Origin: Takakia lepidozioides
Lineage: Eukaryota > Plantae > Bryophyta
DNA length: 64,000 nt
NCBI GenBank assembly: GCA_030704615.1
Contig: CM060732.1
Coordinates: 45,074,001-45,138,000 of the forward strand
Direction of reading: 5' to 3'
The notes beneath the pieces were generated by a model. It had not been told where the DNA came from. It saw nothing but the letters and a program-made list of their open reading frames with translations, and did no database searches. Made by a program: the position numbers and the translations under genes. Positions 1 through 64,000 of this stretch are shown here, piece after piece. Position 1 is the first letter of the stretch, and every line of letters starts with the position of its first letter.

Positions 1-440
1 TTTTCCCCTTTTCCAGAGGTCCTAGGCTTGCACACGCATTGCAAACACAAACAAACGTGATGTGGTTGGGCTTCACCCCTTCGCGCAGCATTTGCTCATA
101 GGTCTCCAAAGCATTCCTACCACACCCATGCTTGGTAAATCCTGCCAACATTATATTCCACGTGATCAAAGATCATTGAGACATTCTGTTGAAAACTTCA
201 TGAGCATGCATGCATGATGCTCCTGCACTTAACATACATGTTTGCTCCTGCACCCACATTTTGCATATATGTCCACCAGGGTATTGTTCAAAATGACATT
301 TGGTACAATTCCAGCCCTGATGATGTCGCCATGGACCTCTTTGCAAGCCCTTTTCCAGAGCTGCCATGGCTGTGTTCAGAATGACATTTGGTACAATTCC
401 AGCTTTGATGGTGTCACCATTCACCTCTTTGTTTGGTGAA
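1..440 (-). pseudogene. PLS-class pentatricopeptide repeat (PPR) gene fragment, degraded
   Basis: Manual minus-strand translation gives KEVHGDIIRAGIVPNVILNNTLVDIYAKCG and AHEVFNRMSQ*SLITWNIMLAGFTKHGCGRNALETYEQMLREGVKPNHITFVCVCNACASLGPLEKGK, typical plant PPR motifs. It has an in-frame TGA, frameshifts and a short internal duplication (about 283-345 and 371-432). It runs off the window start. Confidence 0.85.
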
Positions 441-614
441 GAAGAATGCATTGGCATGGACAACATTTACAGTTCAACACGGTTTGAGCTCCAACCAGAG
501 ATATTCATGGGAGAGGGTGACAAAAGCGAGGAAGAAACCAAAACACAAAGCCTTGACGCATTCACTGAAGACTGGGCAGACAAACAGATAAGAGAAGACA
601 GCTCGCAAGAAACG

Positions 615-1436
615 GATAAGAGGGAAAAATAGGGTGAAATGTGCTGAAGGAGGTGCCATCAGTAGAAGTGCCTGACCTTATCAATTGTGCCGCTGCTGCT
701 GCCGCTTCCAGTTGACCATCTACCCATGTAGGTTTCTTGTAGCTATCCTTCCACAGGGAATCATAGGTAATGTGGAGCTTGAAATCCAACCCTCTTGGAT
801 GAATCTGGACCCACACTCTATCCCTGCTCCTTCAGCTATCCATGCCTCTGACAGCCTAGAATTCTACCAGCAAACACCCCAACCCTACTTATCACAATCT
901 GAAATGCATCTGCTTCTCTCTGTAGTCCAACAGGCATTCGCCTTTCTGTCTCCATTGTCCCACCATTGACTGGGGTCGGAAAGTGTTCACCCCAAAGCTT
1001 CTCCTCACCTCTATTATATGTTTTTGGATACTTCCCTGTTGCCACACTGGCAGTAACTTGCCAAAGACACTCCAAACCACCACAGATCTACCCAACGACC
1101 TAACTTACAGAATTCAATATGCATCTTGCGGCCGAGTCTGATGAGAGGGCAACACAGGCTGAAATAGGTTGAAGAAGAAGATGTATGCATGATTTTGTGC
1201 AGGGGCATGGATAGCTGAAGGAGCAGGGATAGATGTGTGGGTCCAGATTCATCCAAGAGGGCCGGATTTCAAGCTCCATATTACTTATGATTCCCTGTGG
1301 AAGGATAGGTACAAGAAACCTGCATGGGTAGATGGTCAACTGGAAGCCACAGCAGGAGCGACACAATTGATCAAATCAGGCACTGTTAATCAAGGCACCT
1401 TCTTCAACACATTTCACCCTGTTTTTCCCTCTTATC
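615..1436. repeat. Imperfect inverted duplication, arms of about 235 bp (615-850 and 1200-1436) with a spacer of about 350 bp
   Basis: The same peptide (WVQIHPRG.DFKLHITYDSLWKD.YKKP.WVDGQLEA) appears in ORF 562..816(-) and ORF 1235..1465(+), and the nucleotide arms align as reverse complements. Confidence 0.9.
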
Positions 1437-1949
1437 AAATCGGCCGTAAGTATTGCACTGTTTAACATGGTCCTTGATTCTAGTAGCACCAGAACAAACT
1501 AGTATTACGACAATTCAGCCCATGTGTGGGCTTGCTTATTTTTTGCTTACTGGACCTTTTCAGGCATGGATTTTTGGACCTTGTGGCCTTTGAGGTGTCC
1601 ATTGGGACATTGGTCTCATTTGGATTTTTGTAATATAATTTACACAACGTGTATTCCCCTGTACTTGTCTATTTTGAATGTCCTTGTGGTTGCTAGTATG
1701 CAAGAGGGGTCCATTCTGTTTTTATATTAGAATTTCATCATGTAATGAAGAATTTAAATCATTTAATCTATTTTTATTTTGTATAACATTATTAAATTAA
1801 ACAATAATACCACTAAAAAATTTCCAAGCTGCTATCCTCTGTTTTCAAAAATAAAATATAAATTTAAGAATTTAAAATTACAAATATAACTATTAAATTA
1901 TTTTCAGAGACATTCTTGATGACACGTGGCATAAACCCTGCCATATATG

Positions 1950-2311
1950 CTAGTCATATATTATGTCTAAGTGTGACATGTCACATCTGAAGTGCAACAG
2001 GTGTCGTGACGTGTCGCTTGCGCAGTGGTGCACGTGTTCCTCTAAAGCCTCTCCATGTAGGCAACGCTCATCAGACAATGTAGTCATATAGTTAGTCGTA
2101 TGTAAGTCACAGAGTTGTAACTACATCACTCTCTTATGCATGACTCCAGGTGCCACGCACGCAGTCACGGCTATGACTTGCAAAATGCAGTCCTAAAGAC
2201 TAGTCGCTATGACAGGGCTTTTTCCACTACAGAGTGATGTAGTCATGAACGCATATATGACTGAAAAAATAGTCATATGTGCAGTCATAAAAACGCTCAT
2301 TTGTTGTAGTG
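1950..2311. mobile_element. Right terminus of a CACTA (En/Spm) DNA transposon
   Basis: Ends in CATTTGTTGTAGTG (reverse complement CACTACAACAAATG) at 2298-2311. It is preceded by many direct and inverted AGTCAT/ATGACT subterminal motifs. The left end was not found in the window. Confidence 0.7.
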
Positions 2312-2734
2312 TGATAAGTTCAGGCTAGTAACGGAATCTGCTCTTGATTGGTATGAGAATATGGGCAGTGATCTTTGTAATGGCATGCCTAGTGCGACAA
2401 CCACTCTCAATTATACCACGAGTACCTTTGCCCATTGGATTTTGGTGAAGATACACTACGAAAAAGTTTAGCCTTAAAGGAACCTATAGGTAAATGCCAT
2501 AGTGGTCGAAGAGAGACCACTCTTTTTCCTTATGATGGCGTAAAAGCGATCATAATTCAAACACGATATCGGCATTTTACTTATTTGAATCGAACTATGG
2601 GAGAAAATCAACAGGGCTATCACTTTTTTTGGCAAGATATTCCAACATTTCCACAATGCTCTGAATGGTTTTTCCATCATTCAATTCGATTGAACAAATC
2701 GAATGAGGAGAGAAGGCCATAGGAGAAAGCATTT

Positions 2735-4117
2735 TGTTAGACAATGGAGAATCTAGTACTTTGGATGTCACTAGGTTAACCCCCCTCCGCCCGGGCCCTT
2801 TTAGTGTAGATACTACAGAGCCAAACGTCTTCCTTGTGTGATATCCGCGGTCCTATGGACGTGGCTGGATCTGCAATGCACGATCTAGGGAGTACCACGG
2901 AGTTTAACTATCACTGTGAGATCTGATCAAATGGTATGGCGGTGGCAGGGCGGTGGCATGCCCGCCAACTCTTCTCTTCACAATGCCCTCGTATAGCAAC
3001 AGGAACACCTCACACACATACTCTCGCTAGATGAAATCATAGTTTTCACAAGGTTTCATCCTAAATCACAATGCCTCTGTAGTGGCATCGCATCTTTTAC
3101 TTATACTCACAAATGATACCTTTATACATTTAAATGTCCCTGTCAGGGAGGTTTGCCACAAGTGGCCCCATTTTGATGTCATTGTCTCCTAATTCATTCT
3201 GTCCGCCATTAAATCTGTACATGGATGATCTAGCACATTACATATATAGAGGCCCTCCCCCCTTTGACCTAAAAGGAGCTCATGCGAGTCAAAGCAACTC
3301 AATCAAGAACAATTGATAACCGCGAGTTTTATTTTCCCGAGCTGCAAGTTGCCAAGGACTTCTAACCCCGTCGTGTTTGCGGTCCCATATGCTATTAAGA
3401 CTTACTTATACTAAGGTGGTTGTGATAGAAGGTGCAGAGCAAGTCTTACGTTTTCTAGGCACAAGAGGTACAAACTTCACAGTGCATCCTTGCAATCTTG
3501 AAGAATCAAATTCAAGCTTATAATGGACAAGAATATCACTACCAGGAATAGCGTAAGAGGGGGCTATGACAGTAGAAGACTGAGATTCCAGCTTGAACTT
3601 CCGCCCTTGAACTTCATGGACCACCAAGAACGGTCCCTTGTATTTGGGTCGAAACTTGTCCTCAACGTCCTGCTTATTCTAATGGCGTCAGGCCACCAAT
3701 ATATCTCCTATAGTGGACACAACACTGTAAGTAATGCATTTGTCGTAGTTCTCAGCCGGTGTTTCCTGTGCAATAGCCACGTTATAGCGTGCCAGCTCGT
3801 CGTCAATGACTTGATGACCCCTGCGGAGTTTGACCATGTGATTAGTAAGATCTTGTGGAAGCTCAACAATGACTTGTAAGGGCGTAGGGTGCAGTGGTGT
3901 AATGCAAGTACGATTGTAAACAAGTTCCAAAGGGGTGAAGCCGGTACTAGCCTGAACACTAATTATATATGCAAACAAGACAATATTAAGCACTTTGTCC
4001 TAACAAGCATCATCCTCTGCATTTTTGGTTAAGAGAGCACATAACATTTTGTTGAACCTTTCTGTCAGCCCATTACATTGAGGGTGATAGGGGTGAAGCA
4101 GATTGTTTCATACCCAT
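2735..4117 (-). mobile_element. Ty3/gypsy element A: 3' LTR (2735-3242), PPT and integrase C-terminal remnant
   Basis: The LTR is bounded by TG...CA, with a minus-strand polypurine tract AAAGGGGGGAGGG next to it. The minus strand reads YHPQCNGLTERFNKMLCALL...VLFAYIISVQASTGFTPLELVY (integrase core end) and KFRPKYKGPFLV (GPY/F motif), with stops. It is cut at 4117 by the next element. Confidence 0.85.
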
Positions 4118-4254
4118 TGTTAGAGGGCTGTCTAGGACTTAGACAGTTTTACGGGTTCTGTGGGGTACCCTTAATTTTGCGCAGACTTACGGATGGTAGA
4201 CTCAGACCAATACAGACCTTAGGGGTGACAGACACATGCCTTAGGGGTGGTAGA

Positions 4255-4560
4255 CAGGCTTACACAGTCAGTCACATCCTTACACAGCTTATCACAACCT
4301 AACACAGTTTGACACAGCCTTACACAGTTTGTCACAGCCTAATACAGTCTGACACAGCCTAACACAGTCTGACACAGCCTTACACAGTCTTATATAGCCT
4401 TACACAGCCTATTACAGTCTATCACAGTTTATCACAGCCCGACACAGCCTCACACAGCCTCACACAGCCAATCATAGCCGGCACAGTCACAGCCCGGCAC
4501 AGCTTCACACAGCCAGTTACAGCCCGTCACAGTTTGGTACAGCCGTCACAGCGTTCACAG
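4255..4560 (+). repeat. Degenerate minisatellite with a 9-10 bp unit (ACACAGCCT / ACACAGTCT)
   Basis: Directly visible tandem array near the 5' end of element B. Confidence 0.9.
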
Positions 4561-5283
4561 GGAACGATTATCATTGGCAGGGAATGAATATGTGGGAACG
4601 ACATCTGCAGAGGGAACGGGTGATCTGTCTTGGATGACAATTAATTAGTTAGGCGGTTAGAACAACTTGCAGGTAGAATAGGCAGAGTAGCGACATGGAG
4701 GGGGTCACTTCTTGCATCACAGCTTGGACATCATGGGAGGAGATCAAGCGGAGAGCACGATCATGGAGCACATGGATAGTGATTACACAGAGGAGGAGAT
4801 GATGCTTGATACATGCAAGCTGTAGAGTTGTACTATAGAATAGATTAGAGACACCATGGCTACGGCCTGATACTTGATAGATATTAATCTGATACATATT
4901 TCATACTCACACTGTGTAGAGAGACCAGAGTGAAGCTGTGGAATGAATGGTTGAGTAGATGGAATATGGTAGATTGCAGAAGCAATCAAATACTCAAACA
5001 TAGACAGTAAGGTAACTTGCTAACATGAACGCAAGAAGGAATACAAATAGGAAGCACCCCCATGATACACTAGTTGTAGGTCATGACTGATTGTTCTGAG
5101 CGGGTTGAGTGCTTAGAGATTTCCAACTCTTCTATGTTGGAGTTTCCACCTCGGATAGCTAAGGGATGGGTGAGTAAAAGCCGCTCGACATTTGGCGACC
5201 ATACTGGGGAACTGAGTCAAGAACAACCAGATGTGACAAGCATCTAGTGGGATTATGGTGGATGGAGAATTAAAGAATTTGAT

Positions 5284-5778
5284 GTGAATCAAATTCCCTG
5301 TGGAACTGAGAAGGAAAGATTGTCCAAACAATTCTTTCAGAGGTTCTTGGAATTGCCAGACAGTTGCAAGGAAAACATTCTTAAGAGAGTGCATGATGCT
5401 GATCCAGAGTGGGGTCTGGAGAAAGGAGTGATAAAGATTTATCAAGTGGCCTGTAGAGGGAGACCAAGTTGGTTGCCAACACTGGTTTATGTGATAGCAT
5501 TGTTATCCATTAAACGAGTGGAGTTTGAAAGCTGGGAGGAATGGAAGGTGAATGTTTACACTCACATGCATGAAGAACTTGAACTGGTAAAGAATTGGAT
5601 TCCTAAGGATATCTCGTGTATCAAACTTACACCAAGAACAGCCTTTCAGACGTGCTTGCCATATGGTTATATGGTAACGGAGCCTTCTAGTATAGCCAAG
5701 GGTGCATTGAAGCTTGAAAGAAATCTAGGCATATACGAGAGATACTACAGAAGAGAGTTTTGGTTATTGCTTCATTAA
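5284..5778 (+). CDS. Hypothetical ORF in the leader of element B
   Basis: Open 164-codon frame with protein-like composition. No family recognised and the start is non-ATG. Confidence 0.3.
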   Translation: MNQIPCGTEKERLSKQFFQRFLELPDSCKENILKRVHDADPEWGLEKGVIKIYQVACRGRPSWLPTLVYVIALLSIKRVEFESWEEWKVNVYTHMHEELELVKNWIPKDISCIKLTPRTAFQTCLPYGYMVTEPSSIAKGALKLERNLGIYERYYRREFWLLLH

Positions 5779-6289
5779 AGATATGAAAGACATGGGACAT
5801 GAGTGATGAAAGGGAAGCTAGACTCCACAGATATTCAGCAAAAAGAGAATCGGCCAACACCCCACACCACCTCCTTGTTCCTGCTTGCTCGCGCAGGCTT
5901 GGCCATCGCTGCCCTCGTCTGCGTCCGCCTTGCCTCTCTCCCTGGACGATGGCGAACATGAAGCCCCGTGAGAGCAAAGACCCGGAGTCAGCATAGTCGG
6001 GGAACGGCCTCGGGAACCCGTAGATAACCTGGGAACAGGTTGTAATGGCGAGAACGTTTGGGTGTTAAAAAAAATAAAAAAATAAAAAAATCTTTTGATC
6101 TAATTTAAAGGATTTAGAGCCTAATTGGTCATATCTTTGTCAAATGGACTCTGTTTGACCCAGTTTTTGGCGGGATAGTTGCAGAAAGGGGATATCTACC
6201 TATCTAGATCTGGTTTTTGTTTTTGGGACTCTGCTAAAAATCTATGGAATTTTTAAAGTGTGAGTGTGCTATGAAAGGTCCACAATTCT

Positions 6290-7096
6290 GTGTTCAGAAC
6301 TTGTTCTAGTCTATATGAGAGACAAATCTGTGGATGTCCTCTTTGTATGGCTGGGGGAAATGAGGACGTAATTGAAGGGCAGGTCTCGTCTCTTAGCCTG
6401 TGCACACAAGGGGACAAGATTTATGTTTCCCAAGGGACTCAGACTGATTTGAGTGGAGAACAGTTGGACGAGTTGATTGCATACTGGGAGTCAGGCACTA
6501 GCAGTAGACAACAGTCTGCTGTAGTTGGCGTTGAGGGCCTCAATATCGCTTTGGATAGTCAGAACTCTGTTGGAGCCAGCAGTTCTGCAGCTGTAGGTGA
6601 AATACCAAAGTGGGTGAAAGCTAGGCTTGGAACATAGCCAAAGACAGCCCCGGGAACCAAGGTGTTCAGCCACAAGGCCGTGGTGTACTGGAGCAGAGGA
6701 GCAGGAGCTGCACAAGTTTGTGCAATCAGACATGGTTGCAGCCGGACACACTCTGCACAAGGCAACCACGAGCGGGGGTTCATTAACAATGACATGTTTG
6801 TCCTGCGTGAAGGAGATGCAGTCATTCGCAATGAGGACACCCGCAACCGTCTCAAAGCTTTCGAGTTGAGAGACTATCAGACCCTACCCTTGTTTTCTTT
6901 AGTGTTTAGTGAGCGGGAGATAGAGAAGTATTGTTTTGTCTCTACCTGGCAGAAAGAGGAGGAGGGTTGGTTAGAGCGAGCTACTGTAGCTTGGGATAAG
7001 GTTAGTGGTAGGTTTCTGGACATAGATATACCTCCTACACCTTACCATCATGCAGAGCGAGGCACTTTGAGAGAAGTCTGGCAGTTGATAGCATAG
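6290..7096 (+). pseudogene. Accessory ORF of element B (about 268 codons) with one premature stop
   Basis: ORFs 6290..6637 and 6662..7096 are in the same frame and separated by a single TAG at 6635-6637, probably from CAG. There is an N-terminal Cys cluster (C...CGCPLC). Function unknown. Confidence 0.5.
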
Positions 7097-7616
7097 ATCA
7101 TGACTAGATCTTGCTTGGTCGGGCTTCTATTCTTCCCCTCCATCTCTGTATTATTTTCACTACCTTGTACTTGTAGTTGCCAAAGCCTCTCTTGGTGGAG
7201 GCCAGTCAGTCCGGGATTTTGGGCTGGGCTATTCTGCAGGATCAGCATTGCAGTTGGATTTTGGTGTGGGGGTGTTGATGTTTTGATTTCTTGTGTTTGG
7301 ATCCCCCCCAACACCTGCATGCTTGACTGTGCGCCATGTTGGTTTTGTGTGGGCGCTTTGCTTTCATAGGGATTAGGCCGGATTTGATCACCGGTCAATC
7401 CTAGAGTATGCTGTCGGTGGTGAGGCTGGAGTGATGACCAGCAAGACCACCAATGTTTCTTCTATGGTGAGGCTGGGTTGATGACCAGCCAACCATAGGA
7501 GTTCTTGCGGTGGATGCAGGTGCAGGTGCCCTGAGCCATTGGGATATGACCCTTAAACTGCAACAGGTGCCCACCCGTGTCACTATTAGATTAGTACTAG
7601 AGCCTTATAGTGTCAC

Positions 7617-9866
7617 GTGGAGGAGGTGCACATTGTGAGTGTCATCACGGAGTTACCCAAGGGTTTTGAGGGGAGTACGGCTACAGGTAGTAACAGTGAG
7701 AGTGGGTTCACAAGACGAGGTATTCGGTTCAGACCACCTTCACCGCCACCCTCAACTACTGAAGAGTCTGACACAGACCCGGAGGTTTCATCAACCAGTG
7801 TGCAGTTTTCTTCGCCATTGTTGTGGGACGACATGGAGGAGATGTATGGAGCTACCAAGGGGCCTTGTAGGTACTCTGGAGCTGTGGGCACAATCGAGCT
7901 GGATGACTTTATCCAGGAGTTCGACAGTTGGTGTGATTTGCAGCAGATGCGCAATCCACAGCTGTTCACCCCATTCATGGCGTGGAAGGGATTGTTCCAG
8001 CATTTGGAAGGCCCGCCTATGGACGATTACCACGAGTTCAGGCGAGGACATGAAGCAGAAATTGAAGAGTGGAGGATGTATTGGTCACCTGACTACGTCT
8101 CCATTACTCGGGGAACAACACGACCAGTAGCGACATCAACACCAATACCTCCCACGGCTAGCACTAGTAGTGGAACCAGTGGTGCCAGTACTTCTGCAGA
8201 AGGTGCTACTACTCATCCTCCCACGACTACAACATATGTGCCTAGATTCAGCCCGGTGGTGGAGTTCTTCCAGGAGTTGCGGAGGAACTACCAAGGTGTA
8301 CGGACTGAGAAGCTGCGGAGTTTGCAGGACTTCCAACGCAAACCCAGTGAGAGCCTGCGAGAGGCGTACACTCGTATGAGGCGCTTGATAAGTGTGACCC
8401 AAGGGGTTACTGAAGCTCAGGCAATCCAGTTTTGGTATGGAATTCTGGATAAGGAGCTCAAGAGAAGGGTGCGAGATGCAACCCTGTTACAAGCAGCCCA
8501 ACCCACATTAGCAGATGTGTTTTTGCTGGCTGAACGGATTGAGCTCAACATGGTGGAGGAGCGAGTTGTTACCATTGGATTTGGCAAGGACATGCCTGCA
8601 CGAGGCGCAGCTGCCAGCCCACAGGCACAAGGTACTGCCCAGCAGCGTGGTCAGGGGGGCAAGGTTTCCCAGCCCAAGTTCCATGGAGCTTATAGGGGAC
8701 CTCAGGTGCAGAAACCCGTGGCATCTTTTGCAGGCCAACAGCAACCAGGGGTGATATGTTGGACATGTGGAGGACCCCATGTCAAAAAAGATTGCCCAGA
8801 GAGTGGCAGAAGGCCGGCACAAGCACAGCCTGCACAGTTGCAGTGTGGGCATTGTGGCAAGTATGGGCATGGAGATGCCCAGTGTTATGACTTGCATCCT
8901 GAGTTGCGCCCAGGCCAGTTCCAAGGGAACAATGGTGGCCGGGGGCGAGGTGGACCAGCCCAGAGAGGATGAGGTGGTCGGGCACGAGGTGCAGGCCAAG
9001 GGCAAGCTCAACATGGCCAAGGACGCGGTGGTGAGGGTGTTGACCAAGGCATGGCCAACCGGCTTCAGCAGCTAGAGCAGAGGCTCGCTGCCATGGCTAT
9101 AGCTCAGGCGGTACCGGCTCCCAGGCGGGATGGTCCACCTCCTGCTCCTGAAGGAGGAGATATGGGACGCATGGGATTCATGTGTGGAGCAGCGCTACCA
9201 CTAGAGCAGGTGGAGTCTACTGCAGCCGTGACTCGAGGAGCATCACGAGTTCCTGAGCCACGAGGTGCAGAGGTGGAATGGGATCCACAGCGTGGGGAGG
9301 CAAGCCGTCAGGCGAGGCTTCCTCAGTCATTCACATTGGCGGAGACTGTGTCGACGCTATCCATGGCACCCAGTTCTCGCCCGACTGTTACCGAGGCGGA
9401 GGTTACTATACCATTGGGGAGAGCTACACGTGCAGCATTGACTCCTGCTGCCAAGGCTAGTGCGGCCGGTGTGTTATTGGGGGCAGCCACCTCTGTGTGT
9501 CAGGCCCCACTGTTCTCGGCAACAATGATTGCGACGCCAGGGGTGAGACCAGCTGCAGTGTTCAGACTAGCAGCAACACTCTGTGAGAGTGGGGAGGTCA
9601 CTTCATCTTCTACGGAGTTAGTGGAAGGTGTAGTGGCAGAAGGATCCTCGGATTTGAGGGTCAAGACTGCCACGGCTGCGCCATGGCAAGCTGCAGCTGC
9701 CAGGTTGACAGAGCTGCCAGCTAGGCCAGCCTTTGAGCGCACCATGGTGACACCTGGAGTTGTCTTGTTAGACAACCAGGGAGGCATTTTCACTTTGAGT
9801 GGACCGGCAGGCAAGAAGTACCGGCCACTGCGGGTCTTGTTGGACTCGGGAGCTCAGCCACTGATG
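7617..9866 (+). pseudogene. gag: Gag plus start of aspartic protease of element B
   Basis: ORFs 7617..8972 and 9051.. share one frame, split only by TGA at 8970-8972 inside a Gly/Arg run (GGA-TGA-GGT, likely CGA). It shows a retrotransposon gag-like FQRKPSESLREAYTRMRRL, zinc knuckles CWTCGGPHVKKDC and CGHCGKYGHGDAQC, and the protease active site LLDSGAQP. The sequence switches abruptly after QPLM. Confidence 0.9.
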
Positions 9867-11527
9867 GATCTCTTGACCCTTCAGTGCTCCCAAGTCCTTC
9901 AAACTGAAGGCAAAGCAATTCCTATAAGCCCTCAGGAACCGCCGTATACGTCGTCTCTCTCCTCCGGTGACAATGGGTCCAATGTCAGGCTCCCAATTGT
10001 CCTCCGTAACTGCAACCTTAAGTCCAGTGGGCTTAGAGGTAGAGGACGCATCCCGTGGTTGCTATGCTGCAACCTCTTGAGCAGTACTCCCTTCCTGCTC
10101 AGTCAATGACAAGTCATCATGCCCCATCATCTCATCATTGAGAACCTCCTCAATCCGAGAAGAATCCCCAACCTCATCCATCACAGCTGTCTTGGCTGCC
10201 AACTCCCTCTGGACCTCGAGCACCTCCCACGTGTGCCATGGATGTCTACACCCCGTGGTCCTCACCGGCTCGCCCCCACTCGCTGCCTGTACCGTCTCGG
10301 TAGGCAGAGAGACCGTCAAGGTAAGTGCACTCCGCACTCTACGTTGCTCAGCCATAGCCAAGCTGATAATCCAGGTCAAGCAATTGAGATCCATTGCTTG
10401 CCCCAACACTTGACGCAGTGATGCCTCAGAAAGAGAAGGCACCGCCGTGGTCCCAGTGGAAAACCCCATAGCCCGCTCTCGCTCGTCGGCATTAGGCTCC
10501 ACTAACTGCTGCAACTGAGCATCCCACAGGAGGCCAGGTCCACCATCCCGAAAAGCATGGGATCCTGGGAAGCTGAGCAGTGTAGGTAATGCTGCTCGTG
10601 GTTGACCCACCCTGTTGATCACTGCCAAAGGCGAACGGTCATCATGTCTCACACGTTGAGACTGCCTCCCTGTGTCCAAAATGCTGTTCACTATGAGGTG
10701 TGTTGGCCGCTCCACCCCATCAAATGCATGCTTGAGCAGTGCGGGTGGCATCAAGTTAGTCCACCATAGCCGTGGACGATGAGCCCGTGATCCCACTGCA
10801 GCTGCATCCAGCAGCACTGCTGACCCAAGCCACGACCGGACTTGATGCATACTGGCCATCACCCTGGCCCGAGAATCGCCCATCGGTGGCACATTCTCCA
10901 AGATGCATGCTGGCGATACAGCTTGATGAAGCTGCAAGTGGCGCAAAATCCGCACCATCTCCCAAAACAGACCCGTCCTCGAGTCTCGCAATCCATTGTC
11001 ATGCCCGGCTGATGAATGCCCTTGGCAGGGCCAACCTGCCACTACCAGATCAATGGAGCCAACCTGCTCCAAATCCAGGGTCTCCAACAACGAAATGTCT
11101 GTTGGCAAGGCTTGTTGGTATCCACGAACTGCAGACACTGGCAACAAAACAGGGTACTGCTGTACCAACTGAGCAACATGGCGCAGTGAGACGCGTCGTG
11201 CAGTCTCATCCCTCTCCACATACAGGTAACGCCTTACCCGTACACCTGCCTGTAGCACAGCAGCCAATCCGGTGCTGATCCCGCCAAACAAGTCCAGAAG
11301 GCAAATGCCTTCATCCGGATACTGCCACACAATAGGTGTGGTATTCAATGGTGACAACTGAGGTGGTCCGGGTGCAATACCCGCACTCTCCTCCTCTCCT
11401 GACGGTACAAAAGCCTCTACCCAGGCTTGTTGCACCCGTCGATCAGCAACCTGCTGCAAATCCTTGCTCGTACCCCACAATGGAGTGTGAGCAACCATGG
11501 CAGGCAACTCCGCCATACCATGCAAGG
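9864..11527 (-). CDS. DNMT3-like C5 DNA cytosine methyltransferase domain embedded in retrotransposon Pol (N-terminally truncated, in frame with the pre-RT region)
   Basis: Motifs occur in canonical order: I LLDLFGGISTG, II YVERD, III PTDI, IV DLVVAGWPCQGHS (catalytic Cys), VI ILENV, VIII RAHRPRLWWTN, IX ERERAMGF..GTT, X RQVLGQAMD. Beyond the TAG at 10062-10064 the frame continues as IGPIVTGGERRRIRRFLRAYRNCFAFSLKDLGALKGQEIH, a gypsy pre-RT signature. Confidence 0.92.
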
Positions 11528-11968
11528 TAACGGAACCCTTTACGCGTTCAGCAAAGAAAAACCTTTGCCACATATGCAGTCCTAGTGGTCATTCCAAGCT
11601 GGAATGTGAACATATTACACTAAACGAGGTTTACTAATAAGACGTATTTCTAAACCCTTCACCCTAAACGAGTTTGAGTAGGTGTCAGAATAGTTCCTAA
11701 AAGCTAATTTTGTAAAATAAAATGATCCTTGGAAGCCAGAGGAGGGCCTATGGGAGCATTCTGCAACGACCTCACAGAAATCGTGGCAAAAAATACTCCC
11801 CACCCAACCAATGGCCTCTTTCTCCACATGACTACGTGTCGTGAAATAATAAAATGCCACGCACACAGAAGTTGTGTGGAGAGGAAGTGAGGGGAGACTG
11901 AGCCTCCCTTGGCTTATATCCCCCCCCCCCCCCTCATTCCTCGGGCCACGCGCAGGGCAAACCTTCTA

Positions 11969-12911
11969 GAAGCGACCGCCCACTTGGCGGTCGCTCCATT
12001 TTCTGAAAATAAAATAAATAAGCGACTGCCAACATTGGCGGTCGCTCCATTTTCTGAAAATAAAATAAATAAGCGACTGCCAACATTGGCGGTCGCTCCA
12101 TTTTCCGAAAATAAAATAAATAAGCGACTGCCAACATTGGCGGTCGCTACATTTACAGTGACATTAAGAATTAAAGTGACCGCCAATAATGGTGGTCGCT
12201 TCATTTCAAAAGAATTTGACAAAAAATTGTCATTTATAAACTAAAATAATTACAGCGACCGCCAGTAATGGCGGTCGCTCCATTTCCAACAAATTTTTAA
12301 TAAAAGCGACCGCCACTAATAGCGGTCGCTGCATTAAAAAAAAAAAACAATTGCGGCGACCGCCCGTAATGGCGGTCGCTCCATTTTCCTCCAGAAAACG
12401 AAAAATAATCCCCCCCCCCCAAATTCCTCGCTCCACGTGCAGGGCAGACCTCGTAGAAGCGATCGACACCTTCGCGGTCGCTCCATTTAAGAAACAAAAT
12501 AAAAGCGACTGCTAGTAATGGCGGACGCTGCATTTTAAAAAATAACAATTACAGCGACCGCCAGGCGGTCGCTGCATTTTCTTTAAAAAAAAACTTCAAG
12601 CAACCGCCAGTAATGGAAGTGAGGGGAGAATGACTTGGAGCTTATATCCCCCGCCTCATTCCTTGCTCCACACGCAAGACAGACCTCGTAGAAGCGAACG
12701 CCACCTTGGATTTTCAGAAAAAATAGAAATTAAAGCGACCGTCAGTAATGGCGGTCGCTCAATTTACATAAAAAATATTACGAGCGACCGCCAGTTCTGG
12801 CGGTTGTTGAATTTACGAAAAAATAAAAGACGACTGCTATTACATCGCGTTCGCTGCATTTACAAAGAATAAAAAACAAATGCGACTGCTAGTGATGCCG
12901 GTCGCTACATT
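11969..12911. repeat. Array of about 17 GC-rich palindromic units (AGCGACCGCCA-N4-TGGCGGTCGCTnCATT) with A-rich variable spacers, period about 50 bp
   Basis: Counted by eye. The first units are nearly identical 51-bp repeats and later ones diverge. A higher-order block (GAAGTGAGGGGAGA...TTATATCCCCC...AGACCTCGTAG) recurs near 11884, 12408 (partial) and 12616. Confidence 0.9.
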
Positions 12912-13434
12912 AAAATAAAAATGAATGCAGAGTTGGAAGCATTGGCACAATTGTTCTTTATTCCACAAGCAAATCATCAAACACAAACATGAGCAAGTGA
13001 CGGTGCCTTTGGCCGACATTTTGGCTGGTATACACATGGGCAACATCTTTTATTTCGCAACACATACACAACAGCAATACAAATACTCATAGTGACAATG
13101 ATCACACTGGTATTACTTCACTACAGAAATGTAAACATGTCCACTAAAATGTGCTGATGCATGCCTATAGCTGTTTTGCTTCAATTCCTTCTAGTGCTTT
13201 GACGACGGGACGAAGAAGATCCTAATCCTAATGCTCCGATGGGCTGAAAATCCGAGTCACCCTCAACTTCACCACCATTGCCATGATCAGTGCTGGAATC
13301 GTCCTCCCTATCCAACCTCATATGTTCAGGCATTTGAATCTGCAAGTGACCTCGAATCACATTTAGTTCTCTTCGAGGTCGACTCTCACTCCGGTCTTGA
13401 ATACCATCCACGGTATCTGGCCTGTTTGTGGGCA

Positions 13435-14145
13435 GTGCGAATCCCTTCTTTGTCCTTAGGTACATCAAACAGCATGACTAGTGCCATGATCTTGTCCAGA
13501 TCAGACTGCATGCCTTTAGCAGAGATCACATGCCCCAATTATTTAAGTTCTCCGAGGCATAAGGCACACTTGGAAGGTTTCAGCTTAAGACGTAAAGCCC
13601 TCAGCCTATCAAACACCTTCTGAAGATGCATTAAATCCATGGCTAGAAAAAGATTTAGAAAAAACGTTGATGTCGTCAAAATTGTGAACCAAGGCACACT
13701 CCCACTTGAGGTTGCCAAGGACGATGTCCATGAGCCGTTGAAAAGTGCTACTGGCATTGCAAAGGTCGAACGGCATGGTCAAACTGGAACAAGCTTTTTT
13801 TGCAGGTGAAGGTAGTTTTCTCTGTGGCTGCCTTGGTCAAGGGCACATGCCAAAAACCACTTGCCAAATCCATGGATGAGAAAATAATGGAGCCATTCAT
13901 TTGGTCAAGCATATCATCAATCCGTGGCAGGGGTAAGTATCCTTCTTGGTTAAGGTATTCAAATGTCAAAAATCCAGAGAACCTGGTGGTGTGGTCTTTC
14001 TTTTCCACCAAGACAACAAGACTGGCCCAAGGGGAAATGGAGAGGCGAATGACACCAGCGTCTAACATACGTGCAACCTCTTTTTTGACAATTTTCTCTC
14101 CTTAGGACTTTCTCGGTACGAATGTTGCTTCATAGGACTTCCGTC
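13435..14145 (-). mobile_element. Degraded Ty3/gypsy reverse transcriptase fragment
   Basis: MLDAGVIRLSISPWASLVVLVEKKD, PLPRIDDMLD, FSSMDLASGFWHV, LKLKPSKC and LGHVISAKG, with frameshifts and stops. Confidence 0.92.
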
Positions 14146-14147
14146 AA

Positions 14148-14545
14148 TCACAAAACATAGTACATCCTTGCGTTGCAAACAGAAATGGAGATCGGGACAG
14201 ACTTACAAAATTTGCACAACATTGTGGAATTTCGTGGAGCAGATTGATCAGGCTGAGAGGTATTCACTGTTGCACCTTCCCATTGAGTTTCATTTGCGCA
14301 TTTGTTCCTCTGAACATGTTGGTGCTTCAGGTTTGGACAATGTAGATGTCCCACACCCAAATCGTCTAAACTTCAATCCCATGTTGTTCTTGACGTTTGT
14401 AGTTTTTGTCTTGCACCAATGATGACCATCATTCTTTTTGTCCATGCCCTGCATAAGGCCTGCAAGTCCTCTGAAGCTTGTTGTGGGAGAAAGCTCGAAC
14501 ATGACATAGCCGTCAAATTGGAGTGGCAAATTTTGAACTCATTGC
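14148..14545 (-). mobile_element. Degraded Cys/His-rich fragment, possibly a DNA-transposon DNA-binding region
   Basis: Frameshifted peptide LPLQFDGYVMFEL...MDKKNDGHHWCKT...GHLHCPN...NETQWEG...CKFCK...CNARMYY inside the TE nest. The family assignment is tentative. Confidence 0.35.
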
Positions 14546-14564
14546 ACACTGAAGAGCAAATTCA

Positions 14565-15446
14565 TGTTCAGCTACAGTAACCTCATGCTTAGGCAATAAA
14601 ACGCATCTACAAGTATGTACGAGGTACAATCGATTTTGCCTTGTTGCATCGGCGAGGGGAGGATGACGATTTGTTCGGATTTACGGAGGTCAATTGGGCA
14701 AGCTGCAATGCTTATGACATAAAATCGACAACAGGATATGTGTTTATGCTCGGGAGCACTCCGATCACATGGAACAACAAGAAGCAGCCTACGGTGGCGC
14801 TTTCATCGACTGAAGCAGAGTACATGGCTCTGACCGATGGCACCAAGGAGGCTGTATGGCTGCGGAGGCTACTAAGGGAAATCGGAATCCAAGATTCAAA
14901 ACAGTCCACGACCATTTACGGTGACAACCCGGAAGCCTCAACTTGGCGCACAACGCAATTAATCACGAACGGACAAAACACATTTAGGTAAAGCACCATT
15001 TTGTAAGAGAGAAGATCAATTCAATGGAGGTCGAATTGAATCACGTGCCTTCAGCGGGAACTGGCTGACATATTGACATAATCCTTCTTAAAACTGCATT
15101 CGAAAAACTTAGAACAATTCCTTCTCCATGAAGCCAATTATCAATAAGAATGCTCTGAATACCCATATTCAGATGAGGGGGGGTATTGTTACATCATATT
15201 CATTTGGGGTATTGTAATTGACCCACCAATTAGATTAGTTACATGCTCATGATAATGCATGACCCCCCACTAAGACAAATAGATCTACTGAAGTACGGAG
15301 TTACATAGCAGTAGTATTCATAGTGCATACCGCTTTAGATAGTGGGGCCAAAAGCAGTAGAAGCAAAAGTAGGGCCACTGTATATATTGGGGAGTTACCT
15401 GAATGAAAATATCTGCTTCTGTTCCTCCCATTATGCGATCTCTACA
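14565..15446 (+). mobile_element. Ty1/copia 3' remnant: RNase H, PPT and 3' LTR (about 15187-15446)
   Basis: KSTTGYVFMLG.TPITW..KKQPTVALSSTEAEYMAL, IYGDN, RTKHI..HHFVRE and LADILT. PPT GATGAGGGGGGG at about 15172, followed by a TG...CA segment. Confidence 0.92.
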
Positions 15447-15524
15447 GCAATCCAGTCAGCTCCAGTGCCTCCTAAGAAGCTGCTAGAATGCTTGGGAGAG
15501 AGAGAGTGAGCCGGAGATTAGTGC

Positions 15525-18500
15525 TCAACGTGCTCTTGCAATCTCACGGCCAACTTTGTACATACAGGGATCCCTGTTTGATTTGTCCTGCAAAGCAACG
15601 CGAGGGCGGGTGGCTACTGACACCCCACAGCTACTGCTTGCTGAAAGTGCTTTGGCACTTGGATCTGGTCTCATGGCTGCAGGTCTCGCAGATGTCATTG
15701 GCCTTCGGATGCCGGGAATGGAGCCTGGCAAGATAGATGTTATCGTGTGATAATGTAAGGCTGTTTCGCGCAACTTCCGTTCTGCAGCTTTTCTGAGCAC
15801 TGATTGTGTTGAATGCGGGAACTTCTCCACATTTCTGCATTGCCAGTGCTCCTGGTCTCATGAGTACTAGAGACACCATAATTATCTTTGTCCAACTAAG
15901 TCTTTCTCCTCTCTAAAACTCTCAGCCACGACCATGATATTCATGACGATTGGCAGGTCGTGGAGTGTGGACAGACATCCTACCTTTTCTTAACTGAAAC
16001 AGCCCTACGATGCAAAGACTCTAACAGTAGAGAAGCAGCTGTACCTCTTTTCAACTTCAAGTTTTCTCTCCAACGTTTTAACGACATGCTCCAAACTTCG
16101 CAGCCAGCGTGGTGTTCTCTGGATTACCGGAGTGCCTGATGGGTTGGAGCATACAAGCTGCAAAACTTTGATGGCCTTTGCAAATACCTCCTCCCTGCTT
16201 CTGCATTCAACAATCTTTATTGTATAAACAACTAAGAGAGTAGAAGTTCAAGAACTTTATAACGCACCTGGAAAGTCCAGACAGCTTATCCGCATGACGA
16301 AAAAAGCAGACCGCTAGGAAACCAGGCCTAGGCACAGACGATCGACCAGCTCGTGAAGGTAAGCTGTCAAGCATTTTAAAGAGAGAAGACTTGGTACCTG
16401 AACATTAGAAGCTGTTCAACGATGATGTTGATAGAGCCTGATGCCTCCAAGATGCACAGAGCCAGATCAGAAAAGCGAGCAAGGTTTGCTAGAATAGAGA
16501 GCGCGTGCTTCACCACCTGCTCATGTGGCGGGCTGCGGTTGGTGGTCTGAATCAGCTGCAGGAGCTTGGTAATGGCACCCCCTTCTGCCAATCGTTGGCA
16601 GCACTGCTTGGAGTGTTCAGTTGCTACATCTGCATTCCACACAATTCATACAACAACATCACAAGCAAGACGAATCTGCACCCAACCTTTTTCTCCAACC
16701 GTAGGTGGGAGTGCCATAAATCTACTGCCTGTCCAGACTCTCATCAGGACTAAGTTTCTCGTTCCCACAACAACCTATATGCTACCTGGGAATTTGCGGC
16801 AGACCCCCTTCACTACTGATTTAAGAAGAGAACTCATTCTATCATCTATGTAGAGGCACAATCATGTAATCGTAATGGACAGTGATGAGATTTCAAGCTA
16901 TACCGATAGTAGCACAAGTGTTAAGGATGCCGCTGACAGTCTTTTGGTTCAATAACTGTGCCAGGGCCTCAGTAAGTCTATTGCACAACCGCTGGCTGTT
17001 CTCTACAGTTGCAGCTGTACTATGGATGCGACCGCGCAGCTGCTGCATTTGCGCATTTATGTAGCCCTGGCCTCTCCTCTGCTCATATCCCCTCCAGTGT
17101 GCCTGGTTCGCATATCATCTTGTTAGGATTTCTGCATTGAGGTGACGTTCTTTGTGACAGACTTGCGAATGCATGTAGAAATATAGTGGCACTAGGACTT
17201 ACCTGGATGATGTACACACAGCGTATGGCATGTGCAAATGACTTACGTGCTTGCCAGCCACGAATATGCCGCTGGAGTACGATGGCAAACCTGCGTAGCC
17301 TCAAGAAAGTTATTCTGTGTATCTGTGCTTTAGCCCACTTTGATAATCGCTGACCTGCCTCCAACTCGACTGCATTGTACACCCTCTTTGAGAAGCTTGC
17401 ATCTAGTACAGAATTCACGGTCTCTTTATCCTCACATTGCTCTTCTGTCTCTTCTTTGGCAACTAGAGCAAGTGGTCTCTTTGTGGTTTCGTATTCGCTC
17501 CAGTGGGTTTGGATGGTACAGGCTGCAGAGGCTCGGAAAGACTGGGTCATTATCATAGCAGATTTTGAGGCCTCTTGTTTAGCAAGCCAGCCCCGGAATA
17601 AAGCCTGGATTGCGCTAGCAGCCTCATGTTGCCTGTGAAGCCTTTGTCTGACAATTATACCCCTTACGAACGCCTGCAGTTTCGTAATGGCAGATCTGCA
17701 TTTCTTATATTTCTCCCTTTGAATGTGACTACGGTACCAACTCTGGATACAGAGTACTGATCTGATTTCCCGGGCCAGAGACTGCCTTACACAGTAACCA
17801 CGCCACCTGGCTTGTATATGTATCACTGCTGCCCTGCAAACCATTACCCTTTGTCTCACCCGTTTACCGCGAGCAATTGCTTGGAACCTCGCAATTGAAT
17901 TTCTGTACTCATTGTAAGCTCTTCTGTGGATAAAACCCCGACAACAACTCTGAATGACAATTGCAGCTGCTCTCCACTTGCTTAGTATCAGTCGCACATG
18001 ATGCCCCCGCCAGCTTGCTTGGATCCTAAGAACAGAGTTACGGAGTCGGACAAACATTTTCCAAGCCAAAGCTCCTCGCCAATGTTGCTGGATCTTCTGC
18101 GCAGCCCTTCGTTGTAGTAAGAAATGCTTGCGCAGTTGGCAGGCTCTCCACCATCCCTGCAGTGTTCTGACATGAACAAGTGTAGATTGGAACATTCTCC
18201 TTTGCACCCACCCTCGATAACGAGCTTGGATGAACATGGCTGCATTGTCCTCTTGCCTTCTGTGATTGTGAAGGGCCTGCTCGAAAGGATTCATGGGGAT
18301 CAAATCTATGTTTGATTTTGTGCCAAAGAGGGCTGAGCAAAGATGGGCCACGTACATAATGACATTGCGCTCACAGGTACGTGAGTCACCATCCACCAAG
18401 TCAGCCAGCTCGAGCACCTGCTATGTTGAACAAAATAATGTTGGTGTCTGTAGTATGCAATTCATGTGGAACATAGTTCTAGCATGATCATTGCATTATC

Positions 18501-21500
18501 GAGCTCAATGAAAGGGCTGAATCACATTGCAGAAAAATTGCTAGGCACTAAACTGCAGGCAAAAAGTAGGACAACTTTGAGTGACACTTTCAAGTCTCAT
18601 TCAGTGACTGTCTAATGGTGGCCATGAATGCAACGTCTGGATAAAACCTGAGAATGCCAAACAACTCAATGACACTGGAAAAATAGAACAAGAAAGCACA
18701 AATCATGGTGAAGGATTGTTGACCTCTGGGATGCGTCCTAACATCTTGGCAACCTCTTGCAGCATCTGGAAGTTGTGGGCAATTGCTTCTCTGTCTGCTG
18801 GAGTCATGGTCTCCCTCATTTGGAGAGACTGCCCATCCCAGCGCCCATGCTGTCCACTATTTTGGACTTCCTGAAGACACAATGTAAACACTTGATTCTT
18901 GGTGGAAAGGGTCTTGGGAATAACTTGCATATCTCACGTCTCCCCCTCCCCAGAAGTTCCTGACGTACTTGCAAAAATGACAAGTCATTGCCTCTTACTG
19001 GTTGCATGGTTTATGATCTGGAGTAGGTGAGAAAATATACCACAAGTACAACCTACTTTACAGATCACATGGCCCTAAAGAAACCTACCATGTAGTTTGA
19101 TACAGGCATTCTTGTGGGAAGAATCGCATGTCGGGGAAGATACAGAGGTAGGTAGAAGTTGACAATGTAACAAAGGGCTTGTGCATCTGCAAATGAAGAA
19201 TCGAAGTTCTCCACCATCACCCCACCATAACTCGAGCAGACTGCCTGCACTCGATCACATCTGCAGCGGCTTTAAAATGGGAAGCTATCACAGATAGCCA
19301 TTGCAGTTATATCTGGCAGAAACATTATCTCAAGAATGGGCAAAGTGCACACATAATTCCAATACACAAAATATCTGAAGAATGAACTGTGAGGAAGCAC
19401 ATTGTGTTCTTGCACAACTGTTTAAATTTTACCAAAGCCCAATCAGAGCACTGTGGCTGGGAATCCATGAGCTTCTGGCATCCAAACAGTTGTTGACTTG
19501 AGCAGCTCTACGCAAATAAATTAATGAAGTGTCCAAGGGAGATCAGAAGTCAGAACAGGGGACATGCCTGAGCCCAAGCCAACAGTAGGTCTAGCACAGC
19601 TTCTCCTCCTCCTATCTCCAAGCAAGGACCCTGCAAACAGCCGAAGTGCAACCTTGAGATGACCATCTTGTAGTGTAATGGTGTCTCATTATGTGTCCTG
19701 AGCGACATGAGGAAATGTTGAGTGCGGCTTGGAAATAGAAAATATGCAGGGTGATAGGGGCTTTGGCAAGTAAGTAACTTCTCTGAAGATAGTTGATCTA
19801 GGGAGGAAAAGACCCTATATCATTCAAACTGACCAAAGAAAGAGAGGGGTAACTTTCCCTAAATGATTGCAGAAGAACATCTCCACAGGCATGTCAATGA
19901 CAATGTCGTAGTATAAAGGCTTTCAGAAGATACCAGAGCAAGACTGCCTGGGGAGCCTTGAACTTGGACTATTTCTTGCCACAGCTTTGATGGGTTTACC
20001 AACCGAGGTATCTGCATGCATGTGTCCCGTATTCAGTGCAGTATGGGCCCCTTATAATGGATCCGTCAATCCATTCATCTCTCTCTCTTTCTTTGAGCTC
20101 CACTTTCCTTCTATCAAGCTCTTTGAGCTTTGCACAGATGTTATAAAGTATCATTTCATTTCTTTCTCTTTCTAGAGACTTCTCCTCAATGCATCTAATT
20201 GAAGAACAAAAATGCAAGGGAGGCCAAAGTGGTCAATGAGCTCATGTGTCTCTCTGTCTCTCTCTTTCATATACAGACACCTGCAAATGGAGGATGATAC
20301 TCCAGAGCAGCGGCAACGTCTTGTCACGACACCCATCCACAATATGATCTGCAGTGATGGAGGCCCCCTTTTCATCCTGCAGAGGCACCCCAGCATGTGC
20401 CAGACTTTGCAAGGCTACCTTGCAGTTGTGCACACGTGTTTTCCTGACATGACATGGCCACTTCATCTTCTGCATTCACAGACAACTCACATGCAATGAT
20501 GGCAAAAGTTAAATTCATGAGAATACGGTGGCATGGAACTACTCTTTGTGTGCAGCTCTCTTCTGTCTTCTCTCCACGTATGTGCATGTCTCCATTATAT
20601 GTAGCTGCCTCAATAGCTCCCTATCCCATCTTCTGCATCTGCCTACCTCCTCTATTCATCCTTGGCAATTCATCAGAATTCTGTCAATGTAGCAAAGACT
20701 TCCTGTTCCCTGGATTGAGAGGAGCGGACCCAAATTGCAAACATGCAGAAGGTCAGCGAGATGCCAAGAGGGCAGAGGTATAGGAAAGCACCGCAAGAAC
20801 TGATAGATCCTCTGACATGAGCTGCGCCAGACGGCACAAACGGATACCATCCTGAAGGTCCTCAACCAAACTGTTCACTTCAAAGTTGTACTCACATAGA
20901 GGTGTCTGTGGCCCACCCACACATGCCCTTTGTTTTGTCAAAATCTCTCAACATCGTCATTGGAATCTCATTCCATGTCACCAGTTTAACAATGGGGGTA
21001 AAGGATTTCGAACTGTATCCAAGCAGTTGGTGATTTGGCGACCTATTCATGGACTCATCCATCAGCAGTTCTAACTACTGACATCTCACCTGAATATGAG
21101 AGACATGGTATCCCAGTTTCCGAAGGTGTCCAATCAGATCCCCTTCTCCTTGCATGGCATCGGAGAGAAAATCTGTCATTCAGATTTGAAATACAGATCA
21201 AAACAACCTTGTAACTCTTTGCAGCACATTTAACCAGTTTACTAAGGGACCAAGTTCCACAAAATTTCTTGTTCTATGAGCTGGGCAGTTGCAAATTTTG
21301 TGAGGTAAAAATTGAACGAAAATCCACCTTCTTGTATGTGGAGACTCCATACTTGAGGCTTTCTAGAAGCGTGTTCACTAGTTCATCATACAGAAAACCA
21401 GCCAAAGGGCTGACTGGATAGTTTGTATTCAGTTTGGACCATACCATACAGATAGAGTACCCTCAAAAGTCATTAATCAACATTATTCAGTGCAAGAGGT

Positions 21501-24114
21501 TTAGTCAACAGTTTCAGATGAATGGTGAAGAAGACAAATAACCTTCCAGGGCCTGCCGGCTGGATTTTACTGAGGTGTTTGGCCGGAAAAGCAATGGGGA
21601 ACCCCCATCCAAACCATCAATACCATGGGAACTGTGCAAAGCTGTTTGACTCTTGATCTTGTCAAGGACAAGTACAAGCAGAAAGAATCTTTTCAGAATA
21701 ACTTTCCCCAATGCCTCTCCATACCCATTGCCATACAAACCTCCAATAGACCTACACACAATCAGCGTCAGTGATAAGATCCTTTCACTGGAAAATCATA
21801 GCAAACGATCATCTTCCATTCACCATCGATCTTTCAAAGTTTGAATTTAGGAGATAACAGAAAGTAAAGAGACAGGATATTGCCTTGGTTATATCAAAAA
21901 CAATTTTGCTTAGCTGAGCTGAAACTAATTTTAGTTATCTTAATCATTGTGTAGTGCAATGAGCATTAAAATCTCACCAGCACTCAACTCTGAACAGATA
22001 GCATCCTGCGAAGCATGAACTTACCTGTTGGAGGCATAGAACTTGGCAAGGTGAACGTCTGCCAGGAAGTTCCGTTCTAGTAGGACTTCCAACAGGGCAT
22101 ACTCAGAACTCTGGCTTCCCTTGCTTACCCCTCCACAGTGATCACTTGTGGGCAGTTTATCCTTGCCAAGAAGGGCAGCGCAACCAAGAACTACAACCAA
22201 TCCGAGACGGAGCCATGAAGGATTGTAGTTCAACAGAACCTCCATGGCCTTTTGACGCAATGCGACATCTGTCAGAATTGCACAGTTGGCCTTCATCCTC
22301 ACTCTGCCATCATCTATGTGCTGCACATGCATTGGACCAACAGAGCATTTTACTGCTCCACAATGGGACAAGGGGTATGATTCACAGCGAGATACACCGC
22401 ATTATTGGCAAATTTCTTTTGACTCATGACATAAGGCAGTTTGCGATGGTTGGCTGCAGATGCTGGCATCTTGCATGATCATGAATGCCACAAAGTTCAA
22501 AGTATACCAACAGCAATCACTACACTAATGTAACGATTGGTAATGCCCCACCTTGGCCAGCTGCATCATGGTTGAAACAATTTCATCACTCTTGGAGGGC
22601 TCCAAATGTACATTGAGGCGACCTTGCAGCTCTGATGCACTGCAGATATGGCTTATATGGTTCTCTGGAGTGTGCCCTAAAATGATGCTGTCCTGGTTAT
22701 CTTTCTGCCTTCTGCAAGTGCTGATGCTGGCCAGATGACCTTTGGCCGATGTTCCCCTTTTCTTGTGTGTGTGTGGGTGGGGTGTTTGACTACCACCTTC
22801 ATGTGTAGAAGCCATATCAGCACATGCACGAAATTGATTTCATGGCAATGGACTAAGAATCTATCAACAGGCTAAAGCAAATATATAACGTTCATTGAAA
22901 TCAGTTGCAAAACAAGTACATTCTGTCAGGCCTGAAGTCAATGTAGAGGTTCCAGTTACAGCAGATGCTCTCTCAAAGACATGAATCGCAAGGCCACCTC
23001 AAACTCAAAATCCAGGAACAGCCCTAACACTTTTCTGATTTATCAAACGCACAAATGAACTGTCACCGTATTATTCTCTATTAGCAAGCCAACAGTATGT
23101 CTGTCCCTTGACTGTTTGACATATAGCTACCCAAGTTAACTTTAGGACGTTGTATGGTGTTCTATGCTCTGTCTGAGTGGGTGCCTTCGACATTGTTTCC
23201 AGGAGGTCTGTAGGTATCAGCAAAATGTTTGAGGGGGATACATGCGTTTTATGGTCTTCTCTTGAAAGATAGAGAAGGCTTCCCTTGCGTGACAGGTGAT
23301 TCGTACCTGGAAATGCTTTGATTGCACACCTGCCACGCGAGGTGCTCTCATGTTCCACTGAAAGTGACGCAAAAGCCAAACTGGTGCTGACAGATGGATC
23401 CCCGTGCGACCCAGTAAGTGACCTAGTGCTAGCCTCCACGGTTGCGGCATCCATGCCCACGGTCAAGATTCCTGAGTTGGGAGACATGGGTTGCTTTAGC
23501 AAGTGGTTTAACCAAGCAGCGTAAGCCCTCTCTTGCCGGTCCATCCAAAGCTCCCACTTGGCCTTTGCTATACGTGAAGCTTGTAATTCCTGGCTCTCCA
23601 ACAAACGCAATTGTAGGGATGCCTGCAATTTCATCTTCCTCCCCGACATGGGTGGGCGTGCCCTCCGTTGGGAGGCAGGTGTCTGAAAGCCACCTCCCAT
23701 AACACCACCCATAGAGCCAGGCACTCTCAATGGGGTTCTCTCGCCATCAATGGGGGACAGTCCACCTCTGCTGATGCGTTTGGGAGTGGAAAAGAACTGG
23801 GCAAGTCCGAAACCAGGTTTGCCAATTGTACTCATCGGAGACTCTGAACCAAGTGAAAATCCCCTGCTGCTGAAGAGGGATTCCGCCTGGAAGCCTCGAC
23901 TTAGCAATTGTTGCTTTATCTTTCCCCGATCATTGCCAGATTTACAGCTAACAGGCTCGAGTCTGAGAAGCGATCTTGTCTTGGTACTAGCTCTTCCATC
24001 AGGGGTAGTTATTACAAGCGGGCTCTGAAAGCCGTCGTTGAAGATTACTCTACCTGGCTCACTGGTCTCTACTCCCTTCCTCGGTGTCGCACAATTCTCC
24101 GTCTCGTCTTCCAT
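15525..24114 (-). CDS. ASPM: Abnormal spindle-like microcephaly-associated protein homolog (CH domains plus IQ repeats), multi-exon
   Basis: Exons include WMDRQERAYAAWLN, YNPSWLRLGL, ILKRFFLLVLVLD..K...HGIDGLDGGSPLLF, VEDLQDGIRLCRL, IVDGCRDKTLPLLW, VENFDSSFADAQALCYIV, many IQxxxRG motifs in 17083..18417, and a C-terminal ARM-like RSPPHEQVVKHALSIL. GT-AG sites are visible. ATG at 24114, last exon 15834-15525. Confidence 0.93.
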
Positions 24115-24777
24115 TGCTTTCAGGCCCGTAATCAACTTACTCTCTCCCTAAATTCCCGACGCGCACCTCAATGCGAGCACCATCCATGAAGTCAATCAGG
24201 ACCCAGCAAAAACCGAAGGCCGAAATCAAGTAATGCACACAATGCGTAATGGATTTGGAAGGATTTGAATCAGGGGCGTGGGAAGAAACGCTGGAGAATT
24301 CAGACAATCGGGTTGCGGAATCTAAATCTATTGGCGGTCAAGTGGAATACATCGTCGCACATCATACTATCAAAACCTCACCCTCCCGGGCAATCCAGCA
24401 AGCAGGAAGTTCAAAATAGCAAATGAGTGCACAACGCAGCACGGCAGACACTACATCTGAGCCCTAAATCCTGGCAAGCTCCAAGTGTGAAGAAATCAGA
24501 AGCCGCCATCTGCACTAAGTTATGGTAGAGTGCAGAGTGCAGAGTGTGAGATGGTCCCGTCCGGACGTTCGGACAGTCCCGTTTGGAATTCAAACAGTGG
24601 CGGCACTACAGTTTCATCCATCAACTGCATCCGCCCATCATTCGTCCTTATCTCTTCCTCATCCATCCGTCACCACCTGTCGTGCTCCTATACGCGGCAG
24701 GAAATAAAAAACAAACACGGCCGCTTTTGGTCTGATGGGTGTGCATGAGAGGTCATGAGTTCAATCCAGGGTTTCAA

Positions 24778-25610
24778 TGGCTACAAGGGTTACAGAAGCT
24801 CACATGGGATGGGGTGACACGATACAGGGTTACAGAGGGTGACATGAGCTAGGGTTGCAAGGATCGGGTTACACTTTTTGGCTTACATACAGCGGAGTTA
24901 CACAGTTTAGGCTTACACGAGTTTGAGTTATAACGGTTTTGGTTACATGGGTGGAGGTTACACGGTTGGGGTTACACGTTGCGGGTTTTTGGGTTACACT
25001 GGTCGGGGTTACACGGTCACGAATACATGAGCCGGGGTTACATTTTTTGGGTTACATGAGTGGAGGTTACAATACATGAGCTGGGGTTACATGATGAGAG
25101 GTTACACAGTAGGGGTTTACATGGCTGGGGATTACATGGTCTTGGTTACGTGATCCAGGGTTACAGAGGGTTACTAGAGGGTCGCATGGGGCGATGTGAC
25201 GATGTGACACTATGCAGGGTTACACTGGATGTCATTGGGTGTCATAGGATTACATGGCGGGGGTTACACGGTCGGTTGCATGTGGCAATGTTTACATTGA
25301 AAGGGTTAGATGGGGTGGGGTTTACAGGGAATGGTGGGCTGGTGGAACTGCCAATGGGGGTTACACTGCGGGTTACATGAGCCGGGGCTACATAAAGTGA
25401 CATGGGGCGGGGTTACACTTTACGGGTTACATGGGTGGGGGTACACATCACATGGGGCGGAGCGGAGTTACAGGATGTACGGTTACATGGGTGACAGAAG
25501 CTGGGGTTACATGAAGCGGGTTACATGTAGCGGGGGGTTACAGGGGCTGACATGCAGCGGGTTACATGGTGTGTCACGAGAGATGGGGTTGCGTGTGAGT
25601 CGGGTTACAG
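24778..25610 (+). repeat. G-rich degenerate array of GGGTTACA motifs
   Basis: Dozens of (G)GGTTACA cores with short variable linkers, lying between the divergent ASPM and COR413 starts. Confidence 0.85.
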
Positions 25611-25748
25611 GGAGCTGACTGGCTGGTGGAACTGGCGGACAGGTGTCGCCGGGCGACGACGCCGATGGCACGAGAGCGGGGGTGGGGAGGATTTGACCGA
25701 GCCCTGCCGGCTGATGGCTGCCGGAGCCGGAAGACCGGCGGTACGGAG

Positions 25749-25810
25749 TGCCACGCGCTCGTTCCTTACGTCGTCCCTGTTTTCCGCTCTTAGAATACTG
25801 CCACGCGTTG
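25749..25810 (+). promoter_or_regulatory. Two TGCCACGCG (CGCG-box/CE3-like) motifs and an ACGT core upstream of COR413
   Basis: Motifs at 25749 and 25799, about 180-230 bp before the ATG of a cold/ABA-type gene. They are short, so function is only inferred. Confidence 0.3.
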
Positions 25811-25982
25811 GGGTCCAGGCTGGCCGCTGGCGAGAGCGAGGGCTGTTTTGCTCAGACTCTTAGTGAGCTCACGTTGTGCTCTAACTCAGTGTGAGCTCAC
25901 AAGCCTCAGATTGTGTGAGCGCTGAGCAGAGATCAGTTGCTTAGAGGGTCTGGGAGGCTTGGGGCTCAGCAATCGAGTGAGA

Positions 25983-27547
25983 ATGGTGGGTCAGCGAGGA
26001 ATTGGACTGGATGTGATGGACTCGCAATCTGGTGTGGAGGAGATGGCTATGGATATGAAAGCATTGGGCGTTGCGTTCCACAGCTTGGCAGTACATGCAA
26101 CTGCTGCCCTTAGTGCCGGATTCGGCCTCGGGACAATCTTCCAGTGGCTTGCAGTCATTGCTGCTGTGTAAGGACTTCTCTTCTCTTACCCTGCCAGATG
26201 TAGCTGGTTGCGTTGTCTTTGTGTTGAGGGGGACTGCGTGGTGGAGAGCGGGGAGGGAGCTCTTAGGTGAGCATGATTCTTAGGGAGAAGGTGGGCTAAT
26301 AGTCTGGAAGCAAGAGCAAGTGTTTGATGATCAATGAAAGCCTGGGATTTCTGTGAATGACAAGGCTACATTTGTGGTCTCCGTCTCAAACTCGATCTTT
26401 TGATGTGTCCCCGCGCTATGCAGGTATTTGTTGATTCTGGATAGGACAAACTGGCGGACCAACCTGCTGACGGCCCTGCTAGTGCCATACATTGCTCTTA
26501 ACATGCCAGGTCTCGTGTTCGGTTGGCTACGGTATGTGTTAACTCTTGTCCACATACCATGAGATGCTTTCTGATGTAGCTGCACATGTCCTGATGTTGA
26601 GGTGACTGAGATGATAGATCTATAGTGCAAATTTATTTTCCCTTGATAACAATCTCCATCAGCTATCTGGTACGCAGAGGAGGTGAATACAACTGTCTTT
26701 GGAGTAGGAAAGCATGACGTTGGGAGGTGGAGCTTGTTTTAGTGAATTTCGTTTCAGTAATAAACATGTGTCACTCAAACATTCTCATTGTGGTTGAGTT
26801 AGGAGCAGAAACTGACTCCCGGTGTTTGTGAAGTGGCGAGGTTGGGGCCTGGATTGCCTTCGTTGCAGTTATCGTCCGCCTTTTCTTTGCATCCACATTC
26901 CCTCAAACTATCCATGGTATGTTACAGGTTGCATTAAACAGTTCTTGTAGCACGCAGTGTTGGCATTTCACTTACCATCACATGAATTGCAGCAGGTATT
27001 AGGTGTGAAGCACGTCATGAGCCAGATGGTTGATATGCCCATCTGTGAGCAGTTGGCTGTAGCAAGACTTGTCAGGGTGTTGGGTTCTATGAAATGCAAT
27101 GGCTGTTAGCTTAGACCTCTTGCTGTAAAAGAGGAAGCTGAAGTCTAAGGGCGAGAGCCTTGGCAATGATTTTGTAGGCGACATTCAGAAGGGTTACAGG
27201 GCAAGAGCATTCTCCTGCATGTAGGTGGGCCTTAAAGTATTAGTACAATGCCCAACTTGTTTTCATCCGAATAATTCTGTTTTTCTCTCGCTGTATGCGC
27301 AGGTGACTTGGAGCTACCTGCAGCTGTGATATTATTGATTAAGACTGCCCCCAGTCTTGTTTCTGTCAGTGTCCGGGACAGCATCTTTGGTGACATCATT
27401 AGTCTCATAATTGGAGCTTACCTTCTGTACCAACACCTGTCAGAGGCTGGAGGTTTCCGGCGTGCCTTAGGAGAACCCAAGGGTGTCTCTCACACTATTG
27501 GAATCCTTCTCTTGTTTATTGCACCTCTGTATTCACTCATCATCTGA
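25983..27547 (+). CDS. COR413: Cold-regulated 413 membrane protein (WCOR413 family), 4 exons
   Basis: Exons at about 25983-26168, 26424-26531 (YLLILDRTNWRTNLLTALLVPYI), 26833-26916 (GEVGAWIAFVAVIVRLFF) and 27303-27547 (LELPAAVILL...GVSHTIGILLL). Confidence 0.93.
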
Positions 27548-29233
27548 TATCCTAGTGCTGCAGATAAAGAGGCCAACACATGTATTTGAGGGGGAAACCA
27601 ATTTGGTTGTGCTTGTTCATCTGGGGTTGGTTTTCCTCTCACAGTAGCTTTTTCTGCTCACCATAATAGCAAGACAGAGACCTGTTCCTGTGAAGGTGAC
27701 TGACTGTTTCAGTACCCAGATTCTCTCTTGGGTGTAAAAAGGAATAAAGTTGTGGAGGCATCTTTTTACCCATCCTTGAAAGCGAAGAACAGAAACACCC
27801 GAGGAGTCATTGTAAGCAATCATATCGTGGCTGAGATTAATTAATTTCACCAGAAAGCTTCAAGGACACGCCCCCTGGTACATCAGCATATGAATGATGT
27901 GAGGTTTATCACTGAGAGATCAGTCATGCTGTAACATGGTGCATTTGTGTGTCATCTCTCGCAATGGGTCTCTAGTTCATACTGATATTTTAGGATTAAA
28001 GACCAGCTTGCTCCAGACACTGACTCCAGTGCAAGGGGCAATGCCCTTCCATTTTCTGAAAACCTACACAGGAATGATGCATGTTGCTGAAGCCGGCATC
28101 TGCTATGATGTCTCACATTTGTCCATAGGTGGAAGCCTTGAGAAAAGAATTCAACTTCTTGCCCCACCCTTGCCTCGTTTTGTGTTGTGGTTTGGAGAGA
28201 GATGTCACCAACAACATGCTTCAGGAAGAGATAAGGAGGTAATGTGGGAGTTGCATTCATGTGACTTAAAGAGCTATGGCGACAATGCCGAGGGCTGATG
28301 GCTTCATGGGAAATGTTGCTGGGAGGGTGGGATAATTGTAGCATCTTCCATCCCTGCATCTATAGGACCATCCAAATTACAAATCTTTTTGACAAACATC
28401 TCTGTTTACACGAGCTTCAGTATTTTAGGAATGTATGTGCACATCATTGGTTACTGCATGAAGCAAGACAGTACACACAACAACCCTCATGAGAGAAGAC
28501 AGATCCACTAAAAATTGTCTGATTTGATTGAAATGTCAATTTGGTGCAGATTGTGAAGTCTAAGGTTCTCACCAAGTCTGAAAGCTTTCACACCTCACCT
28601 AAATAGCACATCTAAGAAATATACAGACAGACTGCTTCAATCTCCAGGTCACAAATTGAGACAGATCATACACCTGACTAAAATGCACCCCATAACTGCA
28701 CCAAAGTTGGGAAAGCTGAAGATGGGAAAGCTTGGTGCAGATGAAAACCTTGGCAAATTGGTTATAGAATACAAGTAGAATCAAAGACATGAGCTTTACT
28801 GGATTAGAAACTATTTCGAAACTGGCATCACTAGCTGCTACTTGTATAAAGGCAAGCAATTCCTGAGGATCATCGCTAGTTTCTCCTTCAGATCCTTGAC
28901 TTATCAAATGACAACAACTTCAGCCAATGATAATGAAATCCGGGAAGACCTCTTCGAAGCTTCCCGATCATATCCAATTTCTAAAGCTCTCAATGCCTGT
29001 TGACAGTTTTCCTGGATGCTGAACGCTCACTCTTTTGGCTCCGTGACAAGACTCGGAAATGGGGCTCTCCCCAGCTATACATACTGTGTGCTACAATGAG
29101 TTAGTTTTGAGAGATTCAGAGAAAACTGGATCGAGTAACTACAACGCCAAGCACGCTGCTGGTCGGTCTATAACCTTCTAAGGAAAGAACTGCGCAAAGG
29201 ATCGCTGCTACGTGCCCCACCATCAAAAGGACC

Positions 29234-30571
29234 CTAGCAAGATTGACGTATATTGCAAGCAACAGCCTGAGCCCAATGCCGCAGTCTAGTCTTCACCTGT
29301 GATGGATGGTCTCCTGCAACAAGACAGCCATCGAAGGTTCAGCATCGAGAGTGACGAGAACAGCTTTCATGCAACAAGCCAGGTCACTACATTCACTGCG
29401 TTCCCTCGGCAAAGACTAAAAGCACAACAATTCTCTCTCCATAGCCTTCCATAAGCTCTTCAAGTTTCCCTTCATTGTAAGAGGCCCAAGCCCGAGGGCT
29501 ACTACTCTCGCAGACAACGCGTCAAGTTCAGTTCGAAGCGAGCTTGCATGTGAGAGGTTCAACATAAACACGAGATACTTTGAGAGAGGAGGTCAATAGC
29601 TTACCGGGACTGGCAATCCTCCAGGACTCCCTGGGAGAGCTCTGTGAGCTGCTCCCATTAGCAGATCGATCAATCATGACACTACTATCCAAAGTTGACA
29701 CTGGCGACGACCTGCCAGGAACATCATTGAATTGTCGGGCAATGGCATAGCACAATTCTAGGGCTGGCAGTGTGCTGCACAGCTCCGGATCCGCCTCGTC
29801 GCTGAAACGAAAGCCCAAATCTATACACCCTCTCAGCTCATCCAAATCCTCGTCAGTGAGGCTCCTAGTTCTTGAGTGAGTCCTCACAGTTTGGCGCGGC
29901 CAAGTTCGGTCACCGCAATCAGACACACTTCTTCCAATGGCCCTTTGCTTCCTGTCATTCCTTTCATTCAGCTCATCTAACAGTATCCTGTCTCTCCTCC
30001 TTTCCCACGCTTCTTCAATTGCCTCCTCTCTACATTCGTTGCTAGAAAGAGATCTCTGCTTCTGCAGCTTCCGATGTAGTACCCTCGCTCCTTCTTCATC
30101 CAGGATATCCTTCCTCGATATATCCACTGCAGGTGATGAGACCTCAGCTCGATCCCAAGCCGTCGAACTATCAGGTTTCCAGTTTATAGGAGCAGAATAG
30201 ACTCTAGAGAGGCTCGGCCCAAGACCGTTCGGTGCATCTCCTGAAGAGGTTGCCACATTACCTGCCATCCGTGACTTCGTGTACCCCATGCTAGTCTCTC
30301 CATGCCTCTGGCGGTAAGAACCAAAACAAGCAAACAGACCCGTCTCATCAAACCTTCTCCCTACTTCAAGTGGCACCTCGTCGGCCTCCTCTGCAAGCGA
30401 ACAAACCTCAGAAAGCTCCCTCTCCTCCCTTGCATCGTCCTGATACGCATCTTCCGCTTCCGACAGCGTTCGTGGCACCCGAGAAGGCGACAACATACAC
30501 CCCGGGGACAAACTTTCTCTGATTATCTCAAGCCCCCGCAGCACCGGAGAATTACTCCCCTTCTCCCTCAT
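29234..30571 (-). CDS. DUF1685 family plant protein, 2 exons
   Basis: RSLTDEDLDELRGCIDLGF...LCSTLPALEL...WRIASPG spliced (GTAAGC at about 29604, AG at about 29314) to DHPSQVKTRLRHWAQAVAC. Confidence 0.9.
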
Positions 30572-33500
30572 TGCTGCAGCCTGTACAGCTGACAAACCTC
30601 ACAGAATGTATATATATGCCGAATGTGAATCAACAACCCACCTCTTACTCTACAGATTCCTACCCCCTGCGATCGACTGCAAGTCTCACCAGGTGTAGAT
30701 CACAACCCAAAGACCAAAGCTTTCAACTCTTTACAAAATTGTACATACATTCTCCTAGCACCACTAGTCTTACAGTCGAGATTACAACCTCAAATCATCC
30801 TCGCTCAATTCAAAAACTTGTCAGTCACTCGAAAAGAAACGAAAGACCTAGGAGATCAGAGTGCAATCAGATCCCGACAATTCAATGCTCGCCTACAACT
30901 GCGAAAACAAAACCAAACCAGCGACAGATTCCTACGGGGGAGATGATACAACTACAAGAGTATCACCAAACCCATCCGGGAGAGAGACAGAGCGATGGAG
31001 GACGCAGTCAGAGAGGGCGTTCCCCGCCCCCTCCCTCCCCGCCGGGCTGACGCTGCTCGTGAGACAGGAGGTGGGCGTGCGAGGGACACTCACTCGTCCC
31101 TCCCTCCCTCCCTGACTCCCTCCCTGACTCCCTCCCTCATGGCTGCCCATTGTCTCTGCCCCAGCCTCCCGGGACTATATAATTTTGAGCACTCCCGATT
31201 GTTTTTAATTTTAGGTACCCTAGTGTGTGGTTTTGGGAGTGTGTCAATTTTAGGGAGTCGGGATTTTTTTTGCACGGTGCTATCCCGGGAGTCCACTGGA
31301 GAGCCAAAGAACTTTTTCAGGACTGAACGAGTGAACCATAATTATCTTTACAAATTGAGAGGGATACAATCGCGGGTGTAAATCGGGCAGGGCCTAATTT
31401 ATGCCGGGTAGCGTGGGGGCGGTGTCTGGACAGCTGGCCTTCTCTCTTTCCGAGAGGTATTGGGTTCAAAACGTGGTGAGGAGGAGACTGGAGTCGTCTG
31501 TCTCCTCTCTCCTCTCGAGAGGTCAGCTCACTCAAGTCTTGCTTTTGAGCTGAGTCGCGGCAGCAGCAGAAAGCCATGAGTGGAAGAATGATGAGGCTGC
31601 GACTCTAGTCCCGAGCTTGCACACCGCCTGCTCACCTACCGTACCGTGGCGGCGCATTCCCAGGCTTTCACAGACACCTTCATCGGCTGTTTGTATCTAA
31701 TTTGGATCTGGCCGTTGGTCCTTGCTTCAGACTTCTGCTGAAATTTGGGAGATGAACTGAGGGAGAGTTAAGTTAGTGCAGAAGATGCGCCCACAAAACA
31801 GCTCCAAAATGTGAGCCCCACAAGGCAATTCAGAAGTAGAGCGGCACTCGGTTTGGAGTACTTGACAAGCTTGGGCGGGCCTACATACATAAAAAGGAGG
31901 GGGGGAGGGATATTTCTTCTTGTTGTGGTTGGTAGGTGATTGCCAAGATTGGGATTCTCTGATCCTTTCTTTGTAATATGCTAATTTGGTCGGGTGAGCG
32001 AGAGTCTTCAAAAGAGAGCGGAAAGCTTTGCAACAAGGGGATTAGAACTCTGGACCTCTTGCAAACCTTGAGTGCTGGGTATCACTGCTCTTATTACGAG
32101 TGATGTCACATCTAGTATTGAAATTACTACCCTGCAAATCATGAATCATATCCTTGCCAGCAATGAATCGACAAGAGTTGAGGCTCATCAGGCTTGTTTC
32201 TCCTGCTGCGGATGAGGACGACACTGTTAAGAACAGGGTAGCTGATGAGAATCTGCCCTGCCCATCGATCTCCTCATAAGCATTAACTCTCTCTCTTAGT
32301 AAGCGATTATTGCGCCTACCAATAAAGACTGTGTACATCGGTAGAGTTCCCTGCATGTTCTGGTGAGCTCTAGGCTAGGTACTTTGGTGTAAGCTCAATG
32401 GGTCCTACTATGGCCCAGTTCCAAGTCCTGACAGTCTCCCTACCTATATACTTGTTTACCTATCCCAGTTGTCCCACTAGCCTCCACATTTGCTCACAAG
32501 AGCCAGGATGGATCCCACTGCTAGAAAGTGGAAGCATTGGTCGATAGCAAGTAGGGCCGTTGCTATTTGAGAGCGGATTCACAGATTGGACAGAAACGAA
32601 TACTTTAACAGTTTTGTGGAAGATTCTACATTGTGGTCCGGCCTGTGGGTCATGGGAAGAGTGCATCTGGATTCTCAAAGGAGGATGCACAGCAAGCTGG
32701 ATGTGTTTCGGAGAGGAAGTTTGTTGCCTTGTTACTTATATTTATTACCCTTGTTTCTCCTCCTGAAACGAAGTTTGGGGATTCGGTTTGATTCGACCAT
32801 GGCCTTCTTTACTGTACTTATGAGCATTGATTCTCATGTGCATGAGATTATTGCTTTGCTCTTATGGCTGGAGTTAGACCAGAATTTGACGTGTGTGACT
32901 TAAAGAGCCCATCCAAGCAAAATCTTACCTTCCAATGCAATTTCTTTAGACTTGATGCACACGAGTCTAGACTACCACGGAGAAATAAAAGCGCAACAGA
33001 TACGGGCAGTGCATTGTACAGACTAGACTTCTCTCAACTTTCAAGACGAGCTTTTCGCTCTGCCTTAGCAGCTCCAATCATTGAGTCATATTCATGGGCC
33101 TCTTGATTCGCTAACTTTGCTACTTACTCTCTTCCACTAAATCCTGCACTGTTTCTGGACCCTCCTAAAGACTTGGGAATTACACTAGTGGTGGTCCCCA
33201 CAAACTCCATGAGTCTGCCACAACAAGCAGTAAACTTCTGTACCCTTCCACCCACGAATTACTAGCCAGTACCCGGGCACAAGGAGTTTAGCTGCTAGCA
33301 TGCATTGACTGCATTACTCAAGCATTACTCAAGCAAAGGCTCCAACAAGAGAGAAAAAGGACTTCGGCCAAGGCATGCACAATAACTTAAGTTAACTTAA
33401 GAGCCACTTCACCTTGCGGCTACTGCTCCCTTGTGGGGGGTGGGCTCTCTCAGACGAGTAATTGAAAAGCAGACTGTTGATTCTGTTGGTAGCATCCACT

Positions 33501-34826
33501 GGGGGCCACCAATATCAAGCATAGAATTTGACCGCCGCAATGACCCTTCTTCCTTGGGAGTGGGCCAGCGAGCTAGCGGAAATCTGGCTAACTCTGGACA
33601 TCAATTTCACATCTAGATGCTACGGAGCTATTTCTCCTTATCAGAGTTGGAAGTCGGACCCATAAAACACAAGAGCATCAAGCAAAGCCCCAGCTAAGAA
33701 GGCAGGTGGCAGCTTGGCAATGTAGAGCGTCTTATTTGTTTGTTTCATGCCTTCAAGGTCCATCTCTGGCCCCACCGAGCATCGTGCGAGACGTGCCAAA
33801 ACAATGTTTGACACGAGGTGACAACGTGATGTCGTGGACCTTCACTCCCCTTCACTTGCCACCCCATTTCACCGCACCAACAAGCAACATGTGCAGCTTC
33901 TCGCTGGCAAGTGCAAATGAAAGATTAGTTCATCCCCTTCCTCAAGCACCCCACGTCCTTCCTGGGATTAATTCCTCTCAATCTCAACAGTTGCTGTGCA
34001 TAAGTTTTTGTACATAAAATCCCCAACCAGTGCCGGTCGGTCTGTCGGGGCACTCGCATTGCAAAACAAAATAAAATTGCATTTTCACATGGGAACTTCA
34101 CAGCAAACCCAGCACAACATTTAGGATGTGTGTTCTTTGCGGGTTTTAGCCCATTAAGTAGATAGAAAAATTGCAACAAAACCAGCAAAGATCGGATGTA
34201 TGCGTATGATATTGCGAACGTGAGAAATGGAATAATGGAGCATGGGATATTACAGGTGTTGTCCGCAGAAAGATTGTCACTGGTCGGACGGGCGCTTAAC
34301 CCTTTAAGTACCGCCATGTTTAGTGAAATTCTAGATGTATCCGGAGTCCATATTCTTACGTGTTCTAAAGACGCCGGGATTTGAGCAGGCCAAGAATCAA
34401 ACAGGGGTGGAGGAATATATGATGGTTACAAGGCAAGTGCTGGCAATAACAATAGGGTTTATTTTAGACATTATTGACATTGTGGCAAAGTTGGTCCGAA
34501 GGGTGTTCACATTCCGCCAATGTCATGCCAAAAGGATGAGGGTGATGGTTATTGACGTCGTCACAACAATACACCCCCATTTGGGCGGAAGGGCTCTACA
34601 AGTCCGCAACAATTCCTTTTGCAAAGCAAGTTCGGTCTTTCTTGCGGATCTAGTAGGAAAGATAGAGCGCAATGTGTGGACCTTGCCTCCGACGTCGCTT
34701 TTACAGCAAAAGACTCTTTATGAAAAGGATTTCCCACCCTCTTCACATGTTACCCATGGGATTGCGGAAGGATCATCGAACCTTCGTTTCCACCATATTC
34801 CCACCATGCATAGGAAAAGCAAAGTA

Positions 34827-35088
34827 GATCAGGCCTCCAGCAACCCTGACAGGGATTGTTTGCAGTGTCATATTCTACTTTTTTGGCGGAGTTTGGACCC
34901 ATCTTTACCAAGAGCTTGTCTAGTGATGGAGAGAACTCCTTTCTTGGGTATTAATGATCAGGCCTCCAGCAACTGTGACAGGGATTGTTTGTAGTGTCAT
35001 AGTCGACTTTTTTGGCGGAGTTGGGACCCATCTTTACCAAGAGCTTGTCTAGTGATGGAGAGAACTCCTTTCCTTGGGTATTAATGTT
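34827..35088 (+). repeat. Tandem duplication of about 129 bp
   Basis: GATCAGGCCTCCAGCAAC...TTGGGTATTAATG occurs twice head to tail with few mismatches. Confidence 0.9.
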
Positions 35089-35511
35089 CATCAGTTGATG
35101 CATGTGTGTATAGAGAGATGGAGGGTTTCAAGCTTTTTTTTTCAAGCATTCTTTATGTTCCAAACCTGTGAAGAGACTCCTGTGTATTATTGGACAGGAT
35201 ACAATTTTCTTTTGGTCATTTCTATTTTTCAAGGGCTGAGCCCGAGTCCATCTTTAGAGGGACAAAAAATCTTACTTTGCTCTTAATCAATGTTTATTAC
35301 ACTGTTGAAAAACTGATTTGTCATGTGGCATTTTTATTTTTTTTTCTTTTATAAGTTTTGTATCTCTTTCGGAGCCTGAGTGAGCCTGAATCATTGTCTT
35401 TATTGGAGGGGCTCTGTAGCTATTATGAATGGACATGTGCCTTGCATGTGGCCAGTCGTAGAAGGATCTTATGGAAAACTTGTATGATGTGATTATGTGG
35501 AAGCCCACGAA

Positions 35512-36465
35512 AACTATTATAAGGCACCGATCACACTTGTAAGTATTTGACAATATGTCGCGCACCCCACTTCGGTAAGCTCCCCCTTCAAGTCATAGTT
35601 ACTCACTTTGATGCGCGCGCCTAACTCCCTAACTGGCCACCGGGCCAACTCGGAGCTTCGGCTGCTCACCGGGACATAGCGGTCTCCCTTTACTCCTCCA
35701 CAAGACTCTCTCCCAATTTGGGCCTAGTGGAAATTCCCTTTGGTCGATGGCAGTCTGGAATAGCTCTCCACACCTTGGTCGCTTTCCGGCTCGCACGCTT
35801 ACTCACTAGTTTTTGGTCACCAACGGGCTTGCACCGTTCTCGGGGTTACTACTCCCTATATATACTTCTGTGACTGTCCGCGGGGGTTTCACAAACAACC
35901 ATGCCATTTTATGGCGAACCACCACGAAAATCCTCGATTCTTTGTGATAGTTGCGGTGAGTCTTGGCCCACCCACCACGGTCCCATTGGACCGTGATGAG
36001 TCCCAAGACTCCCACCACAAGGTCTCCGCCCCCGTGGTGAGTCCTATGCCATCCCCACTAAGTCCCACTAAGCTAACCCCACCCCTCGTGGAACCACCCC
36101 ACCGCAATCCGGTGTGCGGGGCTCCACCTAGTGAGCGCCTCTGCCTCCTTGAGTGCCTTGGGCACTCAAGGTGCTTCAGCCCCCGCATTTATTGTCGCCA
36201 CTGCCCCCACCATAGGGGCCCTCTCGTGGCCCGACCCTGCCCTAAAGGCAAAGGGCCGCGACACAGTACCTACCGTGTCCGCTTAGCAACTATTGTCGGA
36301 ATCACACTTGTAAGTAATTGACAATACCTACTGTGTCCTTTTAGCCACTATTGTCGGATTCACACTTGTAAGTAATTGACAATGCCGCTTAGCAACTATT
36401 GTCGGAATCACACTTCTAAGTAATTGACAGTACCTACTGTGTCCGTTTAGCAACTATTATCGGCA
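35512..36465 (+). repeat. Minisatellite of about 55 bp interrupted by the solo LTR
   Basis: Unit AACTATTGTCGGAATCACACTTGTAAGTAATTGACAATACCTACTGTGTCC, with one partial copy before 35556 and about 3.5 copies after 36263. Confidence 0.8.
35556..36263. mobile_element. Solo LTR (about 708 bp)
   Basis: Termini TGTCGCG...CGCGACA form a 7-bp inverted repeat, flanked by CAATA/CAGTA (5-bp TSD with one mismatch). Confidence 0.8.
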
Positions 36466-37342
36466 CACCTACGGACAATTAAATACATATATTTATAAAA
36501 CCTCACCTAATTATACACAACAATGGTTGATGGAAAGCACGCGAGAAATATCCTAATATTGTAATGCCCTCCGGAATAGTAGCTCTCCTGAAAACAGCAA
36601 TGGCTAAAAAGAACGGAGCCGCACCCTGGGCTCGAAATTCCTGCATCCCTCCAATAGTACCAGTAACATTTTGTTGTTATTTAATTATCCATATCTCTGG
36701 GAGAGAGGAATAGACATAGGGGAATCATCTGGACCGCTCACACCATTAAGACCAGAGAATACATCACCCATACCAGAGGAACCAGAGTTGGATGCCATTC
36801 CTTCTTATTCTTTACAAGAAAGATTAAGGGATTTGGTCCCGAATAAATGAAAGCTAACCAGGAGCTGGTAGGAGCTGATGGAGCAGAACCAGGAGCAGGC
36901 ATCTCTGCTGCATGGCTTTGGAGATTGACGAGCATGCAAGCTGCTCATGCGCAACCCTTTGATCAGGTCTTTGTTTCGTACAACAATTGTGGGCAGTACC
37001 AAGTTTTTCTGCAGGAAGAAAAATGTGCGAGGAACATGACGTGCTAGAGATGCACTAGGTATGACTTTGCCATCCATTTCTTCATAAATCACCCTGTCGG
37101 TGATACTTTGTGTGGTCCACTGTTGACAAACATTTCGACTTTTCTGATTGCGGTGTGAATGCACATGGATGCGAAAACACTCTCCCTCACAATATGGGGA
37201 GGTTGAGCCCAATGGTCGGTGTACACATAAAAGAATGTTTACACTTTTAACCTTTCAAAAAAATAAACGGAAGCCAAAGAACAGTGTCAATAGACCAGTG
37301 GGATCCTCTGGGAAAGGCATAAGTGGGTAGGTGTAGGAGGGA

Positions 37343-38477
37343 TAGGGAATTCCAAAAAGGCCTTGATGTGAAATGCATCGCAATTCACTTGATCACCCCC
37401 CTAAAAGTGTGCAATTCAATTGAACTAACCCTAATTTGCAATTCAATTGAATTGTCGGCACACGAGTCAATTGAATTGCGAATCGGCAATTCAATTGAAT
37501 TGTAATCTATAATTTTTAACTTATTTATATATATAATATATAATATATATGTACATATATATATTCAAATTATATTTATACACATATAAGAGTATAAGCT
37601 AAAAATACATGTTGCCCGTCTATTCTTGCTGGCCCTCTTTCTTGTGCCCTTGAGGAAATTGTGGAGTTGTGAAGCCACCCTCACCCTCAGCGAGAAAGGG
37701 AGAGCCAGAGACGGAGAGAGATCGGATTCACTGGCAAAAGAAATATGGCTGGCTCCAAAAAAAACAGACAAAATCAAACCTGACAATTGATGAAAGGCTT
37801 CCCCTGCATCACCATGTAGTCCCCTAACACTAGTATCTGGCCCAGGACAAAGAAAACAAAACATATGTTCATCTTGAGAAGTATCAAAAATTTCGATATC
37901 CTTACAAAGGTATCATGTTGAAGTTGGGATGTGTTCTCTATATAAGTTTAATATATCAAACTCTTACACGTTGATACTCTTACATTGGTATCATGTTTGG
38001 TATATGTACATAGCCATATAGTGGCACCAACATCCACAAAGAGAGACAATCCCGCTTTTACAAGCGCTTGGTGACTTCCCTTCTCTCTCTCTCCCTCTCT
38101 CGCTCTCCCTTAGGCTTATCTTGGGCTCAAGCCTTACCACGGGCAAAGGATTGACAGACGGACAGCAAGAAAAGACGGGCAACATGTATTTTTAGCTTAT
38201 ACTTGTGTATGTATATATATATATATATACATACATACATCATATACAGAAATAAGTTAAAAATTATAGATTACAATTCAATTGAATTGTAGTCAGCAAT
38301 TCAATTGAATTGCCAATTCGCAATTCAATTGAATCGTGTGCCGACAATTCAATTGAATTGCAAATTAGGGTTAGTTCAATTGAGTTGCCCTTGCAATTCA
38401 ATTGAATTGCGCACTTTTAGGGGGTGATCAAGTGAATTGCAATGCATTTCACATCAAGGCCTTTTTGGAATTCCCTA
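37343..38477. mobile_element. Non-autonomous foldback DNA transposon with TIRs of about 300 bp
   Basis: TAGGGAATTCCAAAAAGGCCTTGATGTG at the left end and its reverse complement at the right end. GGAGGGA is duplicated at 37336-37342 and 38478-38484. The TIRs contain repeated palindromes CAATTCAATTGAATTG. Confidence 0.9.
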
Positions 38478-41400
38478 GGAGGGACTCATGTGTACTGGGA
38501 AAGGTTGCATGATTTGGTGCTACAGTGTGCCTCAGAGCTTGTCATGACAACAAACTACCCCAGCCCTTGAAAAAAAACTTCTGTCCCTGCCAAGCACATG
38601 CTCTAACTCGACCAATAAGTCCTAGAATCTCATGATGGCCCGGAGAGGATTATAGCTCCGACAATTTTGGCTGTTGGGGAGGGGAAGCTCTGGGGTGGTG
38701 TTAATCGAATCGTGGAGTTGGATGATGAAGCCATGTTGACGGCCAAGCTGATCTCGCCCATTGTACCCGACACTTGAAGCTGCTACAAAGGTTGTGTTAT
38801 CAGTTATATCACTCCGTAAGTAGAACCTAGTCTGGTCAACATTTGACGGCGCGTTGAATGAGGCTTTACGTATATCTCATGCCGCAAGGGCAACTGTAGT
38901 GGATCTCATTATTGCATGCGCCCTTCTGTCGTTGTTGGGTGGATTCTCCGTTCGATGACTCGTTTCCCAAGGCTTGAGATTGCTTCCAGTCTTCCACACA
39001 ATGTAGCTGTCGGCATGGAACGCAAGATTGAGGGAGAGAAATCCACGGGATGAGGTTAGGCTCTGGACGGCGCGGACTTCATTTTGGTGGGGCGTTACTG
39101 ATCATAATAGGTAGTTTAGCAACAATGATGCGTCCCATCGAAATATCAGGCTACGGGTATGTCCGTCAAGCGCGCCAATGAAACTGAGGAGATTGGGTCA
39201 CTTGATGCAATGCGAGATAATCGGCTTATTACAAAGACAATCTGTAGATGAACAAGTGTTAGGAGAGGGGGCCTTGGCCTCATAATTCGCCCACTTTGCA
39301 ACTAAATGCTGGACGGTATGGGTGAGGCAAAAGCGCCCTGCTGCATGGAGAAGCGTAGAGTGCGCCGCACAGCGGGACTCATGAAAAGCAGCTCCGTGCA
39401 GTGCGCCTCGCGGCATGAACCTGTGAAAAAGGCTTCTTCCTGGGCAGCTGTGCAGTAGCCATACACTGCCACAAAGGGGTGATTCGCTTGTGATAGGTAC
39501 CTACCTCCTTTCTTTCGGCCTGGGTCCACACTCCACACACTGTTGCCCATTTTGGTGCCTGCACCTGACATACCCCAGATTCACATATCTAGCACCTGCC
39601 GCGTCAGTGACGGTCCTTCAACTGTCGACTCTGTTTGCTTTTCGTAGCTTTTTAGCCTTTGTGCATGCAGCTATTGCAGGTCAGTCAGAAAAGCAGAATC
39701 ACATGTAAACCACGGTCGAGCTGGGTAAGGTAGATGGATCAGCGGTGCGGGAGAACAGACACAACTTCTCAGGTCATTGCAACATACTCGCCGACTCTCC
39801 ACCGTTGACTGCCCCCGCCAGACTTGTACAACATCATACATACACTGCGGCCTGACTCTTCTCACAGTAACTTACTGCCACCAAAAACAACTCTCCATCT
39901 CTTTTCTTCGTCTCAAAAATTCAGACTTGCTCACCACCACCGTCTCCAACCCCACCCACTCCACAACAAAAACGCAGATTATCACTACATATTCACTACT
40001 AAACGAGTCAGATGTGTCAGACAACTTGCTCAGTCCTCTCTCTCAGAGTCTCAGTCTTCTACAGACTACGGTTCATTTGAGATTATATCTAAAATGTACG
40101 ATCTGAAAACCGACCTGAATGTGCGTAATAAGTACCCTAGCCATCTAGGTAATAACACTCCCCTGCACATGCAATCTCTGACCCAACTCCAGAGCAAAGG
40201 GATCCCATGCCAAGAAACGCAGTCTGCTCCCTGCGGCCTGCCACAAGTGACAAGCTTCCCTCTGGGATTCTGCTTGCACGCATTTCAACCTCTCCAGCGC
40301 ACACCAGGCCCCGCTACATGGGCTGCTGCGCGGCCGGGCTTTGACCGTGCAGCTCGCGCGTGCGAAGGGGGGACTCCGGGTCGCGCACAGGCCGGCGTCG
40401 CTGGGAGGGTTTGAATGCGGCGGTTTGTGCTTTGGCGCCCTGCGCTAGTGCAAGTGCGAATGTGTCTACCGCGCGTGCGAGAGACCGGGGCAGGAGAGGA
40501 CGAGCACGGGCGCGTGCGTCCTGTTGGTGGGGTTTTTTCACGATTTCTCTGTCTGCTTTGTTTGGAGTCTGGACGAAGAGGAAAAAGTAAGTTAAGTTAG
40601 TGAGGGAAAGAGACAAGGAGTGCCGTGTATGTAACTAGCAGAGGGCAGAGGGCAGAGGGCAATGAAAGCTGTGGGAGGTGTGGACACTGGAGTTTGGAGG
40701 GCAGAACAGTGCAGCAGCCATGGCATCACTTGGGCGCCTCCATTGGTTGCCTCACCTCCTTCATCACCATTGTCTTTGACCGTTAGTGCCCTGGCCTGCA
40801 GTAGCCTTGTCGTCTTCTGCTCACACTTGCAGACTGGATGAGGGCTGAAATCATTGGTGGTAGAACTGGCCATACAAGCTAGGTATATTCTAAAGCCCCG
40901 TGTTCATGTATGAGAGAGTTGAAGACACACATCACACACACACACACACACACAGCCTAGTTGGGAATGGATAGAAAACTCAGCTCCATCCACACACATG
41001 GGTCTTGTATGCTCATTAGCATTGAACCGATGGATGAATATTTGCTGGAGAAAGGAACATTTGAGCTCTATGCTGGTAAGAAACTCTCACCTTCTCTAAA
41101 GTTGACAGAACCCAATTGGATAGCATACTCCCTGCAACCAAAAAGAAAGCAAGTGAAGCATAATGTGTGCAGGAAAGACCCAGAAGAGCAAGAGTGTCTG
41201 TGAGAGAGAGAGAGAGAGAGGCTATTGTGCAGGTCTGGCATGCTTGTCCCCAAAACCTACTTGACTGTGACCTCAGCCCTTGTTTTTGTTGCTTGCGCTC
41301 TTGTTTTGCAATAGGGGATTTGATGTGTGTTTTGGGTGTGTATTTGTACTGACTGCATGATGATGACTGTGCACTGCCTGAATTGCATGATGGGCTGCCT

Positions 41401-42509
41401 CCAACTGACTTCAGCTGCTGGCAGTGCTGGGCATCCTTTCATTATTGGCTTCATTATTGCACACGGGGTCAGCGTTTGTTTCCTTAGTCAGTTTGTGGGA
41501 TGGTGAGTTAATGGATGGATTGTTACAGAACTTTATCAAAGGGATTTGGGGACGGACTACACACCATGAAATGGATTGTTTGTCGAGCTTCCCTCCTGAA
41601 TTCACCTGCCATTCCCATAAACCATTTAAATCGTACCCACCTGGTGCCCTGACATGTAATCTTCTGAAGAGACTACAGATTGTCACCATTTTATATACAT
41701 ACAATTTGCAACAAAGGCTTTGTTGTCCTTGGGTGTGAGGCTTCATCCTCCCAAACCCGAAAAAATTATCCAGGCATCCCTCCTCCTACACTCACAACTC
41801 CATATTCACTGCTAACACAAATGCATTGCCCACATAAACTGAGTTAAAAGGCGAACTCCAGAAGCACTGATGTATTGACACTGCACAGCAGCTTTTGGTT
41901 AAATAATTCTGTAACTTGATAGATTTTTCAGGGCTCTGTCCAAAGAAGGTATAGGCTATTCCCACACCAAGCTTCTTGAGTACCCTCCATGAATATCCAC
42001 AATGGCCTACCGATTACAAAATGATGTCATGAAAGCATTGCCATTACAATCCAATATATCACAAGTACATGAGCAGCCACCACCAAGAGGCGCCAAATGT
42101 CAAAGAAAGTGGTAAGGTACATATTTTACATGCAGCTAAAAGCACATCTGTTGCTTTTGCAACTCAAACTCCTCCTAAATGAAAACAGAAACACAAGGTT
42201 GTCGTTCACTGCATTATTTCATGACCCTTTGAAGTATAATACAACTGTTGATAATTTTAGTAACAAATTTTCCGGACAAAGTAGGCGGTGGGTGATCCAC
42301 AAATACTCTCAGGCCTGCAGTTGCTTCAAAGCTACAAGAGATTCTTTGGGTCACTGAAGCCACCTACATTCTAATCTGTACATTTGCTTCTTCCCCCTTT
42401 TTTAGCAAAAATCTGAGAGTGCCTTCGCATGCACACACAGATCCTTGCAGTTAGTTATGTGGTGATGTGAATTGATGACCAACTGTTGAGAATGAACAAG
42501 CCCTGAACC

Positions 42510-45500
42510 TCATTTTAATGCCGCTGCTTCTTTTGACTTGTCGTCCTCCTCGGACTCAGACTGTGAGAGGAGAATGTGAATGCCCTGGCGACCCAACCCT
42601 TGCCTTGAATACTCTCGCCATCGTCGGGCAGCTGCCGCAGTTTTGGCTGCTCTTTCTCGTGCATACGTGTCCTCTGCTCACAAGATTTAATTCTCATCTT
42701 AGCCACCAGCCTAAGTCCTTGTGGTTTTAGTCATCAAAAATTCAGAATCTTTGAAAAAGTAAATTGAAGGCACGATGATACAGAGACACACGACGGGTCA
42801 CAGCACGCACTGCTCCGAAAACAAACATGGCAATATAATATCTGTCACCACACCTGGAGAGATACCCCAACTTGTTCTGTTGAAACAGACATGGAGCAAT
42901 TTCCTACAGTGAATCAAGCTGCCAGTTTACAAATTAAATCCCTTTGTCTGACGAGTGCCGTACCTGGCTGGGGATCACCATCGCCTCCAGGTCGAGACCA
43001 CATGCCTTGCCACCATGGACCCTTCACACTTCCCTTTTCTTTCATCATCCGGACTTGTGCCCGTTCCTGCAATGTCAGGTCAACCACTGGATAAACGGAA
43101 TGAACTGTCTGAGAGGTTGATCAGACTACAGTGGAGTTGCAGACAGATACTCCATACCTGCTGCTACATGCCAAAGACAAATTGACACAACCAACCATGA
43201 AGATAATACACATAACGTGTTTCAATAATGAGAGAGAGTAATACCAGAGCCTTTGCTTGCCGCTTTTCCCATCTCCAGCTTGCCTGCAAAGCGCAATCAT
43301 AAAATCAAAGTGGGGTCAGATTGCCGTAAGGTTGATTCAACCTGCAGAGACTGTTCTGTTATGAGGTCCTCCAAGCTCCTGATGTTAAACTCATGGTTAA
43401 TGGTTGATAGAGTGAAGTCGCTACATGAGTGTTTTACTACTTTCGAAAGAGCAGCTTTCCACTAATAATCCCATATATATATTGATGCAAAGTAGTCAGA
43501 TGAGCAAAAGAATGCACCAAGCTTCTAGAGAAAACCAGGACAACACACAAGCTTTCCAAAATGTCACAGTTCAGAAACTGTCAAGCATGTCCCATCTACA
43601 AGCAGCCAGGATTCACCAGTAGTCAGGAAGAAACTGATGCCTAGCCAATTATTCTATACACAAAGGATAGGCTCATTAAAGAGTTCACATAGACCTTAAT
43701 GGTCACTTCCTGCAGTCCATTTCTGTGTTTCTTCAGAAAACTAAACCAGAGTTGATGTTGCGACATCACCTGAGCAAAGACATCAGGAGATTGATAGCCC
43801 ATTCCAGACAGCATCATGCCCACCTGCACTTCCACACATCTGAACATTAATCATTCTTACTGTATTCCAAGGAAAGAATTAATCACTGTAAACGTCCGAG
43901 CTTGGTCACAATGTTTTAGTCTCCTCTTGAATAAAATGCTGTTTGAATAGGCTTTGCAGTCCTAAGGTGCTAAGCAAAGAAAATCCCGGGTTATTCATTT
44001 CTGACATCACAACCAATCTCTGATCAATTCGATTGCTTGAGCAAACGCTGAAATGTGAATTAATATGCTGCAATTTCCAATCAATGAAAGGGCTAAGAAG
44101 TTCGTATGTACATTGACGCGCTCAATTCTCCTCATTTCGTCCTCCAGCAATGTCAGCTGGGCAGGTGATACCCAGTGAATGCAGTCAACAGGACTGCATA
44201 AGCCAAAAAAAACATTTTCTCTTAGAATTATAGATGAACTTTTTGCTGGGGCAATTGTAACAGAAGCAAAGCACCACATCTTCCTGTTCATGCAGACTGA
44301 ATACAGTATTAATTCAGAGTCAAACCAGGGACTGAAAAGAGAGAGAGAGAGAGAAGCCCATAGTTGCCCAAGACTGAGTGACAAAGAATGAAAGTAAAAA
44401 AGAACTTTATTACACGCCAGAGGACACAAGGGACAGAGAGCAGTAGGAACCGAAAGAACCATAGAACTAGTAGCTAGTGAGGTATGGAGAGAGAGCCCCT
44501 TTCCTGACCCAACTGCAATCCAGGATTCATTACAAAACTAAGTGCGAAACCTCCATGACACCATCATCTGACTGTAGATCTCTTCCTCATTTGTGCCCAT
44601 CTGCCAGTCTTCTTCCACCCATCCCTTAATCACTCCCAATATAGAGGAAGGCAGTAGCCCTTCCGGGTGAAGAGACACATAATTTACACATGCTTCAGCA
44701 GGAGACCCCCTTGTATCTTTAGAAATAACTGAAATGGTGAAGAGATATGAGTTGTAATCCATACCATGTCTCAATGGCCAACTGAGCCAACGGACCATTA
44801 TTTTTCTGACAAAACACACGTGCCCGTCCAAATTCCTCCTCTATTTCAAATGTGTCTTCTGCAGTGTTAGCACAGTTCTTGCAGCCTGCAGAGATCCATG
44901 AAAGTATTCAACAACATATTGAATGCAAAAATGCCCCCATCAAAATTGCTATAATGAATCCACATATAATATATACTAGATTGGCCTGTGCCATTGAGCA
45001 CATATTGTACTGTCATTTTTGTATTCCAGAAAAACCCAATCTGCTATTTTTCATGATATCTCCCACACCGCAGGTCCAAAAATTATGAAACTGCCTCGAT
45101 GCACCCCTACTCATAGAGGGCTTTCCAGCGATATGAAGAACCCGGGCAGAGGCCTTGCGGTTTGGGAGATCGCAACAACGGAAAGCAAACAAAACAAAAC
45201 AAACTACCATAGATCTATGTGCCAGTCAGTAAACTACTGAGAGGGAAAAAAAGATGTAATGCTGTTAATTCTCTCGGAATACTTTTGTCAAAAACTGTTT
45301 TGCATTCCATTTGACCTCTGATTTCAGATACAGGAAAAAGGGAGGAAGGGAAATAAAGCCAAACTGGCTCAGGATGCTGACTCTCAGTGAAACTAACATA
45401 TTCAACCAAAACTTTCAGAGTGTCTCTCTGTTTTCTTCCAGAAACTGGACACCAAATCTCCATCATTCTCTCTCTTTCCCTCTCCTTCAGAAGTCCACAG

Positions 45501-47808
45501 GCCATTCGGGCTAGTAAGCTTGCTTTCTTTCCTTCTCTCCCAGGTCCCCAGACTAAGAAAACTACAGCTATGCTGGAAATCCAGGTTTGATACACCAGAT
45601 CTAGTATAAATCCTCCTGGATACTTGTTGAGTTCATGACAACATAGAGAGCTCATGAACTACAGGGCAACACTGGGGCAATACATGCCTTGAAAAGCTCA
45701 AAGTTCCGAATAAGAACATTTCAATTATAGTTTGGAGAAGAGAAAGGGCTGACCAATGCAAGTGAATTCGTCGACAAAGACATGGTCACGTTCTTGTGAT
45801 GGGTTCAAAAAGGGGTTCATGGCAGTGAGAGCGAAGCCATTGATCTCATCATAGATCATGCGTTGCTCTGGATCACTGAGCACCTGCCAAGTCAGCAAAC
45901 ATTATGTCAAAGGCAAGGGTTACATTTTACTACTCTAGTTAATGCTAAAGTGGGTTAGGCATACATCTACTAAAATGGGTTATTCCAACCACCATGAGTG
46001 CGATGGAAGCCACCGATCCAATTTGAAGTGCGAATTATCCATCAACATTGCATGCCCTTATACACCTTGCAATGGTAATGAGCGCAAAAGAAACATGACA
46101 GGAGAACCAACTGCAATCCCCTCCTTGCTTACCCCACTGAACATGATATCACATGTGCATTTACCTTTCTGAATTTTGAAGAAAAAGGAGAAGTCTTAAA
46201 AATGTAAACAATAAAAGCCTATACCCTCAAACTCTCAGACTACCTTTACATGTCATAGTACAATGAAAGACAGGTTAGTCTAAAAGAGGATCGCAGACGA
46301 GACCTCATAGATCTCATTGATGAACATACAGAAGTCTGTAGACTCAGAGCGGTTGCCACTTAAATCAGGGTGGCACGCCTTCATGCAGGAGTAGTAAGCT
46401 TTCTTTATCTCATCCTGGGTTGCCTCAGGTGTCTGCCCAAAACGAAGAATTGACATCAGACAAACTGCACGTGATCACTGTCAGTGAGAATCATAAACTG
46501 CACACTAGGGGGGAAGAGAGGTAAAGAGAATAGGAAAGAAAGAGACTTCATAATGTCCACAATGGGCCCCAAGGGAAGAAAGACAGACCACCGGTGGAGT
46601 GACAAATCAGCTTGACACTGTATTTTCCAAGTTCATTCAATCTATTGTGTATCTTAATAATCTACATCTCCATATTGCACTACAAAGCTTGTTCCACTTT
46701 TGCACAAACAGTCTCGCAACAGCACTGGCATGAAGACCACTTGTGAGAACCAAGGTCCCAATTTCTTTCCAGATTTTGTTGAGTTATCAGAAAAGGTACT
46801 GGAGGATTCAAATTATGGTGGGAGCTACAGGCACAAATACATAACCCTAGTTCGAGAAACAATTTTCTGAGCAAGTAAAGTTTCACTACTGTCCAAGGTA
46901 CAAGTTTCGATATTTCAATTACTCAGCCGCAATGCAAAGAGAACCAATCTCATCTGTATCCATCTATCTTTCTCTCCAGGTGTTACACACTTTGAGGGGA
47001 CCTTGCAGTCGAGGAAAGAAAGAGGCCTATCAATCTAGTAAAAGCAGCCTGGTTGCACTTTCTTTCACCCGTACACATAAGGTGCTCCTGCTACATGCGA
47101 GCATACAGTGCAGTAGCTCCAATGTCGACGTGAATGGTCCCCCTACCCCCAATCTTCGAAGCCAGTATCTTCAAAGCAGTTTGTCGAAATCCGAAGTAAA
47201 TTAGGGGGTGGCGACAGTAGACTACCGTGCCCGAAAATGAGCTGCAACGTCTTGTATCCAACAACCTGATTAGAGTGACTTCCTGAGTTTAAGCTCCAGC
47301 CCTTCCCACGAGAAATATATTGCAGCCCATACAAAGCATACACTGGAAGAAGGGCAAGAGCGTCACCACCACTTCATCAGAGGAGCACAGGTAACCGGTA
47401 TATGAGCCACAAGATAGAGGCTTGGCTGTTGAGTGATTTCTCGTTTATTGCTCCACTGTAAACGCAACAGACTCAAGCTTATCACAGACAAAAGGTGAAA
47501 GAAATCAGAAATCAAATCCTGGAGATGAATCGTACCAAGCCAAGCACAGAATAGAAATCATCGGCAATGACTTCACGAGTAACGTCAGCGTCATCTACGC
47601 CTAGTCTCGCTTGTGCTCCCACAAATCGTGAAGAACGTCGCCTCAAGGAAGACAACTGATTTGATACTCCCCCGTCTATTGGTTTCTGTGGCATTAGGTC
47701 GCGAGCATAGAATCCGTTCAAGTGTCGCTTTGGCTCACATGAATGTCTAGTCACTCTACAAGTTATCAAAACTGTTGGCAAAGGTAGAATTTGCTGCGCA
47801 GCCGCCAT
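42510..47808 (-). CDS. DJC77: Chloroplast DnaJ protein with ferredoxin (4Fe-4S) domain, about 9 exons
   Basis: Exons assembled manually: transit peptide + DFYSVLGL / EIKKAYYSCMKACHPD / VFVDEFTCIG / CKNCA...FGRARV / CPVDCIHW...LLEDEMRRIERVN / VGMMLSGMG / WEKRQAKAL / ... / AAAARRWREYSR. GT-AG junctions are visible. Confidence 0.9.
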
Positions 47809-48670
47809 TGTCCTCTGGATACCAATCCCTAAGTATCAACCTCAACAGCAGCAGCTTCAGAATTGTCGACAAATTATCTATGCTATGTTTAGTTTGATCT
47901 TCCAAAGGAGGTGCTTCTGTGACTACACATACCCGATACAATTGAGTTTGCCAATACATGCAAATCCAAAGGACGAAACTCAGCTATAGTTTCTGCAAGT
48001 TCAGCCCTTGTCCTTATTGCAAAATATTTCACTTCATATTTCATTTCAGATAGGAAAACTTCAATTGCAACTAGACCGTTTGCAGTTCAGCTCATCCAAG
48101 TGCCTTTCCAAGGAATCTCAAGACGCTCTCCCTGCTTCATCGTGCTGCCGTCTTCACATCAGTCACACCGAATGCACGGATTCCCTCAGCAGAAGCCCGC
48201 GGACGAAACTGACACCATAAGCAGCAGATGCGTCCTAGAATCTGAAGCTACTTTTACAGAGATGCACAAATTTCTCCTCGGGAACGAGAAGGGAGTAACT
48301 GGAATCTGCACCCCGATTTGTGTACCAATGAGTGCCGATTGCAGCTGCACCACAGCTTGCTGCCACGTAAGTATCTTGTGCCACACTGCTGCTGAATGCG
48401 TGCGTGATGTGGCGAGGAACGCAACAACCACATGCTTGCTGGATGTGAATTCCAAACAGAATCGCTGTTCACATGGATGGACAATGTAATGTTGTTTGCA
48501 CTAGTGGAGGTGAACGTTTCAAGTAACTACTTACTATTTTTGAAGTAGGATGGAAAGTTTTAGACATTCAGTGCAGTTTTTCAATTATCAGCAGCGCTCA
48601 CTTTGTATGTTAGGAACATCAAAAGGCAATAACAGAACTTTCATTGCCAAGAAGAGAGGGAGGGGAATAC

Positions 48671-51600
48671 CAGCACCGACTTCCGTATGGATCTCATCAA
48701 TGAACAAAATGATTTGACCATCAGAATCAGTGACTTCCTTTAGCACTGCTTTTAATCAATCCTCAACACCCCACCCCCCCCCCCCCCCCAAACTTGGCAC
48801 CTGCTATCAATGCCCCCATGTCCAGAGATATCAACTGCACAACATTTTCTGTTCTCAGCGTAGTTGGCAAGCAAATCTTGATCAGAAAATGTCTCTCTCC
48901 CTTGCACTTAATTATGGACATACATTGAAGCATCCATGATTATGTTTAGACACAACAGTCTCTTGAAGTAATTTCTGGAGAACAACCAATGGACGCCAGA
49001 TGAATGCCAAGTGCCAGGCAGATCAGTAAAAACGTAAAAACCTTGCAGTTAATGAGAGCTTGGGGAACATCTCCTTGCACAATACGCTGTGCCAGCCTGC
49101 TCATCCACACAAACTTGAAGTCAGTTAATGAAAGAAATCATTTATATCTAGGTTCAAATTTGTAACACCATGGTGCTGAGGAATGGGTTGTTATACATCA
49201 TAAATGTAGAGGGGTCTGTGGTCACCCTACAGCAAACATTCTCGAGACTACACCCTGCCCCCCCACCCCCCATCCCACAACATGTAAGAAAGAACCTCGA
49301 GTCTCCACTTTCTCTCTCTCTCTGGCCCTGGCTATGGCAAGCAAAGTTTTATGAGTACATTCTCTCTCTGGCCCTGTTGGTGTCTAATTGCTTGGCAGCT
49401 CACACACAGCAGCTTGATGCTTGTGTGAAGGGCTTTCTAGAGGATATCTGGAAAGCCCATACTTCTTGCTTAGACCAAGGTAACCGAGTGACCTCACAAA
49501 GATAATGTCGTTCCCTTTGTTCTGTCAAACTGGGCACAGGGTCTACGGCAACAAGGCTATGGCAATCAACGTCTCATGAGTACATTCTCTCTCTAAATAA
49601 GAATGGTGCTGTCATACCAAGGCTACTACAACAGATCCCATCAGAACTCTTTACTTAAGTGCCTTTGGGCCGGAATAGCACTGGCTGGGTGACCTACCCA
49701 GAAGTCCCCGTGCTGCACCCACTGTTTAGAGTTCCACCCAAACTAGGTGCAGGTCTATGGCCACAAGGCTACGGCAGACAACCTCTCATGAGTACATTCT
49801 CTCAAATAAGAGATCTTGCTAGGGCTATACAGGAGTGAATAGAACGCACATAGAACACAATATGGTATAAGTAGCACAAGGGATAAGGAATACCCTAGTC
49901 AGTGACCTTCTGGCTGGAGCCTCAAATGGCTTCAATGGCAGCATTCAAACTTTTGGCTGACAACTGGAACTCCTTTGAAAACTTGCTGTCCGAAACACTT
50001 GGACAAATCCAAGCACCACAGAAACAAATGAATCACCATATTGCTTCTTGGGGCCCCTGTCTATTAAGGCCTCCAAATCACGACCCGACTTTGATCCACT
50101 TGTATCCCCTGTAACCTGGGGAACATCATGCGCTTCGTGTCATAAAATACCTGCTAGTTTCCTAATTGTTCATGGAAGCACAAGACCAACTTACCAAGAC
50201 ACACCTGATAAGCAAGACCAAGCTTCACGTCACTGTTCCTGTTTTCTTCCATATAAATCTTTGCCAACTGAGATCATACCCAGATTTACCAGGAAGTCAC
50301 ATACCTAGATAATTGATTGCTGACCATAGAGTGCAGCCAAACCAGACCACTAAAGACACAGACCAACTGAGCAAAGCAAAATAGGAAACCAAAAACCAGA
50401 CAAAGGAAGAGTGACATGGCTTCTTCGTCAGAGCCACTTGTGACAACAGGAAAACATCCCACAGCACTAGTGAAATACTGGCTTCATCTCTGACTTTATG
50501 AGCGCCCAACAGAGATAACTGGCACCCCAGATTGTTGGCTGTTCCCACGAAATGGTCTGGCTGTTGATTCTCTTCTACAGAGAACATACGTAATTCAGAC
50601 AAAGTAAATTCAACTACAAAACTACATACAAAGTAGAACAACATATATCTAATCTGAGAGCCTAATAAAATGTAAACTCCATACAAGTAAAACAAAAGAA
50701 CAGAAAAGGAAGGACAAAAACAAATTCCTTGGCATGTCTACCAATAATTTCCAACTTTACTTCTCATGCAACTCCATCTCAACGCAATCACCATTTGGTA
50801 TACCATCAAATCCCTCAACTTTGTCAATTCTTGCAAACCTGGGGCTTTGACCTCCCAAATTCAAGCGAGCACTAAGAAGGGCATCTGACAAGCACATTCC
50901 AATGTGTCACCTCTGGCTTCATTAAATGCTCTGTCTTTCTAGCTGTCCAAAGTTATGTAAGAACCTTAGGTTGGCGCTGAGTAAACCGGTCGGTTGATTG
51001 CAGAAGAGAGGTGTTATCAACTCCTGCTTTTGGCGAAGCTTCGGAGTACGTGCTAGCCCATTTGGTTGTTCCAGCAACGCCTTCATCAAATGTTCTGTCT
51101 CTACAATTTGCTGTTTGCTTTCTTCGGCAACTTCCGGTGAGGCTACAATAGCCTGTCAAGCCATCCCTGTGAATTCTCCTTGATTTTATCTGCACATCCA
51201 AATCCCATGTTGGCAAAGGTTCCATCTTCTGTCTTTGGCTGTGGGCCAAACTCGACTTAAAACAAAATCCTGCCGCAAGTTGCCCTTTTGTTTAAATGTA
51301 TGAAGTATCTTGTTCCCCTTCTTTTTGCTAACTTTGTGGTAGCCACTACCAGCCACATTCGCTTTCAGCTCTAGAGAGGGCTAAAACAGCAGAGGACACC
51401 CTCATGTCACCTGCATTCCTGAAGGATTGCATTAGAATAGACAAAACTGGAGTGGGACATTGAAGGTGGTACCCAATTGACTGCACCATCCCAGGGAACT
51501 CAGTGTGCAAATAGCATCCCCCTCCAAAATCCCAGGATAGAAATTACTTTATGCAAGGGATATGTACCTATACTCCAGACTAAAGACATTCGACAAAAGG

Positions 51601-52094
51601 GAAAACTAAAAACGAAACCACATTATTCAGTCATGGGCATACCAGATACATTGCAAGAAGGTGTCTGCATAATTCTATCACCCCGTGCGCACACCTCCGC
51701 GAAGAGCTACATATAAGGTGCATGTTTTTTGGATAACGGTTTTGATTCTTACCCCCGACGAACTTCGAGCCTCAGCGCGAGGTGGTTGCCAAAAACGCTC
51801 GTCTGCCTGGCAACACCACCGTTTCCAAATGTATTCTTCCTACAACCCGTTCAGGCCTACACCCTACGAAAGCTTGCCATGGATCGATTTTGCTGCCAGC
51901 CAGACACCTTGCAACAGAGGCCAGCGAAGGCTCCCACCTTTACCGGCGTCACAAAACACCCTCCCTATGGCTGTGAATCCAGAAAGAGCTGCAAGAGACT
52001 TCAACGGCTTATATCTGATTGCAGCAGAAACCAGAGCTGGAGACTTCTTTGCAGCTACAGACGAATAGTGACCGGTAAGCGTTCCAATTTCCAT
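48671..52094 (-). pseudogene. CLPB3: Chloroplast ClpB/Hsp100 (ClpB3-like) pseudogene, 5' part only
   Basis: Exon remnants: 51191-50967 EFTGMA*QAIVASPEVAEESKQQIVETEHLMKALLEQPNGLAR..KAGVDNT; 50115-49893 GRDLEAL...GDSFVSV...LNAAIEAI*G; 49097-49040 LAQRIVQGDVPQAL; 48834-48671 LISLDMGALIAGAKF...[24 protein letters not shown]. There are stops, frameshifts and a poly-G expansion. The upstream transit-peptide exon is tentative. Confidence 0.9.
49320..49810 (+). mobile_element. Three tandem 5'-truncated LINE 3' ends
   Basis: Each ends in ...ATGAGTACATTCTCTC(TC). The middle copy encodes SNCLAAHTQQLDACVKGFLEDIWK, matching the LINE at 63.5-64 kb in the opposite orientation. Confidence 0.7.
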
Positions 52095-53106
52095 CGAGCT
52101 AGGATTTAAAAGACTTGGACATCCGTGTTGCCATGGCCAAAACCTGAGGCGGGGGAGGTGACAGATATTTGACTGCTGACACAATCTTCAACACTAAGCT
52201 TTGAAATGGCCAGGTTCAAACAGCAGCAGAAATTCGGGACCGAGAGCGGGGGAAAGGGACGCACTGGGAGATTCATCATCAATCAGCCGCCCAACTTAGT
52301 GGACTTCAAATGCTTGACAATGAAGCAACTCCGATCTCCATTCTTCTCACCAACAGCGTCTAGCGCTGCAGGAAGAATCTGGCAGCGATGGACGATTTGG
52401 GTTTGGCAAGTACTATTTTTTGGGTTGGATCTCGCCCGATTATAGAGTCAGATATCCCCAATGATGGCAAGGAAACTGCCGATCATGCTGCTACCATTTT
52501 GTCATAACAGAATCTCCACTGGGCCCCCTTATTCTTAGCATCTGAGGAAGTCTATAAATGTATGTGGCTCTTAGTTACGCCAGCTTTGGCCGCAGTCCTT
52601 CTTCTTCTTTCTTCTTCTTCTTCTATGTGGTCCCAATTGGTGTGCCTTGTGATAAGGAGGTAAGAGGGCCGCCCACCATGCCGGACGGCCGTCGCCAAAG
52701 ACCCGCCGCCATCAATCCATGTTTGTGTGTGCTTGTTAACAGTGTGCCTAAACTATTTGCATAGATATTGTGAGGTCTACTCTAGTGTAGCATCAGAAAA
52801 ATCTCCAAAAATATTAGTGATGAAGTAACTGAACCATCTGATCGGTGCATGCAAAATTAGCGTCCACCCAATTGCAGCACACCAGATATTAATATAGAGA
52901 CAGATAAATTCAATAATTTTTTTTTCTTTTATTTTTTTAAAAATATGTTTTTAAAGAAAAAGGGAATATAAGCCTGGAACTCATCAAATCCTATTAAAAG
53001 CAAGGCAAAGTGACATGTCCTAATCGATATATAAGAGGACTCTTTCTCTCTCATGCTCTCCAGACTCTCCTCTCTCTCTTTCTTGCTCTTCAAACTCGTT
53101 GTCAAC

Positions 53107-56100
53107 ATGACAGCTCCTAACAGCAATCCACAGTTGAAAACTGATCCCAGAGCTTTTGTCACAAAAGCTTTATTGGTGGTGGTGAAGACGACGTTGTGGT
53201 TGCTCTTGTGGGGGGTGGCTTTATTTTGGTTGCTGGCATGGTGGTTTGTGCCAATCAAAGCTGGGTCCAAATTGACATCATTCTTCATCAACCATACCAC
53301 CACTAGCTTCATTGGTGATGATGGTAACCAGATGATGATCTCGCCACATTCTCTTTTCCATTGTATAGGATTTGAACATTGCATATATGCGGTAGACTAG
53401 TCAAGTAGGCCTCTCAGGTTCTAACATGAAACAATATATGCGTCACGTGCATGCAGGACCAATTTATCTGTTGTATTCGGGGCCCTTCATAGCAATAGCG
53501 TTATTGGGAATGTTGTATTTAGAACTACAGAAGCGTTTCCCCAACAGGTATTCTACCTTCTCTATCCCTTCTCTTCTTTTTGTAGTCATGCTTGCTTTCC
53601 AAACATTCGTCAAGAGCCCATCTATGGAAAGGACCACACTAAACCAAATTTTGCCTACAATAATAACAAGCAACATAGGGCTCTATCATGCCTTAAATTA
53701 CTCAACAAAAATGACATCCAACCAACAACATCTACTCAAATAATAATAATAAAGAGTAGAACAAGGTGTTCGTCATAAGCTCATAGGCACAAAGAAGCAA
53801 TCTTTCGGGCCCAACTTTGAAAAGCTCTAACATTTTGTATGTCTAATCAAAATACTAGGATGTTATTTGCATCCTACACAATGAATCAAGATGAAAATGG
53901 TTGACTGTGTCGACAAATCTTCATCATGCAGTAGGCTTTGCAAATATGGTGGCGTTAAACAAACTTGAATTTTAGCCATCAATATTTGCTTGGTAATATG
54001 TCTCATTACATAATTAGTAGAACAACTCTTAGCTCCTATCTAATTTGATTTCAATTTGAATCTTCCTTCAAATAGGTGGTGTGATCTAGCACTAGTAGTA
54101 GCTACCCTTTGAAATATTTACAAACTGAGCATCAATAACTTCAAGCTTTTTCTTACCATTTTGAGTGTACATGTATTAGGATACAAAATTTCAAAGGACG
54201 ACCAACATCTTTAAGGCGGTTATGGAAACGGAGGTACACAAGTATCTGGACACAACCCATATTAGTGAGGGGTCCACTTGGAATAGTGACAGTCATGGAC
54301 ATATTCCTACTTGCAATAGTTGTGGCAACGGTCTTATGGCTATTCCTCAAATCCGTTATTCCTCAATTTCATCTTATTGATGCTGCTCCACCAGGAAAAC
54401 TTCAAAAGTAAGTTTTCAATACTATCATTATTCTTGACTATGCACATATATAGCCATGTTATCTTCTAAGGGTTTGTATGCAAAGACCCTTTGTCCAATA
54501 GTTGTTACCAATCTTTGATGGTACATATACAAATTTTGGACTAAATTCATGCGTAAGTTTAGTTTAAGACTTTACTAATCTGAGCTTAGTTTGATATCAT
54601 AACAGGTACAATAAGGATACTGCGAAAAAGTGAAACAAAATGAAACTTTGTGGGCAAGTTTTAGTTTACATAAAGTTGCGGCATAATTGAGATTCAATAA
54701 CTCATTGAATAAATTGTGAACAGATATCAACAAAAATTGGGGTATGCTGGAGTGGTCATGGGGAGAATAGCAGCATTTCCATTGGCTCTCTTATTCATCC
54801 CAGTTTCAAGAGGATCTCCAATTTTACGATTGGTGGATGTGCCTTTCGAGCACGCAGTCAAGTACCACAAATGGTTGGGGCACATTACGCTCACGCTTTT
54901 TGCAACACACGGTCTTACTTTTATTGTATTGTTTGCCTCGGAGCATGCTATCTATAAGGTGGGTAATTAAAAAAAAACAATTTGACATTTTACCTTCTTT
55001 GCTTTTAATTTTTTCCAAAAATATTTTTCTTGGGACCATACTCTGCTCCCTTTGTTATATGTGTGTGTGTATTGTTAACATATTTATAATGTTGTTTCAA
55101 ATTTATTTCAATTTATGGGTTGCGGGAGAGAGACAAGTCACAAAGCCAATTGCTTGTTTTGTATCTAATCTTATTTGATCTGTTTTCTGCGCAGTTGGGG
55201 TATTGGAAGGTATCTGGGATATCAATATTGGCAGGTGTAATCGCACTTATAGCTGGGCTTATGATGTGGATCACATCCATAGGTCCAATTCGGAGGTTAC
55301 TCTTTGATGTGTTCTATGTAGCGCACCATCTATACATAATATTTTTGGCATTCTTTGTCTTCCATGTTGGAGACAAATCAGCAGGTTACGTCCTTGGTGG
55401 TATATTCCTTTTCTTTTTGGATCGCTTCATCCGGATGGTTCAATCATGTCAAACAGTTAGCATTTTGTCGGCACAACTTTTGCCCACTGGTGTTATGGAA
55501 TTAAAATTTCCAAAATTCCCAGGTATGTTAATCTAGGAAATCCACACAAGTTTTTTTGGATTATAAGTTATTAAAAAAAAATCCTAATTTGAATGATGTG
55601 ACATATATTCATATTATGTTATAATAAACTATAGGTATAACATTTTTGGCTAGAGATGGAAGGTCATCGACTTTTACTTTTATTGTCTCATTGATATATG
55701 ATGTTTGAAATCAGATGTGGATTATAGTGCTCTAAGCTTTATGTATTTCAACGTACGGGATATATCACTTTGGCAATGGCATCCTTTTAGCGCAACATCA
55801 AGCCCCCTTGATGGAACCAACAATATATCTGTTTGTATTAAGCCATTGGGAGGTTGGACAAAAAAACTTCATGCATCCATTCATGACGAGTCCATGAAAA
55901 ATCCAAATTCAACAGTTGTTTGCCCTTTTGGAATGAAGCTGTTCGTTGAAGGTCCCTATGGTCACGAATCAAACTATTTTCTAAGGTATGTTTAGGGTAC
56001 TAATGTCCACAATCAATATTCTGAATCAATAATATATGTGTGTGTTGATCATATCTTTCTAGGAAGCAATCCAAAATTGATTGAATTTCTATGCCATTGT

Positions 56101-57298
56101 TTTCTCCTAAAAAATAACAAAAATATGTGGATTTGGAGCAGATACAAAGTTTTGCTACTAGTGGCTGGTGGGATCGGAATAACACCATTCCTAGCAGTTA
56201 TTCGAGATTTGTTGCATCGTCATCAACAAGAAGAAGATGGACTGCCAACAAACATTGAACTCATTTGGAGCATGAAAAACAAATCAGAGTTAACTACTTT
56301 GAAGGGAATTCATCCTACAAGACTTTTTTCAAATTACTCGGAGGGCAAGTGCAAAATTGATGTGAAAGCATATGTAACAACTTCCGATCATACTAACCAA
56401 TTAGTTGAAGACAATTCTATGACAAAACCAGGAGAAAGCTATCTTCAAGATTTAACAAACAGAAAGTTGCCCTCTCCTATTGTTGGAACAGGAAACAACT
56501 TATGGGTGGCAGGAGTCATCGTCTCTGCAACCTTTGGGTTTATGTTGATGTTGGGAGTATTCCATAAATATGTGGTCTATCCTCACGACCACCCAGACCA
56601 CGGAAAGCCCTTCCCACAATGGATCCAGGTCTTATTTTTCTTTGCAAGTATGTTGATAGGGATTGTTGGTTTTGGTGGGATTGTCATTGGTGCTTGGAAC
56701 CTACATATAAGTAGCTCAACTCTCTACAAGACCAATACATCAGATAGTTCCAATGATTTGGTCGAGGATCTGGAAAATGAAGAAGTGTCTCTTCTTGACA
56801 AGAGTATCGTCACCATCACCGAAGGCACACGACCGAAGTTTTCAGGTATTCCTCTCTCAAACTCCATGTTTTTCATTGACTTGAATGTCAAACAAATTGT
56901 GATTAGTTTCGGACGAGAATGTTGACTATGTTGGATTCTCATGGCAAGAAATTGCTAGACCATGTATATAACACTTCAAAAGAGTCCCCTCTATGAAGAT
57001 ATGGTGGTCTTGTCACCTTATGTCTACATATTGAAGTGAAAGAAAAAACCAAAAGAAGAGAGACGAGGAATTTTGCACAAATTGATCTTGCATAGTCCAA
57101 ATGAAGTATTTCAAAATGTGGTTGTGGGATGCAGAACTGTTTGAGGTTGCAGAACATCAGTATGAAGGTGAAGACGTAGGGGTGCTTGTGTGTGGCCCCA
57201 AAGGCTTGCAAGAGTGTGTTGCTGCTGAATGTCGTTCCAAAAACTTTAGCAACTCGAAGACACAATTTCACTATCATTCTGTTAGCTTCAACCTGTGA
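53107..57298 (+). CDS. FRO: Ferric reduction oxidase (ferric-chelate reductase), about 8 exons
   Basis: FIPVSRGSPILRLVDVPFEHAVKYHKWLGH, FYVAHHLY...FHVG, QWHPFS (FAD), VEGPYG, LVAGGIGITPF (NADPH) and VGVLVCGP...FHYHSVSFNL. Confidence 0.95.
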
Positions 57299-57435
57299 TG
57301 TGATGATGATGAGTTCGGGCTGGCAATGGAATCTACTCTTGACCAGTATGACAATATGGGCAGTGGTCTTTGTAGTAGCCCTAAGGGTAAACGCCGTGGT
57401 TGTCAAAGAGAGACCGCTCTTTCTCCTTACACGCT

Positions 57436-57511
57436 TGTTACACAATGGAGAATCCAGTTTTGATGTCACTAGGTTGACCCCCTTCCGCCCGGGCCCTTTT
57501 AGTGTACATAC
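57436..57511. repeat. Fragment of about 75 bp from the element A LTR end
   Basis: TGTTACACAATGGAGAATCCAG...CCGCCCGGGCCCTTTTAGTGTA matches 2735-2812. Confidence 0.85.
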
Positions 57512-57771
57512 ACTGCTTAAATGAAACAATTGGGAGGTTGGAAGAGTAGCAATAGAAAGCCCACCCATAGATTTCAGACTTGTCCGAGTGTTTGTGTATA
57601 TTCGTACAATGGTGGATTTTTAGAAAACAATTGTTGACCCATTTTTTGAGTGCATATCTATATTGTACAATGTCAGCTTTTGAAAAAACATTTGTTGCCC
57701 TTCCCAACTGCCCTACAGTGGGAAGTAGACCAGCTGGAGGAAATGTGACTGTTTGGGAAACTGCTGGAAGT

Positions 57772-58238
57772 TTGGGAGAGAGAGAGAGAGCCGGAGATTA
57801 GTGCTCAACATGCTCTTGTACGTGCTCACAGCCAACCTTGCACATACAGGGATCCCTGTTTGATTTGTCCTGCAAAGCAACGTGAGGCCGGGTGGCTACT
57901 GACACCCCACAGCTGCTGCTCGCTGAAAGTGCTTTGGCACTTGGAGCTGGTCTCATGCAGTTCTCGCCGATGCCATTGGCCTTCGGATGCTGGGAATGGA
58001 GCCTGGCAAGAGATGTTATAGTGTGATAATGTAAGGCTGTTTCGCGCAACTTCCGTTCTGCAGCTTTTCTGAGCACTGATTTTGTTGAATGCGGGAACTT
58101 CTCCACATTTCTGGATTGCCAGTGCTCCTGGTCTCATGAGTACTAGAGACACCATAATTATCTTTCTCCAACTAAGTCTTCCTCCTCTCTAAAACTCAGA
58201 GCCACAACCATGATATTCATGGCAATTGGCAGGTCGTG
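57772..58238 (-). pseudogene. Duplicated ASPM terminal exon with flanking intron and 3' UTR (copy of 15492-15962)
   Basis: About 470 bp of high nucleotide similarity in the same orientation. ORFs 15525..15830 and 57798..58106 are near-identical in part. Confidence 0.92.
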
Positions 58239-58515
58239 CATGAAAAGATGGGATTATGTTGTAAGGATCAAGCCCTGAGTCAGTGTGAGGCGCTCCTCCA
58301 TGCATGCCAATTATGAAACAAAACATGCTGATAGAGAGGAAAAACATAGAAAAACAAGCAGGAATGAAAGAGGGGAACTCGACTGTAGTTACATGAGTGA
58401 CTCAGACAAAAATACTCATGGTCAAGGGCAGGACTATTAGTCCAGACACCAGGCTTACCGCCGTGCCTTGGTTCGCCTACAGTGGGGCCAAAGGGAGTAC
58501 TCTGCCCTGGATTAC

Positions 58516-61500
58516 CTATCTGAGATTGTAAGCATTTCCAGTGATTACATTCTGATTACCATACCCCCATTGCTGCTTACTCCTCCCCATGCCCCCAATA
58601 CCTGGACCTTGCAAATAGGCCCCTGGTAGGCCAGTACTGTGATGAGGTGGCCTTGCAGATGAACATCCTGGTCCTAGATATGGAGATCCCAAAACAGTGG
58701 GTATGCATACCCCTGTTTCTGGAGTGGAACTCATTGCTGGAGGCTGGTAGCTGAATGAGCTGTGACGTGTGAGTTGTTCGTGTGGGGGGACGGGAGTCCC
58801 TTGCACTAGACCTGGGTAGGCTGCAACTGGGACATGGAGGCAAGTCAGGAGGGTCATATGGGCAGAGGGAGCATCTCAGGGTGGCAATGGCCGAAGTCCA
58901 AGGACTAATACAAGTAAGGGGCTTACCATAACGCAAAGAAGAGCACCTAGACCTATCAAATTCATGACTAATGCCAGAACACACACAGAAAAATACTACG
59001 TTGTTTTAACGTAGTCTACCATACATAGCTGGGGAAAAATGGAAGGAAAAATACTGCTGGTACAGGCTTTTGCAAAGTGACAAACCCCTACTGACCCAGT
59101 GGGAGAGAAAACTAGTGAAACTCAAACATCCTCCCAAAATCATACATTAACTTTGGTAAGACTCACCTGTACTTGTTGGTGGGAGTCTTAACTCAGGTGC
59201 TGACGCTGAATGAGGTTGCCAACTAGTGGCAGAAGTCTCTATTGGACGAGGCAATTCTTGGTATGGACGAGGACTCCTTTGGTCATGTAACTGTGGCCTG
59301 GAGCTTGGAGGGCCCCACTGGGCAACAGGTGTTAGCTGCTGAACAACTGTTTGCTCTTGAAAAGACCTCATGCGTGGGACAAATTCTTGAGTGGGAGAAG
59401 ACCACCTGGGATTCACTTCATGTGGTCTGAAAGGTGGCATCAGCCCATGCATATTTTTCAACAGAGAAGGGTTAAATCCCAATGGCCTGGCAGGAATTCC
59501 ATGTGTAGGTGGTGCCAGTGAGTTGTTATATCCTTGAGATTGTTGCTCACCTGGAAATGCATGCCTTCCCAAAGGAGAAGGGAGGGGTGGCCTAGATTGT
59601 ACTCTGTTTTGCTGGAAATCAATATTCTGTCTACCACCACCACTAAAGTATGATGGGGATTGCCTGTCAATGGACCCTTGGAGACTGATGTCTGCCATAT
59701 GCCTTGCTGCTGACCCTGCTCCTTGTGACTGCACAGACCACAAACAACCAAAAAATAGTGCGTGCGTCAGTTGGAGAGAGAGACATTAATCAAATTGAAC
59801 AATCGGCTCAATCAAGACTGCATGAAAAAGTAACGAGTGGGGAGTTTAATCTGACATCAGTACTTTGCAAATTGAATTAGCTTCCCTGTCTCCCTAACCA
59901 GATTTTGTTGAGGCCAGTAGTAGCACATTCATCTGGGAAGAGGAGATCACTGTATGGTTCAGTTCCAAGTATTTCCATGTGAAATAATGGAAGACCTCTG
60001 ACTAAGACTGTGGTGGTGACACATGAGTCAACTGCAGTACAGCTCACAGATCTAGGTTCAAAACAAGGTCCCAATGGTGGGGCACTTCTACAAGTTCCAG
60101 GGCATTCTTTGGAAGCACCCAAGATATCCTTTCCATTACATGAAAATATTATCTCTTCATCTCTTTTATACCAAGATAGCCAATATAAGAGCACTACCAC
60201 GGATGCCTCTTCATGGTGGAAGGATCCCCTGCCTTGGCCCCTGCTCCTGCCGCCTCGACCCCTCCCTGAGTAGTCAGATCTGTCACCTTGCCCAGGGGCT
60301 CTTCCACCTGAAGCCCTCCTGTGTCCTCTGTCCCCATTTTCCTTAACCTGAGACTGCCGTTTTTTCATTGTTCTTAGCCGCTTGGCAGCCTCCTCTTTCT
60401 CATCATCTGAGAAAAACTCCACCTCCTCATCAGCCAGTTCTTCATCATCAATGCCTGAAGCATCACAGGCTTTCATGTGCAGGCTGGGATTGTCCAAAAC
60501 ATAGTTGGCAAATTCTGGCACATAAGCAACCTCTTTTCCCACAACTGCCCCTTCAGGTACTTCTGACTCATTGTTAAATCGCACAAGGTAATAGGGCTTC
60601 TGAACAGGGCCAAACACTTCGTCGATCAAACCTAATGGTACCAGTCGATCCAATAGCCAGAGAATGGAACCCTCATTTAGTACTTGCTTGTGGTCAGTTG
60701 CTGCCACCACTAAGTGGTTTCCTAACACCTGTTACAAGGAGGGGCTCCATTAGCAAACAAACAACTCTCAACCAGGGACTGTGTGACTTTAGTTCAGCAA
60801 GCACCTTCCAACATAGATAAGATCCCACTCAACCAGAAGGAGAATCAAGTAGCTCCCTTGCACTTCTGTCAAAGAAACACAAGGATTGTGCTAGAAACAG
60901 CAGAGCACAATGCATCAATCACAAAATGAAAGCAGCTAAAGCTCTTTCTTTTCACTATTGACAAGATGCCATACTGAAGTACACTGAGGTATAATGTGGG
61001 GCCTTGGGATGCCATTCTGGACTATAATTCTACTATAAAAAATAGTCTGCGTCGAGTTCATGAATTAAACTGCAATCTTCCATCTGCATGTAGCCTTAAT
61101 TTTCCTTTGTTCAGGCGTATGGGGAGCAGGTAAGACTATCTGAAGCCAATGGATAGCAGCAGTGAAGGAGATTTCCTTTTAACGGCACGGAGTCTACCAC
61201 TCAAGTTCCTAAGATATACTACCGCTTGAGACTAACAACATGGATACATGAGATCCTGAGAAGAAGTCAGGAGAGAAGGGGAAAGATTCTCACAGAAGAA
61301 ATAGTGCCAATAGGTAAAGTTTGATGATGGGCTTGCAACACTGTATCCACCTTTGGTACTTTGGGTAGTACCTGCACCCACCTTACAGACCTCACAATAT
61401 TAAGGTCAGCCCTGACAACCGAGAGATAGTCACCTCGTCCCTCCACCTAACAGTGAAGTTCACCTTCTACAAACAAGGAGCCTGTGATCAGGCCACAATG

Positions 61501-62716
61501 CAAGCTCAGTGGAGAAGAGCTAAGATTTGAAGAAAGGATGGCACTCCAGCTACACAGGTGATATGGACAAAAGATCGTTTCAGGGCCAGCTTTCAGATAA
61601 AAAATTATAATTCTGCTTCCTTTATTGCATTCAGTCTTGAAGCAAACTGCCAAGTTGTGATATAGAACCAGGCCAATTAAGCTGCTCGTTTGCAACAAGT
61701 AAAGAAGGTCCCATAGATTTCGAAACAAGGGGGCACTGCAGTCAAACCGACGTGTGCCAAAGGAGTTAATTATTGCATTGCAGAGAAACTTTAATAATAA
61801 CCGCAGCAAGAAAGGAGAACACTGATTCAGTTGCCAACACCCAAACACACAATGAAAGATGAACATGAGGACCAGAACATACAGCAAGTTCGTGCTTTGT
61901 GCGGGGGGGACCTTCTTCCTCGTCGCTGCTCCCTCCCTTGTCCTTATTTCTCGGTTGGTCAGCATTTTTTATCTTCCTTCGAATCTCTCCCACCACTGTC
62001 GCAAAATCTTCTTTCTCTTCATCACTGGAAGATTCTGACAGCTCATTGATGTCCTCGTAAGGATCGCTGTCCTCCAGAGCCTCAATCTCATCTTCCTCCT
62101 GATCTTTGACCTCGCTCTCTTCCTTGGCGCTGCTGTCGGTTCCGTCCCCCTCTACCGATTTCAGACCCCTCCCTTCCAAGCTCATCAGAGAGAGGTGAAG
62201 AGAGCCTACATTCTTCTCACACTCTGATGTCCGGCTGTCCTTTCGATCCGTATTTTCTTGTCTGATTTCGCCACTCTCCAGCTCTTCATCCGACGGGCCA
62301 ACATGGAACTCACCTCTTCCAGTACCAACAACAACCCAGTTTGCACTACTTTCATCTTTAACTTCCTGCCCATTTTCTTGTTCCATTCTCTCTTGAAGGC
62401 TCTGATATTCTCTATGTAGCGGTTCGACCTCTCCCGTCTCGTCCAACCAGCTGTCCCACAGATTCTCCCCCAGAGCAACCTCCCCGTCAGTAACCAGCTC
62501 GACTAGTTCCGCTCCCACCAGAATTCCACTACCCATAGTTCCACTAACGTCAAATTCAGGAAACACAAGCTCGGCTTGCTCCATGTCCAGCGCAATGCCA
62601 TTGGCGAACACATCTCGTCCAACGTCTCCATCACCCTCCACAGTGGGCAGCCGAAACAAGGAGCCCGGCATTGTGCAGCTAATCGGTGGAAATTCCACAG
62701 CAGGCTCGCCAGACAT
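58516..62716 (-). CDS. NAF1: H/ACA ribonucleoprotein assembly factor NAF1 (Gar1/Naf1 domain), multi-exon
   Basis: Acidic N-terminus, PPRTKHEL / LPKVPKVD...LPIGTISS / VLNEGSILW...PLGLIDEVFGPVQKPYYLVRF...DASGIDDEE...FFSDDEKE, and a Pro-rich C-terminus. The 3' exon structure is approximate. Confidence 0.9.
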
Positions 62717-63544
62717 GCCTCTTCTGTTTTCCCCCTCAAACTAGCTGCCTCGCACTTTGTGCGTGTGCTGTGTAAGGCGCACACCTTGCCTAAAACCCTC
62801 GGCTTTAGCCCCAGTTCACTAAACTGGGTGACGCCGCCACCCAGATGATCCCTCTACAGTGCCTTCAGACCTAAAGTCGGTTTAGGTTCCTTTCCAGCTG
62901 CAGCTAATCACGTTCGGAATTGTAGTAGTACTTTGCATGCCACCTCAAGTCCGGTAATTATGCACAGCCACATCACCACAGCCACAAGCGCTCATTTTGT
63001 GTTTTGGGAGCAAATCGATCCCACAGCAAATCAGGTATTCATCAGATGTCAAGCCAGGTGGAAGAAATGGTGGGACCATCAACTCTGCTGGATGAGTTGC
63101 AGCTGACTTTGTCACCGCCAGTCATTCATCTCTTGACTCCTGCTTTTCGTGATCAGAGCGCGCCCTCTCATTGCGTGTGAGAAGGCCGGAGGTTTAACAT
63201 CATGCTGCAGATTGACGGGCCAGACTGTGGAGCTGTGAGCTGGGTAGCCAGCTCGGCCAGGGCGGATATCGAAGCCTTCAGAGCGATGGTTCCGCAGCCA
63301 TCAGGGATACTCGATAGAGGTATGGAGTCTGGTCATAAAAATCGTTTTGCAATTTCTGGGGTCTGGGAACTTTACTTCGGAGCGATTCAGGCTCCATACT
63401 GTGCTTTTCCAACTACCATCTTGGTCGAAGAATTTGACTTTGTGGGAATGCATCGGCATTCCTATTCCTCCTTCCATCAGGTCCTCCAGTAATTGTTCGA
63501 GTATGTGGAATGTACGTTCATATTCATTTCCATTCATGGCATTT

Positions 63545-64000
63545 GAGAGAATGAACTCATGAGACGTTGTTTGCGGTAGCCTTGTTTCCATAGACCCCAA
63601 ACATAAGCTTGGCAAGGGGTTACTGCCTTGAGCGGAAGAAAGGGAATAGATACTATCTTCTGTAAGGGACTCACTCAAGTGACTTACCGTGATATAGACA
63701 ATTAGTTCGGGTTTTTCAGATATCCTCTAGAAAGCCCTTCACACAAGCATCAACTTGCTGCGGGTGAGCTGCCCAGCAATTAGACCCCGACAGGGCAAGG
63801 GCTCTAGGCCTCAGGAATTACAAAGTTGGTAATCAGAGGTGCGGAGACAATGTTCTTGATGTTCCTGAAGAGGGTCACTCTCTGGTGAGAATATCCCGGA
63901 CAATGTATCAGATAATTGATATTGTCTTCAGGATGCCCACACATCGGGCAATTACAATCTCCTCTTCGTCCTGCATCTGTGTATTGTTCAAAGGTAGGTT
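63545..64000 (-). mobile_element. 3' end of a non-LTR retrotransposon (LINE ORF2 C-terminal zinc-finger region and 3' UTR)
   Basis: The minus frame reads CNCPMCGHPEDNINYLIHCPGYSHQRVTLF...VKGFLEDI*KTR, the typical LINE C-terminal pattern. The 3' UTR ends GAGTTCATTCTCTC, and homologous tails occur at 49.3-49.8 kb. Confidence 0.7.

Follow-up and report, generated by a model that had tools for sequence, protein, structure and literature searches.

We conclude with reasonable confidence that the window analysed here, a stretch of 64,000 nucleotides from Takakia lepidozioides, holds a Ty3/Gypsy-type retrotransposon belonging to a family with liverwort and peat-moss hosts, in which the first open reading frame (ORF1) encodes Gag, protease (PR) and a DNMT3-like methyltransferase (DNMT) and ends in a conserved stop, likely read through occasionally into RT, RNase H (RH), integrase (IN) and a PHD finger, and that the copy in the window is inverted and deleted. 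A first-pass annotation had placed the methyltransferase inside the Pol polyprotein. The conserved stop instead puts it in ORF1 with Gag and protease, joined to RT only in the likely readthrough product.

The copy opens with a high-copy 5′ leader on the plus strand (6228–7832), whose 5′ boundary is uncertain and perhaps lies at ~5850; summed contig depth in run X1 climbs from ~65,000 at 6014–6227 to 280,000–970,000 across the leader from 6228. The leader had no DNA match among the leaders of the recovered set of 80 loci, and attempts to map a terminal repeat within the window found none. A 152-codon ORF at 6638–7096 had no Pfam match, no match in the 80 loci and no usable Atlas match. The plus-strand frame at 7833–9866 encodes Gag, two CCHC zinc knuckles identified by sequence reading (8757–8885; individually 8757–8795 and 8844–8885), a linker and the N-terminal half of a protease with the active-site motif LLDSGAQ (9837–9857), which recurs in the predicted proteins P0001, P0003 and P0023. 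By tblastn it is 51% identical to residues 1–645 of Marchantia P0001, while its Retrotrans_gag match (E 0.00098) falls under the Pfam cut-off. A premature stop at 8970–8972, missing in 99% of the X1 depth, interrupts this frame, which ends three codons past the protease DSG motif.

At 9866, sharing one base, the plus-strand gag-PR arm meets head-on a minus-strand arm carrying the DNMT and a pre-RT piece. This junction was placed from tblastn limits and from loose ends where other copies run on, seen behind the plus arm in 4/4 runs and before the minus arm in 3/4. In the ORF list of the window, the minus-strand frame at 11588–10062 is uninterrupted for 508 codons from stop to stop. It includes the 3′ part of ORF1 (11516–10065), with a linker remnant, the DNMT3-like C5 methyltransferase (~11306–10347) and a 94-codon tail. 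The stop and its context, TAG CAA CCA (10064–10056, with TAG at 10064–10062), form a CAR-YYA context of the leaky TMV type, and the first 65 codons of ORF2 follow in the DNMT frame, without a methionine, at 10061–9866 (minus strand). With P0001 as the tblastn reference, residues 806–1243 correspond to 11516–10221 on the minus strand and residues 646–805 are unmatched. At a second breakpoint (11521–11524) the inverted arm adjoins unrelated lower-copy DNA; loose ends occur at 11524 in X1 and 11521 in X5, and depth drops from ~590,000 to ~11,000.

The DNMT frame had been described as abutting the gag-knuckle-protease ORF; the two do meet at 9866, but because they lie on opposite strands the arms are convergent rather than collinear, which excludes a single collinear ORF in the window. 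RT, RH and IN of the methyltransferase element are absent from the window. A degenerate RT at ~13400–14100 (minus strand) was rejected as the element’s own: read in the direction of the DNMT it comes before that domain, and its identity to family RTs is only ~25–45%, indicating a different element. The window copy is thus inverted, deleted and dead, with ~160 codons and RT-RH-IN missing; without half the protease, RT, RH, IN and 3′ repeats it is incapable of moving by itself.

The DNMT frame matches PF00145 (E 5.8e-14), and the first-pass reading of an intronless C5-methyltransferase domain with DNMT3 affinity, free of stops and frameshifts and canonical in motif order, held throughout. Under the numbering that we take to apply, motifs I (DLFGG, 11294–11280), IV (GWPCQG, 11036–11019), VI (LENV, 10901–10890), VIII (HRPRLWWTN, 10781–10755), IX (ERERAMGF, 10484–10461) and an X-like motif (LGQAMD, 10406–10389) follow one another linearly on the minus strand, and the circular permutation of plant DRM is absent. 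The catalytic PC, ENV and RxR are in place, making this a candidate C5 methyltransferase on its residues. DNMT3A is the best PDB match both by profile and by fold (AlphaFold model, pLDDT 71, pTM 0.77), with profile E-values of 2.6e-15 for DNMT3 and 4.5e-6 for plant DRM, which scores far lower. Identity is 65% to Marchantia P0001, 44% to Klebsormidium nitens KFL_009030040 and ~20% to animal DNMT3 structures.

Marchantia, Riccia, Calypogeia and Sphagnum all have relatives, in agreement with the land-plant host range proposed earlier, and Marchantia polymorpha has 15 annotated proteins of the family. The order gag-PR-DNMT-RT-RH-IN, anticipated as ancestral, is collinear in 18 of the 80 loci, 13 of which also carry the PHD finger, and the protease lies opposite to the DNMT in 0/80; many of these loci are sibling or duplicate assemblies. 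Viral contigs gave 40 pattern matches, 0 of them confirmed. In locus L045, a 1360-codon ORF1 (protease and DNA_methylase) is followed by TAG CAG TTA and, in the same frame, by a 1047-codon ORF2 with RVT_1, RNase H, H2C2, rve and PHD domains; L049 has the same ORF2 behind TAG CAA TCA. Past its own TAG, the window frame reads IGPIVTGGERRRIRRFLRAYRNCFAFSLKDLG, a peptide alignable to the stretch before RT in Marchantia P0008 (58%) and Sphagnum P0023 (56%); the first-pass annotation had recognised it as such. Identity across this piece is 56–59%, and its 65 codons had no Pfam match. FastTree DNMT trees, unrooted, without host DNMT3 and built from 64 and 30 rows hand-picked for diversity, group the window (support 100) with Marchantia, Calypogeia and Sphagnum elements, with K. 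nitens, which fell under the length filter of the first (64-row) tree, in a neighbouring clade. The window clade stands apart from the K. nitens protein in both the DNMT and RT trees.

Although relatives with the single gag-PR-DNMT-RT-RH-IN order were recovered, the two ordinary LTRs that had been expected of them were not: no full-length locus has one repeat pair at both ends. Terminal repeats are split instead, A...B-A-B with the layout A...PPT-B-A-B, complete in L052, L061, L075 and L078 and partial in L002, L040, L047 and L066. In full-length relatives they have TG...CA ends, and a 4-bp target-site duplication flanks L052 (L061 lies at the same site) and L075, with none seen at L078. A G-rich tract precedes B1 in 4/4 complete loci. 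For the primer-binding site, only matches with three mismatches to what we take to be the initiator-Met motif were found. They lie 240–450 bases ahead of gag, well away from the A repeat. The DDE integrase features rve and H2C2 are present, and the L045 and L049 ORFs scanned had no tyrosine recombinase match. With a DDE integrase and 4-bp duplications, the family does not belong to the DIRS/Ngaro tyrosine-recombinase elements.

We surveyed the stop in the window and 53 loci that retain both DNMT and pre-RT, 54 rows in all, of which seven form a separate subfamily without a conserved stop. Among the other 47, a stop followed by CAR-YY is kept in 40, a stop with TAA CCC occupies the same place in five, and two are frameshifted; since siblings and duplicates are frequent among the loci, 40/47 stands for about four independent lineages. 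The stop is TAA rather than TAG in 9 of the 40 CAR-YY rows. A full UAG plus CAR-YYA with an open frame behind it is found in the window, L044, L045, L049 and L053, the last representing a fourth lineage with TAG CAA CCA. In the most numerous (main metagenome) family the stop is followed by CAA CCC, which misses CAR-YYA by a single base, and then directly by an in-frame ATG. As background, CARYY follows 6/855 premature stops inside domains and CARYYA 0/855. Positions 10055–10066 show no variant of at least 8% in four runs, although with 17 variable places in 301 bases a 12-base invariant stretch is not rare and indicates only that the TAG is not private to one copy. These observations, together with CAR-YY in 40/47 rows and the contrast with the private stop at 8970, led us to reject the TAG as decay; ORF1 is thus Gag-PR-DNMT3, and RT-RH-IN-PHD is likely reached via readthrough.

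In Marchantia and Calypogeia the stop was judged from protein ends: P0001, P0002, P0006 and P0010 (Marchantia) and P0172 and P0243 (Calypogeia) terminate 76–80 residues behind the DNMT. The L071, L075 and L077–L079 subfamily and the algal-type proteins P0025 and P0035 keep the DNMT but lack the stop, which is therefore dispensable for use of the DNMT. DNMT and RT are continuous in one frame only in the L071/L075 subfamily and the algal-type proteins, whereas the stop separates them in the window clade. A stimulatory stem behind the stop was also considered and rejected, with z between −0.1 and −1.6 in seven sequences.

Purifying selection on the DNMT, a check proposed at the outset, was found between sublineages at a dN/dS of ~0.1 (0.09–0.12 in five of six unsaturated locus pairs and 0.24 in the sixth), against 0.43–0.97 in five pairs of decayed siblings. 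Pairs with the window DNMT are at or near saturation, including a value of 0.08 against L003. Stops interrupt all but 9 of the 50 full-length DNMT hits, so most copies are dead. Behind the stop, ORF2 codons 22–116 are under purifying selection (dN/dS 0.07–0.08), while constraint is weak (0.28–0.54) in the first 21 codons behind it and the 100 before it.

Passages of PMC13517186 indicate that UAG CAR YYA gives readthrough in plants without downstream structure. It is quite likely that most ribosomes would halt at the TAG and a minority would pass, making Gag-PR-DNMT3 the major and RT-RH-IN-PHD the minor product. Through such readthrough the methyltransferase would be made at the level of Gag. 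We see about even odds that the enzyme, abundant and packaged with Gag, is then freed by the protease and methylates newly made cDNA ahead of integration; the insertion would thus arrive marked like host heterochromatin. The proposal that an element methylates its own cDNA goes back to de Mendoza et al. 2018 (PMC5890265). More tentatively, and with somewhat less than even confidence, we hypothesize an undescribed land-plant Gypsy-DNMT3 clade, at very high copy in its Takakia host and integrating with split repeats, whose translational switch moved from gag/pol to a leaky UAG-CAR-YYA behind the DNMT, so that particles loaded with a de novo DNMT3 at capsid-protein level would deliver pre-methylated cDNA. 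In liverworts, Marchantia among them, such elements may contribute de novo methylation from a mobile source.

The methyltransferase could instead do most of its work beyond the particle, its substrate being genomic copies, chromatin at the target site or host DNA rather than cDNA. It would then serve silencing that limits the element itself, or would condition chromatin while the PHD finger steers integration. This is compatible with the main reading set out above, and we consider it possible, though clearly the less probable role. Bulk expression with Gag would leave free enzyme, and CpG is depleted in the two arms (observed/expected 0.48 and 0.55) as it is across the whole window (0.49). However, fusion to Gag is the usual route into the particle, and in P0028 and other relatives the DNMT is part of Pol, flanked by RH and IN, a position that suggests it works within the replication complex. 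Passages of PMC5890265 list several roles, and in them no Gypsy DNMT was tested for cDNA methylation.

It is unlikely that the convergent layout arose in assembly, through the joining of two copies of a highly repeated element, with no true inversion. The family is very abundant (45,669 contig records in X1), and the 9866 junction is unbridged with 31 bases on each side among the 32 pieces listed of 3153; a single-copy junction would, however, hide among thousands of records. The two arms correspond to separate parts of one family that do not overlap and leave 160 codons between them uncovered, and the inverted arm has a second clean break at 11521–11524. X1 also contains copy-specific joints, one of which joins opposite strands, so rearranged copies do exist.

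We give a still smaller chance to a variant in which the family and its conserved stop hold and the DNMT stays at Gag level, but RT-RH-IN-PHD arises through splicing, through reinitiation or from an internal promoter. Ogre elements have an intron between protease and RT, and NCBI gene models P0004, P0008, P0009 and P0023 join the DNMT with RT, but at differing places, as is typical of ab initio prediction. An ATG lies two codons behind the stop in the main metagenome family, at codon 5 in L044 and at codon 14 in L049, yet no AUG is conserved: the 65 codons of the window have none, and the first Met of L045 is at 117, downstream of the selected codons 22–116. A 2173-base contig from X8, RNA only by guess, spans the stop ungapped and continues past 9866, one reading frame is kept across the single stop, and separate expression of RT would leave the CAR-YY context without a reason for conservation. 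Candida Tca2 has a similar in-frame stop and uses an internal promoter, according to sections of PMC2194720. As to origin, the idea of a host DNMT3 gene or retrocopy beside a gag fragment by chance is refuted, and domestication of the window copy is very improbable. The open 508-codon frame with in-frame ATGs at 11573 and 11516 could permit expression from flanking DNA. The DNMT is nevertheless high-copy, fused in Marchantia, Sphagnum and numerous loci with gag and protease, closer to the Klebsormidium retroelement protein than to animal DNMT3 structures (44% against ~20%), and bounded by loose ends at both breaks. None of the three refuting outcomes named in the first-pass annotation was observed.

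Why a transposon should carry an enzyme with which hosts normally silence such elements has been a question since 2018, with known carriers confined to algae that are hard to handle. Presence of the family in Marchantia polymorpha, with its methylation mutants, makes this question testable. The conserved stop behind the DNMT yields a sharp prediction, that the element requires many more copies of the enzyme than of RT or integrase. A further caution is that genes annotated as ‘DNA methyltransferase’ in the genomes of liverworts and Sphagnum can turn out to be ORFs of transposons.

Host DNMT3 enzymes of mosses and animals share the catalytic fold and DNMT3A/B/C-like motif order of the window DNMT (passages of PMC6453930), which differs, in a comparison made with animal structures, in having no introns or companion domains and in sitting in a Gag-protease ORF. 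Cytosine methyltransferases are also carried by SymbioDIRS-Dnmt3, SymbioLINE-Dnmt and EpiLTRs (parts of PMC5890265 and bioRxiv 10.64898/2026.05.21.726589), which are other element classes and independent captures. Among these, the dinoflagellate DIRS enzyme performs de novo CG methylation (PMC5890265), and EpiLTR DNMTs are sister to DNMT4 and occur alongside an adenine methylase and a chromodomain (bioRxiv 10.64898/2026.05.21.726589). Chlamydomonas Gypsy-7a_cRei and REM1 likewise have a PHD finger in a Gypsy polyprotein, but a methyltransferase is not among the domains listed for them in sections of PMC9940879.

TMV type I readthrough and the SIRE1 and Tca2 retroelements resemble the window family in having one in-frame stop, then CAR-YYA, without downstream structure (parts of PMC2194720 and PMC13517186), unlike the CAA CCC of the main metagenome family. 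The stop lies between gag and pol in Tca2 and MuLV and between pol and env in SIRE1 (passages of PMC2194720), whereas in the window clade it lies after the protease, between DNMT and RT.

No publication on a land-plant Gypsy-DNMT3 family was found in the literature, and a term search of the text and three supplementary files of PMC5890265 gave no mention of Marchantia or Sphagnum. The closest described system is KnitGypsy-Dnmt3 of K. nitens (parts of PMC5890265). Like the window family, it has a Gypsy polyprotein with a Dnmt3-like domain that is intronless, non-permuted and under purifying selection, and it combines Gypsy domains with a DIRS-like repeat layout. Its protein KFL_009030040 has the same PR-DNMT-RT-RH-IN order. 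However, in that protein, annotated as partial, the DNMT runs into RT without a stop, whereas the window clade has a conserved stop in a leaky context, and the hosts are an alga in the one case and land plants in the other.

The main new result is a conserved stop codon of leaky type behind the methyltransferase, an added feature of a family of Ty3/Gypsy-type retrotransposons carrying a DNMT3-like domain. Longer homologs (n = 47) include, among the named ones, 15 from Marchantia polymorpha and one each from Sphagnum fallax, Klebsormidium nitens, and Haematococcus. Named near-length hits, among the 120 listed of 240, came from Calypogeia fissa (at least four), Sphagnum troendelagicum and M. polymorpha (at least two each), and M. 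paleacea and Riccia sorocarpa (at least one each). No vascular plant was named in either homolog search among the matches listed, each search having scored only ~8000 candidates, and no relatives were found in the viral contig scan. Of 600 stretches picked up in metagenomes, 327 were confirmed, and the best 80 of these were analysed as loci, some being siblings or duplicates (e.g., L052/L061, L035–L037). Gag, protease, DNMT, reverse transcriptase (RT), RNase H, and integrase were collinear on one strand at 18 of these 80 loci, 13 of which also have a C-terminal PHD finger, and at none of the 80 was the protease opposite to the DNMT. The gag-PR-DNMT-RT-RH-IN order proposed in the first-pass annotation is thus seen at the family level, not in the window copy.

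Unrooted FastTree trees of the DNMT, with host DNMT3 left out (64 of 105 rows in one, 30 rows in the other), cluster the window sequence with Marchantia, Calypogeia, and Sphagnum-type elements (support 100). This group and that of loci L044/L045/L049 form a larger clade (support 98–99), outside which K. nitens and the L071/L075 subfamily fall. An unrooted RT tree (27 rows) gave identical groups. A second subfamily (L070–L080) has a DNMT ~40% identical to that of the window, in one frame with RT without a stop, and split repeats as in the window clade’s relatives. Other related elements carry the DNMT downstream of RT (proteins P0027–P0031, P0036, P0038, P0041, and P0042); in P0028 it lies between RNase H and integrase, as against the protease–RT position elsewhere, giving one domain two positions.

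A profile of 13 homologs matched DNMT3A best among PDB structures (E 2.6e-15), DNMT3C and DNMT3B next, compared with 4.5e-6 for a plant DRM structure and 3e-5 for HhaI. The AlphaFold model of the enzyme (pLDDT 71, pTM 0.77) returned DNMT3A/B/C in all 39 rows listed of a fold search (best E 7e-14, ~20% identity). DNMT dN/dS was 0.12, 0.11, 0.095, 0.094, 0.087, and 0.24 between sublineages and 0.43–0.97 among decayed siblings, pairs involving the window DNMT being at or near saturation; only 9 of 50 full-length DNMT hits were stop-free. The methyltransferase may be packaged and then methylate the element’s cDNA, a role put forward for dinoflagellate DIRS elements (PMC5890265). That the enzyme acts instead on chromatin, outside the particle, is a credible alternative.

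The window copy is a real, dead, and rearranged member of this family. Two long frames lie on opposite strands of the reported interval. The gag-knuckle-protease frame (+) runs from a Met at 7833 through two zinc knuckles read from the sequence (8757–8885) and its single in-frame stop (8970–8972), ending three codons past the LLDSGAQ protease motif. The DNMT frame (11588..10062, −) spans 508 codons without a stop, matches PF00145 (E 5.8e-14), and has its motifs in linear order. The motif and peptide readings made at first pass are correct. Behind the TAG (10064–10062, −) the same frame does continue, for 65 codons to 9866, as had been claimed; the gag frame, described as abutting it, in fact converges on it from the other strand. 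Residues 1–645 of P0001, a Marchantia homolog, map to 7833–9866 (+, 51%) and residues 806–1243 to 11516–10221 (−, 65%), while residues 646–805 have no counterpart in the window copy, which also lacks RT, RNase H, integrase, and 3′ repeats. The sign of GC skew flips at ~10 kb.

Public runs contain the stretch in 8 of 10 rows listed (5 studies). In one run, X1, 45,669 contig records mapped to it, and summed depth, by the tool’s own caution not a copy number, was 0.28–1.18 million across 6228–11577 versus 6,000–20,000 outside, a contrast that indicates an abundant repeat. Loose contig ends cluster at 9866 (both sides) and at 11521–11524, implying that other copies continue where this one breaks off. 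The gag stop at 8970 is missing from 615,638 of 621,894 X1 depth units and is thus private to the window copy. The split mapping, missing residues, and loose ends together indicate inversion and deletion. No record spans 9866 among the 32 of 3153 pieces listed, which leaves room for the head-on join being a misassembly rather than an inversion, a reading we consider doubtful.

Around the inverted copy, a 152-codon ORF in the high-copy leader (6638–7096, +), possibly an extra ORF of the family, had no Pfam, Atlas, or locus match. At 7592–7603 (+), 241 bases before gag, an unconvincing likeness (three mismatches) to an initiator-Met primer-binding motif was seen. A possible transposon end at 11920–12920 is an array whose ~50-base units contain the palindrome GCGAC...GGTCGC and are set apart by A-rich spacers (family D2, with 12 copies); it is rich in CpG (observed/expected 1.17, against 0.49 across the window). 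A degenerate, frameshifted RT of another Gypsy-type element lies at 13400–14150 (−). Repeats include a tandem array of 10-base units (ACAG...; 4234–4558), nested inverted repeats that resemble MITEs or foldback elements and enclose CAATTCAATTGAATTG units (37343–38477), an inverted pair of 202 bases (615–1436), and a dispersed direct repeat of ~400 bases (15543–15962 and 57825–58238, 42 kb apart, 94–96% identity). Host genes are an IQ-repeat protein (17083–24147, −), DUF1685 (29528–30598, −), a ferric-reductase-like gene (55996–56925, +), and Gar1/Naf1 exons (59877–62740, −). The best named matches of the DUF1685 exon were Sphagnum (41%), Adiantum (39%), Diphasiastrum, and Selaginella, with seed plants lower-scoring, among the 120 of 152 hits listed. 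All four neighbouring genes are of plant type, and the host is probably a land plant without seeds.

Both the DNMT and the segment preceding RT are present in 54 rows. Seven belong to the subfamily ~40% identical to the window (five without a stop, two decayed), and in 40 of the remaining 47 CAR-YY comes directly after an in-frame stop: TAG CAA CCC in 25, TAA CAA CCC in eight, TAG CAG TTA in two, and TAG CAA TCA, TAG CAA CCA (the window), TAA CAA CCA, TAG CAA CTC, and TAG CAA CCT in one each. In the other seven, a second TAA replaces the CAA codon (five) or the frame is shifted (two). Locus L053 has TAG CAA CCA at the position equivalent to the window stop. Among 855 premature stops within domains, CARYY followed six and CARYYA none. 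Within the window copy’s own family, no variant of at least 8% occurs at 10055–10066 in four runs from up to four studies (complete table, 17 variable places). The flanking peptides differ between lineages, whose DNMTs are 46–67% identical, so the stop signal itself has persisted across about four lineages. Protein annotations from Marchantia and Calypogeia terminate 76–80 residues past the DNMT, as seen at the protein level. UAG CAR YYA is the readthrough signal of TMV, functional in plants with downstream structure unnecessary (PMC2194720 and PMC13517186), and no stable stem was found on looking behind the stop.

Architecture, conserved stop context, and selection are the observed part of the mechanism we propose. 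Termination at the TAG would yield mainly Gag-PR-DNMT3, with readthrough adding the RT-RH-IN-PHD extension in a minor product. Retroelements need Gag and Pol at roughly 20:1 (PMC2194720), so a switch at this position would group protease and methyltransferase with the more abundant product. At locus L045, 1360 codons are followed by TAG CAG TTA and 1047 codons of the same frame (RT, RNase H, integrase, PHD). Reinitiation or an internal promoter, the latter being how Tca2 gets around its in-frame stop (PMC2194720), seems quite improbable as the source of RT-RH-IN-PHD. Codons 22–116 of L045 ORF2, upstream of its first Met (codon 117), have dN/dS of 0.07–0.08 versus L044 and L049, which argues against reinitiation. 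Counting against readthrough, the most frequent context, CAA CCC, departs from the TMV-type consensus at one base and has an ATG next.

Later papers mention streptophyte retrotransposon DNMT3 (PMC12344493; bioRxiv 10.64898/2026.05.21.726589), and the passages available name no land-plant elements, though their supplements may include such sequences. Neither methyltransferase nor PHD nor Marchantia is mentioned in a survey of plant LTR elements (PMC6317226), and the accessible portions of PMC6453930, bioRxiv 10.1101/363937, PMC11982613, PMC10952607, and PMC9940879 hold nothing on this family. We found no paper on land-plant Gypsy-DNMT3 elements or on readthrough behind such a DNMT in a search that mostly excluded subscription literature.

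Our data confirm the family’s land-plant range and its split repeats. Two ordinary LTRs had been expected; full-length relatives instead begin with repeat A, followed by the ORFs and a polypurine tract, and close with B A B, and no terminal repeats could be mapped in the window copy. In L052 (element 6048–15251), A lies at 6048–6384 and 14801–15137 and B at 14682–14796 and 15137–15251. The layout is complete in L052, L061, L075 (5633–14957), and L078 (159–8728) and partial in L002, L040, L047, and L066. Outer ends are TG...CA, with a 4-bp target duplication in L052/L061 and L075 and none seen in L078. The split-repeat elements carry a DDE integrase, and their inner B|A junction repeats both end motifs with two bases between, like joined ends. 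The layout matches that of KnitGypsy-Dnmt3, the described K. nitens kin, whose repeats are DIRS-like and whose domains are Gypsy-like according to de Mendoza et al. 2018 (PMC5890265).
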